From assembly GCF_038025025.1 (NCBI RefSeq), contig NW_027117338.1, positions 2,666,001 to 2,730,000 of the forward strand: 64,000 nt of DNA, given 5' to 3'. Positions 1 through 64,000 of the stretch are shown here, piece by piece. The notes beneath the pieces were generated by a model. It searched no databases. It was not told the DNA's origin and worked only from the letters and a program-made list of their open reading frames with translations. The position numbers were made by a program, and so were the translations under genes. Numbering within the stretch: position 1 is the stretch's first letter; each line of letters begins with the position of its first letter. The DNA comes from Phyllosticta citribraziliensis (lineage: Eukaryota).

Positions 1-538
1 GTGGCGGGGGAGAGGTGTGTTCCGTCGGTCAGCAGCCGCTCGGTGAAGGAGTGGAATGATGAACGTCGGCCGCCCTCAACATGCTCGATGCCATGTCTCT
101 CGTCAGAGCGAGGAAGAAGATGCGATGTCTCGGTGGGGTCTCTCGGCGGTTCTTCGTCGTCGCGTTCTTTGACCGTGTCGCTCAGTGTAAAGCCCTTGTA
201 GTAGAAGCATTGAGCCAGCAAAACGATGTCGGCGAGCGTGTAGTAAACGGCCAAGATGATCTGGGCTTGCGTTAGTCGGCGACTTGGATTGCGCGTCGGC
301 GAATGAAAATTACCATTGTTGGCAACACGCGTTGCAGGACAGCTCCGATGATGTTGAAGACATCTCCGGCCAGCCAAACCACGATGAAAACCACCGACAG
401 GCCCTCTGCGGAGCTGCGCCGGAAGTTCTCAATGATTTGGGGCGAAAAGACGACTACCCAGCAGGCAATGGATATCGAGCCCATGATGCCGCTGAGGGCG
501 GCGACATCGAGAGTGATGGCCTGCGACGGTGGAAACAT
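1..538 (-). CDS. PQ-loop repeat vacuolar/lysosomal amino-acid transporter (Ypq1/Rtc2/PQLC2-like); 3' part runs off the window
   Basis: Exon 1 is 538-314 (…SIACWVVVFSPQIIENFRRSSAEGLS…WLAGDVFN, PQ-loop motif). Intron 313-261 has GTAATT, CTAAC and CAG. Exon 2 from 260 reads IILAVYYTLADIVLLAQCFYYKG. Confidence 0.9.
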
Positions 539-932
539 GGTCGGGCGACGAGGGCTCTTGGGCGAGCAGATGAGTCGCGAGTCTAGGGCGGTTGAAAAGA
601 GCGACGATGCGATGGCGCCCTGGTTGTTGAGAAGTGGGCGCCGAAGGACAAGGTTGGGAGAGGAGTCATCATGTTAACGGCCTTCACTGACCTGACGGCG
701 CTTGGTTTCTTCAGGCACATGGGTGCCACGGACCGATACCGGCGTCAGACGTCAGACCCTTGGCCATGTACCCCTGACGAAAATCCGGGGTTGGAGCAAG
801 CCCACAGAGCAGAGCCTCACATGCGCCTGCCGTGCCGTCACACCACAAAACCCTCTAGTCGCTTTATTCTCTAATATGTATTGTTGGAAGATAATTGCAC
901 CCCCAGATGCCATGGAATCACTCGTCTTGCGT

Positions 933-3809
933 CTACAGGTTGTTGTCCTTTTTGAACTTGTCCCATGCCTCGTTCAGCGTCGCGAACACCGACGCGCTGA
1001 TCATCTTTTGCTCGGTTGTCGCATTCTGCGGGATCTGTACACATTGCTGTTAGCTACCTCTCAAAGGCACCGTGTTTCCGAGACTGACCTTATCTGGGTG
1101 GACCTTTGCAATGGCCTTCATGTATACAACCTTGACCTTGTTTGGCATGATCAAGTCTTGCATGCCGACCTTTTTCCATCCGGCATCAGCCCACAAAACG
1201 CTGTCGAGCGAACCAAGCAGTGCCCGCAAATTGTCCGCCTTCCCTCCTTTCCATGCCACGAGCTTGGCCTCCACTTGATCGGATAATGCAAACTTCTCGT
1301 CGTCTTCCTTCTCGGCCGCCTGGTTTGCCTCGCGCAGCTTTTTGACGGCTTGCGCCGAGGCTGCTGTCGAGACTGCCGGTTTCGCACTCCTCGCTGGGGG
1401 CTTCTTGGCCGCCACCGACGGCTTTGGTGTGTTCGTCCTGCTTTGTGGCACACTGCCCTTCCCGGCTGCCTTTTCACAACGATTACGTCCCTGGATGCTG
1501 ACAGCGCCACCGATGCCTGCCTCGACTGCCTCTTTCCACGAGTTGGCGGCCTCGTTCCACTTCTCCATGTGCTCCAGTCCTTCAGCCTTCCTCATCAAGG
1601 CTTTGCCAAAGAATTCCTTCATGTCCTTGTCTGCTTCAGTTCCGCCCATGACGATCTTCTCGTTCTCTCCGCGCGAGGGCCCAATGATGGAAAGAGCGGC
1701 ATCCGCGTCCGCGACTGCCGCTTTGGGGTCACCGACCTTGATGTTTGTCAAAGCGCGATTACAGAGCGCCACGATTCTCGTAGGGTGCGTGGACGGCACC
1801 GGCCCCAGGGCGTCGGAGTAGGCCACAAGTGCCGCGGCATAGTCTCCCCGTTTGAACGCATCTGTACCCTTTTGCCTATGTGATGCAGATGCCGAGAGAG
1901 CCGATGGAGAAATTGCCGGCACTTGGCGCGGCGGTGCTTTTGGGCGCACAGGTGTCGGTGCTCTGACCGCAGACGGAGGCGCAGGCGAGGCCTTGGGCGA
2001 AAATGGGTTCCTGGAGGCGAATTGTGGCTCTGAGGTAGAAGCTGGATTGGCAGACACAGGTGAAGACGCTTGAGTAAAAAGATCTTGCTGGGGATTGGTC
2101 GCAGGCTGTTGCTTTTTCCGGCGCGCTGGACTCACATACGCCTGCGCCGACTGCTGCTCCACGGCTTCTCTGGTCAGTTTGGCAGGCCGTGTCGCACTCT
2201 GGGAATGAGAAGGAGTTGATGATCTGCTGGGAACTGGGGACCGGTTTTGTGTAGATTGAGGAGCTCGTCCAAGTTCGGGATTGGGGCTCGATCGCGCCGG
2301 CGGTTTTTGCCGTCTGCCCATGTCAGGTTCGAGCATCATAGCCTCATCAGTCGCCTCCTGCTGTCGGCGTCGTGAGGGCTCAGGACCTCTACTGTCCGAG
2401 CCGTTTGACGTAGCAGTCGCATCTCTCATCCACTTGGGCTGGTTCGGATCCGCGGGTTGGTCAAAGTCGGCAAGAGCCTTTTGCATCTTTTTCTGACCTT
2501 GCTTCCAGAGGCTGTTTGCCGACTTTAGAAAAGTTGTGCCGAATTCTTGCGCGTACTGCGCGACATCCCTTTCTTCGGTGGGCGTACGGCCATCTTGTCG
2601 TCTTTGGGAGCTTGATCGACTTCCCTGCTCCCGCATCCAAGCTGGCACAGCATCGCTAGTGTTGTCATCTCGGTTACTTCGCTTGGGTTCACGCGTACGC
2701 CTGGTCCCCTCTTCCGGTGCGAATGAGTTGTCCCGGCCCCCTTCTCCTTGCCTACGTTGTGATTTCTGTTTGGCCTCTTCATGTGCTTGATTCAGCAGGT
2801 AGCCGACAGCGGCTTGAATGTCAATGCCACCCTCGGTCCGAGCCAGGGCCTCAGCAGATTTGTCTGCCGGGAATCCCATATCTACCAGCTCTGTGACAGC
2901 TCTGTCTCGGGGATCGGTCTCGGATGCGGGCTGTTTCCTCCCTTGGCTCGCTCTGTCTTCCTGATGTGGCGACTCGACGGTTTGTCTGCGGACTTCAGCG
3001 ACTGGTTTGCCCAGATCTCCCAGAATGTCGTCATCTTGTTCAGGAGGAGTTGGCTGCGGCGACGCCTGAGGCTTTGGCCTTGATGCCAGTTGGCCGAGTC
3101 CAAACGGGTCGTCATCGTCGTCATCAGCCAGTCCAGCGGACCCGTTGGCGGCAACGCCGCCGGTAGCATGGGAAATGTTGTTCAGGTTAGCAGCTGGGGA
3201 GCTGGAATGGTTGGCGCGGAAGTTCTGGAGGGTGTGGGGAACCGGGTAGTGGCTTGACGCATCCACCGGGGCCTCTGAGTTGAAGGCAGCCAGGATGTCG
3301 TCTTCATCTTGCGATTGCGGTGTCGAGCTTTGGTGGGCCGCGGCGATGTTGTTGTTGGTGGCAGAGGCAACAGAAAGATAGGCGGCGCCTGGACTTTGCG
3401 CGCCAGGTGTCGAGTTTGGAGTTGACCTGCCGCTGCCTAGATTGTCCCAGAAGGCAGCATCCTGAGGCCCAGGGCGGTTGTCGAGATGTTTCCATTGCCT
3501 CTCCTTTTCTAATTGCAACTGCCGTTGACGCTCCTGCAACGACAGGTTGTCGGAGGGCTTTGGCTGCTTAGGGCCGAGGAGGGACGAAAAGCTGTCATTG
3601 GCAGGGGCGGAGGTCTTCGGGGGAGCCTTGAGACCACGGAATACGGGCGTGACGGAGCGCGCGGAGAGGGGGCTCGATCGAGCAGAAGAGGGCGGCGGGT
3701 TGGTCAAGTTGGCGGAGTACGAGGGAGCAGTGGTGGTCGGGGCGGTGGGCTGCTGCGGGTTTTGGGTCGGTGCCTGCGAGTCCCAGTCGACGCTAATCAA
3801 ATCATTCAT
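933..3809 (-). CDS. SWA2: Auxilin-like clathrin-uncoating co-chaperone (UBA + TPR + C-terminal J domain)
   Basis: Exon 1 is 3809-1089, with UBA (LVDMGFPADKSAEALARTEGG…AAVGYLL), TPR (KGTDAFKRGDYAAA…CNRALT) and J domain (YMKAIAKVHPDK). Intron 1088-1035 has GTCAGT, CTAAC and CAG. Exon 2 is 1034-933, IPQNATTEQKMISASVFATLNEAWDKFKKDNNL*. Confidence 0.93.
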
Positions 3810-4862
3810 GGCGTGTTCCCTGGGGGAGAGGGTGAGACATGCGAACGATGGCGGTGGGGCGGGAAGAAGAGGATGGCGAGGACAACAACGTTGGATGGTG
3901 GTGGTGGTGGTGATGATGGAGCGTGGTCAGAGCTGGCGGTCCGGTGCGGTGGCATGGAAGGAGAGGGTGGGTGAGGACAGGTCGGATGGGAATGCAGCAC
4001 ACATGCACGAAACAGAGAACACGAGGGACGACATGACATGAAGCAGGCAGGCAAACAGGGAGGACAATTGGTGTTGTTCAACACCGGACCCGTGGCCCGT
4101 CTACAGTATCTGTCAGGTCGGCCTCCCGTCGACGCGTCGGGTCGCTCTTCGCTCGGGGGACGGGAGCCAAGAGGATACATACATACATGTTTGGATGCAT
4201 GTATGTAATGTACCTATGCAATGGATTTTCAGACCTCATTTGCAGGGCGCAACCCGAGGTCCCCGCGCGCGGAATCGGCTGGCCTTCCACCTCCACCTCG
4301 CCCTCTGCTCTGGGCGTGTATCGGCAATACACAGAGAGTAATCCAGTAGATCGATTAATTGATAGCTATATACGGTGCTCCATCCAATCTGCACTGCACC
4401 CATGAGCCTTGCCGTCGGCATGCCATGGCGCCGTCGCCCACCCACCCACAGGCAGCTCAACCTGCACCCGACGTCGACCTCGACCTCGACCTGACCTGAT
4501 CTCGCGCTTCGGTTCTCGCCCTCGCCGCCGCCCTCCACGGCGTCCCAGCCAATCCCTTCCATTCTCTCTGCCTACTGCTCGCCTGGCTCATCTTCCCTCG
4601 TTCGCTCGTTACAGTACCAAATAATCCACCCACGGCCGCCATTCCCACTCCGGCCTCGTTTAATCGCCTCCCCTGGCTTCATCATATCTTTCCTCTTCTG
4701 CTGCTGCTTGCGGAGCCGACCGAATCTTCTGCTGATTCGCCCTTTGCTCCACCACCATCCCTCCCTGTGCTACGCTGCGCTACGCTCCCCACTCCCCATC
4801 GCGGCTTCACCTTCGACAAGCCGCCCTCACTTCCCCTCCCCCGCAGCATATATCCTCAAGCC

Positions 4863-6511
4863 ATGGGAATCTTTAGCCGCCGCAAGGACAAGACTGACAA
4901 AGACACTTCCTCGACAACCTCCAACGGCTCCGTCAAACCTGTCAAATCTCTCAAACACCTCTCCATCAACGGCACCATGACGGCCAAGCCCCAGATCCCC
5001 GACATCCCGCTGCCAAAAGCTCCCGATCCTGCTCTCGACCCCGCCGGCTACCTTCGGAGCATCTACGCCGTCAGAGAGCGCTCCACATTGGTCCTCGACA
5101 AGGCAAAGGCCAACCAGCTCAAGCACTTCACCGTCGACCTGTCCAAGCTGTCAGACACGGCCGCCTATGTCGTCTCCATCATCAAGGTGCCTGTCTTGCC
5201 CCAAGCTCGAGTGCCCTTGCTGACGTCCCTTGCAGCGCGACTACGCCCCCGACTACTCCTCAATTCCTCCCCACGGCCGCTGGCAGCACTTTGAGGTTGG
5301 AGGCCGCCCCCGCATTGACCAGCTCATGGCTACATGGCCGTCCACGGTTGATACGCAAGAACGCGCGCGCCGCTTGATTGACCTGTTCCTCGTCTCGGTG
5401 CTGCTCGACGCTGGTGCCGGAACAAAATGGCAGTACAAGAGCAAAGAATCCGCCAAGTTTTACAGGCGCAGCGAAGGTCTTGCCGTCGCCAGCCTGGAAA
5501 TGTTCAAGGCCGGTCTGTTCAGCAGTGACCCTTCTGAGCCCTGCAGAGTCGACAGTGCGGGCCTCAAAAAGCTCGACGTCAAGGCCATGGCTCGCGGTTT
5601 GCAGGTTTCTGAAGAGAATCCCATCGACGGTCTCGAGGGGCGCACCAACTTGCTCATCCGCCTTGGCGACGCGCTGCTTAATCAAGAAATCTTTGGCCTG
5701 ACCGCTCGTCCTGGAAACATGCTCGGTGAGCGCGTTGAACCCTCCGCGAAGTTGACAAGCGCTGACAAGACTTGCAGACTATCTCCTTTCTCATCCCTCA
5801 ACCCAGGCATCCTCCGTCCCCATAGTCCCTGTGCCGGTCTTTTGGAAAGTCCTCATGGACGGTCTTGCCCCCATATGGCCTGCTACGAGAACCCAGATTG
5901 ACGGTGTATCACTTGGCGACGCCTGGCCTTGCTCCGTGATGCCTTCGCATCCTACTCAACCATGGGAGAACATTGTGCCCTTCCACAAATTGACGCAGTG
6001 GCTCACGTACTCGCTCATGGTTCCTATGAACAAGCTCCTCAAAGTCCACTTCGCAGGAGAGCATCTCATGACTGGCCTGCCCGAGTATCGCAACGGTGGC
6101 CTGTTCATCGACACTGGGCTCCTCACCCTGAAGCCCGAGGATGCAAAACGGGGCTTGGCGCAATACCAACAGAACGCCCAGGTCAAAGGCCAACCAAATG
6201 TCGAGGTTGTCCCCATGTTCGCCGCGGATGATGACGTAATTGTCGAATGGCGTGCAGTTACGGTCGGCTTTCTCGATGAGCTCCTCAGAGAGGTGAACAC
6301 AATGCTGGGGCTGTCAGACTGTGACAAGTTGAGCTTGGCTCAGATGCTCGAGGCCGGAAGTTGGAAGGTAAGCTGGCCGGAACTGTTTCCCTCGTCAACC
6401 AGAACATTGCAAGCTAACTTCACCAAGGGTGGTCGAGAATTGGCCGAGGTTTCGAGACCTAACACCAAAGAGCCGCCAATCATGATCATGTCCGACGGGA
6501 CAGTCTTTTGA
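4863..6511 (+). CDS. URC4: DUF1688 family protein (Urc4/Urg3-like, linked to uracil catabolism)
   Basis: Exons 4863-5186, 5236-5725, 5778-6367 and 6428-6511 with GT..AG introns. Motifs IPPHGRWQHF, DLFLVSVLLDAGAG, RSEGLAVASL, VPFHKLTQWLTYSL, TGLPEYRNGG, IVEWRA and SDGTVF*. Confidence 0.9.
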
Positions 6512-7263
6512 ATGATACCCCTCTACTAGATTCGTGTGAGCATCATTTTCTTCTTGCCTTTCTTCTTCATCCAAACTTTCCGGAAAAGGGTTCATCTTTT
6601 CATGGCCATTGATTGCGAGATTCTTCGCTCTGGTCCCAAAACACTCGTCTACCTAAGTCTTTTAGTCTCTGGCCTTTTCCTTCGAATGGTGGATCGTTAT
6701 CCAATTCCTCTTTCTTCACATGCATATGGAACTCGGTAGAGCTTTAAGGGATAGTGTCTGCAAAGACAAGCCCTGTTGAGTAGAGGTTAGATTCTTTGGC
6801 GGCCAGAATGCTTCTTCTGGGTGAAACTTTGTCGACGGGTTCGTCGGGGGATTGGTCGATGTTGAGAAGCAATGTTTAGTTGCGCATGGCCAGCCGGATA
6901 CAGTGAGGCAGATATATAGCATTGATAAATCGAGGCGAAAATCGAGCATGGAAATCGCTAGAGAGATTGTCTTAGACTGTCATGGAACATTTTGACCATG
7001 AAGCAAAAAGTCCGGCAGGGGTTGTCCGAAAGGCAGACCTGGGGAAGCTCGGACTGCCAAGCCCAAAGTGAGCGTCATCCCGGCCGGCGGGGTTTGTGAG
7101 GTGGTTCTCCGTTCGACCTCCGTGTCTGTGCGGCAACCGCGACACCACCTACCGCTCATCTCCTTCACCTACCACCGACCTCCCCGTCTACCCTCAGCTT
7201 TTGCCTAAACGCTACTCGCTCCTCGCTCCATCTCTGCCTGAGACCACAGACGACCTCTTCACC

Positions 7264-8451
7264 ATGAACATTGGCAAGAAACAGAAGCAGCGCAAGGTGC
7301 TGCTCATGGGCAAGAGCGGGGCGGGCAAGTCATCGATGCGATCCATCGTCTTCAGCAACTACGTTGCCAAAGATGTACGCCGGCTCGGCGCGACCATTGA
7401 CGTGGAGCACAGCAATATCAAGTTCATGGGAAACCTCATGCTCAATCTCTGGGACTGTGGAGGGTAAGATGGCGCGCAAACACAATCACTACGGCTCTAC
7501 TGACTGTCACCTAGCCAGGATGGATTCGTTGAGAACTATCTGACCCACCAGCGCCACCACATATTCTCGTCCGTTGCCGTGCTTATATTCGTGTTCGACA
7601 TTGAATCCCGCGATTTCGCATCCGATGTACTTTCGTATCAAAACATAATAGCCGCGCTCGCCGAATCTTCCCCCAACGCCAAAATATTCTGCCTCATCCA
7701 CAAAATGGACCTCGTTCAAGCTCGCCTCAGGATGTCGCTATTTGAAGAGCGCGCAGACTACATAAAGCAAGCAAGCGCCGAGTTCGGATTTGGGGACTCG
7801 GTCGAATTCTTCGCGACGAGCATCTGGGACCAAAGCCTGTACAAAGCGTGGACGCAAATCATCTACTACTTGATCCCGAACGCCGGTCAAATCGAATCAA
7901 TGCTCAGACAGCTCGCTGATGTCATTGACGCAAGGGAGCTGATACTGTACGAGAGGACGACGTGTTTGATGGTCACACACGTCACCCGTGGCAGTGAAAT
8001 CCACAACCCCTTCACGGATCGTTTCGAGCGGATTTCGAGCATACTCAAGACGCACAAACAGTCAATGGCGTAAGTTTCCCTGCCCCGGCCCATTCAATAA
8101 TCACTGCTTGACGCTCTCAGGAAACACACCTCCCTCCCACCGTCTCATGCCAACTTCGCCGAGATGCAAATCAAGACTGGCCGCTTCATGTTCTTCATAA
8201 TAAGGCTCACGGAAAACACAAACCTGGCAGCTTCTATTCCTCCTTCGGAACAAGTTTTCAATGCCGCCAGGGTGAACATCAGCCTTGCTCGGAGTCGCTT
8301 TGCGGAGTTGGACGTCATTACTGGCAAGCATCGCAGCATGCAGCAGCAGTTTGTGACAAGCTACGACGACAGAAATGATGGCGATAGAGAAAGGTCAGAA
8401 GGCCCGGGCTCTTCCGTCGGCAATGGCACGGCCTTGTTGGGTGGCATGTAA
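7264..8451 (+). CDS. GTR1: Rag GTPase Gtr1/RagA (TORC1 amino-acid signalling)
   Basis: Exons 7264-7463, 7515-8069 and 8121-8451. Motifs [15 protein letters not shown] (P-loop), [25 protein letters not shown] and TSIWD. Confidence 0.95.
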
Positions 8452-11436
8452 CAGCATGCGCTCTCGAAACACGATTGATGATACCCACTTGATAGCAAGG
8501 TACGAACACAGAGAGTACCTCGCTTCTCTTAACTCTTTCTTCCTTCTCCGCCAGCAATAATCCCTCTTTCGGGGCACGAATCATATTTCAAACACCACCG
8601 GTCCTGATGGCGCATGATTCATGATTGGTACGCAGCTGGAATTGCATGCGTCGGCTGTGTCCTTTTGGAAAGTTCAACAACGGCGTCATGCTTAGGACAA
8701 CGTGCTCTTTTGTCGACGCGGAAGAGCTTTTGGTTCCGCCAACCAACCAACATCATTGCGGGAGTATGCGATGAGCCCACCACAGCGTCCAGCTTCTTTG
8801 TCCGTTACAGAGTTTGATTCAGCGTCAACGCGAGAAAACCAGAACACTGGTCCAGCTTTGTTGCTTGTTAATGCGACAAATTAAAGATTGAGACATGATT
8901 CGATGCACTTCTAGTCGACACGGTGTGCGAAGAATGCGCGTTGGGAGCTTTCTCGTTGGTGGGATCACTGAACGACGTTCTCGCAGAAGTCTCTGTTTCT
9001 CTCAAGACCCCCAACCTGATCCACCGACTGGCTGCCTTTGACTGGGGCATGTTTCTGGCTACTAAGGTTATCCGAATCGACTATGGGAATCTCGTGTCCT
9101 GGCCCTATCCCTGATTTCAAGATCCGCGTAAAATTGAACTTCAACGCGACAGTCTCCTACAGCTTCACCAAGTCATCTCGCGATCGCAGACGCTCAGTAT
9201 TTCCCTTGCGATGTTCCATGTCTTCATCGGCATTGTGCGAGAGGATGGTTTAAGAGCCTTCGCGGCGCATTCGCGAATCGAAAATCTACAGAGGGTCAGA
9301 CGCAGGGTCTACGCTACGAATGCATCCTTGCCGTTCCGGACACTCTATCTCCACGTCCGGCCAGTGACTTGGCTGAGCCCCGAGTCAGTCTGGCTCAGGG
9401 AAGACTGAGGATCTCAACAGATTCCGAGATGGGTCTGATTCAGTCACACGTTTCGCCTAGAGAACTCGTATGGTAGGAAATGCGAGCCATACTGAGAGTA
9501 CGATCGGTTGAAGCGGGATCCGTTTACGCCGCAGTCGGCACCTCCTTTGCTGCAATCTGACGACTGTGACGTCAGTCTTCGTGCGTCGTAGAGTTTTCAA
9601 AGCTGGAGATCTACCGGTCCGCTTGTGATGTGATAGCCCACGTACGGTAACTTCTTCCGCCGCAGCCTTCTTGTGATCAAGCTTGTTTTCACAGTTGGCA
9701 AAATCCAGCATCAAGTACACAACTCAAGTCATGCTTGGAGCAGCTACACAATTGTGTTCACTTCTTCTCGCCATCACTTTCTCCAAGCTGTTTGGGCACT
9801 TTACGAATAGAATGGCCCTACACACTCACAGCTACGCTATGCGACGAATGTCCATAGCTAAGCTTCGCTAGCAACAACCTTAACCGAGAACTGAAGCACA
9901 CTAAAGCTGTGGCAGCGCCTGTCAACTTGTAAAGGTTACGTCTGCCAAATGTCGCGCAGGTCTGTTTCAAGTTTGGGATTCGGACTTGCCGCGTACCACT
10001 CTCCGCTTGCCCACTCCCATGACCTCTAGTCGCATTGAGGGGCTCGTCACGACGTTACATTTGGCGCCGTACATGTACACGCATTCTGCGGTCAATTGCT
10101 ACGGCGGTTGAGTACTGGTGACATTCGCAGCTTCCAATTAAGGAGCAAGGTCACTGATCTGCCGGTCACTGCATGCTTGGGCCGCCATCGAAAAAATCAA
10201 AATGTCTGACACGATGCCACGGGAGCGAAGCGCCTTGGCCGCGAGTGGCAGATTTCGCGAACCCTAAATCGGGTCCTTCACGATCAGAAGATGCTCCACG
10301 ACACTGTAGTTGGGCGACGGCCCGCGGGTCGACGCGCAACACCTGTACAGTTGTCCAACTGAGAAATTGCCCAATTAGACGCGATGTGCGTTGGACTTGT
10401 TCTCACATTACCAACATTGGCCAACGAAAACGCGGTATGAGTGGTAAGTTCCATGCTCTTTAATTCCAAGGACGCGTAGCAATACCGGTTGAAGTCATCT
10501 GGTAGGCCGCCCTTCTCTCCAGGCGCGTGCACGCTGGTAGGCAATGGAACCCTGGAGCCCTGAAATCCTTAGTCAGTGTAGTTGTGCGGGGAAACCAGTG
10601 AGAAAGGGTTGCAGGGGGTCGCGTCAAGCACCGGGCTGAGGCTTGGTGGCAGAGTCAAGGATCCGACAAGAAAGCGTAGCCCCTCCTTGTGTGCGGTTTC
10701 CAAACCGTCGGAAAAGCGTGGTCTGCAACAGGGCCGACCTCTGAAAAGCAATCAAGGCCAAATGGAAAAGATGCCTTGAGACGCGTGGCAGTGGCAGATA
10801 AACCAAATAATTGTTTTCTCGTACAAGGTGCGAGTACTGGCGAAAGCGAAAGAAAAAAAATGTCGACCCTCAAAGAAAAATCAGAGATCCGGGACAAGAA
10901 AGGGCCATATCGAGATGGTCAGGCTCGCAGCCATGGAGCCAGCAGGTCGAAGCCCCTTGCACGGGTAGACGAGGGAGAGCCGCGGCTCTGAGGAGGGCCT
11001 TGGTCGTGAAGGCAGCGTTTTCCCATCACGAGCGGGGGATGTGAAGAGCGAGAGAAGTATCAGAAAGGAGCGGAGGAGCGGCCGCAAGCTCCAAATGGCT
11101 CGGCTGGGCTGTGGCTTCACATGCCCACAATATGGACAACCGCGTCGATCCTCCATTCACTTGGACGCCTCCGCGTCTCCACGCCTGGCCGCTACGACCT
11201 TACCCCTGACGCTTCCCCAGACGGCTCCCGCCCCTATGCCCGATCCGACAAGTACCGTTTGTTTCCCCTCACCCAATCCGCATGCCTCGGCCACTGTAAC
11301 CTCCTACCCGTCCGCTAAACCAGCATCAACCCATCCCAACATGCGCCCGCAAGCTGCTTAATTTGGCTTCCTCGCCAAGTGCCTGACTGAGTAGCTCAGA
11401 TCACTCTGCCGCGACTGCGCCCGTCTGTGGCTGCCG

Positions 11437-11442
11437 TATAAA
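11437..11442 (+). promoter_or_regulatory. Putative TATA box of the CFEM-like gene
   Basis: TATAAA about 100 bp upstream of the ATG at 11539. Confidence 0.45.
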
Positions 11443-11538
11443 GATGGAGGCGCTGCCCCTATCCTCTACGATGTTGTTCGTTCCCTTCAATCGCTACTAC
11501 GTATAGTTCCATCTACCGGTCGTCGTCGGGTTGTCAAT

Positions 11539-12265
11539 ATGAAGATCACCGCCCTCTCCGTTCTCGCGCTTGGATCAGCTGTTGTTGCTCAGGATCTTAG
11601 CGCCCTGCTAGGTACCTGTGCGGTTAGTCCCTCACCCCCTGATTGGCTGTTTTGCAGGGTCTCTGACAGTTTTCTCTAGTCCAACCAATTCCAGGAACTT
11701 GGTCTGAAGGGGGTTGATGGCGATCCCTGCAAGAGTGATGCAGGCAAGCCATCCTACTACAAGTGTTCTTGTATCGAAGGCAAAGACTTTGTCCCCAAAT
11801 ACTTGTGCAAGAACCCCGGTTCATGCACGCCAGGCGATATCCCTAGTAAGACGATGCGGTCACGCTTTGTTGATCTGTCAGCACTAACTTTGTCCAGAAT
11901 TGAGTGACATCCTCGTCAGTTTTTGCAAATCTGTTGGTGTTACCGTCCAGGCTCCTGAGGATCCTTGCGGCTTGAAGGGTGCTGGTATCGGCGGCGGTGG
12001 AGGCGGAGCTCCTCCCCCCCCTGCGGCCGCTCCAGCTCCCGCGCCACAGGAGCCTGCTCCCAACGTCCCGGCTGGAACTACCCCCTTGGCGACCACCCCC
12101 GCGGGAACCGCTCCCCCCGGCGGCACCGTTGTTGGTGGCACTCCCGTCACTCCTGTCACCCCTGCTACCGGCACTCCCACTTCTTTCACCGGTGCTGCTG
12201 CGCAGTACAATTACGCTCCTGGTCTTGCTGGTCTTGCCGGTGTCGCTGGTCTCCTCGTCCTCTAA
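11539..12265 (+). CDS. Secreted GPI-anchored Cys-rich CFEM-like cell-wall protein
   Basis: Exons 11539-11622, 11680-11845 and 11898-12265 splice in frame. Signal peptide MKITALSVLALGSAVVA, eight Cys including CSC, a Gly/Pro/Ala/Thr-rich stalk and a hydrophobic GPI-type tail (FTGAAAQY…LAGVAGLLVL*). The ORF track missed exons 1-2. Confidence 0.8.
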
Positions 12266-12855
12266 GCGGTTCGTTCAGCTGCTAAGGAGCTTGGTTGTTG
12301 TGTATACGGGATTTGGTTCAGACGCGTCTACACGTCTGGACAAACTGTACGGAGCGAGAGATGTGAACACAAGTTTTGTTCGTCTGCATTGCGAAAGCAT
12401 GTTTATATCGAAAACTTAATGGGAGACGTAATTATGGTTGAAAATGTGTCGATATCCAGGTACACGCCAACCGTGACACGTCCGCCACGGGTGGGAGAAT
12501 TGACTGGATCGCATCCACGATGAAAACCTGGGAGTATTCCATCAAATCTCTACCCAGGATGACGGAACTGCATTTCTGCGACGTCTCTCAAGCTTTGGCT
12601 TGTGAATGAATCTTCAGTCGAACCAAATCGTCCAACAGTAGTTGCTGTTGAAACATGGCAACGTATCAACGAGCATATGCGGCGTCGAGGGCTGCAGTGA
12701 GGCCTGTGATCCTCAAGAATGCATGTCGTCACAAAAAAAGTCTTGGACTCTGACAAGCCTTGCGTGTTCACCAGCAATGTGCTTGTGACAGAAGATTCAT
12801 GCATGCTGAGCCACTCTCAAGACCGAAAGACATAACCGAAAGCCGTTGCCCACCA

Positions 12856-14634
12856 TCAAAATGTCCGAGCGTACTGAAAATCGGCTGGCTGAAGGCAAGG
12901 TTGATTCCTGCCGAGCGCATAGAGGCCAAACATCATTCCTGTGAAAGTCGCTCCCACTGGTGGATCACGAGTCATCGGCGTCTTCTGCTGCACTCCGATC
13001 CAGCGAATGCCGGCATTGCCGGTTTCCCGGAATCCTAACCTGTACGCGTCGTCGGTGCTTTCAACCAGTAGAACAACGTCTTCGGATTCTTCCGCCAGCC
13101 GGACTTCAATCGAGTCGCCATATGCTGCCTGGAAGCGAACCACGCGATGGCCGGATGACTTGGAAATGCATATGCCGACACTGGCGTAAGTGAGCTGGTT
13201 CCAGTAGACTACGGCGCCTGCTTCAGTATCTTTCGAAGTTGGATGAAAAGATAGCTTGGTCTCCCATGTGATTGCTTCGTGTGTTTGCTTGCGAAAGAAA
13301 GCCGTTGGGCATGCAGGGGAGGACAGCGTATATGGACCTCCATGCAATCTCAAGTGTCCCTGGCGCTCAGCAAGGGAGTAATCTTGTGTGGCAGGTGTAT
13401 CTGGTGGGATAAGCCAAGGTGCAATCGGTTCACTGGTCTGCAGGCTTACTCTTTCTGTACCAACCCAGCTGAAGTTGCGGTTCACCAAAGTCATCACACC
13501 ACTGACCTGGTTGCTTGCTCATGGAAACACTGGGTGCTTCATACCGCATCATTATTTTTCTTTCTCCAACAATCACTGGCCAGTCATTCTTCCATGTTAC
13601 AGGAACGAGGAATGTTTCGCGTCCTAATCATTCATCAACCCTGCACAATAAGACCATTATGAGAGCACGTGCACAGCAAGGCAACACAAAAGACTCACCA
13701 AAAACGGATGGCTGCCACTGATCGTCAATTCTCCTCGGCCTGACGGCAAGGAGAAGAGCCCACCAATTGCCCTTTTCGTCGTCAATAAGGTCGGCATGGC
13801 CTGCGTTCTGGACTTGGTCGCCCGGCCCGTTGCTCCACAGCGGGTTGCAGGGACCGAGCTCCCAGGGACCGAATGGCCCAGCAGCGCTGCGGCTGACGTA
13901 CTCACTGTGGCCACCTTCGGTTCCACCCTCAGCAGTGAACAGGTAGTAGTAGTTGGCACGTTTGATGATGTGGGAGCCCTCGGCGACACCGCTACCCTGG
14001 AGGGACTCGCGTATGAGGCGCAGCTCCGAGGTAGATCTGCCGGTTTTCAAGTCGACAGAGCAAACATGGACAGCGAAATCTTTTAGCCGCAGGCCCGGAG
14101 TCCGATCAATTTTGCGATACGTCGAAGAAAGGTAGACCGTGCCATCATCGTCCCAGAAAAGCTGCATCACGGTGGTGCAGCAAGTCAGCGCACACGGCGA
14201 CGTGTCCAAGCAGCGCCATCTTGACCTACATCTTGGTCGAAGCCGGCAACGTCGAAGTAGATGGGGTCGGACCAGGAGCTCGAGTCCCAAATGTCCGCAG
14301 TCTTGACGTAGAAGCCTCGCGGCCACACGCGGTCATCTGCTTGAGGGCGATACCGATCAAAACAGGCTGTAGCCACGTAAAAGACGCCGTCGTGCCACCG
14401 GAGAGTTGGGGCCCAAACGCCACCACCAACTTCGGGAGTGCGAATATCCAACTGGCTTTTGCGCGTCAGGGCATGACCGATGAGTCGCCAGTTAACCAAA
14501 TCTTTACTATGGTAGATGGGAACGCCTGGGAAGTACTCGAATGACGACGTGACGACGAAGAAGTCGGATCCCACGCGAACGACCGAAGGATCCGGATGGA
14601 AGCCGCGAAGGACGGGGTTGTCGTAGGTGGCCAT
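12856..14634 (-). CDS. Glycoside hydrolase family 43 (beta-xylosidase/arabinofuranosidase-like) with C-terminal beta-sandwich; no signal peptide
   Basis: Exons 14634-14230, 14161-13699, 13623-13450 and 13400-12856. Motifs NPVLRGFHPDPS, SSFEYFPG, GVWAP, GFDQD|LFWDDDG, AEGSH, AEGGT, GHADL, GRETFL and FTGMMFGLYA. Confidence 0.92.
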
Positions 14635-14858
14635 GTGTGGTGATGGTGCAGGAGATGGGTCCGTCGAAGTTTGCTGGAGGTGGTGAAGGTGACGGCGAGG
14701 ACGCGGGGGCCGTGCGAGAAAGCATCCAACCGTCCATCCACCTTTGGTTGTGCGCTGCCTGCCGTACAGCCGCGCCACACCAAGATACACACGGCTCAGT
14801 CAATTGAAGTCAAAAGCGACCATGTTTCCGCTCTCGATGCCTCCGTGTCAACTCCAAT

Positions 14859-16991
14859 ATGACTACTCCGGCTCTTGCTCGCATTCGTGAGCTTTGTCTC
14901 CGCAGCGAAACGGTGAGCTCGCTTCTTGCTGCTGACTCCACTGGCTCGCTTTCACCGGGTGAGGCTTCGACCAAACTCTACGGGAGCCATGGGCTGAGTG
15001 TGCACGAATGCAAGCCGCCCAAAGAGCGTGATCCAGCCTCGCCCGAGGATCTCGAGCTGTTGCTTCAATGCGCCAATTTTGGACCGACGAGACCGTCCAA
15101 CTTGTTCCTGCGCATATGGCATGATGCTCTACACGCATTGGACCATGACCCACTGGCCGGTCTTGTCAGTCCTCCTCTGATGGGCAGTTCTGGAGTCATT
15201 CCCCTGACCATCATAGGCCCCTTGCCAGATATTTGCCGTCACATGGTGAGGACTTGAGCCAAATCCAGCAGCGTTGTTCATCACTTACGTGCCAATAGTC
15301 CAATCTCATTTCTAGAGCAGAGAAGGAGGTCATACTCGCCACAAACTACTGGAAAGAGTCAAATGCCTCTCGTCTGATCACGGACTCAATCAAAGAGCTT
15401 TCAGTCAGAGCGGGACGACGAGGACAGAGAGCTGTGGTCAAAATCATCTATGACAGGGGCAGTCCAAAGCAGGTCTTCAACAATCACTTGCACGTCTCTC
15501 CCGGAGAGTGGACTGCTTCAGGCATCGGGCTCCCCGCAGCCGACGAGATCCCCAACGTGGATATGGAGGTCGTCAACTTCCATCGCCCGATTCTTGGAAC
15601 ATTTCACGCCAAGTTCATGGTAGTCGACCGGAAGTTTGCTGTCGTGTGCAGCAACAATATCCAAGTAAAATTACGCCTCCTTGTCAATGAAGTGCGAACT
15701 AATGACCTTTCAGGACAACGATAATTTGGAAATGATGACCCATTTGGAAGGTCCAATCGTCGACTCTCTGTATGATGCAGCTCTCCTTACTTGGCACGAC
15801 AAGCTCGATCCTCCCCTTCCCCTGGTATCAACGGGAACGAGCCAAGTCCAGGTGGAGTCGACTTTCGAACGGCAATCTTTCCAGGACCTTGTTCGACATT
15901 CCGATTACTTCAACAGTCAAACTATGGCAGACTTCGTGGCAGAAAGGGATATGGAACAGCAGAATCTGCCTGAGCATAATCCAGGAGACCCGCACTACGA
16001 TTCTGACATCGCCGGAGAAGTGATTCGTGTTCAATCTGCTTTGACGCCCAAAAATGGCCAAAGGGTCATGGACCTTGTAACAGATCATCTAAGTGGGCTT
16101 TTCTCCTTCGACTCATTTGTGGTCCTTTGCTAAGACAGCTTCAGACGCATCTACTGGCCAGAATCTACGCGGTGACGCGCCGGATTGCTCGTCTTCAGAG
16201 AACATGACGCCCTTCATCCCACATGCAGTTCACAACGCTTTTCCGATTGCACTCGTAAATCGCAAGCCATGGGGCGCTATCAATCATTCCTGCGTGAATT
16301 CTCCTCAAAACGAGGCTTGGCTGTCGGCCATACGGCACGCTGAGTCGAGCGTCTTTATCCAATCGCCAGACATCAATGCTGAGCCGCTGATCCCGGAGCT
16401 TCTCAATGCTGTCAGGCGAGGAATATCGGTTACCCTCTACGCCTGTCTTGGCTACAATGACCTTGGAGAGCTTCTTCCCTATCAAGGAGGAACTAACGAA
16501 ATGGTTGTCCATCGCATGTACTCCGAGCTGAATCCAGATGATCGCAGGCACCTCCACATCCATTGGTACGTGGGGAAGGACCAGACAAAGCCTCTGAACA
16601 ACAAGTTCAAGCAAAGAAGCTGCCACAGTAAGATCAGTCGTTTTGCCGTTCAACCTGGTAGTTTGCTGATCTTTCTACAGTCAAACTGATGATCGTCGAC
16701 GACCACATTGGAATACAGGGCAGCGGGAATCAAGATACTCAGTCATGGTATCATTCCCAGGAAATCAACGTCATGTTTGACTCCCGGAGCACTTGTCTCG
16801 AATGGCTTGCCGCAATTCGTAGAAATCAAAACACACACTTATACGGTGCATTGTCCCAGGAGGATGGTATCTGGAGAGACAACCACGGAGATGAAGCTGA
16901 AGGTTCCATGGGCGTCAATCCAGGCCACATGGCCTGGATGAAGGGTATCGCAGGGGCAGTAAATCGTGTAAGAGGAGTTGGGGGTTTCTAG
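14859..16991 (+). CDS. Phospholipase D/nuclease superfamily protein with two HKD motifs
   Basis: Exons 14859-15245, 15299-15664, 15714-16092, 16145-16627 and 16681-16991. HKD motifs FHAKFMVVD and CH|IKLMIVDD…GSGNQD. Confidence 0.88.
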
Positions 16992-17581
16992 TGTGGGCGG
17001 GACCAGCTACTCACTGATACGCTTGCTTAGCAGGCCAAAATGCTAGTGCTAGAAGAGGCATAAGAGACAGTAACCAGCGGCGAATGAGTAGGCTCTATAA
17101 GACGGGACTAAAATAACTACTAAACTAAGATAAGCCACTATCTAGCCATTATCTTATTATCTAAGTAGTATAAACTTAGGTATAAATAATAAATATAAAT
17201 AAATAAATAACTAAGTATTTAGTAGATAATAGTTTAACTAGATATAAAAGACTTTATTTATACTAGTTATACCTCTCTATAAGTAGCTATAAAAGGGGGT
17301 ATATAACTAACTAATCTACTACTAAAAATACTAATAATATAAGACCTCCTATTACTACTAAAGATACTAAGTTCTCCCTTACTTTTATTAGCTATTATTA
17401 TTACTACTAAACTATATAGAACTATAATTTCCTAAGATTCTAGAACTACCTATTATCTTATTATTATACTAGCCTAATCTCCTACTTATATCTAAGCTAA
17501 AATTATTACTAGGAATAGGAATAAGAATACTAAAATTAACCTTCTAGAGCTATAAAACTAGTACTAACTAGTAGTACTATC
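16992..17581. mobile_element. Solo LTR, family S (copy 1), with 4-bp TSD CTAG
   Basis: Starts TGTGGGCGGGACCAGC, the reverse complement of the end of the copy at 21251-21846. CTAG flanks it at 16988-16991 and 17582-17585. Confidence 0.8.
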
Positions 17582-18348
17582 CTAGATATTTTAGGCTATA
17601 GTACTTAGGTTTAATACTATTTTCCTAGTCTATAGATACCCTCTAATATAAGAAGTCCTAGTTAGCTATAAGGGACTAGAGTAAGGATCTTATTAATTTT
17701 TTAAAATTAATAATCTACTTTTATAAGATTTAGCACTATAGGGGGTTAAATTAAGTAGTAATAATATATTTAGTATACTAGATAATAGATAAAAATATTA
17801 CGCGCGTGCTATATAGTATCTAGTTTATATTTTATTATATTTAGCACTTAGTATTTACTACTTATATATATACTAGCTGTTTATAGCTAGCCTAGGAGTA
17901 GATAGTTATTCTACATAGGCTATATAATAACTACTCTTACTCCCTACCTATTAATTATTAGTAGTCTATATTAATTTACTCTACTAGGTACTATAATACT
18001 ATTAATAAGTCTCTTACTACTTATAAGAAGATAAGACTTATTATCTATCTCTTACTAATAAGTTTTCTTACTTTAATTATACCCTATATAGTATTAGGAT
18101 AAAATACTATATCTTTAGATATACTAGAAGCTCTAGGTATTATTATTTTTATAGTCCTAGCCTTAGAGGAGGTTAGTAAGTAAAATTATAAGCAAATATA
18201 GCTCTAGTTATAATAGAGACTTATTATCTTATTATATAATATAGTTAGGAACCTATATAATAGCTAAGAGTAGCTAGTCTACTATTAGTACTAAGCTATT
18301 AGCTACCTTCTAAGTTATACTAATAGCCAGCTAGTAGTTAGTTACTAC

Positions 18349-21300
18349 TAAGATGAATTGATATAGATAGAGTAGATAGGTAGTAGAGTAGGGATAAGGC
18401 CTATAAGGATACTAAGGTATAGGGTTAGCTAAACTTTAGTTATATAGTAGTATATATACCTAAGTAAGCTATAGGCTAAGTTAGCTATAGCTCTATATCC
18501 TCCCTACTACTCTACCTTATAATTATTAATTATTAGCTAATTAACTTACCTTACTAGGTACTAATTTACTACTTTATAATATTATTATAAGGTTACCTTA
18601 TTATCTCCTTAAGTAAGAGCCTAGGTTTCTATCCTAGTTAAAGACTTAAGCTAATAACTCTTCTTTTACTCTATTAGGTAGGTTTAGATTAAAACTACTA
18701 TATATATATATAATATATAAAACCTAGTTACTATATAATACTAACTAGATAGGTTACTAAAATAAGATATAGTACTATAAGTAGTATAGATAGCTATACC
18801 TATTAATACTATAGCTTCTAAGGAGTAAGTTATAATTAGTATAAAGGACCTTAAATTAATAAAAGATATAATTAATAAAGTTAGAGGTATTAAGAATATA
18901 ATAAGTACTAGGTAGTTCTTAATTAGCTTATTACTAACTATTATAATAAAGATAAGTATTACTATAAGTATAAAACTAAAGTTACTATACTCTAGAACTA
19001 ACTAATAGCCCTCTAAAATAAGTATAATAAGTATAAGGCTTAATAGCCTAATAACTTATATATAATAATTAATAACCTTTAAGCTTAGTTAACTATAAGT
19101 AAGGATAATATTAAAGCCCTCTATAATAAGGCTACTATTTACTCTACTAGTAATAGTAGCTCCTATCCTAAGCCCTAAATCTATAACCCTAATAAATTTA
19201 ATACTAACCCTAATAAATATAAGGACTATTATAGTAAACTTAATACTAAGCTTTACCTTAATATACTTACTTAGGATAATAATACTAAAGTTACTACTTA
19301 TATCTTATCCTACCTCTCTACTAAAGTAGGTAAAGCCTTTATTAGATATTAGAAGGATAGTATTATTACTATCTTATTCTTTAAACTAAAGTATAAGCTT
19401 AACTCTATATATAATATTAAGAATAAGTAAGGTAATACTATTACTAAGCTTAGTACTCTTATATAAAGTATAACCCTACTAAAAGAGTTTCTTATTAAGT
19501 TCTAGTCCCTTACTATAGCTACTAGCTAGGATAATATAACTATAAAGGAGAGTCTATTAGTTAAGCTTTTATATAGTAACTACTATCTTATACTTACTTA
19601 ATATAATAACCCTCTTAATAATATAGTCTTATTCCTTATAGAAATAGCTAATACCTAGGCTACTTATAATTATACCTTTAGTACTAAGGCTTATAAGGAT
19701 AGTAATAATAATATATATACTAGTAGATATACCTCTTATAGAGTATATAATAGATATAGAGGATTCTATAGTAGCTAGAGTAGTAATAGTACTAGTATTA
19801 ATATTACTTATATAGATAATAAGGATATAGATAAGGATAAGGATATTATTAGTAAATATAATATATCTATAGTAAAGTACTATAACTATAATAAGATAGG
19901 CTATATCTCCTATAACTACTTAAATAAAAATAAGGATAAGGTTTAGTCTATTTATATTATTAATATTAATTTAGAAAATAAGTAATCTTACTTAAAGTTA
20001 TAAAGTAGGGTATATAAGATAATAGTTTAAATAAGGATAGATTAAGTAATAATAGACTCTCTTTATCCTACTCTTATATTATCTATATATATATTATAGG
20101 ATAAGTTATCCCTCTCTAAGCCCTAGTAGATACTAGCTATAGAGGGTATATATATATTAATACTTTATTAGTAAACTATCTCTACTAGTATAGAGTATAT
20201 AAGTAGCCTCTAGAAAAGCCTTATATTATAATAGATTTTACTAGAAAAGACTACTACTAACTTATATACTAATTAAACTTCTATCTATAGGTAGGACTAT
20301 ATTATAACCTTTCTATACTATTTATAATTATACTACTTAATAAGGATTATAATATATATATTAGCTAGAAGTACTAAAGGTAGTATAGCTTTATAATTAA
20401 TATAGGAGCTAGTACCCTAGAGATTTAATAACTAGTAAATATAAATATAGGATTACTCTATAAGAATAGTAAATTATAGATAATACCTAAAATCCTAAAG
20501 AGGATTCTACTAGTAAAATTAGACTAATTAGAGTATAAGTAGCTAAGCTAGCTAGTTCTACTAGTAGAACTAGATAACTAAAAGACTTAAGATAAAAGTA
20601 GAAATTCCCTAATAGAAACTAATACTAAGTATACTTATAGTAAAGAATTAATTATAGTAATAATTAGATATAAGGCTCTATTACTATTACTATATAAGAT
20701 ATAAGTAAAGTAGGATAGTACTAAAGATATTACCCCTATCTTATAGTCTATATATAAAAAGATAATTAAGAAATATAGCCTAAAGGCCTATAGTACTATA
20801 TTTCTACTTATAGATAATAATAGTAGGATAGAAATAATAGTTTATTATCTTATTAATACTAACTACCCTAAAGTAATTAATAGTATATAAAATAAAGGAG
20901 TAAATTATATTAGCTAAGAAGACCTTAATTACTAATAGACTAAATACTTAAAACTAGCTACTAATCTAAAGACTAAAGTACTAGAGGAGTATTATAACCT
21001 ACTTAAGGTATTTTTTAAAGAAGTATCTAATAAACTCCCCCCTTTCTATCCTAGACTAGACTTTAAAATTAAATTAAATAGTAATACTATTAGTATTAGA
21101 TATAGTAGGCTATTATATATATCTAAAGTAATAGTAGGTAAGGTAAAGTAGTATATTTAAGAGAATAAGGCTAAGGATTTTATTAAGAAAAGCTACTCTT
21201 CTATCTTATCTTCTATTCTACTAGTTTATAAGCCTAGAGATAGTATATAGTGTGGCACTGCTGGCCGGCACGGTTTTCGCGGCTTTTGATGGGTACTTTC

Positions 21301-24300
21301 AGCAATTGTGGTTCTCATTCTTGGCTGCGGTTTTAGCTTAGATATAAGTAGAAGATTAGGCTGGTAAGAAAATAAGACTATAGGCGGCTCTAGAATACTA
21401 GGAAGGTACAGTTCTGCGCGGTTTAGTAGTAATAATAATAGCTAATAAAAGCATGAGTAAATTTAGCATCTTTAGTAGTAATAGGAGGTTTTATACTATC
21501 TGTATTTTTAGTGGTAGATTAGCTAGTTATATACCCCCTTTTATAGCTACTTATTAAGAGGCACCACTTATATAAATAAAGTCTTTTATACTTAGTTAAA
21601 CTATTATCTACTAAATACTTAGTTATTTATTTATTTATACTTATTATTTATATCTAAATCTTATACTACTTAGACAGTAAAGCGATGGCTAGATAGTGGC
21701 TTATTTTAGTTAGTTTAGTGGTTATTTTATTCCTGTCCTGTAGAGCCTACTCATTTACTGCTGGTTACTATCTCTCATGCCTCTTCTGATACTGGCATCT
21801 TAGCCAGCTGAGCAAGCGTATTAGTGAGTAGCTGGTCCAGCCCACAATAGTTCTATATAAACTATTAATATCTTAATAGTATAATAAAGAAGGATAGATA
21901 TACTATCCTATTAATTAATAAGACTATTACTCTTATTAGAGGAGCTAAATAGTTAACTAAAGTAGATATTAGGTAAGCTTTTAATTATATCCTAGTAGAT
22001 AAAGACTTATATAATCTTATAATATTTTAAATAAAATTTAGTACCTACTATTATAAGGTAGTATCCTTTAGTATTACTAATAGACCTATAGTCTAGTAAT
22101 ACCTTATTAACTAATACCTTATAGAGTTTCTAAATAAGGTTTATATAGTATACCTAGATAATATACTTATCTATAGTAAGATACTTAGTTAGTACTACTA
22201 GTATATCTGTAAAGTATTAAAATATCTCTAAGATTAGGGCTTATAAGTAGATTTCTATATATAAGAAATAAAGTTTTTAGGAGTGATTATTACTACTAGG
22301 GGCTAAAAAATAGACCCTATAAAGATTAAAGTAATTATAGGCTAGTAAGCCCCTTACTCTATATATAATATCTAATTATTCTTAGGATTTATAAACTTTT
22401 ATAGGTATTTTATTTATAGATTTAGTAGTAAAGCTAAGCTACTAATATAATTAATAGGAAAGGATACCCTATTTATATAGGGACTAGAATAGTAGTAGGT
22501 ATTTAAGGCTCTTAAAGATACTATAATAAGTATACCTATATTATACTACTTTAACCTAAAGCTTAAGACTATTATAGAAACTAATATATCTAATATTAAT
22601 ATTAGTAGGGTTCTCTCTTAAAAGATTAATAGATAGATATACCTAGTAGTATTCTTCTCCTATATTATAACTCTAGTTAAAATAAACTATATAATCTATA
22701 ATAAAGAGCTATTAGCTATTATTATAGTACTTAAAGCCTAGGAGCTAGAGTTAAAGTTAGTAGACCTAGGACTATTTATTATATATATTAATTACTAGAT
22801 ACTATAATAGTTTATAATAACTAAGAAGCTCTAAAGGTACTAGATTTAATAGAATAAAGAATTAGTAGGGTACTATTTTAAAATTATCTACTAATCTAGA
22901 AAAGTAAATAGTAAAGCTAATACTCTTACCTACTAGATATAAGACTAAGTAACTAAAAATAATAATTATAACTAATACTAGTATTAAGTACTACTTCCCC
23001 CTAAAAGATTAGATAAGTCCTATAAATAGTAGGACTTAAAGCTCTTAAAAGAGGACTAGGCTAACTCTATTATAAATAAACCTAATAATAAGTATACTCC
23101 CTTCTATACCCCTCTAAAGGGGTATAAGAATAATATTATTAAAGATAACCTAGAGTATACTAAGGTAAAGCTAGAGAATAAGTAGCTAATACTACTTATT
23201 AGCTCTATACTCCTCCCTCTCCTAATATAATTTATAAATAATAATAATAGTAACTATAAATAGGAAGAATAGACCTTAATTAATAGATTAAGTTTAAGAA
23301 GAGTAGGTTATAATACTCCTTCTCTACTTATATTACCTTCTACTAGTATAGTAAACCTAATAACTAGTAAAAAGAAAGATAATAGTAATATCTAGATAAA
23401 GGACCCTAAAGCTATTACTAGCTAACTAGATACCTAAAGTAAATACCTAGTAGATCTAGAGGATATTATTAAAGTAATTAAATAGTATAATTATAAGATA
23501 ATACTAGAAATAGACTCTCTTTATAAGTAAGTAGAAGAGTATAAAGTATATATACTCTATAATAGCTTATTATATATAGCTAATAGGTTATATATCCTAG
23601 AGGAGAATAACCTATATATCTACTTACTTAGATATATCTATAAGTAGCTAATAATAGGATATCTAGGTATAGCTAGAATATACCCTATAGTATTAAGCTA
23701 GTATTATTTCCTAAAGATAAGGGAACTAATTACCTAACTTATAAAGAACTATATACTTTATAGCTATAACTAGAAGTATAATAAGATAAATAGCCTACTA
23801 TAGCTATTACTAATAGGAGAGTACCTATAGGAGGACCTTATTATAGACTTTATAATTAGCCTTAAAAAGATTAAGTAGGGTTATAATACTATTCTTATAG
23901 TATATAACTAGTTTAGTAAATCTAAGTACTATATTAAGTATAGTATAGAAGATAGTAGGATAGGAGTAGCTAAAATAGCTAAAATAATAATTAAGTAAAT
24001 CTTTAGCCTTTATAGCCTATTAAGGACTATTATCTTAGACTATAACCTATAGTTTATTACTAACTTATAGAGGGAGGTATTATAGTAACTAAAGATAATA
24101 GCTAAGCTAATAATACCCTATTATCTATAATTAGATAGATAAACTAAATAAGCTAACTAAGAGCTTAAAAAGTATTTATATAGCTTTATTAACTAGTAAT
24201 AAGATAACTAGGATATATAGCTCCTAATTACTAAACTTATAACTAATATATTAGTTAATACTTCTATAGGTATATCCCCCTTCTTTATATATTATAGCTT

Positions 24301-25208
24301 TAAACTATATATAAGCTTTAATTATAGTAAAGTAAGACTAAAGTTAAAATTAAGAGCTAAGGTATTAGCTATAGAATAGGTAAAATTAATAGAGGATATC
24401 TAGTTAAAGACTTAGTTAGTACTTATATTTATAAAGGAGAGATAAGTATACTAAGCTAATAAATACTAATATACTTATAATATTTAAGAGAATAACCTTA
24501 TCTTTATTAAAGTAAAGTATATAGATACTAGATACCCCTAGAAGCTTAGATAGCCTAATCTAGGACTATATTAAATAGACTCTATAAGAGGTAACTAGGT
24601 AATATTAGACTTACTATAAGATTCTTATATTATAAACTAATTTAATATAGAATAGTTATATTAATATAATAATAGGCTACTACCTAGTTAATAAGAGCTA
24701 CCCCTACTACTAGAGCTAAATAATAAGAGTAAAGAGGAGTAGTATATATAGGAGGTCCTAGATATCTAGATAAATAAATAAAGGGGAGGTATACTATAGT
24801 TTTAGGTTTATTAGATAGGATATCTACCTAATATAACCTAGTAGGATACTAATAATAGCTTATTTAATAGAGTAGCTAAGACTATCCTAGATTAATATTA
24901 GATAAATAATAAAAAGGGACTATATCTACCTAATAGCTAGTCCTTAGGTTAAGGACCTAAAGGGGAGGGGGGTAGTAAGATAAATTAATATAGATAGAGT
25001 AGATAGGTAATAGAGTAGGTATAAGGCCTATAAGGATATTAAGATATAGGGTTAGCTAAACCTTAGTTATATAGTAGTATATATACCTAAGTAAGCTATA
25101 GGCTAAGTTAGCTATAGCTCTATATCCTCCCTACTACTCTACCTTATAATTATTAATTATTAGCTAATTAACTTACCTTACTAGGTACTAATTTACTACT
25201 TTATAATA
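18349..25208 (+). mobile_element. Full-length Ty3/Gypsy chromovirus-type element F (RIP-inactivated)
   Basis: 233-bp LTRs at 18349-18581 and 24976-25208, 5-bp TSD ACTAC, PPT AGGGGAGGGGGG at 24961-24972. De-RIPed motifs: CCHC knuckle at ~19878-19919, RT KPGGGVRFCVDYR at ~21230-21870, YLDD at 22151-22162, integrase MDF at ~23840 and chromodomain at ~24730. Confidence 0.92.
21251..21846. mobile_element. Solo LTR, family S (copy 2, opposite orientation to copy 1), inserted in the RT of element F
   Basis: TGTGGC…CCCACA termini. 4-bp TSD ATAG at 21247-21250 and 21847-21850. Splits the de-RIPed motif VR|FCVDYR. Confidence 0.9.
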
Positions 25209-25976
25209 ACTACTAGCTTATTATCTAGCTAACCTATTACCCTAGTAGGTAATAATAATAATAAACTACCTATTATTACTACTAGGCTAGTAACCTAATA
25301 GCTCTAGGAGTAGGTCCTAGAGCTTATTTAGGTAATTTATAATAGGGGTAATGTACTAGGCTATAAGGTCTAGTATTAATTTACTAATCCTAAGTACTAG
25401 TCTAGTAATAGCTCTCCTAATAACTATTATATATAGTATAATAATATTAAGTATAAGCTATTTTATAATAGTAGCTAGTATTAGGATAATATAGCTAAGG
25501 CTATATATATTTACTCTTACTAAGCTAGTAAGGCTGCTCTAGCTACTATTATTATTATTATTATTAATAATAATAATAATAATAAGAGAGATAATCCTAT
25601 AGCTATCTAGGCCCTACTAGATAGTTTATATAGTATTATAGACTAATAGAGCTATACTATTACTTAGCTTACTACTATAGACTTAGTTTTAGATACTAGG
25701 GTAGTTTTTAAAATATTATTATATATATATTATATATTAGCTTATTAGGCTAGCTAGGATAGCTAGATAGCTAAAGACTAGTTAGTTTATAAGCTCTAGA
25801 AGCTATTCTATAATATTACCCTAGCTTAGATTATAGCTAGCTATAGTAAGCTATTATTAATCTTAGACTAGGCTACTAATATTAGCTAAGCTAAACTATT
25901 ATCTACTCTATAGCCTATAGGCTACTACTAGGGTATAATTTATACCTTAGTATTACTAGCTAGTCCCTCCTACTAG

Positions 25977-26571
25977 TGTAGCACTACTAGTTAGCACCAT
26001 TATTACGGCTCTAGAAAGTTATTTTTAGTATTATTATTCCTATTCCTAGCAGTAATTTTAGCTCTAATATAAGTAAGAGATTAGGCTGGTGTAATAATAA
26101 GATAATAGATAGCTCTAGAATCTTAGGAATTTATAGTTCTGCACGGTCTAGTAGTAATAATAATAGCTAATAAAAGTATAGGTGAGCTTAGTATCTTTAG
26201 TAGTAATAGGAGGTCTTATATTATTAGTATTTTTAATAGTAGATTAGCTAATTATATACCCCCTTTTATATCTACTTATAGAGAGGTATAACTAGTATAA
26301 ATAAAGTCTTTTATACCTAGTTAAACTATTATCTACTAGATACTTAATTATTTATTTATTTACACTTGTTATTTATACCTAAGTTTTATACTACTTAAAT
26401 AATAAGATAATGGCTAGATAGTAGCTTATTTTAGTTAGTTTAGTAGTTATTTTAGTCCTATTCTATAGAGCCTACTTATCTACTACTAGTTACTATCTCT
26501 TATACCTCTTCTAGTACTAGTATTTTAGCTAGCTAAGTAAGTATATTAGTAAGTAGCTAGTCCTACCTATA
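25977..26571. mobile_element. LTR, family S (copy 3, same orientation as copy 2), without matching TSD
   Basis: Colinear with 21251-21846 from TGTAGCAC to TCCTACCTATA. Flanks CTAG and TTTT do not match. Confidence 0.8.
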
Positions 26572-29500
26572 TTTTATAGTATAGCTTCTATAGATTAGGA
26601 GCTTCTTATTACCTAATTATATAGATATATAATATTAGTAGAAATTAGGTAAGTAAAAGGCTCTAGGATATTACTAACTAGTACTATTAATTTTACCCTC
26701 CCCTACCTAGCCTATTATTATATATTTACTATACTAGTTATTATTATTATACTAGTTATTATTTACTTATTTATCTTAAATACTATTTTATAAATACTAT
26801 ATAAGCCATGAGATTAATACTTATAATTTTATAGTAGGTTAGTATATAATTTATAGAATAATAATACTATACTATCTAATTTTAATTAGTTCTATTTTTA
26901 TTAAGTATAATATTATTCTAGGTATCTCTACCTATAAAGTATAGGAGATAAGCCTAGATAATTAGTTCTCTAGTTTTTCTATAATTATTTTATAGATACT
27001 AGATTATTAAGGTCTAATAAGTTTCTAGGATTATTCTATTATACTATAAGGTTAGTAGTTTATATAATAAGTTATAAAGGTAGATTTAGATATAATTATA
27101 TAATAAATTTAATAACCTAACTATAAGAACTATAAGCACTTCTAGTAGCTTAGGTAGAAATAGATAAGGAGGAAGAGGTATATTAGGAGGAGGATAAGAA
27201 AGAAGGATAAGGTCTTATAGTAGTAGCTACTCTCTAAGTAGCTAATAGTAGAGGCCTATAATTATATATAAAGGACTATTAATAATAGTCCTACTACTAG
27301 TAATTAATTTATAAGTACCCTTATAAGGTATAGGAATAGCTTAGGTACTATTTAGGCTATTTATTAGACTAGGAGTACCTCCTATAATTATACTACTATT
27401 AGGAATAGATAGTAATAAGATAATATAGCTAAGTTAAGCTAATTAGCTAATACTAGATACTATAGAAATAACTTTCCCCTAGATTAATAGAGAGTTATCC
27501 TTACTAATAGAAGCTAACTAATATTATATAAGAATAGTTTCCCTAATTTAGATAGTTAATACTAGTACTAAAGTAAAGGCTATAGTTTAGGGGGGATAAT
27601 ATATTATTATTCCTTAAGATATATAAGTACTTTTATACTATAGCTAGGAGTCTCTTAGAAGAATTTATACTAAAGCTAGTCTAGTACTATAAAACCCTAA
27701 TTAGCCTAGAAATTTACTACGGTACTAGTACTTATAAAGATATTTAAGATAGAAGTTTCTTAGTAAGAGAGAAATCTTTACTTACTTAGTACTAGTCTCT
27801 ACTAGCTAAGAGGGAAACTAGCTTAGGTATTATAGATAGTAAGGACTATTATAATAGACTAAATTCTACTACTTATTATAGTACCTATCTAGAGGTAGAC
27901 CCTTATATTACCCCTAGTACCTAACTTACTAGGTATACTATTAGGCTCTTAGGAATCTTACTATATTTCCTAATAAGCTATTATTATAATAGTCCTATAA
28001 AGAGCTATTATAAGACCTAAAAGTATAACTTATAAGTAAAGGGTAATTTAGGTTTAAGGAAGAGAAAAAGGAGGATATTCCTTCTTATAAATTAAAGTAA
28101 AGGTTTATTCTAAGAGAACTAAGAGATAAAAGTTAGTTATTAATATTAGGATATAAAGGGCTATATAAGGACTAAAGAATAGTCCTAGTTAAGGAAAAAT
28201 AGTATAGTTAGTTCCTTCTAAAATAGAAAGTAAAAAGGAGAAGGAAAAGTTAATACCTCTAGTAAATCTAGGGTACTTAACCTAGTTAAGATTTATATTA
28301 TCTCCTTTATATTTTAGACTTTAAGGCTACTCCTTAGAATAAGGATATAGTAGTATTATAGTCTATAGTCTAGATCTAAATAAATTAGTCTAGAAGAACT
28401 TTAATAGTAAGAGTTATAGTTAGGAGTTAGAGGTAATTTATAATTAATAAATAAGTCTTACTAATAGCTAGCTAGTAGATTAGCTTAGTACTAACTAGAA
28501 AGGTATATAAAGAGACCTCCTAGCCCTCTAGAATAGCTTTCTCTTTAGTAGTGATTTTTCTTTTATTAATTCTTTATTAAGGATTATTATTCTTCCTCTA
28601 TATATTTCTTATAACTAAGTATATAATAATTTAGTCTATATTATTATCTATTAGATAGCCTTTAGAAAATAGTCTAAGGTTATTTAGTTATAGTAGTATA
28701 AATTAAAAGGGTCTACTCCCCTTCCTTATACCTCTTATTTAATAGGGAAGTACCTCTCTATTATATAAGCTAATAGACTAGATATTAGGTTATATAGCTC
28801 TACCTACTATACTCTACCTTAGTATTTTATTATCTAGGCACATATAAGCCCTATATAATAAAGGATTAGGCTAGGTATATATAACTATCTTTAGGGGTTA
28901 TTATTTATAACTACTTATTAAGTACTATATCTAGATACCTAGATCTATTAGTTAAATACTAAGTAGCCTTAGTAATTACCTAATTAGGATTACCTAAAGT
29001 ATACTATTATAGCTTTACTACTCCTAGAGAGCTCTAACTCTCTAGTCTATTATTAAAAAGACTTATATCCTATTATTATATAAACTCTATAAGGGAAAAA
29101 TATATAAGTATCTTTTTTATATAATATAGAGGATACTCCTATAAACTATAAACTAGGAGAATATATTAGGAACCTAGAAGCTAATATATAGGCTACCTTT
29201 AATAAATATTAATAATCTACTATAAACTAGTAGATAGAGATGAATAAGCTTAATTAAAGGTTAGCCTAGGCTACTCTAGGTAATAATTATTACGCTTATA
29301 TGCCTCTAGCATTTCCTAGTATTTAGTATTTAGCCTTTACTTCTCCTATATATACTAGCTATACTTAGTTAGTTTAATAGCCTAGGAATAGATAGTTATC
29401 CTATATAGGCTATATAATAACTACTCTTACTCCTTACCTATTAATTATTAGTAGTCTATATTAATTTACTCTACTAGGTACTATAATACTATTAATAGGT

Positions 29501-32327
29501 TACTTACTACTTATAAGAGGATAAGACTTATTATCTATCCCTTACTAATAAGTTTTCTTACTTTAATCACGCCCTATATAGTATTAGGTTAAAATACTAT
29601 AGTTTTAGATATACTAGAAGCTCTAGGTATTATTAAGTTTATAGTCTATAGCCTTAAATAAGGTATATAAGTAAGATTTTAGGCTAAGAGGGTTCTAAAG
29701 GTAATAGAGATATAATATCTTATTATATTATATAGTTAATAACCTATATAATAGCTAAGAGTAGCTAAACTTCTACTAGTAGTATAGTACTATTAGCTAC
29801 TCCTTAAACCTTACTAGTAGCTAGCTACTAGCCTTTAGCTACTAGCCTATTATCTAGCCTATCTATTATCTCTAGCCCCCCTAGAGATAATAATCTAAAC
29901 CCCTAAGTTACTAGTAATAAGCTAATAACTTATAAGCTCTAGTAGTAGATACTAGACCTTATAAAGGTACTTACTACTTATAGTAAAGCTACTAACTAAG
30001 GTAAGATACTACTCTATAAGGTTTAGTACTAACTTACTAATCCTAAATATTTTAATAGTAAGGGTATACTAGAGGACTATTATATCTAGTATTAAAATAT
30101 TCTCTATAAGCTATTATTTAATAAGGCCTAGTTCCTAGATAATATAGCTAAGGCTATATATATCTAATCTTACCTCTTTAGTATAGCTATATATTCTACT
30201 ATTATTAGTACTAAAATTAAAACTAACCCTCTTAAGGTCTAGACTATTTTAGATAGCCTATATAGTATTACTAATATATATAGCTATACCCTCTTATAGC
30301 TTATCTAGCTATATTTAATTTCTAGCTCTAGTACTAGCTTTAAATAGGAGCTCTATATATACTAGATTCTTACTTATTAGGCTAGCTAGAATAGCCTAAT
30401 AAGTAAGGACTAGTTACTCTAAAGGATATATAGACTACTCTAGTTTATTACCTTATTATAGATTATAACTAACTATAGTAAGCTCTTAAGTATTCTAGAT
30501 TAGGTAGCTAATATTAGTAATATACTAGTAGACCTAGGCTTAAGCTCCTATCTATCTAGAAGCTAGGATAAGGCTATAGTTTATAGCCTAATAACTAGTA
30601 CTCCCTACTAGGCTATACTAGCCTTAGGTACTATAGTAAAGTATAAGGCTACCCTAAGCCCTTATAGTTATTAGTATTATAGTAATCTAGATTATTAGAT
30701 TAAGGATTATCTATATATAGACCCTACTAGCTAACTATATACCTTTATTTATAGTATAGTAGTTATAGAAGAGGTTATAGAGGAGTTTATAGATATAGTT
30801 AAAGAGCTAGAAATTACTATTATTAGTAAAGGTAATATTATAAGCTAGGATAAGATATTAGGAAATAAGTAGCCTCCTATAAAACTATAATAGGAGGTAG
30901 TACCTATAAGATAGCTATTAGTTATTTAATATAATTAGGGAATAGAGTTTCTAGTCCCTCTTACTACTCTTATACTATATATATTTATATATATCCTAAT
31001 ATACTACTAAGGCTAGTCTATATCCTTATTAATTCTAGATATACTAGTAGCCTATATATAAGCTAGTCCCTTAAGTATAAACTAGTTACTACTAGTACTT
31101 AGAAGTAGTAGCTATATAAGCCTTAGATAATTAGTAACTATACTTAAAGCTAGACCTAGTATCTTACCTATAAGCTTATTACTAGCTTATTATTTAGTTT
31201 AGTAGACTATAATAGTACTATATTATTTAATCTACTAGCCTTAATAACTATTACCTAGATTAGTCCTATATATAATTTATTTATTAGCCTTAAGTATATA
31301 TACTAGTTTAGGTTTATCCTAGACTTAGGATATATAGTATTAAGTATTAGAGGTATAAATTCTATAAAGACTTATTAGGACTACCTAAGGTTAGGAGCCC
31401 CCTAATTAGCTAGACCTTAGGCTATTTATAAGCTAATTAAGTCTTTACTACCTTCCCTAATAGTATTATAGACCTTATCTATAACCTTTACCTCTTCCCT
31501 ACTAAACTTAATACCTTTATTAATACTATTAACTATAAAGCTAACTCTCTCTTAGACTAGTAGCTAGTTATCTAACCTTTATACCTTACTAGTATTATTA
31601 CTCTTAAAAGATAATACCTCCTCTCTAAGGCCTACTACTATAACTCTAGTCTAGATCCTATATTTTAATAAACCTCTTAATTCTATTCTATTACTAGCCT
31701 TACTATACCTCTTAATAGGCTTTAAATAAGTTAATAAGCTATAATATCTCTACTATCTTAAATCTTATCCCTTAGAATACCTCTACTACCTAATATACTA
31801 TTATTAGTACTAAGGGCTATCTAAACTAGTTTTAGCTTCTATTAAGGAGACTATAAGTTATCTTAATAAGTAGAGTTAGGGCTAGGCTAGCCTATTAGCT
31901 AATATTATACTAATTAGTACTTTTAATACTACTATCCTCTACTAATAGTATAGCTATAAAGCCTACTTAGTCTATATCTTTACTCCTACTAATAAACTAG
32001 AGTATACTAAACTTTACTTAATAGAGCTAGTATCTTATACCCTAGCTAGTAGTAATAAGCTCTACCTATATTATACTATCCCCTATAAGTATTATAATTT
32101 ATTAGGTATATTCTATAATAATAACCTACTCCCCTATACCTATCCTTAGATAGACTTTAAGATTAAGTTAAAGAATAGTACTAAATCTAAAGACCTTAGC
32201 TATATACTACTCTACTATACTAATAATATCTAGTTAGTAGAGATTAAGTATTATATCTAGGAAGGTCTTAACCTTAGTATCTTAGAGTATAGTAAGATAG
32301 GTATAGCCTCCCCTATTTTATTAGTAT

Positions 32328-32750
32328 TGTCACGACTCGCAGATTTCTTGTTATATAGGTAAGGGCTAAAGGTAAACTGCTAGAGAATATATATATGTCT
32401 TAATTAAATCTAATAAGTTAAAAGAATAAAATATAAAAGATACTTACTACCTATATATTTCCTAGTCCTTTCTTTATACTATTCTACCTCTTATCCTTTA
32501 TATAAGGGTCCTTAGTTATTATTAGGTAAGTTATAAAGGTGAGGTATTAATGGGCTGTTATGTGGTATCTACCTAGGGCTGTAGTAGCTGGTACCAGGCT
32601 GTAGTGGCTGGTACTAGCCTGTAGGTTTTAGCCTGAGCTGTAGTAGGCTGCTGCCTAAGGTGAGGCTTATACTTCTTATGACTGTGTGATGCTGGGTTTG
32701 TCTATGCTGGCCCTGATGCTTGCGTAGGCGCGTGTACGCCTATTATGATA
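32328..32750 (-). repeat. Family C LTR in inverted orientation
   Basis: Reverse complement of 37252-37698 (TGTCACGACTC… versus …GAGTCGTGACA), 24 bp shorter. Confidence 0.9.
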
Positions 32751-35563
32751 CTAAGCTTAATATTTAATAAGCTTTCCACCGCATTCGTCTTACTAAGGAT
32801 TCTGAAGATAAAACTACCTTCTATACAAGATATAGCTTATTTAAATACTGTATCTTACTATTTAGATTAAGTAACAGACCTATAGCCTTTTAATATTTTA
32901 TTAACCAGGTTCTCTTTAAGTATTTAGATAATTTTATTGTAGCTTTTATAGATAATATACTTATTATCTCTAAAGACCCTGCAGAGCATAAGGAATAAGT
33001 AAAAAAAGTACTAGTAAGACTATAAAAAGTAGGACTATAGGTAGATTTAAAGAAAAGTAAGTTTTTAGTTATTTATATAAAGTTCCTTAGATATATTATT
33101 TCTATAGAAGGTATTTAGATAGACCTAGATAAGGTAGAACCTATATAAAACTAGCTAATACTAAAAACCCTTAAAGCTCTTTAATCCTTCCTAGGTTTCT
33201 ATAATTTCTACTAATAATTTCTCCCTAACTATAGATAAATTAGCCAGCTATTAGAGAAACTATACTCTAAGGTAAAATAGTAATAACTAGGACCTCTAGA
33301 AGAAGAGGTAATTTAATAACTTAAGAAGCTAATATATAGTAATATACTCCTAGCTAACTATAATCCTACTCTTAATACTTATATAGAGACTAATATAAGT
33401 AATAGAGTTACTACTAGCATTTTAATATAGCTCTAGTAACCTTTATATAATTAGAAACTAGTAGTATTCTACTCTAAGGTAATAGTAGATATAGAACTTT
33501 ATTATAGAATATCTAATAAAGAACTGCTAGCTATTAAGAATAGACTAGAAGAATAGAGACTAATACTTATTAGCCTTAAAAAACCTTTTCTTATAATTAT
33601 AGACTATTAGGTATTAGAGTACTACTCTACTAAATAATAACTTAATTAATAATAAGCTAGATAGTCTAAGTTTTTTATAGAGTTCTATATATAATTCTCT
33701 TATTAACTAGGAAAGGAAAATATTATTACTAATTACCTTACTTAAAAATAAGAAGACCTAAAGACTTAAAAAGAAAAAGTAAAGGCTATATAAGAGATAT
33801 ATCTTATCCTACTAGAGACTATTATCCCTCTTTCTATTTTAAAATAAGAACTTCCTCCTCTAGTATTATTTTTAGATAAACTCCTCTATATAAACTAAGA
33901 AGATTTTAAATTAGAACTCTAAAGATAGAAAGCCCTCTTATAAGACCTTAAATAAAGAAATAGTTAGGAACTAAAAGATGGTCTTTTACTATAATATAGT
34001 ACCCTCTTTATACTAGATTATAATAACCTCTATATAAGAATACTTAATACTTTATATACTACCTATATAACTACCTATCCTAGTATTATAAAGATGTAAA
34101 AACTCCTTAAGTAATATTACTACTAGCTAGCCATAAATTACACAATTAATATTTATAGGTAAGGATACTATATTTACTACTAAATAAAAGAGTTTTATAA
34201 TAAAGACCTAGGCCTTCTATAACCCCTAGAGATTCCTACTTAACCCTAGTAATACCTAGCTATAGATTTTAAAGAGATACCTAAAGACTAAAAAGGCTAT
34301 AATATAATCCTAGTTATTATAGACTAGTTAAGTTAAAGAACCTTTAGCTTACCTTATATAAAGAAGATTAATACTAAAGGAGTCTTTAGGCTCTTTTATA
34401 AATATATCTACTATATTTATAGAAACCCTAAGTCTATCCTATCTAACTAAGGCCCTTAGTTTATCTCAGCATTTATAAATAAACTATATAAGCTAACTAG
34501 TATAGAGCAGCATTTTAACTTATCCTACTACTCTTAGACTAATAATATTATAGAGATTATTAATTAGTATCTTATATAAAGATTAAGACCTTCTATTAAT
34601 TACTTTTAAAATAATTAGTCTAATCTTCTACTATTAATAGACCTTATATAAGTAATACTTCCCTATAAAGCTACTAGACTTTTACCCTTTAAGATTAAGT
34701 TAGGATATTCCCCTTAAATATACTATAACTAGTAATAATAAACTAAGACCCCCTAGTAACTAGAAAAGATGGCTTATATAGTAGTATAAATACTATAAAA
34801 AAGAAGATAAGAAGCTTTTAAATTTATAAAGAAACTCATTCTTAAATCCTAAGAGTATATATACTAATAAGCTAATAAATACCATTATATACCAGACTTT
34901 ACAGTTAGAGATTATATCTATATTAAGAAAACAGGATAGTCTACTAATTAGCTAAACCTTAAATTAGACTTCCCTAATACTAGACCTTTTAAGATTATAG
35001 GAATAGAAGGATCCTCCTATATCCTTAATCTTCCCTTATATATAAAGATAGTTAACCTTTTCTATACTAATAGGCTATATAAGGCTAAACTAGAATAGCT
35101 TCCTAGTTAGGAATATACTAAACTAGAACCTAAGATTATTTAAGATAAGCCTAAGTAAGAAGTAGACTATATTTAAGCTAGTTAAGTCTTATATAGGAAG
35201 CTTTAATATTAAGTTAAATAGACTAGATATAACTAAGATAACTAGTAGTATAATATAAGTTCTTTTAGTAGTATACTATAGAAAATTAAAGAATTCTACT
35301 TATTACACCCTACCATAGTAGGACTACTAAAAAATCTAGAAAAATAGAAGACTACCTTCCTCTAAGAAGAACTATAGATTAAAATAGAAAGTAATAATAA
35401 AATAAGTTACTTAGGCCCATAGTAAATATTATAAAGATATAGAAAGTAGACTAATTAGTTTACTATCTACCCTTATATAAATACTATTAACCTTAACTTC
35501 TACTCTCTAGTCTCTCCTTTTTACTACTTATCCCCTACTTCCCTCTTCTTTACTTTCTATCCT

Positions 35564-36810
35564 TTACTTCCTTCCTTTTCCCTTCTTCTTATTATAACTA
35601 TTATTATATAAGATAGTCTCCTCTAGATCCTCTAGCTTATTAAGTAGGATATCCTACTTAGCTAAAGCCTAATTAGTTTAATCCTCTACCCTAGCTTAGT
35701 AGTATAAGTTCTAGAACTCCTCTATATAAATTTTATCTTTATACCTCTTATAATAAGCAGGCAGCTTAGCACCCTTTAAGTTACTAATAGTATAGTCTAA
35801 GTTACCTATACCTTAAAGGTAGTTAGCGCAGCAGCCCTATAAGAAACTAGGTAGGTAGTAATAACTAATAAACGCACAAGTATTAGTATTATTATAATAC
35901 TTAGTATAGCTAATAGGGTCATTAATTCTAGTATACTAGATAAGAAAAGTATTATATAAGCTAGCTTAAGTTTTAACTAATAAATAGTTAAATTACTAAG
36001 TAGAAACCATAATATATAAGTAAGGTATACTATTACCTAAGGCCAAGATATATTTAGTGTACTCTTATACTTCAGAACTACTAAGGCGCGCCTATATGGT
36101 TAGTTAGATAAGAATCCCTTATATTAGTAAGATAAACTTACTTGTGTAATACTCTCTATATTCTTATAAGGGATATAAAGTATTAACTTAAAGTCCTACT
36201 TAATAGGCGCCTTATTAGAGCTAACTAGTAATACTATAATATAAATCTTACTATTACTACTATTATGTGAAGTAGTAGGTAGTAAGTACTTAGCTACTAG
36301 AACCTAATAAGCCACTAGATTATAATGATGGTATATATAAGTAGGCTCTTTACCTTCTTCCTCTAAAACAGGCTGTATAATAGTAAACTAGTAGTAATGT
36401 AGTATAATGGGCTGGTTAGTAGCAGGCTATATAGCCATAGATAATAAACCTCACGTAATAACTAATAATGCTAATTAAGTAGAACCTAATACTATAGTAT
36501 ACTATAGGTAAAGTGATAAGCCTATAGCTATTCCTGGCTAAATAAGTAAAGCCTAGCCTAACTAAGTCTTTATATAAGTATCCTCCTCTATAATTATATT
36601 AGTTAGTAAGATGGGATAATAAAGTGGTAAAACCTGGATATATAATGCTACTTAATAGCCTAGATAATAATTAGTAATAGTTAGAGATAGAATTAAGGTT
36701 TACTTATCTTAGGACTCTATATGATGGTCCTTATAGATACTGCTAGCTAAAATAGCTCTCTAAGTAAGTAGTAACTATAATAGATTATAAATAATGCTAT
36801 ATAATAATGA
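35564..36810 (-). pseudogene. RIP-mutated antisense, intron-containing gene inside element C encoding a DUF3716/Zn-cluster-like protein (start approximate)
   Basis: Surviving codons GGC TGC TGC GCT AAC (GCCAN, 35836-35822) and TGT GCG TTT. Intron 36141-36092 (GTAAGT, CTAAC, TAG) puts the upstream EEE codons in frame. The frame ends KKKGKGRK* at 35564. Confidence 0.7.
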
Positions 36811-37390
36811 CTTAATACTATAACTCTTATATAATAGTAATAAGTCCTAATAGACTAGACTATAATAAGTAGTAGATATATTAAGTATATAGTAGCCAGG
36901 AATATCTACTTTACTATTAGTAGGGTATAAATTATTTAAATTATTAGAACCTTTATGCATAATAGTTAGTTTACTAGATTATAGCTAAATTAGACTAGGA
37001 TAATAATATACTTTAATAGGGAGCTTTAGATATAGCTAAGTAAGATGGTAACCTTCTATAGGTTATATAGTAAAAGAGATGGTAATAGAAAGAGATAGTA
37101 TAGTAGTAGACCTAGACTAATAATTATACTTTATAACTATATAGAATACTTAAATTACTAAATTACTACTACTATACATTATAAGTCTATACCTATATAA
37201 GCACCTATAGCTACTAATTCCCATAATTTCAGCTTCTCTTTAGGGGGGGCATATTATAATAGGCATATATACACCTATATAAGCACCAGGGCCAGTATAG
37301 ACGAACCTAGCATCGCGCGGTTATAGGAAGTATAAGCCTTACCTTAGGCAGTAGCCCACCTGCTATAGCTTAGGCTAAAACCTGCAGGCT

Positions 37391-37450
37391 GGCACCAGCC
37401 ACTATAGCCTAGTACCAGCCACTATAGCCTGGCACCAGCCACTGCAGCCC
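37391..37450 (+). repeat. Three copies of a 20-bp tandem repeat (GGCACCAGCCACTRYAGCCY) inside the family C LTR
   Basis: Directly visible. The inverted LTR copy (~32576-32615) has only two units. Confidence 0.9.
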
Positions 37451-39372
37451 TAGGTAGATACTATATAATAGCCCATTAATACCTCACCTTCACAACTTAC
37501 CTAATAATAACCAAGGACCCTTATATAAAGGATAAGAGGTAGAATAGTATAAAGGAAGGACTAGGAAATATATAGGTAGTAAGTATCTTTTATATTTTAT
37601 TCTTTTAACTTATTATATTTAATTAAGATATATATGCATTCTCTAGCAGTTCACCTTTAGCCCTCACCTGCGTAATAAGAAATCTGTGAGTCGTGACACT
37701 ACTTATAAGACCTCCCTAGTACTAATAACCCCTAGTACTAATAATAATACTAAACCCTACTACTAGCTAGTAAGCTTTTACTTTATATATATAAAGTTTA
37801 GAAGCTTACTCCTATAGATATTACTCCTAATAATAAACTATTCTTTATATATTATTTACTCTTAGCTAATACTACTAATAATAATAAGATAAATAAGTAG
37901 AGGAGATAAGTAGGTAAGCTAGACTTACCCTTCTTAGTTAATAGGTATAGGAATATCTTTATAGATAGCTATCTTATTATCCTAACTAAATTAAGACCTC
38001 TCCTTATTTAATATATCTATAAGTAGCTACTTACTAGCTATCCTAGCTATACCTAGCTATATAACCTACTTATACCTTATTTTTAGTTTCTATACCTTAC
38101 CTAGTTAATTACCTAAGTTATTAATAACTATCCCTTATATATCTAGGTCTATAAAGCTTACCTAGTAATCTCTAGCTAGCTATAGCCTCTACCTATTCTA
38201 TTATATCCCTAGTAATATATTACTATAGATTTTATAGGTCTACTACCCTATAGTAAGGATATAGATATAATCCTAGTAGTAAATAACTACTTTAGTAAGA
38301 TATATTACTTTATTACTATAAATACCTTAGATAATAGAACTATAGCTAAAGCTATAGGCTATATACTTATAGACTATATCTTTACTATTTATAGTTTCCC
38401 TCTCTTAATTATTTTAGACTATAGTAACTAGTTTATCTCTTACTTATAGGAGGTCCTTACTTATATTATTAGTATTAGTATAAAGCTATCTACTAGCTAC
38501 TATCCCTAAACTAATAGCTAGACTAAATAAGCTAACTAGAACCTTAAGAACTACTTAAGATAATTTATTAAGGTTCTATTAGAATAATTAGAAAGTACTA
38601 TTATCCATTATATAGTTTACTACTAATAGTATACTATATAAGAGCCTTAATAGCTACTCTCCCTTCTATATCTATTATAGCTATAAGCTATAATTTAATT
38701 TTAATACTAAAGCTACTATCTATAATATAAGTAGACTAATTATAGATACTTACTCTATATAATTATAAACTATATAGGCCCTTACCTAAACTATATAATA
38801 AGTTTAGGAAGAAATAAGATAAAGCCTATTAGTTATATAATAATAGATAGCTATCTAAGTAAACTAATATTATTAGGATTATATAGTAGAGCTAGGTAAG
38901 TATATATTTATTTATACTAAGTATACTTATATACTTTATAGCTAGCTAGCCACCCTAGATTACTATAATAATAGCCTATACTATATACTAGATATATATA
39001 GTAATTAGGCTATATTATAACTCCCTATTAGGTCTTAAACCTATAATAAATTTAATATCTCTTAACTTATTATTACTAGTAATAACCTATTACCTAGCTA
39101 ATAACTAGCTATTAGGCCAGCACTCTAAGATAATAATAAGGATACTAAATAGGAGGTTAAGGAAATTATTAGCTACTAGATCTTAGCTAATAGTAGACTT
39201 TAATTTAGGGTCTAATAGACTAATTACCTACTAGACTATATATTTTATAATATAGATAATAGATAGTTTAATACTACTTATAATATTATCCTATAGTATT
39301 ATAAAAGATACCTAGACCTATAACTACCTATTAGCTAGACTTATAACTAAGTAATAAGGTTATTACTTATTA

Positions 39373-39375
<3 letters not shown>

Positions 39376-39405
<30 letters not shown>
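39376..39405 (+). repeat. G30 homopolymer within the polypurine tract of element B
   Basis: 30 consecutive G a few bases upstream of the 3' LTR. Confidence 0.9.
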
Positions 39406-39406
<1 letters not shown>

Positions 39407-39619
39407 GGGGTAGTATTATACTTATATACCTCTAGTATTTCCTAGTATTTAGTATTTAGCCTTTACTTCTCCTATATATACTAGCTATACTTAGTTAGTT
39501 TAATAGCCTAGGAATAGATAGTTATCCTATATAGGCTATATAATAACTACTCTTACTCCTTACCTATTAATTATTAGTAGTCTATATTAATTCACTCTAC
39601 TAGGCACCATAACAGTAGC

Positions 39620-42600
39620 TTATAACTATATAATACTAGGTTTATCTATACTAGTATTATTACTTATATAGGCGTGTAAATGCCTATTATAATATGCCCC
39701 CCCTAAAGAGAAGCTAAAATTATAAGAATTAGTAGCTATAGGTGCTTATATAGGTATAGACTTATAATATATAGTAGTACTAGTTTAGTAATTTAGGTAT
39801 TCTATATAGTTATAAAGTATAATTATTAGTCTAGCTTTATTATTATACTATCTTTTTCTATTACTATTTTCTATTACTATATAACCTATAAAAGGTTACT
39901 ATCTACCTTAGCTATATCTAGAGCTCCCTACTAAAGTATATTATTATCATAGTTAAATTAGCTATAATTTAGTAAACTAATAGTTATATAAAGGCTTAAA
40001 AGAGCTCTACTCTACTAAGAGCAAAGAGAGTAGTCCTTTACTAGTAGAGTATTAGCTAGTTACTTATTAGGATTCCTTACTATTATATAATACTCATTAT
40101 ACTACTCTATTATTATATAGTATTATTTATAATCTATTATAGTTACTATTTACTTAGAGAGCTATTCTTACTAGTAGTATCTATTAGGACTATTATATAG
40201 AGTAGTATTATAGTAAGAGAGTCTATTTTCTTATAGATTATTACTAACTTATTCTAGTTCCTATAGGACTACCTCATATCTAGGTAGCTTTATATATTTA
40301 GGTTTTACTACTTTATCACCCCATCTTACTAACTAAAATAATTATAGAGGATACTAGGGTTACTTTTATAACTATATAGTTAGGCTAGGCTTTACTTATA
40401 TAGCTAGGCTTATTACTTTACTAGTACTATCCTATAATAGCTAGTTCTATAGCATTACTAGTTCTTATATAAGATTCTTTATTATTAGCTATATAGCCTA
40501 CTATTAGCTAGCTAGCTTTGACTATTATTATACTATATTATTATTATTTTACTATTATATAGCCTATTTTAGAGGAAGAAGAGGAAGAGCCTATTTATAT
40601 ATACTATTATTATAATCCTATAGTATATTAGGTTCCTATAGCTAAGTACTTAGTACCTATTAGTTTATATAATAGTAATAATAGTAATAATAGTAAGATC
40701 TATATTATAGTATTACTAGTTAGTTCTAATAAGGAGCCTATTAAGTAGGACTTTAAATAGATACTTTATATACCTTAAGAGAATATAGAGAGTATTATAT
40801 AGATAAGTATTCCTTACTAATATTAGGATTACTTAACTAACTAGTATAGGCTTACTTAGGTAGCTATAAAGTATAAGAGCGCGCTAGATATATTTTAGCC
40901 TTAGAAGATAGCCTACCTTATTTATATATTATAGTTTTAGCTAGGAACTTTAACTACTTATTAGTAGAAACCTATACTAGCTTATATAATACTTTTCTTA
41001 TCTAGTATACTAGAATTAATAACCCTATTAGCTATACTAAGTATTATAATAATACTAATACTTATATATTTATTAGTTATTACTACCTACCTAGTTTCTT
41101 ATAGGGCTACTATACTAACTACCTCTAGGGTACTAGTAACCTTAACTATACTATTAGTAACTTATAAGGTATAAAGCCGCCTACCTAGTATAAGAAGTAT
41201 AGTAATAAGATTTATATAGAAGATTTCCTTAGTCTATATAATTAGGCTATAGCTTAGGATTAGACTAATTATACTTTAGCTAACTAGGATATCTTATAAG
41301 AGGAGTAAGAGGAATAGAATAAGACTATCTTATATAATAATACTCTTATTAAGAAGAAGGGAAAAGGAAAGGGAAAGAAGTAAAGTAAATAAATAGTTAG
41401 AAATAGTACTAAATAGTAAAAAGGAGAGACTAGAGAGTAGAAATTAAGATTAATAGAATTTATATAAAGGTAGATAGTAAACTAATTAGTCTACTTTCTA
41501 TATCTTTATAATATTTACTTTAGGCCTAAGTAACTTATTTTATTATTACTTATTATTTCTATTTAGGGCTCTTTCTATAAGAAGGTAGTCTTCTATTTTT
41601 TAAGGTTTTTTAGTAGTCCTACTATAGTAGGATAAGAGGAGTAAAACTCTTTAATTTTCTATAGTATACTATTAAAAGAACTTATTTTATACTACTAATT
41701 ATCTTAGTTATATCTAGTCTATTATACTTAGTATTAAAGCTTTCTATATAAGACTTAGCTAGCTTAAATATAGTCTACTTCCTATTTAGGCTTATCTTAA
41801 ATAATTTTAGGTTTAGGTTTAGTATATTCCTAACTAGGAAGTTTCTCTATTAAGGCTTTATAGAGTCTATCTATATAGAAAAGGTTAACTATTTTTATAT
41901 ATAAGGGAAGTTTAAGGATATAAGAGGATCCTTCTATACCTAAGATTTTAAAAGGTCCTATATTAGGAAAATCTAGCTTAAGGTTTAGCTAATTAGTAGA
42001 CTATCCTATTTTCTTAATATAGATATAATCTCTAACTATAAAGTCTAGTATATAATAGTATTTATTAGCCTATTAGTATATATACTCTTAAGATTTAAGA
42101 ATAAGATTCTTAGTAAACTTAAAAGCTTCTTATCTTCTTTTTTATAGTATTTATACTATTATATAAGCTATCTTTTCTAGCTATTATGGAGCTTTAGTTT
42201 ATTATTACTAGTTATAATATATCTATAGTAAATATCCTAATTTAATCTTAAAAGGTAAAAGTCTAGTAGCTTTATAAGGAAGAGTTACTTATATAAGGTC
42301 TATAGAAGGTAGAAGATCTAATTAATTTTTCTAGAAGTAATTAATAAAAGGTCTTAACCTTTATATAAGATACTAGTTAATAATCTCTATAATACTATTA
42401 GTTTAAGAGTAATAAGAGGAATTAAAGTACTATTTAATACTAGTAAGCTTATATAGTTTATTTATAAATACTAAAATAAACTATAGGCCTTAGTTAGAAA
42501 GGATAGATTTAGGATTTCTATAAATATAGTAGATATACTTATAAAAGAGCTAAGAGACTCCTTCTATATTAATCTTTTTTATATAAGGTAAGTTAAAGGT

Positions 42601-44980
42601 TTATTAACTTAATTAGTCTACTATAATAAGGATTATATTATAGCCCTTCTAATTCTTAGATATTTCCTTAAAATCTATAGCTAAATATTACTATAGATAA
42701 GTAGGAATCTTAAGAGGTTATAAAAGGCCTAGGTCCTTATTATAGAACTCCTTAGTTTAGTAATAAATATAGTATCCTTATCTATAGATATCTATTATAT
42801 AATTTATAGTAGGCTAATAGTAATATTATTTAAGGAGTTTATATATCTTTATAATACTAGGGTATATAGTTATATATATAGTATATAAAGTATTAAGAGT
42901 TCTTATATAGAGGTTATCTTAATCTAGTATAAAGAGAGTACTATATTATAGTAAGAGACTATTCTTTAATTCCTAATTATTTCTCTACTCTAGGTCTTCT
43001 AGTTAAGCTTATTATCTCTAGGGTTTAGATTAAGAATCTTCTCTATTTATATAGAGAAGCTTATCTAAAAATAATACTAGAGGTAGAGGTTCTTATTCTA
43101 TAACTAAGAGAGGAATAATAGTCTCTAAAGGAATAAGGTATATCTTTTATATAGCTTTAGCCTTTTCTTTCTAAGTCTTTAGGTCTTCTTATCTTCTTAT
43201 AAGGTAATTAGTAATAATATTTTCCTTTCTTAGCTAATAGGAGAATTATATATAGAATTCTATAAAGAATTTAGACTATCTAGCTTATTATTAACTAAGT
43301 TATTATTTAGTAGAGTAATACTCTAGTACTTAGTAGTCTATAATTATAAGAAAAGGTTTTTTAAGGCTAATAAGTATAGGCCTCTATTCTTCTAGCCTAT
43401 TCTTAATAGCTAGTAGCTCTTTATCTAAGATACTATAATAAAATTCTATATTAGCTATTACTTTAGAGTAGAAGGCTACTAGTTTCTATTTATATAAAGG
43501 TTTTTAGAGCTATATTAAAATACTAGTAGTAACTCTATTACTTATATCTATCTCTATATAAGTATTAAGAGTAGGATTATAGTTTACTAGGAGTATATTA
43601 TTATATATAAGCTTCTTAAGTTCTTAAATTACCTCTTCTTCTAGTAGTCCTAGTTATTACTATTTTACCTTAAAGTATAGATTCTCTAATAGCTAGCTAA
43701 TTTATCTATAGTTAGAAAGAAATTATTAGTAAAAGTTATAGAAATCTAAGAAGGATTAAAGAGTCTATAGAGTTTTAGGTACTAGCTAGTTTTATATAGG
43801 TTCTACTTTATTATAGTCTATTTAAATACTATCTATAGATATAATATATCTAAGAAACTTTATATAAGTAATAGAAAACTTACTCTTCTTAAGATCTACT
43901 TAAAGTCCTACTTTTTATAGTCTTACTAGTACTTTTCTTACTTATTCTTTATATTCTATAGGGTCTTTAGAGATAATAAGTATATTATTTATAAAAGCTA
44001 CTATAAAATTATCTAAGTACTTAAAGAGGACTTAATTAATAAATTATTAAAAGGCTATAGGTCTATTACTTAATCTAAAGGGAAGGATATAGTATTTAAA
44101 TAAGCTATACCTTATATAGAAAGTAGTCTTATCTTTAGAATCTAGTATAAGGTAGATATAGTAAAAAGCTTATTAAATATCTAGCTTTATATAAATCTTA
44201 CCCTTTCTAATATATTAAAGTAATTCTAAAATAAGAGGAAGAGGGTATAAATCTTTAGTAGTTTATTTATTAAGCTATTAATAATCTATATAAAACCTCT
44301 ATCCTCTACTAGGCTTTTTTACTACTAGAATAGGATAAGTAAAGGTAGTAAAGCTCTTAGTAATAAAGCCCTTTTAGATATTCTCTATAATATATTCCTT
44401 TATAGCTTATAGCTATTCTAGAGATATTCTATAGAGAGGACTAGGAGGAAGTTCTAGTAGTCCCTTATATATTAGAGATATCTTATAATTAACTCCTATA
44501 TAATAGGGTAGAAGCTTATTTAACTCTATCTTAGAGAAGATATCTTAGAAATCCTTATAATTAGAAGATAATTTAGAAGCTAGTAATTCCTCTATTTCTT
44601 TATCTTTAATAGCTTATTAAACTTATATAAGGTTTATAGTATAAATATCTCTTAGTATAATTTATATTTTATAGATAGAAATTTTAAAAGTATCTTAACT
44701 TTAGAATTTAATTTCCTTAATAACCTATACTAAGGAAAGAAGGTATTTATTAAAGTTTTTATTTCTATAATCTATATCTACCTAGTATTCTTTCTATAGT
44801 ATATTACTTTATATAGAAACCTTTAGTAGTTATAAGAGATATTAAAAGGATTAGTTAACTAGTAGCTATCTCTAGACTAGTTTATATTATTTATAGTTAG
44901 GAAGTATATTATACTAGTTAAAAAACTATTACCTAAGAATTATATTATTCTAACTAATATTATAAATAAAAGTATATATA
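39620..44980 (-). mobile_element. Gypsy element C2, a diverged relative of C: partial 3' LTR, PPT, extra gene, chromodomain, integrase, RNase H, RT and part of the protease
   Basis: Reverse-complement similarity to 32751-37330. PPT complement TGCCCCCCCTAAAG from 39695. Minus-strand AF[VI]DD at ~43985-43998 and protease-like DVILG at ~44932-44946. Confidence 0.88.
40110..41383 (+). pseudogene. Second copy of the antisense DUF3716/Zn-cluster-like gene, in element C2 (start approximate)
   Basis: De-RIPed NAFLIQRxGIDDPVGCTKCxNNxxACAFVGCRRLPGFLQGCCANCLWGxGNLDCT at ~40988-41150. A 47-nt intron at 40803-40849 restores frame; a probable second intron lies at 40213-40257. The frame ends KKKGKGKGKK* at 41383. 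Confidence 0.7.
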
Positions 44981-47900
44981 TATTATACTAATAGATTAAT
45001 AGACTTGCTAAGTAGTAAGTCCTAAGAGATAGTAGACTAGGCCTAGGGAGGGCCTATAGTATATATACCTAAGTAAGAAGTATATAAAATAGTACTAGGA
45101 CTTAACCTTAGTAAGGATAAGGTTTTATCTCTAAATATATCTAATTATCTATTATCCTATTTAAATTAATACCCTATAGAATACTAATCTTATATTTAAA
45201 ACCTTCTCTTTACTATAGCTAAATTAACTTATAATAAAATAGTTATAACTTATAGTTCTAATAATACCCCTACTAACTTAGGTCCCCCCTAGGATAGTAC
45301 TACCCCTATAATAGAATAAGGCTAGGGTAGCCCTTTAGGTACCCTAAGCCTACTAGCTTTATAGAACCCCTCTAACTAAAATATATAGAAAACTTATAAA
45401 GAGAATACTTACTAGGATTCTCTTATAAGGGAAACTAACTTAGCTACCTACTAGGGTAATAATAGTTAGATACTAAAGGAATACCTTTATAATACTAATA
45501 TAAAGATTACCTAGTTTATAATCTATCTTACTAAAATAACCCCTAAGATACTAGAATATAACTACTATAAATATATAATTAAGGTATATAAGATAGCTAA
45601 GGGAGCCCTTAAGGACCTTATAGATACTATAGAGCCTTTCTATATAGGGAGTAGAGGTAACTCTACTAGCTAATAGAACCTTATAGGCTTAACTAAGTCT
45701 AAGCCTAAGAAGCTAAAGGATATTAAGCTATAATCCTTAGAGTACTAATTTATAATTATAGAAAATATCTTTAAAATCTATAATATAATAGGTAATAAAG
45801 AAGCTACTTAGTAGTAGCTTAATAAAGCCCTCCTAGAAATAGAAGGACTTATATAGAAGATACTAGAATAGCTAAATAAGAAACTACCCTTATTATAGGA
45901 GAAGTATAAGTTATTTATCTTAGACTAGCTCTAGAATCCTATACTATTATAGTTTATAATATATAATAACCTATAACTTATAAGATAAGGAGAAGGATAA
46001 GCTTTTAAAGTAGTCTAGGAAATTATTATCTTATATATAGCTTATACTTAGTTTACTACTCTCTATAGAGAAGGGTAACTAGGCCTATCCTTATAGTATC
46101 CTAAGGTATACTAAAAGGTCTAAATTAAGCTTACTAAGCTTAGGGCTAAATCTTATATAAAGAAATTAAAGGATATATTTACTAAGGTTAAAAAGGCTAA
46201 AGAACTCCTTAAATAGACTATATAGATAAATTAAGCCCCTAGGGGCCCCCTTTTAAAGTATACCTAACTAACTACTAGGGTAGCCTAGAGGGGTATATAC
46301 CTAGAGAAGTATTAGAATATATCCTAGATAATAGGTTATTCTAGACTATTACTATCTAATAAGGCTCTAAGCTAGTTAGGTAGGTTCTAGAAGGTAGATA
46401 ATAGTAATAATAATAGAGACTATAAAAGCTAGTTTAATTAGAAGAAGAATAATTTTACTATTAACTAGGGGAAAGGTTAGCCCTAGTTATATATCTCTCC
46501 TTATTAGTATAGCTAGGGCTAGAGACTTAAGAAATCCTACCCTACTAGCTCCTTATTATAGTATAGATAGACTATAATATAGGTATAGAAAGGTACTAAC
46601 TCCTAGCCCTTCTTAATAGATAGACTAACTTAAATATTATAGATAAAAGTTTAGCCTAGAGGCTAGTCTTCCTAAAGGCTAGTCTCTCTCTAGAGTAGAA
46701 ACTATTTAGGCCCTTACTAGCTAATAATTTACTACTTATTATTAGTAACCTATATTTAGTAATAGTAATAATCTAAGACTCTTAGGGGAATTACTAAACT
46801 ATTAGACCCTAGATCTTCTAGTTAGCCTAATTACCTATATAAGGCCTAATTATAGATACCCTATAGCTATATAAGGTAGAAGTAAGGGTAGATTATAGGT
46901 AGATATCCCTCTATTAGAAATCTAATTAAGAAAAGCCCCCTAAGGTAGTTAATATATCTATTCTAGTATATAAATTAGGTTCTAAGGGTTTAGTCTACTA
47001 TATATATACCTTTAGGTTCTATATATAAGACCCTTAGCTAGTAATTACCTCTATTAATAAATAGCTACTAATAGACCTAGGTAGTAAGGATATAAAGATA
47101 CTCTACTCTAGCTCTAGGCTAGATCTAAATAAGCTTCCTAAGCTATACTAGGAGTTCTAAGATATATTTAATAATAAGCTTATAGGTATACTAGTATAGA
47201 ATATATAGTATAATTATATAATTAACTTAGAGGATAATAAGACCCCTCTATAATTACCTATCTATAATCTCTTAGAGAATAAACTTATAATCCTATAAGA
47301 ATATCTTAAGAAGGTACTATATCTTAGCTAGATCTAGCCTAGTAAGTCCCTAATAGGGGCCTTAATCCTTTTTATACCTAAATTAGATAGGTCACTATAG
47401 TTATATTTTAATTACTAAGATCTAAATAAGATTATAGTTAAGAATTAATACCCTCTTCCCCTAATCTTAGAAATTATAGATAGGATTTTAAGTTCTAGTA
47501 TCTTTATAAAGCTAGATCTAAGGGATACCTACTACTATCTATATATTTACTATAGAGATAAGTAGAAGACTACCTTTAAAATATAGTATAGCTATTATAA
47601 GTATAGGATTATATCCTTTAGATTAGCTAATACTCCTACCTTATTCTAGGCCTATATCTACTATACCCTTATAGATCTAGTAGATATAACCTATATAGTT
47701 TACTTAGATAATATCTTAATCTACTCTAAGGATAAGGTAACCTACTAGGGCTATATTAAGAAGGTACTAGAGTACCTCTATAAATAGGGCCTATATATAA
47801 AAATATTAAAATATATATTCTATATAAAAAGGGTAGAGTTCCTTAGCTTTATCCTTACCCCTAAAGGGGTTATAATAGATATAAACTAGGTCTCAACTAT

Positions 47901-48277
47901 TATTAATTAGCTAGACCCTAAAAGCTATAAGGATATCTAAGTATTTCTAGGCTTTATAAACTTCTACTAGTAGTTTATCTAGAACTACTCTAGCTAGGTC
48001 TACCTACTAATATAGTATATAATAGATATAGCTATAAGGGGAAACCTATATAAAAAGGACTAATTAAATAGTACTAGCCTTAGTTCTACCTAGCTACTAT
48101 CTAGAAGGTATTCTAGAGGCTATAAGAGGCCTTTATAGAGGTATCTCTTCTCTAATACTATAATCTATACTAGCTACTAATACTAGTTATAAATATATCT
48201 AATTATATATATATAGGTATACTACTATAGCTAAAGGACTATAAGGATAGAGCTAGATACTAGTACCTAATTACCTT
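44981..48277 (+). mobile_element. Gypsy element D: probable 5' LTR (~44981-45236), gag, protease, RT and RNase H, cut off by element E
   Basis: De-RIPed PILFVPKPDGSLRLCxDYRDLNK at ~47360-47430, YLDD at 47701-47712, and WHPIAF at the junction with E. LTR ends are inferred from RIPed TG…CA termini only. Confidence 0.8.
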
Positions 48278-51200
48278 TATCGCGGTCTATAGATAGTTAG
48301 GGATGCCTTAGGTAAGTAAGATAAGTACTAGCTAGTAGGCTTAGTAGTATAAGTAAGTAGATAGAATAAGTAGGGCCCTAGGACTAAGATAGAAATAATA
48401 ATAATATAATCCTTACTTAAGAAAAGATATCCTAATTAAACTTATAATATTTTCTAGTAGCTAAAAGTACTATAGTACTTCCTTTTATTATAATATCCCC
48501 TCTATATCTAGGATCTTTATTACTACTAATATATAAATACTATAAGTCTACTTCTACTAAAACCTAGAAAGATCTCCTTAAAATAGCTAATAATATACTT
48601 CTATATAGTACCTAGTAAGGATCTCCCTTCTTATATAACCTAGTACTAATATTATTATAGTAGAACCCTTACTTCTACTATACTTACCTCTCTCTTTAAT
48701 ATTTAGTATTAGTATAAGGAACTATCTATAATATAGTCCCTAAATAATAAGTTTACTATATTAATTTTAGAAGAGGATATACTATCTATTTAGTAGCTTA
48801 AGGCCTTCCTCTATTATAATAAATATAAGTAATAGCTTAAATAGATTACCCTAGTAATAAGGACTTATATTAATCTTATTATAGAAATATTTAAGCCTTT
48901 AGATAGTATAGGAGTATCTACTTAATAAACTATAACCTCTTAAAGGTACCTAGATTATCTAGTATACTAGGATTCTATAGGAGGTATAAATTAGGCTATC
49001 TTTTAATAAGCCTTAGAATAAGTTAATACTATCTATACTAAATTATTCCTAGAGAATTACCTAGTAGTTATAGAATAGGAATATATAGAAGAGGCTCTAG
49101 CTAAGGGTATAAGGACTATAATATTAAATATACTAATATTTACTAATATAATAGATTTACTATTAAACCTAGTCCTAACTATACTATATAAGGAGGTAGG
49201 CTAATATAATATAAATATAGGCTTAAAGGTATCCTAATCTCTATATAATCTATTCTAGTACCTTTCTCTAACTATATTAGAATATTCTACTATACTAGAG
49301 ATATTTGCCTTAAATATAGTCCTTAAAGTATCTCCTTAGCTATAAGCTAAGATAGTACCTTAGTTACCTTTAAAACCTATTATAATTATTCTAGAAGTTA
49401 TACTAGAATTAATTTAGAAACTATTAGGATCTACTCTTCTTACTAGTAGCTATACTATACCTAGATAGAAAAAGGGCTAACTAATTATCTATTTAATAGA
49501 TCTACCCTCTTCTTAGGTATAAATACCTATTATCTTACTTTATAGATAACCTTAATTAAAATCTCTATACTATATATTAATTTATCTATAACCTATACTA
49601 TCTATAGAGTCTTAATAACCTATTTTACTAATACCTATATTAACTTAAGGATACTTATCTTCTTTATATTACTCTACTTCTATATATACCTATTATATCT
49701 CTAGTTATAGATATATATAACTATAAGGCTATACTAGCCCTAAGATAAATAGGTAATACCTCTTTAGACTTCCTAATTAAAATCTTCTAAAGAAAAGTAG
49801 CTAGTTACCTATACTAGTAGCCTACCTATAGATAATAAATTAAAATATAATCTATAGAGTCCCTATTCTTTTATAAATAATAATTTTAAAGACTAGTATA
49901 TTCTATTAAACTTTAGTAAAGATACTAGCTATACTTATAAAGGCTAGTTTAAATAACCTCCCTTTCTATCTAGCTATAGGCCTCCTTATAGCTATTCTTA
50001 CTAACCTTTTAATTAACTACCTAATATTTTCTAGAATAGTATAGGGCTAGATTTTACTTAGACCTCTAATTAATATCTATATAGTAGTCTTTCTTTCTCT
50101 TACTAATAGCTACTAGGAAACTAGAATCCTCTCCTAAGATATATATACTATAACTAGCTACTCCTATATAGTATAATACTATTATATATATAATACTAAT
50201 ATAGTATTATAGACTAGACTAAGGAGATCTAATAATTTACTATAATTCTAGAATCTTTAGAAGTAAAGCTAGATATACTCTAAAATATATTCTCTAAATA
50301 ATAGAAAGTATAGATAATAAACCTTATTATAATAAATAAGAGGGTTAATAAGTAATTTAAGAAGCTTAATATATACCTATCTATATTTAAAATAAATATA
50401 CCTTAAGATAAAGGTAGAGTACTATTAAGATTACTATAACTATAGAAAGGGAACTATTTCTCTAATAAAAACTAGGGATAGAGATAATAAGAAAGATATA
50501 TTTAATATAAAATAGAGGAGCTACTCCTATTAAACTTCCCTTCCTTTAAGAATAGGGATAAAGAGAATAAATAGTCTACTATCTTTTAATTTATTCCCCT
50601 ATAGGGTATAAGAGATAATAAGGAGTATAATTAGGCCTTAATCTTAGAATTATATATAAGGAGGATAACCTAGTACTTCTATTTAAATAATATTAATTAC
50701 TTTAACCCTAATCTACTAGAAGAAGATATTAGGTATAAAGATAGTATAATTAAATAGGAGAAGGTCTTATACTATACTATAGAATAGTTTATTAATAGTA
50801 CCTTAATAGCTTATACTATTTATAGAATAGATCTAATCTATATTAACCTATAAAAGTATCTAAAAGGATTATTAAATATATAGTATACCTCCTAACTTAT
50901 AGAGAAAGACTAAGCTTTTATATATACTAGATATAGTATTAATAATTAGACTTTACTACTATATAAAGACTTTAGTATAATATAATATAAGGCTATTAAA
51001 GTATTAAATAGAGTATACTTTAGGCTCTTAGAGATCTATACTAAAAGTATAAAGGACTTTATTATTACCTATATATATCTAGGTTAAGCTACTAGTTTCT
51101 CTACTATATATAATTAGTTAGTTAATACCTATATATATATTAACCCTTACTTTTAGTAGTAGATCCCTAAACCTATAGTAAATACTATAGTCTAAGTATT

Positions 51201-51495
51201 TATTAAGAATATTAAAAGTTATTAGTAGACTTAGAAATACCTATCCTAATATTTTAATATAACTACTACTAGTAAGGTATTCTTCTCTAAGGGCTAGAAT
51301 TAGGGATATACTTTAATATAGACTATTAGCTAGCCTTTTAATTAATCTAATAGAGTATACTTAGTATCCTAGTATAATATAAGTACTAGGGGACTAAGTA
51401 ATATAAAATAGGTAACCTATCTTAAGTAGGGTATACTCCCTACTTCTAACCTAAAAGGGTCTAGTTCTAGGTCCTACTTAAAGCCTAAGAATTAT

Positions 51496-51548
51496 TATAA
51501 CTATAACTATAACTATAACTATAACTATAACTATAACTATAACTATAA
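51496..51548 (+). repeat. (TATAAC)8 hexamer repeat in the gag region of E
   Basis: Directly visible: eight full units plus a partial one. Confidence 0.9.
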
Positions 51549-54500
51549 ACTAACTATATATATATAATACTATACCTAGGATAGTTCTAAAAGTAAGTAT
51601 AAGGATACTAATAAGGGAAGTAAAGATACTAAAAATAATAAGGATACTAGTATAGAGACCCCTATAACTAATAAGGAGAAACTATAGTTAAATAATAGTA
51701 AGCCTATAATTATAATAGGAGCTAACTACTACTCCTAGTATAGATATATACTTACCTAGGATAATACTTTTAACTATACTCCTAGTAATAATATAATAGT
51801 ACTTAATCCCTAGAAAGTATATAATAGCTACTAGATAAGCTTCTCTTTTAAATATAAGTTATACTAGTACCTAAGGGATACTAGTTTTAAATATAGTTTA
51901 AACTAAGTAAGTATTAAGCTATATAAGAACTTAGGACCTAAATAAAGTACTATCTAGTTAGTAGGTAACTAGTACCTAAAAGCTATTAGGATAATAGAAT
52001 TAAATAATATATTATCCCCTCTTAGTATATCCCTACTCTAGTAGTTATAGCCTTTTAATAGGTATTAATCTTTCCTCTTAGCCTTATAGTATAGGTAATG
52101 GAGTACTATAAGTAGAGTACTCCTATACTTAATTAGAGATAGTATTACTAAATAGTCTACCTTACTATATTAGGGTTTAATATAGCTAAAGATAATAATA
52201 AATATAGGAGGATAAAGGATAAGACTATAGCTAATATAGAATTAAAGATACTAATTTTAGAATTATCTATAATCTTTATAGGACTTAGTATAGGAGATAA
52301 CCTACCTCTATTTCTTAAATATTAATTAATAGAGATTAGTTTTAGGCTAACCCCTATAAGAATAGTAAATATTAGGTACCTTAATATAGGTACCTTATCC
52401 TTAATAGTAAATAGAATATTTTTAAAAGAAAAGCTCCTTAATATTAAGTTAATAATACTTAAGAAACCTATAATTATTACTAGAGTAGGATATAAAATAG
52501 AATATATTAACTATATAATACTTCCTCTTTACTTATCTAGATAAACTAAGGTAGAATAGGCTCTTAGCTTTCTTCCCTATTATATTTAGGTAACTAATAA
52601 GTTAAATATCTCTCTACTTATAGGAAATAACCTTCTATATCCTAAAGGGGTAATTATTAATATTAGTTAGAATTAAGTAGTATAGCTATATATAGGGCCT
52701 AAGGGACTAAATACTAGTATAATAACTAAGCTATTTTCTACTTATATCTATTAATATATATATACTATAAAGAATATAATAATACCTCTATAGTCCTAGA
52801 TAAAGCTACTTATTAAAATCCTAGAATTAGACCTTCCTTATTAAGTATATAAGTTCTATTCTAATAAAACTATATATCCTATATCTTTCCTATAAAAGGG
52901 AGATACCCTTTATACTATAGTTACTAGTATAAATATAAACTAGATTATTACTAGAAATAACTTAAATTAGTCTTTTATAATCTCTTAAAATATATAGCTA
53001 GGTAGTATTATTATAGTAGAATTTAATAGGGTATACTATCTTATAGATATAGAATATAACCTAGCTAGTTTAAATCCTACTATCCCTATTATAGAGGAGG
53101 CTAAGCTTAATAATAGTATTACTATATTTAGAACCCCTAAGGTCTAGTTACTATACTAGAAACTAGTAGATTAGTTTTAAGACCTTTTCTATAATTAAAA
53201 GGGATTTATTAAGGTTCTTAAAAAGGATTAGATAAAGATACTATTAATCCTAGGCTAATATAAATATTTTAAATATTAAAGACTATATCCTATATCTTAA
53301 AGGGACTATAAATTCTAAGATACTATACTTAACCCTATATATAAATAAGGAAAGATAAAATAGATATATAGAGATACTTATCTTAACTTCTCTATATTTA
53401 TAGTATAGAAGCTAGTCCCTAGAGAGAATAGTACCTTAAAATAGAAAGGATAAGTAATTATAGATATATAAGCCTTTAATACTATTAATAAGAAGGACTT
53501 ATAGCTACTCCCTCTAGTTATTAATATTATCTCTAATATCTAGAACTACTTCTATATCTTAGTAGTAGATACTATCTCTTTCTTCTATTAATAGTAGATC
53601 TATTCTAATAATTAATATAAACTAATTATACTTACCTATTAAGGTATAGAATAGTTAAATATAGCCCTAATAAGATACTATAACTCTATATAATATATAT
53701 AATAGTAGTATAATACTCTTCTTTAAGATTACTATATATTTATATAAATATATATTAATAATATTACTATTTTTTCTAAAATATTAGAAGAATACCTAGA
53801 CTACTTTAAGAAAGTATTTATTATCCTTAATAGTATAAATATAAGCCTAAGTATTAAGAAGTCTTAGTTAGGGTACCTATCTATTATACTATTAGAATAG
53901 TAGGTATCTAGGTTTAGTATTATAATATTAGAAGTTAAGATCTAAGCTCTAAAAGACCTTAAATTTCTAAAGACTCTTTAAGAACTAGAAACCTTTATAA
54001 GGCTTATTAAATAGCTATAGAATAATTATCCCTACTATATATAACTAGTAGAATTATTAAAAGCTATAAAGACTATACTATTATAAAGTACTCTTAAGGA
54101 TAAGTAAGTATATTACTAATATATAGTAGTATAGGTATTACTAGACTTCCTAGTATTAATAGTATTATTTAAGGCTATATAGATAATCCTTTATAAAATA
54201 TAATAGTATTTTTACTATATACCTAAGAGACCCCTCTTTATAGATATAGATACTAGTAAGGAGTTAGGTTTTAGTATAATAGCCTATTATATAAAAGGTA
54301 ATCCTAAATTAATTATAGAAGACTAGACTCCTACTATAAATATAGAGAATATAAAGGGTAAAAACCCTACTATAAATTAGTTTAAGAAGGCTAAGAACTT
54401 TCTAAAGTAGTTTATTAAGCTAATAGTCTTTCTATCCTAGTATCTTTTAAGAGCTAAAATAAGATACTAGACTATTAAGCTTAAGATAATAGGAGTTATT

Positions 54501-56899
54501 TAGATAGTTAAAAAATTATAAATACTTATATAGGCCTCTAAGGATACTTAGATATTTATTAACTATTTAATAGTTATTACTATTATATACTAGCTATACT
54601 TTAAAAACTCCTAATCTATAGAATAATTAAACCTATATCTAATATATACTAGCTAATATCTAAGCTAGTATCTATTAAAGGTATAATATTAGCTAGGGAG
54701 GAATTATATTATCCTTAATACTTTAAGCTAATTACTATCTAAGATAACTATAGATATAGATAATACCCTTAATAGTATAGAATTCCCTAATAATAAGGAC
54801 TTAGTTTAGTATATCTTAAAAGATAATAACTCTACTACTTACTTCTATATAGTATTAATAGAGCTTTTTAATAAATTTAAATAAGAGCTCTATATAGTAT
54901 ATAGTATTAATATATAATAGGTAAAGGTACTCTATATTTTAGAGTAGGCCCTTAAATAGTAGTAGGAATATAATTATAGACTAGTAAGCCCTAAGATAAT
55001 TATAGATTAACCTACTAGTATAAACCCTATACCTATAAGATTATAATTCCCTATAATTACTAAACTAGTAATACTAGCTTCTACTACTATAATAGAGCCT
55101 ATTCCCCTTATTAATATAGAAGAAAATAAGGACCCCTATAAAGGACTAGTCCCTAGTCTATACTTCTTCTTATAGAAGGGGTTAATCTACTTTATAAATT
55201 ATTTAAGAGACTAATAAGAATAACTATATATTCCCTAAAGCTATAAGTAAGTAGTATTTAAATAAGCCTATAATTAGTACTTCTATTAAGGTATAGACTA
55301 ATATATAGATTATATTTATACTTACTACTATATAAGGTACCTATACTAGTAGGTATAGATATATATTAATTATTATCCTAATTATTATATAAATTAAATA
55401 CCTTAATATAAACCTAATAGGTTAATAGTCCCTATTATAGTAGTAAAGGTCCTATTCTTTACTATATATATTAATTTTATTACTAAGCTATCTATATATA
55501 ATAAAGGGGGTTTTAATATACTTTTAACTATAATTTATAAATTTTCTAAAGTAATCTTACTAATCCCTAGTTAAGAGACCTAGACTATAGGTAAATAGGG
55601 AGGTTTATAGTTTAAAGATCTCTATAGATATAGGTAGGGTCTACCTTCTATTATAATTATAGACTAGGACTTCTATTAGCTAGGGTAATTTATAAATAGT
55701 ATTTTTAAGATAATAAAAATTAATCTAAATACTACTACTACTTACTATCCCTAGATAGATAGGTAAAATAAGTATACTAATTAGATAATAGAGATTACCC
55801 TATATTTCTTTATTATAGCTAACCCTAATTAGAGTTAGGTAAATACTCTTCCTTATATTTAAGGAATTATAAATTCTTCCTAAAATACCTTAATAGGATA
55901 TACCCCCTATAAAATCTTATATAGATTTAACCTATAAAATAATAGATATAACTAGGTAGAATCTATTAAGGATATAGATTTAAAAATCCTCTATTTAGAC
56001 TACTATACTAAAGTCTAAGAAGCCCTTACTTTTATAGTAGTAGTATAAAAGGAGTAATATAATAGTAAATACTATCTAGTCTAATTTAAACTAGGGGATA
56101 AGGTATATCTATAGTTATATTATAGTTATAAGGTATATAGTAACCTACTATAAAAACTCTAGAATATATATAGAGGGCCTTATAAAGTAATATAAGTAAT
56201 TAGTATATAGGCCTATAAACTAGCTATCCTTAGTAGCTTAAGAATTTATCTAGTTATTAATATCTCTTAATTAGAAAAGGAAAAGGATAGTCCTAACTCT
56301 TTTAAGTATAATACTATATTAGAGCTAGGACCTATTATTAGTACTAATAAGCTAGTACCTAAGTATAAAATCTTATAATTAGTAGATAGGTATAAATATT
56401 ATAGGACTAAGAAACTATAATACTTAATTAACTAAAAAGGCTAGGGGCTATAGTATTAAGTATAGTATAACTTAGATAATTTAAAGGGGGTAATAGATCT
56501 TATTAGAGAATATAATATAAGGTTAAATAAGGAGATAATAGTAAAGCTAGACTAGTATAGGCCTTAATAGAAACTAGGACTACCTTAATATACTACTATT
56601 ATACCTAGGGAACTAAAGGAAAATAGTAATATAGATAAGCTACTACCTACTAAGATATATAATAAACTATTATATAATAAACTATTATATAATAAACTAC
56701 TATATATACTACTAGAAATAGTTATCCCTATAATACTAAAGTAGTAAGGTTATCTACTAGGTATAAAGAATAAGGAGAAGAAACCCTAAACTACTAGGGA
56801 TAAGTACTAAATTAGTACCTACCTTATAGAAGGAGCTAATATAGTATACCTAAGTACCTTCTAATAAAGGGAGGCCTATAAGAATATTACTACTAAAAA

Positions 56900-59832
56900 T
56901 ATTTTATATATATAAGTATTACTAAGTAAAAGAGGACTATATATTAGTAGGGTAACTAGTACTAGCTATAGTATAAGTACCTAATTAATATTAGGGGCTA
57001 TAGAATATTAACTTATAACCCTATACTAATCTTATTATATAACCTTATCTATAATATAAATATATAAACTATCTAAGAGACTAATATAGTTAGCCTTTAG
57101 ACTATAATAGGAATAGACTTATTAGTACTACCCTAATAAGTATTACTAATCTATAAGAATAGGAGAATCTTTTATATAATAACTATAATATAATACCTAA
57201 TATAGGTATAGTCCTACTAGTAAATATAATACTAAATAATACCTCTATTACTAGTAATAGTATATCTACCTTTAAGTAAAATAATACTATCCCTAGGTTA
57301 TAAGTATAGAATAACTACTTTTCTCCTAGTACTAGTAAGTATTTATAATAAGATATACTAACTAGAGTTACTAATAATATAGTAATAGTAGACCCCTTTA
57401 AAACTAACCTATATACTAGTATTATAATATTAGTAGTAGCTATACTAATAGTAAATATACTACCTTCTATCTCTATAACTATATAAGGATATAGTATATT
57501 AGGAGTTAGAGGCTAGGGATACTAAATTTATAGCTTCTACTAAGATAATAATAATAGTAATATACTAGAGATATATATAAGAGAGTATATTATTAATTAT
57601 AGTAATAAGTATAAGTATATTACTACTAAAGAATTAGAGGAGGATACTAAGGATAAAAGAGAGTAATTCCCTACCTTCTTACTAGAAACTATACCTTAAC
57701 CTAGTCTTACCCCTAACCTAGCTATAAGCCTTCTTAATATAGGAGTATAAGCTCTTTATAATCTTAGTTTAATATAGACTTCTTATAATTTTAGTATAGT
57801 TAGAGTAACTCTATAGATTAAGGTAAGCTATAATATAGTAGATATTATTAATATAGACCTCTAGGCCTAGAATTTAGCTATTAGGAAGTAGACTTACTAA
57901 CTTATTAATACTTCTTATAATACTAATAAGATTATTATAACTATAATTTAATATATACCCTAAGCTCCTAATAATAATATAGACTTAGAAAAGGAATTCC
58001 TAGATACTCTAATATTAAGGCTAAGAAAAGAAAAGGTAGAACCTAAGGGACTAGCTATATTAAGAAAGATAAAGAAAATAGGAAAGATTATAACTATACT
58101 AAATATTACTATATAATTAAAGAAACTAAGGGGTATACCTAATATTATACTAGATAAACTAGCCCTAGTTAGTCCCTAAGGTAAAATAGGAGACTAGTTA
58201 TTTATAAAGGAAAGTATATACTATCTATTCTATAACCCTAAGACTTTTATAGAGTATAAATAGGACTAGGATACTATATTTCTTATAGAGACTAGTAACT
58301 TTCCTATTATTAACTATATTTTAGATATATTTATTAAAGATTAGTATCTTCTCCTATCTAGTATAAGTCTATCCTCTATAATAATAGGTACCCTCTACTA
58401 CTTAGCTTATTAAATAATAATAAATCTAAAATTTTATAACCTTTATTAACTCTAGCTATTTTACTATAAAGATAGAGGGCTAAACCTATATTATTACCCT
58501 AATAGATAGGCCTTATACTACTAAGATAAGAATAGTAAGATCTAGTATATTATACTTATAGGGTAGTATAGACTTATTAGTAGAGAAGGCTATAATAAGT
58601 ATATTAGTAGAAAGAAGCCTAGTAACCCTAATATTAATAAGATATACCCCTAGGTAATAGAAGGCCTTACTATCTATAATTATAAGGGACTACTTTTCTC
58701 TATATATATAGATATTCTAGTCCCTAAGGGTATAAAGTAGTACCTATATAAGTAAGAAATATAGAATAGAGAAGGCTATTATACTCTTATAATAGACTAT
58801 ATAATAAGAGGTAATATACTATTAATAGAGCTCTATATATTTACTACTACCCTTATAAAGAATAGGAATAAGTAGTCTATAGGTACTAAGTTTTATACTC
58901 CTAAAGTAGGAGTAGGTTAGTACTAATATAATAGTCCTATTAATAATAATAAGGTAGAATTTATAGAGATACTTTAAGATATACCCTCTACTAATAAGAA
59001 TATAATATTATAGGATATAAAACCTAAAGGTCTAGATAAGCTTACTTAATAGGTTTACCTAGACTACTCTAACTATACTATATTTATAGTAGATACTAAT
59101 AATACCCTACTTATAACTTAGGATAAGCTACTTTTAGGTAAACCTAATAATAATAGTAATAGTATTAGTTCTAATACTAGTATAAAAGACCCCTTAATCC
59201 CTAATAATAGTTCTACTAACTATAATAATATTACTAGTCTTAGTAAAGCTACTTCCCTAGAATACTTAGTAAACTATATAGTATATTAATACCCTAACTT
59301 AGGTAAACTAGGTATTCTCTACTAATATATAGACCTAATAGCTATACTTCTTATAATAGAATCTTACTAAGCTATATACCTTATTATTAGAGGAATTATC
59401 CCTAATAAATTTATCTCTAATATAGTAGTTAAGAACCTTACCTTTTATATAGGATTAAACTACCTAATCTAGTATATTAAAAAGGACTCTCTAGTATATA
59501 TATAGGTTATTAAGCTACTTACTTTATAGCTACTTATACTATATATATTATAGGATATAGATAGCCTAGAGTAATAATTCCTAGGTACTAATATTAGGTT
59601 TACTAATTAGTTTATAGGCTATATTCCCTTAGGATACCTTTACCCTAATTTCTATATAGATATAGGTATTACTATATATTATATACCTATACTAGGAGAG
59701 GATAAAAGTAGTTATAGTACTAATATATAGAAGAACCTACTTATCTAGTTATTAGCCCTACCTTATAATAATAATATAATAGGGAGTAAGGACTAGTCTA
59801 ATATAGATAAAGATAGGGAGGCTAGTAACTAA
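56900..59832 (+). pseudogene. RIP-mutated extra ORF (roughly 900 codons, unknown function) downstream of pol in element E; limits approximate
   Basis: RIP-resistant codon runs share one frame at 57631 (ELEEDxKDKRE), 57982 (DLEKEFLD…RKEKVEPKG) and 59401 onward. The stops in the stretches read are TAA/TAG, as expected from RIP. Confidence 0.55.
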
Positions 59833-60143
59833 ATATATCCTAGTATAGACTTATTTCTTTCTTTTCCTTTACTTCCTTTTCTTTCCTTTCTTATTTAGGG
59901 GATATTTCTTAATAGGTAGGGGAGGATAGTAAATTCTAAGTTAAGGATAACTCTATTTTCTTAGCTACTACTATTATAGTCTATAGATAGTTAGGGATAC
60001 CTTAGGTAAGTAAGGTAAGTACTAGCTAGTAGGCTTAGTAGTATAAGTAAGTAGATAGAATAAATAGAGCCCTAGGGCTAAGATAGAAATAATAATAATA
60101 TAATCCTTACTTAAGAAAAGACGTCCTAATTAAACTTATAATA

Positions 60144-61779
60144 CTAATTATATTAAATAACTAATAGCTATCTTATAGGTATTACCTCCTATAGTAGTTT
60201 TATAGGAGGCTACTTATTTCCTAATAACTTATCTAAGTCTATAATATTACTGTTACTAATAATAATAACACCTAGGTCCTTAACTATATCTATAAACTCT
60301 TTAGTAACCTCCTCTATACTAGTAGCTATATAGGTATAAATTAGCTAATAATATATAGGCCTACTATATAGATAGTCCTTAATCTAGTACTCCTAACTAC
60401 TATAATACTAATAGCTATAATCTTCTAGTATAGTAGTATACTCCTATTTAATACTACTAGTAGCACCTTTAGTAGAAGTAGCCTAATAAGAGGGTCTAGC
60501 TAGTATAGCTATATAGAGGGTACCCTTATAGTAGTTTATTATCTATAGGGTTAGTAATAGCTTAGCCTAGCTAATATTAGTAGCCTAGCTTAAGATATAT
60601 AATAGCTCTATATAGCCTTTTATAATATTAGTAATAGTTTATATAGCTTATAGATTAGCTAATCCTTAGCTATATAGCTATCCTAGCTAGTATATTAAGC
60701 TAATATATAGAATATATATAATAATATCTTAAAAGCTACCCTAGTACTAGTAATATAGTCTATAGTAGTAAGCTAAGTAATAGTATAGCTTTACTAGTCT
60801 ATAATACTATATAAGCTATCTAATAAGGTCTAGATAATATTAGGGTTATTAGTACCATCTTTACTATTATTATTATTATTATTAATAATAGTAGCTAAAG
60901 TAGCCTTACTAGCTAGGTAAAAGTAAATATATATAGCCTTAGCTATATTATCCTAATACTAGCTATTATTAAAGAGTAGCTTATCCTTAATACTACTATA
61001 CTATATATAGTAGTTATCTAGTATACTATTACTAGACTAGTACTTAGGATTAGTAAATTAGTATTAGACCTTATAGCCTAGTATATTACCCCTATTATAA
61101 ATTACCTATATAAGCCCTAGGACCTACTCCTAGAGCTACTAAGTTATTAGTATAGTAATAGTAGATAGTTTATTGTTATAGTTACCCTAAGGGGTAATAG
61201 GTTAGCTAGATAATAGGCTAGTAGTAGCTAACTACTAGCTAGCTATTAGTATAGTTTAAAGAGTAGCTAATAGTACTATACTATTAGTAGACTAGCTACT
61301 CTTAGCTATTATATAGGTTATTAATTATATAATATAATAAGATATTATATCTCTATTACTAATAGGACCTTCTTAGTCTAGAATCTTACTTATATACCTT
61401 ACCTAAGGCTATAGACTATAAAAATAATAATACCTAGTACTTCTAGTATATCTAGTATATCTAAAACTATAGTATTTTAACCTAATACCTTATAGGGTAT
61501 AATTAAAGTAAGAAAACTTATTAGTAAGGGATAGATAATAAGTCTTATCCTCTTATAAGTAGTAAGAGACCTATTAATAGTATTACTATACCTAGTAGAG
61601 TAAATTAATATAGACTACTAATAATTAATAGGTAAGGAGTAAGAGTAGTTATTATATAGCCTATATAGAATAACTATCTACTCTCTAGCTAACTAGAAAT
61701 AGCTAGTATATATATAAGCGGCAAATACTAAGTACTAGATACTATAAAATATAAACTATACGTGCCGCGTTACGTAATA
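60144..61779 (-). mobile_element. Element A2: 5' LTR (61779-61581) plus partial gag of the A/B family
   Basis: Reverse complement of 17796-18348, 25214-25970 and B gag ~30700-30940. Lacks the F insertion and has a single ACTAC at that site. Confidence 0.85.
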
Positions 61780-63131
61780 AGGATAAGAGCTCCTTATATA
61801 TACTATAGACTATATTACTACTAGGAGACTATAATACTATTAGTATAAGAGCTAGAGGCTAAGGAAAAGCTAGATTACTTACCCTACTTAAGATAACCTA
61901 AACCTTAGCTAAGTATAAGATATATATGCTACCCTTATTAAATCTTTAAGGCCTAGGTAAAGGTAGACCTAGAGGATCCCTACTAGAACTCTTAAAACTA
62001 GGCTCTTCCTTATCCCTCTCTTCTTATATAGGTAAAGGATAATAATAATAGTAAAGGTAATAAGGTAAAGGTAAATAGTTAGAAGGACTAATAATAGTGC
62101 TAGTAGAATTATATCTATATAAATAATAGGAAGGACTAATACTAGGACTAGAATACTTAGGCTAATAGGCCTAAGAATAATAGTAAGTAGTAGAAGAGGT
62201 ACTATTAGAGGGAGTAATACTACTATATAGTATAATATATATAGATATAGTAATAGAATATATAGGAGTATATATAGGACTAATAGTACTAGGATAATAA
62301 CTAGGAGTAGGTATTAATAGATATAAAGGTATAGACTCTAAAGAGCTACTAGAGGATCTATTACTACTAGCTATATAAGTTATTAGTACTAAATACCTAA
62401 ACCTTAAAGATAAGGCTTTACTTACCTAGTAAACTACTATCTATACTACTAGACTAATTAGAACTACTAGAACCTATAGGATAATTAATTAGGGTAAAGC
62501 TAGTTATAATAAAGGTCTTAGATTATTAGTTAGTTAAGGCTATACTATAGGCTAAGGGTAAACTTACTAAAGAAGATAAGAGGTAGGGTATAATAAGTAT
62601 AGTAATAAAGATTAGAGCTAGAGGTAGGGGTAGAAAGCCTTTATACTAGACTTATACCTACTAGAGTACCTACTCTAGTATCCTAGATATATAGAAGCTT
62701 TAAGATAACTAACTCCCTATATAGAGCTAAATACTTAAGCCTAATCTATACCTATTAAGGTACTAAGGTATAATACCTAGATAATAAGATTATTCTTACC
62801 TATAGGTATACCTTAGGCTAAACCTAGAGGGGGGTAATATTATAGGTTAGCTAAAAACCTATAATTATATTAAATACTACTTAGTATTAAGTACTAGGTA
62901 TACCTATACTATAACTACTAGCTATAACTATAAGCTATATATACTAAAGTTACCTAACTTTCTAAGAGCTATAGCTACTTAGATAATTTAACCCTAGTAC
63001 CTATATATATAATACTAATATAATAATAGAAATAAGAATAGAGCCTCCTATACCTATAGTAGGGACTTAACTAAGTAATTAGTTTTAAGAAGTATATTAT
63101 TACTAATAAGCTAGTAAACTACTATATAATA
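61780..63131 (+). mobile_element. 3' end of another LTR element (G): PPT plus probable 3' LTR (~62838-63131)
   Basis: AGAGGGGGG at 62826-62834, then TAA and a RIPed TGT-like start TATTATA; TATAATA end. No partner LTR in the window. Confidence 0.45.
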
Positions 63132-64000
63132 TAGAATTAAGATAAGGTCCTATTCTCTTATAGTACCTACCTTCCTTCTACTATAATTCCTAAGGTAATT
63201 TAGGTAATAGAATATAAAAGGACCTTATTATATAGATACTATAGATAGCTATCTTTATTTTCTTATAATTAATACTCCTAAGTAGACTTACTACTAATTT
63301 AACTTTTACCTTATTTATATACCCTTCTTACTTAGCTTTATCTCCTATACTTATATACTATAGTATTAGATAAATAGTTACTTAGAACTAGCCTACTAAT
63401 TAGGTAACCTATTAGCTTATAATATATACTATACCTCTAAGAAGAAGGGTACCCTAAGTATATTAGCTAGTACCTTAACTACTAAAGGTACTATAATCTA
63501 ATACTCTACCTAGTTAACTAATACTAATAAGCCTACCTTACTTAATATAGTACCTTACTATATTATAAAGCTAAAGAAAGGTACTAAAAGTAGTAGTATA
63601 GGCTTATATTAGGCCCGCACCTATATAAGGACTAGTTTACTAGAACCTAACCTGGTATAAGTAAGTATATAACTATATACTTACTTAGTAGGCTAAATAA
63701 CTAGCCTATTATAACTATATTTCTATCTTCTTCTTAGTACTACTTCTCCTTTTCTCTTTACCTTAGACTTTTAGTTAGCTAAATATAGTATTTACCTCTT
63801 TAAGCCTTATATAAGTCTAAGGTCTCTTTAACTTTACCTAATAACTTTATTACTATATTTAAAGTAGCCCCTACTTCCTATTTTAGAAATCTACCCTATT
63901 AATTAGTACCTAAAATACTATATTTCCTAAAGTCTCTAGCTCTTATTTATACTACTCTATAAAGTATTTATACTATACCCCTATTATCTACTCTTAATTA

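Follow-up and report, generated by a model that had tools for sequence, protein, structure and literature searches.

Little is understood of the accessory genes that LTR retrotransposons carry. The closest described case in fungi is Boty of Botrytis/Sclerotinia, in which an antisense gene, brtn, lies between pol and the 3′ LTR (Zhao et al., 2011, Virology 417:248, taken here from the passages of PMC7264820, PMC8365987 and PMC4227169 that cite it). With this precedent, such a layout is already known from fungi. Plants have antisense genes in the same position, the examples being gene23 of maize Grande and the genes of rice RIRE2, Silene Retand and Phaseolus PvRetro13 (PMC7264820). According to the same review, some products of these plant genes (aORF-3R) are nuclear, and the genes are conserved across copies about as well as other element proteins are. 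The review reports no function for aORF-3R and no similarity to known protein families, and it asks that spliced antisense transcripts be looked for (PMC7264820).

A second body of work concerns DUF3716 (PF12511), a protein family that is confined to fungi and includes at least one DNA-binding member as well as transposon-borne members. NCU05718 of N. crassa is a direct binder of double-strand TTAGGG (PMC4650311); PSC58, the orthologue in F. graminearum, is reported to contain DUF3716 (PMC10776026); and a Zymoseptoria class II transposon bears the DUF3716 proteins REP9-1 and REP9-2 (PMC8232023). The literature found under DUF3716 or PF12511 yielded no link of the domain to LTR retrotransposons.

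The locus described here lies in the window, by which we mean the whole 64,000-nucleotide stretch of Phyllosticta citribraziliensis DNA that was analysed. An earlier note, made from the letters alone, had proposed that a Gypsy element in the window carries, antisense and downstream of pol, a spliced gene for a protein resembling DUF3716 or a zinc cluster. Such a locus would be like Boty in being an ascomycete Gypsy element with an apparently chromodomain-bearing pol and an extra gene between pol and the 3′ LTR, here likely antisense as well (brtn is compared by its description only); unlike Boty as described, both copies found here are RIP-dead. With plant aORF-3R it would share the position between pol and the 3′ LTR and, likely, the antisense orientation. 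It differs from them in kingdom, in that the plant elements are mostly non-chromoviruses, and in that none of the plant genes is described as Cys-rich or as DUF3716.

The window consists of two parts of very different composition. Positions 1-17000 are genic and GC-rich (GC 0.50-0.61 per 1-kb bin, TpA/ApT 0.50, (CpA+TpG)/(ApC+GpT) 1.30). Positions 17001-64000 are AT-rich, with GC of 0.22-0.33 per 1-kb bin and 0.26 for the part as a whole, a TpA/ApT of 1.80 and a (CpA+TpG)/(ApC+GpT) of 0.07. This AT-rich part, element copies included, is saturated by RIP. The two element copies that matter for the argument, C and D, and their features are as follows.

32318..32750, minus strand: inverted LTR fragment adjoining the truncated RT of copy C (self-BLAST)
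32753..35450, plus strand: pol remnant of copy C, with mid-RT, RNase H, integrase and a chromodomain-like C-terminus (Pfam, codon periodicity)
35453..35563, no strand: short non-coding gap from the end of pol to the stop of the accessory ORF (no periodicity; 1-nt indel at 35535)
35564..36091, minus strand: predicted exon 2, 175 codons plus TAA (wobble periodicity, no indels relative to copy D)
36092..36141, minus strand: putative 50-nt phase-0 spliceosomal intron (GTAAGT, CTAAC and TAG read directly)
36142..36700, minus strand: predicted upstream exon(s), with weaker signal and with 5′ limit and start codon undefined (wobble periodicity, indels)
36701..37241, no strand: rest of the spacer, possibly the promoter or 5′ region of the antisense gene plus cis elements (no periodicity)
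37242..37249, plus strand: PPT-like AGGGGGGG (C/D alignment; directly before the LTR)
37252..37708, plus strand: 3′ LTR of copy C, at least 457 bp (84% match to the inverted 32750-32318)
39633..44187, minus strand: copy D, same family, inverted (82.9% identity over 4617 columns)
40803..40849, plus strand: intron-like stretch of copy D, 47 nt, the equivalent of the copy C intron
40850..41380, plus strand: predicted exon 2 of copy D, 177 codons (stop at 41381-41383)

Copy C is truncated at its 5′ side within RT, at 32753, and the 5′ half of the element is absent. When the frame 32753-35401 was read through its stops as X, Pfam returned RVT_1 (1.9e-13, residues 2-112), RT_RNaseH_2 (2.1e-8, residues 183-274), RT_RNaseH (8.4e-8) and, below the Pfam cut-off, rve (0.0024, residues 497-588), giving the order RT, RNase H, integrase in a single frame. 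Used as a query, this pol matched 62 Gypsy polyproteins of the “longer” length class at E<=1e-5 (best 1.6e-85); the “near” length class contained no protein at the strict E<=1e-90. These matches support the reading of the element as a Ty3/Gypsy remnant, probably a chromovirus-like one. The integrase C-terminal GPF/Y module aligns to a protein with a chromodomain (P0002) at E=0.07; the chromodomain gave neither a PF00385 match in Pfam nor a BLASTP alignment to the chromodomain of that protein. By eye, the X-read frame near 35150-35300 contains the string E-V-x-x-I ... Y-x-V-K-x-x-x-Y. Coding signal of pol, measured as the codon periodicity of non-RIP differences, ends at about 35450, which leaves a spacer of about 1.8 kb (1.8-1.9 kb) before the PPT-like AGGGGGGG and roughly bears out the chromodomain-to-PPT distance of about 1.8 kb given in the earlier note. 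The LTR repeat at 37252-37708 has its sole other copy inverted at 32318-32750, and no direct LTR pair was seen.

Copy D extends the picture. Its RT N-terminal motifs are readable beyond 44187 (Pfam found 0 families there), and its LTR has only the first 60-70 bp or so in common with that of copy C. The whole spacer is present in copy D as well as in copy C, that is, in both copies in the window, and tblastn matches to the spacer product within the window were confined to these two. A sequencing run of another organism supplied 124 contig pieces that cover 28 of the 30 bins of 35400-36900 and differ mostly by transitions, and contigs from runs of more than one other organism cover the spacer. 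Given its presence in both copies and in these contigs, the spacer belongs to the family and is not a private insertion; the earlier note had named absence of the region from other family members as evidence that would count against the gene, and the region proved to be there. Two scans of metagenome contigs with RIP-tolerant degenerate patterns gave 0 matches.

Copies C and D differ by 492 transitions and 233 transversions, and these differences allow a test for coding that relies on no homolog. The differences between these two copies, the only ones on which the test rests, were split into RIP-context transitions and non-RIP differences (transversions plus other transitions), and the codon periodicity of each class was then examined. 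In pol, transversions fall on codon positions 1, 2 and 3 in the ratio 17/4/74 and non-RIP transitions in the ratio 23/16/119, with RIP-context transitions at 37/53/14. This wobble bias of the non-RIP differences implies that RIP came after C and D had diverged, which they did as active elements subject to purifying selection. The frames tested in the spacer, 35567-36091 and 36142-36700, and the intron between them had been fixed in the earlier note before the test was made. Across the two exons, 70 of 134 non-RIP differences lie on the predicted third positions (p=5e-6), as do 41 of 77 transversions taken alone (p=2.5e-4); pol, the positive control, has 199 of 264. Exon 2 gives 13/17/37 by codon position (10/10/33 in its core, 35603-36052) and the upstream exon 12/22/33, although 36203-36652 on its own is weak (7/21/14, p about 0.03). 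On either side the negative controls have no periodicity: non-RIP differences by coordinate modulo 3 (c%3) number 8/9/6 in 35453-35566 and 16/24/23 in 36701-37250.

Indels follow the same division. There are none between C and D in pol and none over the 525 nt of exon 2, and the six between 36584 and 36100 measure 6, 12, 6, 12, 9 and 3 nt, all multiples of 3 (the 9-nt indel upstream of the intron is a tandem-repeat slip); the first five of them lie at 36584-36267, in the upstream exon. Indels in the flanks measure 11, 7, 11, 1 and 1 nt in 36701-37241 and 1 nt at 35535. With transversions, dN/dS in the proposed frames is about 0.36 for exon 2 and 0.38 upstream (p=0.0045), compared with 0.09 for pol; selective constraint on the accessory ORF is thus weak relative to pol. 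It is well supported that the spacer once encoded an accessory protein in these frames. The gene is dead in both copies in the window: read on the minus strand, exon 2 has stops at 12 of 175 codons in C and 13 of 177 in D, and its two versions share 67% residue identity. Attempts to undo RIP by combining C and D (preferring C/G at transition differences) removed almost no stops, even in pol.

Several details of the proposed gene can be read directly from the minus strand and are as the earlier note had them: GGCTGCTGCGCTAAC at 35836-35822, TGTGCGTTT at 35878-35870, a basic tail of AAG AAG AAG GGA AAA GGA AGG AAG TAA that ends at 35564, and a 50-nt GTAAGT...CTAAC...TAG string at 36141-36092. 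The translations agree as well: the upstream frame ends in ...NIESITQ at 36142, and the frame that resumes after 36091 reaches KKKGKGRK*. The same note had placed the ORF start at 36810. Exon 2 so read contains an acidic stretch besides its Cys-rich core (35714-35962), and KKKGKGRK (35567-35590) forms a basic tail. An antisense ORF would converge with pol, 3′ end to 3′ end, across the gap at 35453-35563.

The periodicity also bears on the intron. Up to about 36090 the wobble positions have c%3=2, from about 36142 onwards they have c%3=1, and when the breakpoint is left free and all non-RIP differences are used, the best position is 36130, inside the proposed intron. A model with this intron has lnL -116.2, compared with -122.0 for the sole intron-like candidate on the plus strand, at 36275-36318, -128.5 for a uniform model and -130.1 and -144.4 for the two single-phase models. 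The 50 nt of the intron hold 10 non-RIP differences, aperiodic, and the flanking exons hold 6.4 and 3.8 per 50 nt. In copy D the equivalent 47 nt begin with ATAAGT in place of GTAAGT and keep CTAAC and TAG. The full pattern GTAAGT..CTAAC..YAG occurs 4 times in the 94 kb-strands of the AT-rich part, and only once on the minus strand within 35000-37400. No spliced joint of 36141 to 36092 was seen in the contigs of 4 runs, and among the runs that contain the stretch none is on record as RNA. One contig, from a run only guessed to be RNA and with adapter ends, spans 36075-36211 unspliced, although contigs of this kind cannot show absence of splicing. The spliced antisense gene of the earlier note therefore stands in part: a coding signature is present in both of the frames it named and the phase switches at its intron, but splicing itself was not seen and the tests of strand conflict.

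An orientation antisense to gag-pol is moderately probable. In favour of the minus strand, a canonical intron on that strand sits where the phase switches (about 36130), a place at which the plus strand offers no GT..AG candidate. The purine share at codon positions 1 and 2, a measure immune to RIP, is 0.57/0.56 on the minus strand and 0.43/0.43 on the plus strand, the plus values being atypical (pol, 0.54/0.52). Stops point the same way: the plus partner frame of exon 2 has 22 of 174 in C and 24 of 176 in D, as against 12 and 13 on minus, and upstream there are 11 of 186 on minus and about 30 of 193 on plus by our own count from the translation. Stops in the plus frames come in double and triple runs and are more frequent than in pol, where the rate is 10.7% (92/862). 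Stop counts nonetheless fail to separate the strands in pol itself (92 vs 91), and among all frames a count of 12 in 175 codons ranks only at the 7th percentile. Two further measures, BLOSUM62 scores of replacements and an R/Y codon-class likelihood (about 1 bit per 100 codons), do not discriminate strands even in pol.

The opposite orientation would make the spacer the remnant of one or two ORFs on the sense strand downstream of pol, in an ORF3/env-like position, in frame 0 from about 35568 to 36091 and in the frame of pol itself from about 36142 to 36700 or beyond. Wobble transversions in exon 2 do favour it, with a synonymous to non-synonymous ratio of 15:6 on plus vs 10:11 on minus, a measure that separates true from false in pol (62:12 for the true frame, 35:39 for the false partner). 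So does dN/dS from transversions in exon 2 (0.29 on plus, p=4e-4, vs 0.36 on minus), the upstream values being 0.56 on plus vs 0.38 on minus; in pol this measure gives 0.09 vs 0.31 for the two strands. Within 36203-36652 the least-changed phase is codon position 1 on minus and position 2 on plus, and the usual pattern is that of plus. The asymmetry between positions 1 and 2 there is joined by a 9/2/12 distribution in 36801-37000 and by a dN/dS of 0.43 (p=0.02) in the plus frame 36701-37240. There is also a plus-strand intron-like GTAGGT..CTAAT..CAG at 36275-36318 (44 nt), partly kept in D, but the phase switch lies near 36130 and not there (delta lnL 5.9). Together with the stops and the purine share described above, the absence of any Pfam match in the three sense frames of the spacer and of any sense aORF of fungal Gypsy elements in the literature we found leaves the sense reading unlikely.

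Two further readings deny the element a gene of its own. If the spacer was never a gene, its periodicity, in-frame indels and intron- and Cys-like strings would be products of chance, non-coding constraint or repeat slippage. No search found a homolog, TAY, AAY and TAR codons are plentiful after RIP, the G-x-C-x-N-C motif recurs outside the family, one of the in-frame indels is a repeat slip, the upstream signal alone is weak, and stop-poor frames free of Pfam matches exist elsewhere in the window (18624-19538, 61856-62470, 20603-21277 and 52131-52745). The frames, however, had been fixed in advance and gave p=5e-6, the flanks being clean and the signal in pol strong; the wobble phase changes at the intron; and exon 2 is free of indels over 525 nt beside flanks with indels of 1 to 11 nt, all of which makes a purely fortuitous origin improbable. 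Alternatively, the spacer could be foreign: it might, for instance, be a piece of a DNA transposon with a DUF3716 gene, or a host gene picked up by transduction, and have travelled with the element as a passenger. The DUF3716 genes of the class II transposon REP9 in Zymoseptoria lend this some plausibility (PMC8232023). When IMG/VR was searched with an intact fungal-type pol, 8 Gypsy-like or pararetrovirus-like loci were recovered, of which the 3 closest have only about 75-930 bp after pol and hence no room for such a gene; no comparable spacer was seen in the 8, and PF12511 was found in none of 6 extra ORFs tested from them. Against an insertion, both diverged copies carry the spacer at the same place, the C/D alignment has no terminal repeats or second-element boundaries, and the differences between the copies show purifying selection within the spacer, which means that it was kept while the lineage was active. 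We give this origin little credence.

The best model overall, a once-coding, spliced antisense accessory gene, is reasonably probable. Under this model, the spacer between pol and PPT of a chromovirus-like Ty3/Gypsy family would once have coded for an accessory protein, and purifying selection would have acted on it during the active life of the family. The gene would have run antisense to gag-pol from its own promoter in the roughly 0.5 kb adjoining the PPT, would have contained at least one 50-nt intron, and would have converged with its 3′ end on the end of pol. Given that sense genomic RNA cannot splice an antisense intron, the intron would survive retrotransposition. The predicted product has at least about 360 residues. 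Its Cys-rich core, its acidic stretch and its tail of Lys, Gly and Arg would suit a zinc-dependent nuclear nucleic-acid-binding protein, which may have acted on the element's own cycle, whether in targeting, transcription or silencing. RIP has placed stops throughout exon 2 of both copies, and C is also truncated within RT. Since both copies are dead, the gene has no bearing on the host's present biology.

Directly read Cys codons in exon 2 number only 3 (residues 72, 87 and 88 of 175). Each is TGY in C and TAY in D, the direction expected of RIP, which on codon evidence shows that these positions were ancestrally Cys if the frame is read on minus. The remaining “Cys” of the pattern given in the earlier note are TAY (Tyr) in both copies and so are inferred, not seen; that pattern holds directly for the 3 codons only. 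Y/C/H-type codons make up 17 of 83 in the core, in the top 4.5% of all 83-codon windows. G-C-C-A-N-[Y] is read on the minus strand at 35836-35819. A relaxed codon version of this motif, G-x-C-x-N-C with TAY allowed, has 5 occurrences in the 47 kb of AT-rich sequence; 3 of these lie outside the element family, and with so many arising by chance the motif carries little weight. With TAY taken as former Cys, the core C-x2-C ... G-x-C-x-N-C ... C resembles the DUF3716 domain.

Searches for relatives of this product returned nothing. At E<=10, Pfam recognised 0 families in the three minus frames of C, in three frames of D or in the two 83-residue cores. A HMMER search of 1.84 billion representative proteins with a C+D profile of exon 2 gave 0 at E<=1e-3, and in a word-indexed search of 5.8 billion proteins with the exon 2 profile, none of 203 candidates reached E<=10. 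Compared with DUF3716 members, the locus shows no PF12511 match and only 3 direct Cys codons, but the Pfam null for PF12511 has little power: in the same copy the chromodomain was missed and rve stayed below threshold, and a Cys domain of 60 residues, most of whose Cys are gone, would not be expected to score after RIP. Membership of the accessory protein in DUF3716 is tentative and, in our judgement, on the doubtful side. The full proposal, in which the spacer gene encodes a DUF3716-type DNA-binding protein, is a spliced antisense accessory gene of ascomycete chromoviruses and is maybe a homolog of brtn, is more doubtful still. Zn(II)2Cys6 (PF00172) was also considered. Its spacing is C-x2-C-x6-C-x5-12-C-x2-C-x6-8-C, whereas the core, with TAY again as Cys, reads C-x2-C-x6-C (residues 62, 65 and 72), a 15-residue loop and C88-x2-Y91-x8-Y100. 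The loop exceeds that range, no basic residues follow the second Cys and Pfam gave no PF00172 match, so the loose Zn(II)2Cys6 likeness claimed in the earlier note was dropped. A role as trans-activator, anti-silencing factor or targeting factor, which that note had also put forward, is purely conjectural.

Were the DUF3716 proposal true, a biochemical activity (sequence-specific DNA or telomere-repeat binding, like that of NCU05718) could be assigned to the aORF-3R class for the first time, and DUF3716 would be tied to transposons of class I as well as class II. A fungal example whose core is Cys-rich and whose tail is basic would turn the idea of an element-encoded DNA-binding factor into a testable hypothesis. 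Splitting differences by RIP context and examining their codon periodicity recovers frames, and even the position of an intron, from DNA that homology cannot read, and the approach may be useful elsewhere. Among the smaller features of the spacer, a second TACTAAC..TATAG lies within the upstream exon region at about 36606-36590 and is kept in both copies, and the segment 37103-37252 is almost invariant between C and D.

Few stops in a frame of RIP-mutated DNA are no evidence of a gene, since the minus-strand frame 35815-36399 is stop-poor yet carries no coding signature. This frame continues that of the upstream exon (36142-36700, minus strand) of the putative antisense accessory gene through its putative 50-nt intron (36141-36092); it has 6-7 stops in 175 codons, a count that ranks among the lowest in the window, and its dN/dS on transversions is 2.04. 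Further upstream in the same putative gene, a perfect TACTAAC, branch-point-like and followed by TATAG, lies at 36590-36606 on the minus strand and is retained both in copy C, the RIP-mutated Ty3/Gypsy remnant that holds the gene between its pol and 3' LTR, and in copy D, the inverted second copy of that family (39633-44187, minus strand). These motifs could mark a second intron of that gene, which would explain why the periodicity weakens and shifts upstream of 36350.

The 3' LTR of copy C (37252-37708) has an inverted partner at 32318-32750 (84% identity over 457 columns). Because this partner directly adjoins the point where the RT of copy C is truncated, a simple 5' deletion fits the arrangement less well than an inversion or an insertion that was nested or recombined. 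Copy D extends 5' past the match between the two copies (44188-44560, minus strand) and, since RT N-terminal motifs are readable there, is more complete than copy C; Pfam returned no families in 44188-46587, the region taking in this continuation. RIP-degraded pol remnants of other Gypsy families were located by tblastn, at 27-38% identity to the pol of copy C translated with X at stops:

21959-24688, Gypsy pol remnant
47509-47988, Gypsy pol remnant
37934-38518, Gypsy pol remnant
53739-53999, Gypsy pol remnant

No counterpart of the accessory gene was detectable in any of these remnants. Among them, an integrase piece is located between copies C and D.

Exact 31-letter words from the RIP-mutated stretch 35300-37300 are present in public runs that carry the labels of five other organisms, and also in a surface metagenome, at shares of 0.05-0.35. 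There are two readings: old RIP-mutated copies are common to close relatives, or copies converge on one sequence under saturating RIP.

Within the LTR of copy C, the patch 37290-37470 retains much C and G and repeats a CTGGCACCAGCCAC-like motif. The least AT-rich bins (GC 0.32-0.33) of the AT-rich region 17001-64000 are those of this patch and of 32001-33000. A repeat of about 200 bp occurs in four copies in the window:

39414-39612, repeat copy
29288-29486, repeat copy, 96% identical to 39414-39612
17838-17996, repeat copy, 84-86% identical to the two preceding copies
61591-61751, repeat copy, likewise 84-86% identical to those two

This repeat may form one end of another element family. One copy sits exactly where the LTR of copy D breaks off, and a long C run (about 39380-39414) adjoins it there.

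Follow-up and report, generated by a model that had tools for sequence, protein, structure and literature searches.

A likely antisense, intron-bearing accessory gene between pol and the 3′ LTR of a RIP-degraded Ty3/Gypsy retrotransposon family in Phyllosticta citribraziliensis

The window analyzed here is a 64,000-nt stretch of DNA from Phyllosticta citribraziliensis (assembly GCF_038025025.1, contig NW_027117338.1, positions 2,666,001 to 2,730,000 of the forward strand). It contains two RIP-degraded, dead copies of a single Ty3/Gypsy LTR retrotransposon family, named C (32753–37313, pol on the + strand) and C2 (44187–39633, pol on the − strand). Between these coordinates, the copies are 83% identical over 4617 nt as determined by blastn. 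A search of the window by nhmmer with a C/C2 profile gave no third copy, only low-score, composition-driven matches on both strands. For Pfam searches of pol, the frames were translated with X at stops. Herein, C pol matches RVT_1 (8.5e-14), RT_RNaseH_2, and RT_RNaseH, as well as rve with a value of 0.0057 that is below the curated cut-off. The matches listed include 78 pol homologues, the best with E = 2e-156, and the host is an LTR retrotransposon with an RT–RNase H–integrase arrangement. Many of the pol relatives among the matches listed have PF00385. In the RIPed pol of C and C2, no match to PF00385 was obtained at E ≤ 0.01, and their chromodomain-like stretch was recognized by eye in the translation. 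At the 3′ end of the element, the LTR remnant of C2 has the same start as the inverted LTR copy at 32750; this inverted copy (32318–32750) begins within a few nucleotides of the point at which the 3′ LTR of C starts. The polypurine tract of C2 sits inside a 100-nt run without transversions or indels (39680–39779). All features are collected in Table 1.

Table 1. Features of the retrotransposon copies C and C2 and of the predicted antisense gene (positions within the window; %3 denotes the remainder of the coordinate divided by three; 3n, multiple of three).
Feature	Positions	Strand	Basis
C2 pol: RT, RNase H, integrase, chromodomain-like tail; full of RIP stops	41410–44322	−	Pfam RVT_1, RT_RNaseH, RT_RNaseH_2
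C pol, 5′-truncated within RT	32753–35530	+	Pfam RVT_1 (profile 69–201), RNase H, rve; blastn
C2 3′ LTR remnant, first ~64 nt only; ends at 39633 in unrelated repeat sequence	39633–39696	−	Aligns to C 37250–37313
C2 polypurine tract immediately preceding the LTR; pol-strand sequence AGGGGGGG	39697–39704	−	Read in the sequence; C counterpart 37242–37249
C polypurine tract (37242–37249) and 3′ LTR (~37250–37708)	37242–37708	+	Sequence; inverted LTR copy
Noncoding region upstream of the antisense gene	39705–40109	+	Five non-3n indels (1, 1, 11, 7, and 11 nt); transversions flat by phase, 6/8/7
Exon A (5′ exon), tentative; start codon not identifiable after RIP	40110–40212	+	No indels; transversions 6/103
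Second (upstream) intron candidate, GTAAGA...CTAAC...TAG	40213–40257	+	Motifs; 3′ end may be 40266 or 40283 instead; C counterpart 36707–36660
Exon B, codon position 1 at %3==0	40258–40802	+	Five indels, all 3n (6, 12, 6, 12, and 9 nt)
Intron 1, 47 nt, phase 0, ATAAGT (GTAAGT in C)...AACTAAC...TATAG	40803–40849	+	Strict motif, phase change; C counterpart 36141–36092, 50 nt
Exon C, frame %3==2; conserved core GCCAN/GYYTN and Lys/Gly-rich tail	40850–41383	+	No indels in 534 nt
Best-conserved stretch of the gene: over 158 nt, C and C2 differ by no transversion or indel	40976–41133	+	Alignment
Spacer between the 3′ ends of the convergent frames	41384–41409		Transversions 8/26, one 1-nt indel
Same antisense gene in C: exon C 35558–36091, intron 36092–36141, exon B from 36142, second intron 36660–36707	35558–36807	−	Alignment, coordinate map

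The predicted gene is located in a region of ~1.9 kb that extends from where pol ends to the polypurine tract and 3′ LTR. An earlier note on this DNA had claimed that C2 contains the same gene at the same position as C, antisense to pol. The position in C2 is indeed the same in blastn and in the C/C2 alignment, and the gene is on the opposite strand to pol. The alignment was made with MAFFT, and all constraint statistics come from these two copies. The relation to pol is, however, corrected: the gene lies downstream of pol and is convergent with it, without overlap, as the codon periodicity of pol reaches to about 41410 and the antisense ORF ends at about 41383. Neither copy contains an ORF of at least 50 aa in 34–46 kb. 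The number of stops per frame was discarded as a criterion for the frame, since the true frame of pol is not the one with the lowest number. Exon B contains hydrophobic stretches and a run of EEEEEE (40572–40589), and its 3′ end is CAG (C: CAA, C2: TAG). The core of exon C reads GCCAN in C and GYYTN in C2 (41105–41119). All differences there are transitions, in line with the earlier description of a Cys core that is nearly identical apart from transitions. The spliced distance from the EEE codons to this core, given before as 486 versus 477 nt, was reproduced: 41105 − 40572 = 533 and 533 − 47 = 486 in C2; 36363 − 35836 = 527 and 527 − 50 = 477 in C. The 158-nt block around the core is the second-longest run of its kind in the 4.55-kb alignment, with the longest, 179 nt, located in pol. 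As it is also free of third-position changes, recombination or a nucleic-acid element, rather than constraint on a protein, could account for it.

Intron 1 is located exactly at the change of coding phase, between whole codons, in both copies. It was said to differ in length (47 versus 50 nt) with each version restoring the frame, and this holds: both lengths are 2 mod 3, which is the shift from the EEE frame (%3==0) to the GCCAN frame (%3==2). Once RIP transitions are allowed for, the intron reads CAG/GTAAGT...CTAAC...TATAG; in C2, the 5′ splice site is ATAAGT, with the G lost by a G>A change. The strict RIP-tolerant motif YARRTAAGT..CTAAC..YAG has three matches in 94 kb against 1.06 expected, and two of the three are intron 1 of C2 and of C. 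In addition, this intron contains transversions at 6 of its 47 positions plus a 3-nt indel. Its identification as a short spliceosomal intron is well supported. The second intron candidate proposed in the earlier note was likewise recovered, with GTAAGA (40213), CTAAC (40244–48), and TAG (40255–57) in C2 and ATAAGT...CTAAC...CTAG at 36707–36660 in C; its 3′ end is ambiguous (40257, 40266, or 40283). Transversions amount to 10/34 herein (15/53 if extended to 40283), compared with 0.06 per site in the flanking exons, and an 11-nt and a 7-nt indel (sum 18) are confined to 40219–40271. The gene probably contains a second intron of 45 to 71 nt. DNA contigs of other copies contain no joint that supports splicing. 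Of the sequencing runs on record as containing this stretch, none is listed as RNA. One contig in X2 that skips 40252–40916 was rejected as splice evidence, as one of its sides is only 21 nt long.

Motifs of this kind are abundant in the DNA under study. GTA, TAG, and CTAAC are common, with 142 occurrences of CTAAC in 94 kb. By simulation, a relaxed form of the intron motif is expected ~31 times per 94 kb, and it is weak evidence by itself. These frequencies fit a reading in which no gene exists at all, so that the region would be noncoding internal sequence (regulatory or an antisense noncoding RNA) and the patterns would be read into TA-rich RIPed DNA. The lack of ORFs of at least 50 aa and of a homologue in the searches made points the same way. 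The strict motif, with about one occurrence expected per 94 kb, nevertheless falls at the phase change, and the distribution of indels between C and C2 argues against such a reading as well. Six indels occur in exon B and intron 1 (40352–40843), all of them multiples of three, versus eight in the flanks, the second intron, and the spacer, none of which is a multiple of three (6/6 versus 0/8, Fisher p = 3e-4). Exons A and C contain no indels in 637 nt, versus 6.7 predicted from the rate in the upstream region (P = 0.0013); pol contains none in 2.8 kb. A search for frameshifts in the exons of C and C2 found none in exons B or C, and the five exonic indels have the lengths given in Table 1.

Transversions show a corresponding bias. 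In the frames fixed beforehand by the earlier note, they are distributed over the codon positions as 15/18/40 of 73 (p = 4.6e-4). Exon B contributes 5/7/16 (40284–40802) and exon C 8/10/21, while exon A, with 2/1/3 by phase, has too few to test. As controls, pol gives 19/5/77 and the upstream region 6/8/7. The comparison of exons with introns that the note had suggested yields 73/1129 transversions for exons versus 21/100 for introns with the extended second intron, an approximately threefold difference (Fisher p = 6e-6); with the intron limits of the note, the introns have 16/81 (p = 1.3e-4). Together with the purine periodicity of exon C described below, which exceeds what is usual in the block, the phase bias and the indel contrast make the absence of a gene extremely unlikely.

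The strong third-position bias of the transversions in pol indicates that C and C2 diverged as active lineages and not as decaying duplicates. The comparison of the two copies supports the view that the frame of the antisense ORF was kept through the same divergence. The earlier proposal of purifying selection on the gene as part of the mobile unit thus finds support in the transversion and indel tests, with the qualification that the data show only the later maintenance of the ORF. The constraint is clearly weaker than that on pol. The ratio of transversions at positions 1 and 2 to those at position 3 is about 0.4 for the ORF versus about 0.15 for pol. Per site, the transversion density of the exons (0.057–0.073) is no lower than that of the noncoding upstream region (0.063), and pol, with 0.036, has half the density of the exons. 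A RIP-robust synonymous test, which asks whether third-position transversions are concentrated in codons with a pyrimidine at position 2, is strongly positive in pol (OR 5.8, p = 1.7e-10) and null for exons B and C on both strands (OR 1.17 and 1.16, p = 0.72). Counts of synonymous to nonsynonymous third-position changes in exon C are 8:16 on the + strand and 11:13 on the − strand; this count works for pol and does not decide the strand of the ORF.

This mixture of signals bears on a passive origin, in which the element once took up a host gene, or a fragment of some other element, in reverse orientation and with the introns included, and carried it along without use, the apparent constraint being residual. 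The exonic transversion density, which equals that of the neighboring noncoding DNA, would fit such a history, as would the lack of enrichment of third-position changes in four-fold-type codons and the lack of a homologue in the nearest pol relatives. It is at odds with the placement of the non-3n indels, of which the flanks, introns, and spacer contain eight in ~0.6 kb and the exons none in 1.13 kb, the five exonic indels all preserving the frame, and with the codon-position bias (p = 5e-4). Furthermore, pol shows that the lineages were active and under selection in the meantime. Passive carriage is therefore rather unlikely; it is later neutrality alone that the data disfavor, and capture as the origin of the gene is compatible with them.

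The coding strand was assigned from two sources, namely the purine pattern of exon C and the strand-specific splice motif at the phase change. Since purine/pyrimidine periodicity is immune to RIP, it provides a strand signal that can be used in RIPed copies. On the + strand, the purine fraction of exon C by codon position is 0.59/0.60/0.37, with a chi2 of 23.6, exceeding the 95th percentile for the 510-nt windows of the block; the opposite strand gives 0.40/0.41/0.63. As a control, the means over 65 intact gag/pol ORFs from relatives are 0.57/0.51/0.475 (sd 0.03–0.04; 0.026 at position 1). The purine pattern of exon B does not tell the strands apart. Stops are more numerous on the pol strand than on the + strand in both parts of the ORF (22–24 versus 13–15 and 18 versus 9–12). 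Taken together, the evidence favors a coding strand opposite to pol.

A coding region on the pol strand, that is, a third, env-like sense ORF as in some plant elements and in the metagenomic relative L045, has to be considered herein. L045 contains a sense ORF of 523 aa at the same place, between pol and the LTR. Indels in multiples of three and phase bias are by themselves strand-neutral, the phase of exon C equals the pol phase in C2 coordinates, and neither the synonymous count nor the RIP-robust test separates the strands. A sense ORF would, however, have a purine pattern in exon C that is the reverse of all 65 control ORFs, and it would lie on the strand richer in stops. It would also need a frameshift at the phase change, a point at which both copies have, on the + strand, a canonical intron of phase 0 and suitable length. 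Moreover, the region is separated from pol by the indel and the dense transversions of the spacer, and the ORF3 of L045 matches neither a Pfam family nor the window. A sense ORF is thus very unlikely.

Further copies of the family are represented by contigs from four DNA runs, which contain G/C at 41112–41116, like the GCCAN of C. Among the indels listed for the contigs of other copies, the gene contains a 6-nt deletion and one +1/−1 pair that is 11 nt apart; the sole uncompensated indel of exon C among those listed is a 6-nt deletion at 41366. Conservation of the ORF in the family consists of the 3n-only indels and codon-position bias in C and C2, with contigs of further copies covering the region. 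A profile of exon C gave no matches among 1.84 billion proteins (hmmsearch; RIP-damaged query), and word-indexed searches limited to near lengths, with the exon C or the exon B sequence of copy C as query, gave none either. In Pfam at E ≤ 5, both exons of both copies gave only PLDc with E = 0.17, which is below its cut-off. Metagenomic pol relatives comprise 80 loci kept of 527 confirmed matches; the four exon translations reach a best E of 0.035 against them (tblastn), and 35 metagenomic loci contain no consistent antisense ORF downstream of pol.

An additional antisense gene is known from Boty-like Ty3/Gypsy retrotransposons of Botrytis cinerea and Sclerotinia, where it is named brtn (described in PMC8365987, PMC7264820, PMC4227169, and PMC5987419, citing Zhao et al. 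2011, Virology 417:248) and is placed between pol and the 3′ LTR (PMC7264820). According to these descriptions, the elements resemble C and C2 in being ascomycete Ty3/Gypsy elements with an extra gene on the antisense strand; their pol is of the chromodomain type, as that of C and C2 may be. The likeness is one of description, and the RIP-damaged ORF query gave no match in the databases searched. None of the 78 listed pol matches is named Botrytis or Sclerotinia; most are unnamed, and the named ones include Xylaria and Penicillium. Among fungal antisense extra genes of LTR retrotransposons, brtn was the sole named case in a full-text literature search. In plants, antisense ORFs between pol and the 3′ LTR (aORF-3R) are described for Grande1 (gene23), RIRE2, Retand, and PvRetro13 (PMC7264820). 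As that review presents them, they share with the C/C2 gene the position and orientation, family-wide conservation, the lack of database homologues, and an assumed internal promoter. They differ in kingdom and element lineage, and short introns of fungal type interrupt the C/C2 ORF; the review does not use the word "intron". Unlike for the plant genes, the evidence for C/C2 is evolutionary throughout and derives from two dead copies. Env-like sense ORFs (aORF-3S, Athila and Bagy2) and the ORF3 of L045 are also located between pol and the 3′ LTR and have possible hydrophobic segments, but on the strand opposite to that of the C/C2 gene. The C/C2 gene would thus add a further example to an arrangement described before in a few plant elements and in one fungal element.

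It is likely that the Ty3/Gypsy family of C and C2 carried an antisense, intron-bearing gene for an accessory protein between pol and the polypurine tract/3′ LTR, whose frame was kept by selection and later destroyed by RIP. The gene would comprise ~380 to 400 codons read toward pol, and its promoter may lie within the ~400 nt adjoining the LTR on the internal side (39705–40109). One short intron (phase 0, 47/50 nt) would interrupt it, and a second one (45–71 nt) is probable. Introns that are antisense in the genomic RNA of a retroelement escape removal before reverse transcription. Those of C/C2 are antisense in this RNA and would therefore have remained unspliced and heritable by new copies. 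During the divergence of the two active lineages, selection would have preserved the open frame and retarded amino acid replacements, at a stringency far below that on pol. Later, RIP destroyed both copies, leaving 9–15 stops per exon and a GT>AT change at the 5′ splice site in C2. Likely features of the product are a first half that is hydrophobic, a run of acidic residues, a well-conserved core with Cys, and a basic tail of Lys and Gly. By analogy with proposals made for other antisense ORFs at this place, and with low confidence, it may have been an accessory or regulatory factor of retrotransposition.

Extra genes of LTR retrotransposons are seldom annotated. C and C2 show that recognizing an antisense gene and measuring the selection on it is feasible even when RIP has wrecked the copies, given signals that withstand RIP, namely the lengths of indels, the transversions, and the periodicity of purines and pyrimidines. 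They would also provide a clean example of spliceosomal introns persisting in a retroelement through antisense placement, while the major views of LTR retrotransposons are unchanged by the gene. A broader reading, possible but doubtful, is that an ascomycete Ty3/Gypsy family of intron-bearing antisense genes exists that is unrelated to brtn. Its products would combine a hydrophobic, possibly membrane-spanning first half with a conserved Cys core and a basic tail, and the element would benefit from them, for instance, through entry into the nucleus or by counteracting silencing by the host. The introns would come through retrotransposition only by virtue of their antisense placement in the genomic RNA. 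The gene would have been acquired by one lineage only, because most of the repeat-flanked pol relatives have no room for it. The flanking repeat pair was found in 37 metagenomic loci, several of whose larger pol-to-repeat values stem from contigs with ends that merely repeat each other, and in 28 of the 37, the pol match and the downstream repeat overlap or lie less than 330 nt apart, without such a gene.

A probable gene antisense to pol is carried by two oppositely oriented copies of a Ty3/Gypsy element, C and C2, which share 83% identity over 4617 nt in a self-comparison of the window. With stop codons read as X, the + strand of C matches the Pfam families RVT_1 and, weakly, rve along with two RNase H models; the − strand of C2 has a full RVT_1 match as well as RNase H. 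The pol translation of C2 matches 78 Ty3/Gypsy polyproteins (best E=2e-156), with Xylaria, Penicillium, and others among the named organisms. C is cut inside the reverse transcriptase (RT) at its 5′ end, and C2 extends farther upstream. C contains AGGGGGGG, followed by ~460 nt up to ~37708; an inverted, 84% identical copy of 37252-37708 is found at 32318-32750 and its start coincides with that of this stretch to within a few bases. AGGGGGGG is read as the polypurine tract and the following ~460 nt as the 3′ LTR. In C2, the tract is intact and 64 nt of the LTR remain. With tract and LTR located, the antisense gene lies in the ~1.9 kb separating pol from the tract, that is, downstream of pol, convergent to it and without overlap. 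The inverted LTR copy adjoins the point where C breaks off inside the RT, suggesting that the site was rearranged or received a second element in head-on orientation. At 39380-39409, shortly ahead of the C2 LTR remnant and between unrelated repeat fragments, ~26 G are followed by A and then GGGG, possibly a homopolymer or an artefact of sequencing or assembly.

Features of the element copies C and C2 and differences between them (window coordinates; gene on the + strand in C2)
Feature	C2	C	Indels (nt)	Transversions at codon positions 1/2/3	Transversions/nt
Element copy	44187-39633	32753-37313			
Polypurine tract	39697-39704 (−)	37242-37249			
Upstream region	before 40066		1, 1, 11, 7, 11	6/8/7	
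Exon A	40110-40212 (tentative)				
Second intron motif set	40213-40257	36707-36660			
Second intron area	40219-40271		11, 7		
Second intron, extended					15/53
Exon B	40258-40802				
EEEEEE codons	40572-40589				
Part of gene with indels	40352-40843		6, 12, 6, 12, 9, 3		
Intron 1	40803-40849 (47 nt)	36141-36092 (50 nt)			6/47
Exon C	40850-41383				
Cys core	41105-41119 (GYYTN)	(GCCAN)			
Exons A+B+C				15/18/40 (p=4.6e-4)	73/1129
Spacer	41384-41409 (indel at 41405)		1		8/26
pol	41406-44190		none	19/5/77	

The GC content of the window is 51-60% over 1-16 kb and 23-30% from ~17 kb to the end. TA dinucleotides are abundant throughout this AT-rich block, and no ORF of at least 50 aa occurs across its 34-46 kb portion. 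We read this composition, together with the lack of such ORFs there, as the mark left by repeat-induced point mutation (RIP) in fungi. RIP introduces transitions only. Hence, the coding tests were built on features that it leaves untouched, namely indels and transversions, in an alignment of the two copies.

We consider it likely that the region once served this Ty3/Gypsy family as a functional accessory gene, antisense and spliced, which RIP has since ruined in both copies; by analogy, it would have had an accessory role in retrotransposition. The strand is indicated by exon C, whose purine fractions at the three codon positions of the + strand are 0.59/0.60/0.37 (chi2 23.6, vs a 95th percentile of 21.5 among 510-nt windows of the AT-rich block). 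The controls, 65 intact gag/pol ORFs of metagenomic relatives, show a mean of 0.57/0.51/0.475 (sd 0.03-0.04), and ORFs from the GC-rich 1-16 kb have a similar pattern. Read on the pol strand, exon C yields 0.40/0.41/0.63, the reverse of every control. For exon B, the purine fractions do not tell the strands apart.

Splicing is indicated by a shift of the coding phase, codon position 1 falling at coordinate%3==0 in exon B and at %3==2 in exon C. At the shift, between whole codons, the + strand reads CAA/GTAAGT in C and TAG/ATAAGT in C2, both of which would derive from CAG/GTAAGT via G>A and C>T changes, judging from the sequences. The 5′ site is followed by AACTAAC and then TATAG/G. Over both strands (94 kb), a RIP-tolerant version of this motif has 3 matches vs 1.06 expected (first-order Markov simulation); intron 1 of C and of C2 accounts for two. 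The unequal intron lengths reported in the earlier note are borne out, and both are 2 mod 3. The EEE codons named there are present in C2 as an EEEEEE run, the spliced distance from this acidic run to the Cys core is indeed 486 nt in C2 and 477 nt in C, and transitions are the sole differences within the core.

A second, upstream intron is probable. The motifs that had been proposed for it are seen in both copies, within a highly diverged segment, and the two indels here that are not multiples of three add up to 18 nt. Three options for its 3′ site (40257, 40266, and 40283) each leave both copies in frame by arithmetic. The relaxed intron motif is common, with ~31 matches expected per 94 kb by simulation. 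The start codon is not placeable because RIP converts ATG into ATA.

All six indels in the indel-bearing part of the gene are multiples of three, as opposed to none of the eight outside (Fisher p=3e-4), and exons A and C (637 nt) contain none vs 6.7 expected at the upstream rate. Codon positions were counted in frames named beforehand in the earlier note. Exons show a lower transversion density than introns (p=6e-6; p=1.3e-4 under the originally proposed intron limits). The purifying selection inferred earlier thus passed the comparison of transversions and indels proposed along with it. The degree of constraint is low: transversions are no sparser in exons than in the non-coding DNA upstream (0.063) and twice as dense as in pol. 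The Cys core lies inside 158 nt without any transversion (40976-41133), the second-longest such run of the alignment; the lack of third-position changes in the core could stem from a signal in the nucleic acid itself or from recombination of lineages. A RIP-robust test asked whether third-position transversions are concentrated in codons whose second base is a pyrimidine, which mostly belong to four-fold families, a property that survives RIP. Read on its true strand, pol has an odds ratio of 5.8 (p=1.7e-10), compared with 1.07 when read on the other strand. For exons B and C together, the two readings yield 1.17 and 1.16, that is, no enrichment, and a plain synonymous count on the antisense gene likewise does not separate the strands.

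Protein queries for the gene were RIP-damaged translations. With these, a profile search against 1.84 billion representatives and two word-indexed searches returned no match, Pfam assigned the exons to no family, and tblastn of four exon translations against 80 metagenome loci encoding pol relatives gave a best E of 0.035. A flanking repeat pair is found in 37 of these loci; in 28 of the 37, the pol match ends <330 nt before the downstream repeat or overlaps it, leaving no room for such a gene, and several of the larger distances stem from contigs whose two ends repeat each other. Hence, the extra gene is not a general feature of the pol clade. One locus, L045, contains a 523-aa ORF (6945-8516, +) between pol and the 3′ repeat on the sense strand; this ORF matches no Pfam family and resembles nothing in the window or the other 79 loci. 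No public sequencing run on record as RNA contained the stretch. At 80% likeness, contigs from four DNA runs (two studies) contain hundreds of pieces of the element family, and the gene is covered less deeply than pol. G/C is present at 41112-41116 in some contigs, matching GCCAN of C, and the indels listed inside the gene include a deletion of 6 nt at 41366 and a +1/−1 pair 11 nt apart (40937/40948).

An antisense extra gene in an LTR retrotransposon is an arrangement already known, as brtn and plant antisense ORFs have been reported. By its title, Zhao et al. 2011, also cited in PMC4227169 and PMC5987419, describes brtn as an additional antisense gene in Boty-like retrotransposons of Botrytis cinerea, and a passage of PMC8365987 names it as an additional ORF of BcGypsy1. 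The gene of C and C2 resembles brtn in its antisense arrangement, going by description alone. In a review (PMC7264820), Boty is grouped with Grande1, RIRE2, Retand, and PvRetro13 of plants, whose antisense ORFs between pol and 3′ LTR, alike in place and orientation to the gene described here, are of unknown function and without database similarity; the word "intron" is absent from that review.

The AT-rich block is made up, mosaic-like, of at least 3-4 element families. Several repeat families besides that of C and C2 are common to 17000-31000 and 60100-61800, such as 29311-30938 vs 61750-60144 (75% identity) and 25209-25989 vs 61225-60470 (82% identity). Another RIP-degraded reverse transcriptase, different from that of C and C2, is found at 47404-47854 (+; RVT_1, E=1.6e-11), on the strand opposite to the C2 pol and ~3 kb beyond its RT. 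The strongest purine/pyrimidine codon periodicity of the block (chi2 up to 49; 0.69/0.58/0.32) is seen at 18700-20100 (+). Its translation with stops as X has no Pfam match and contains a CCHC zinc knuckle–like stretch in which RIP has changed Cys and His to Tyr; the region probably represents gag from a further dead retroelement.
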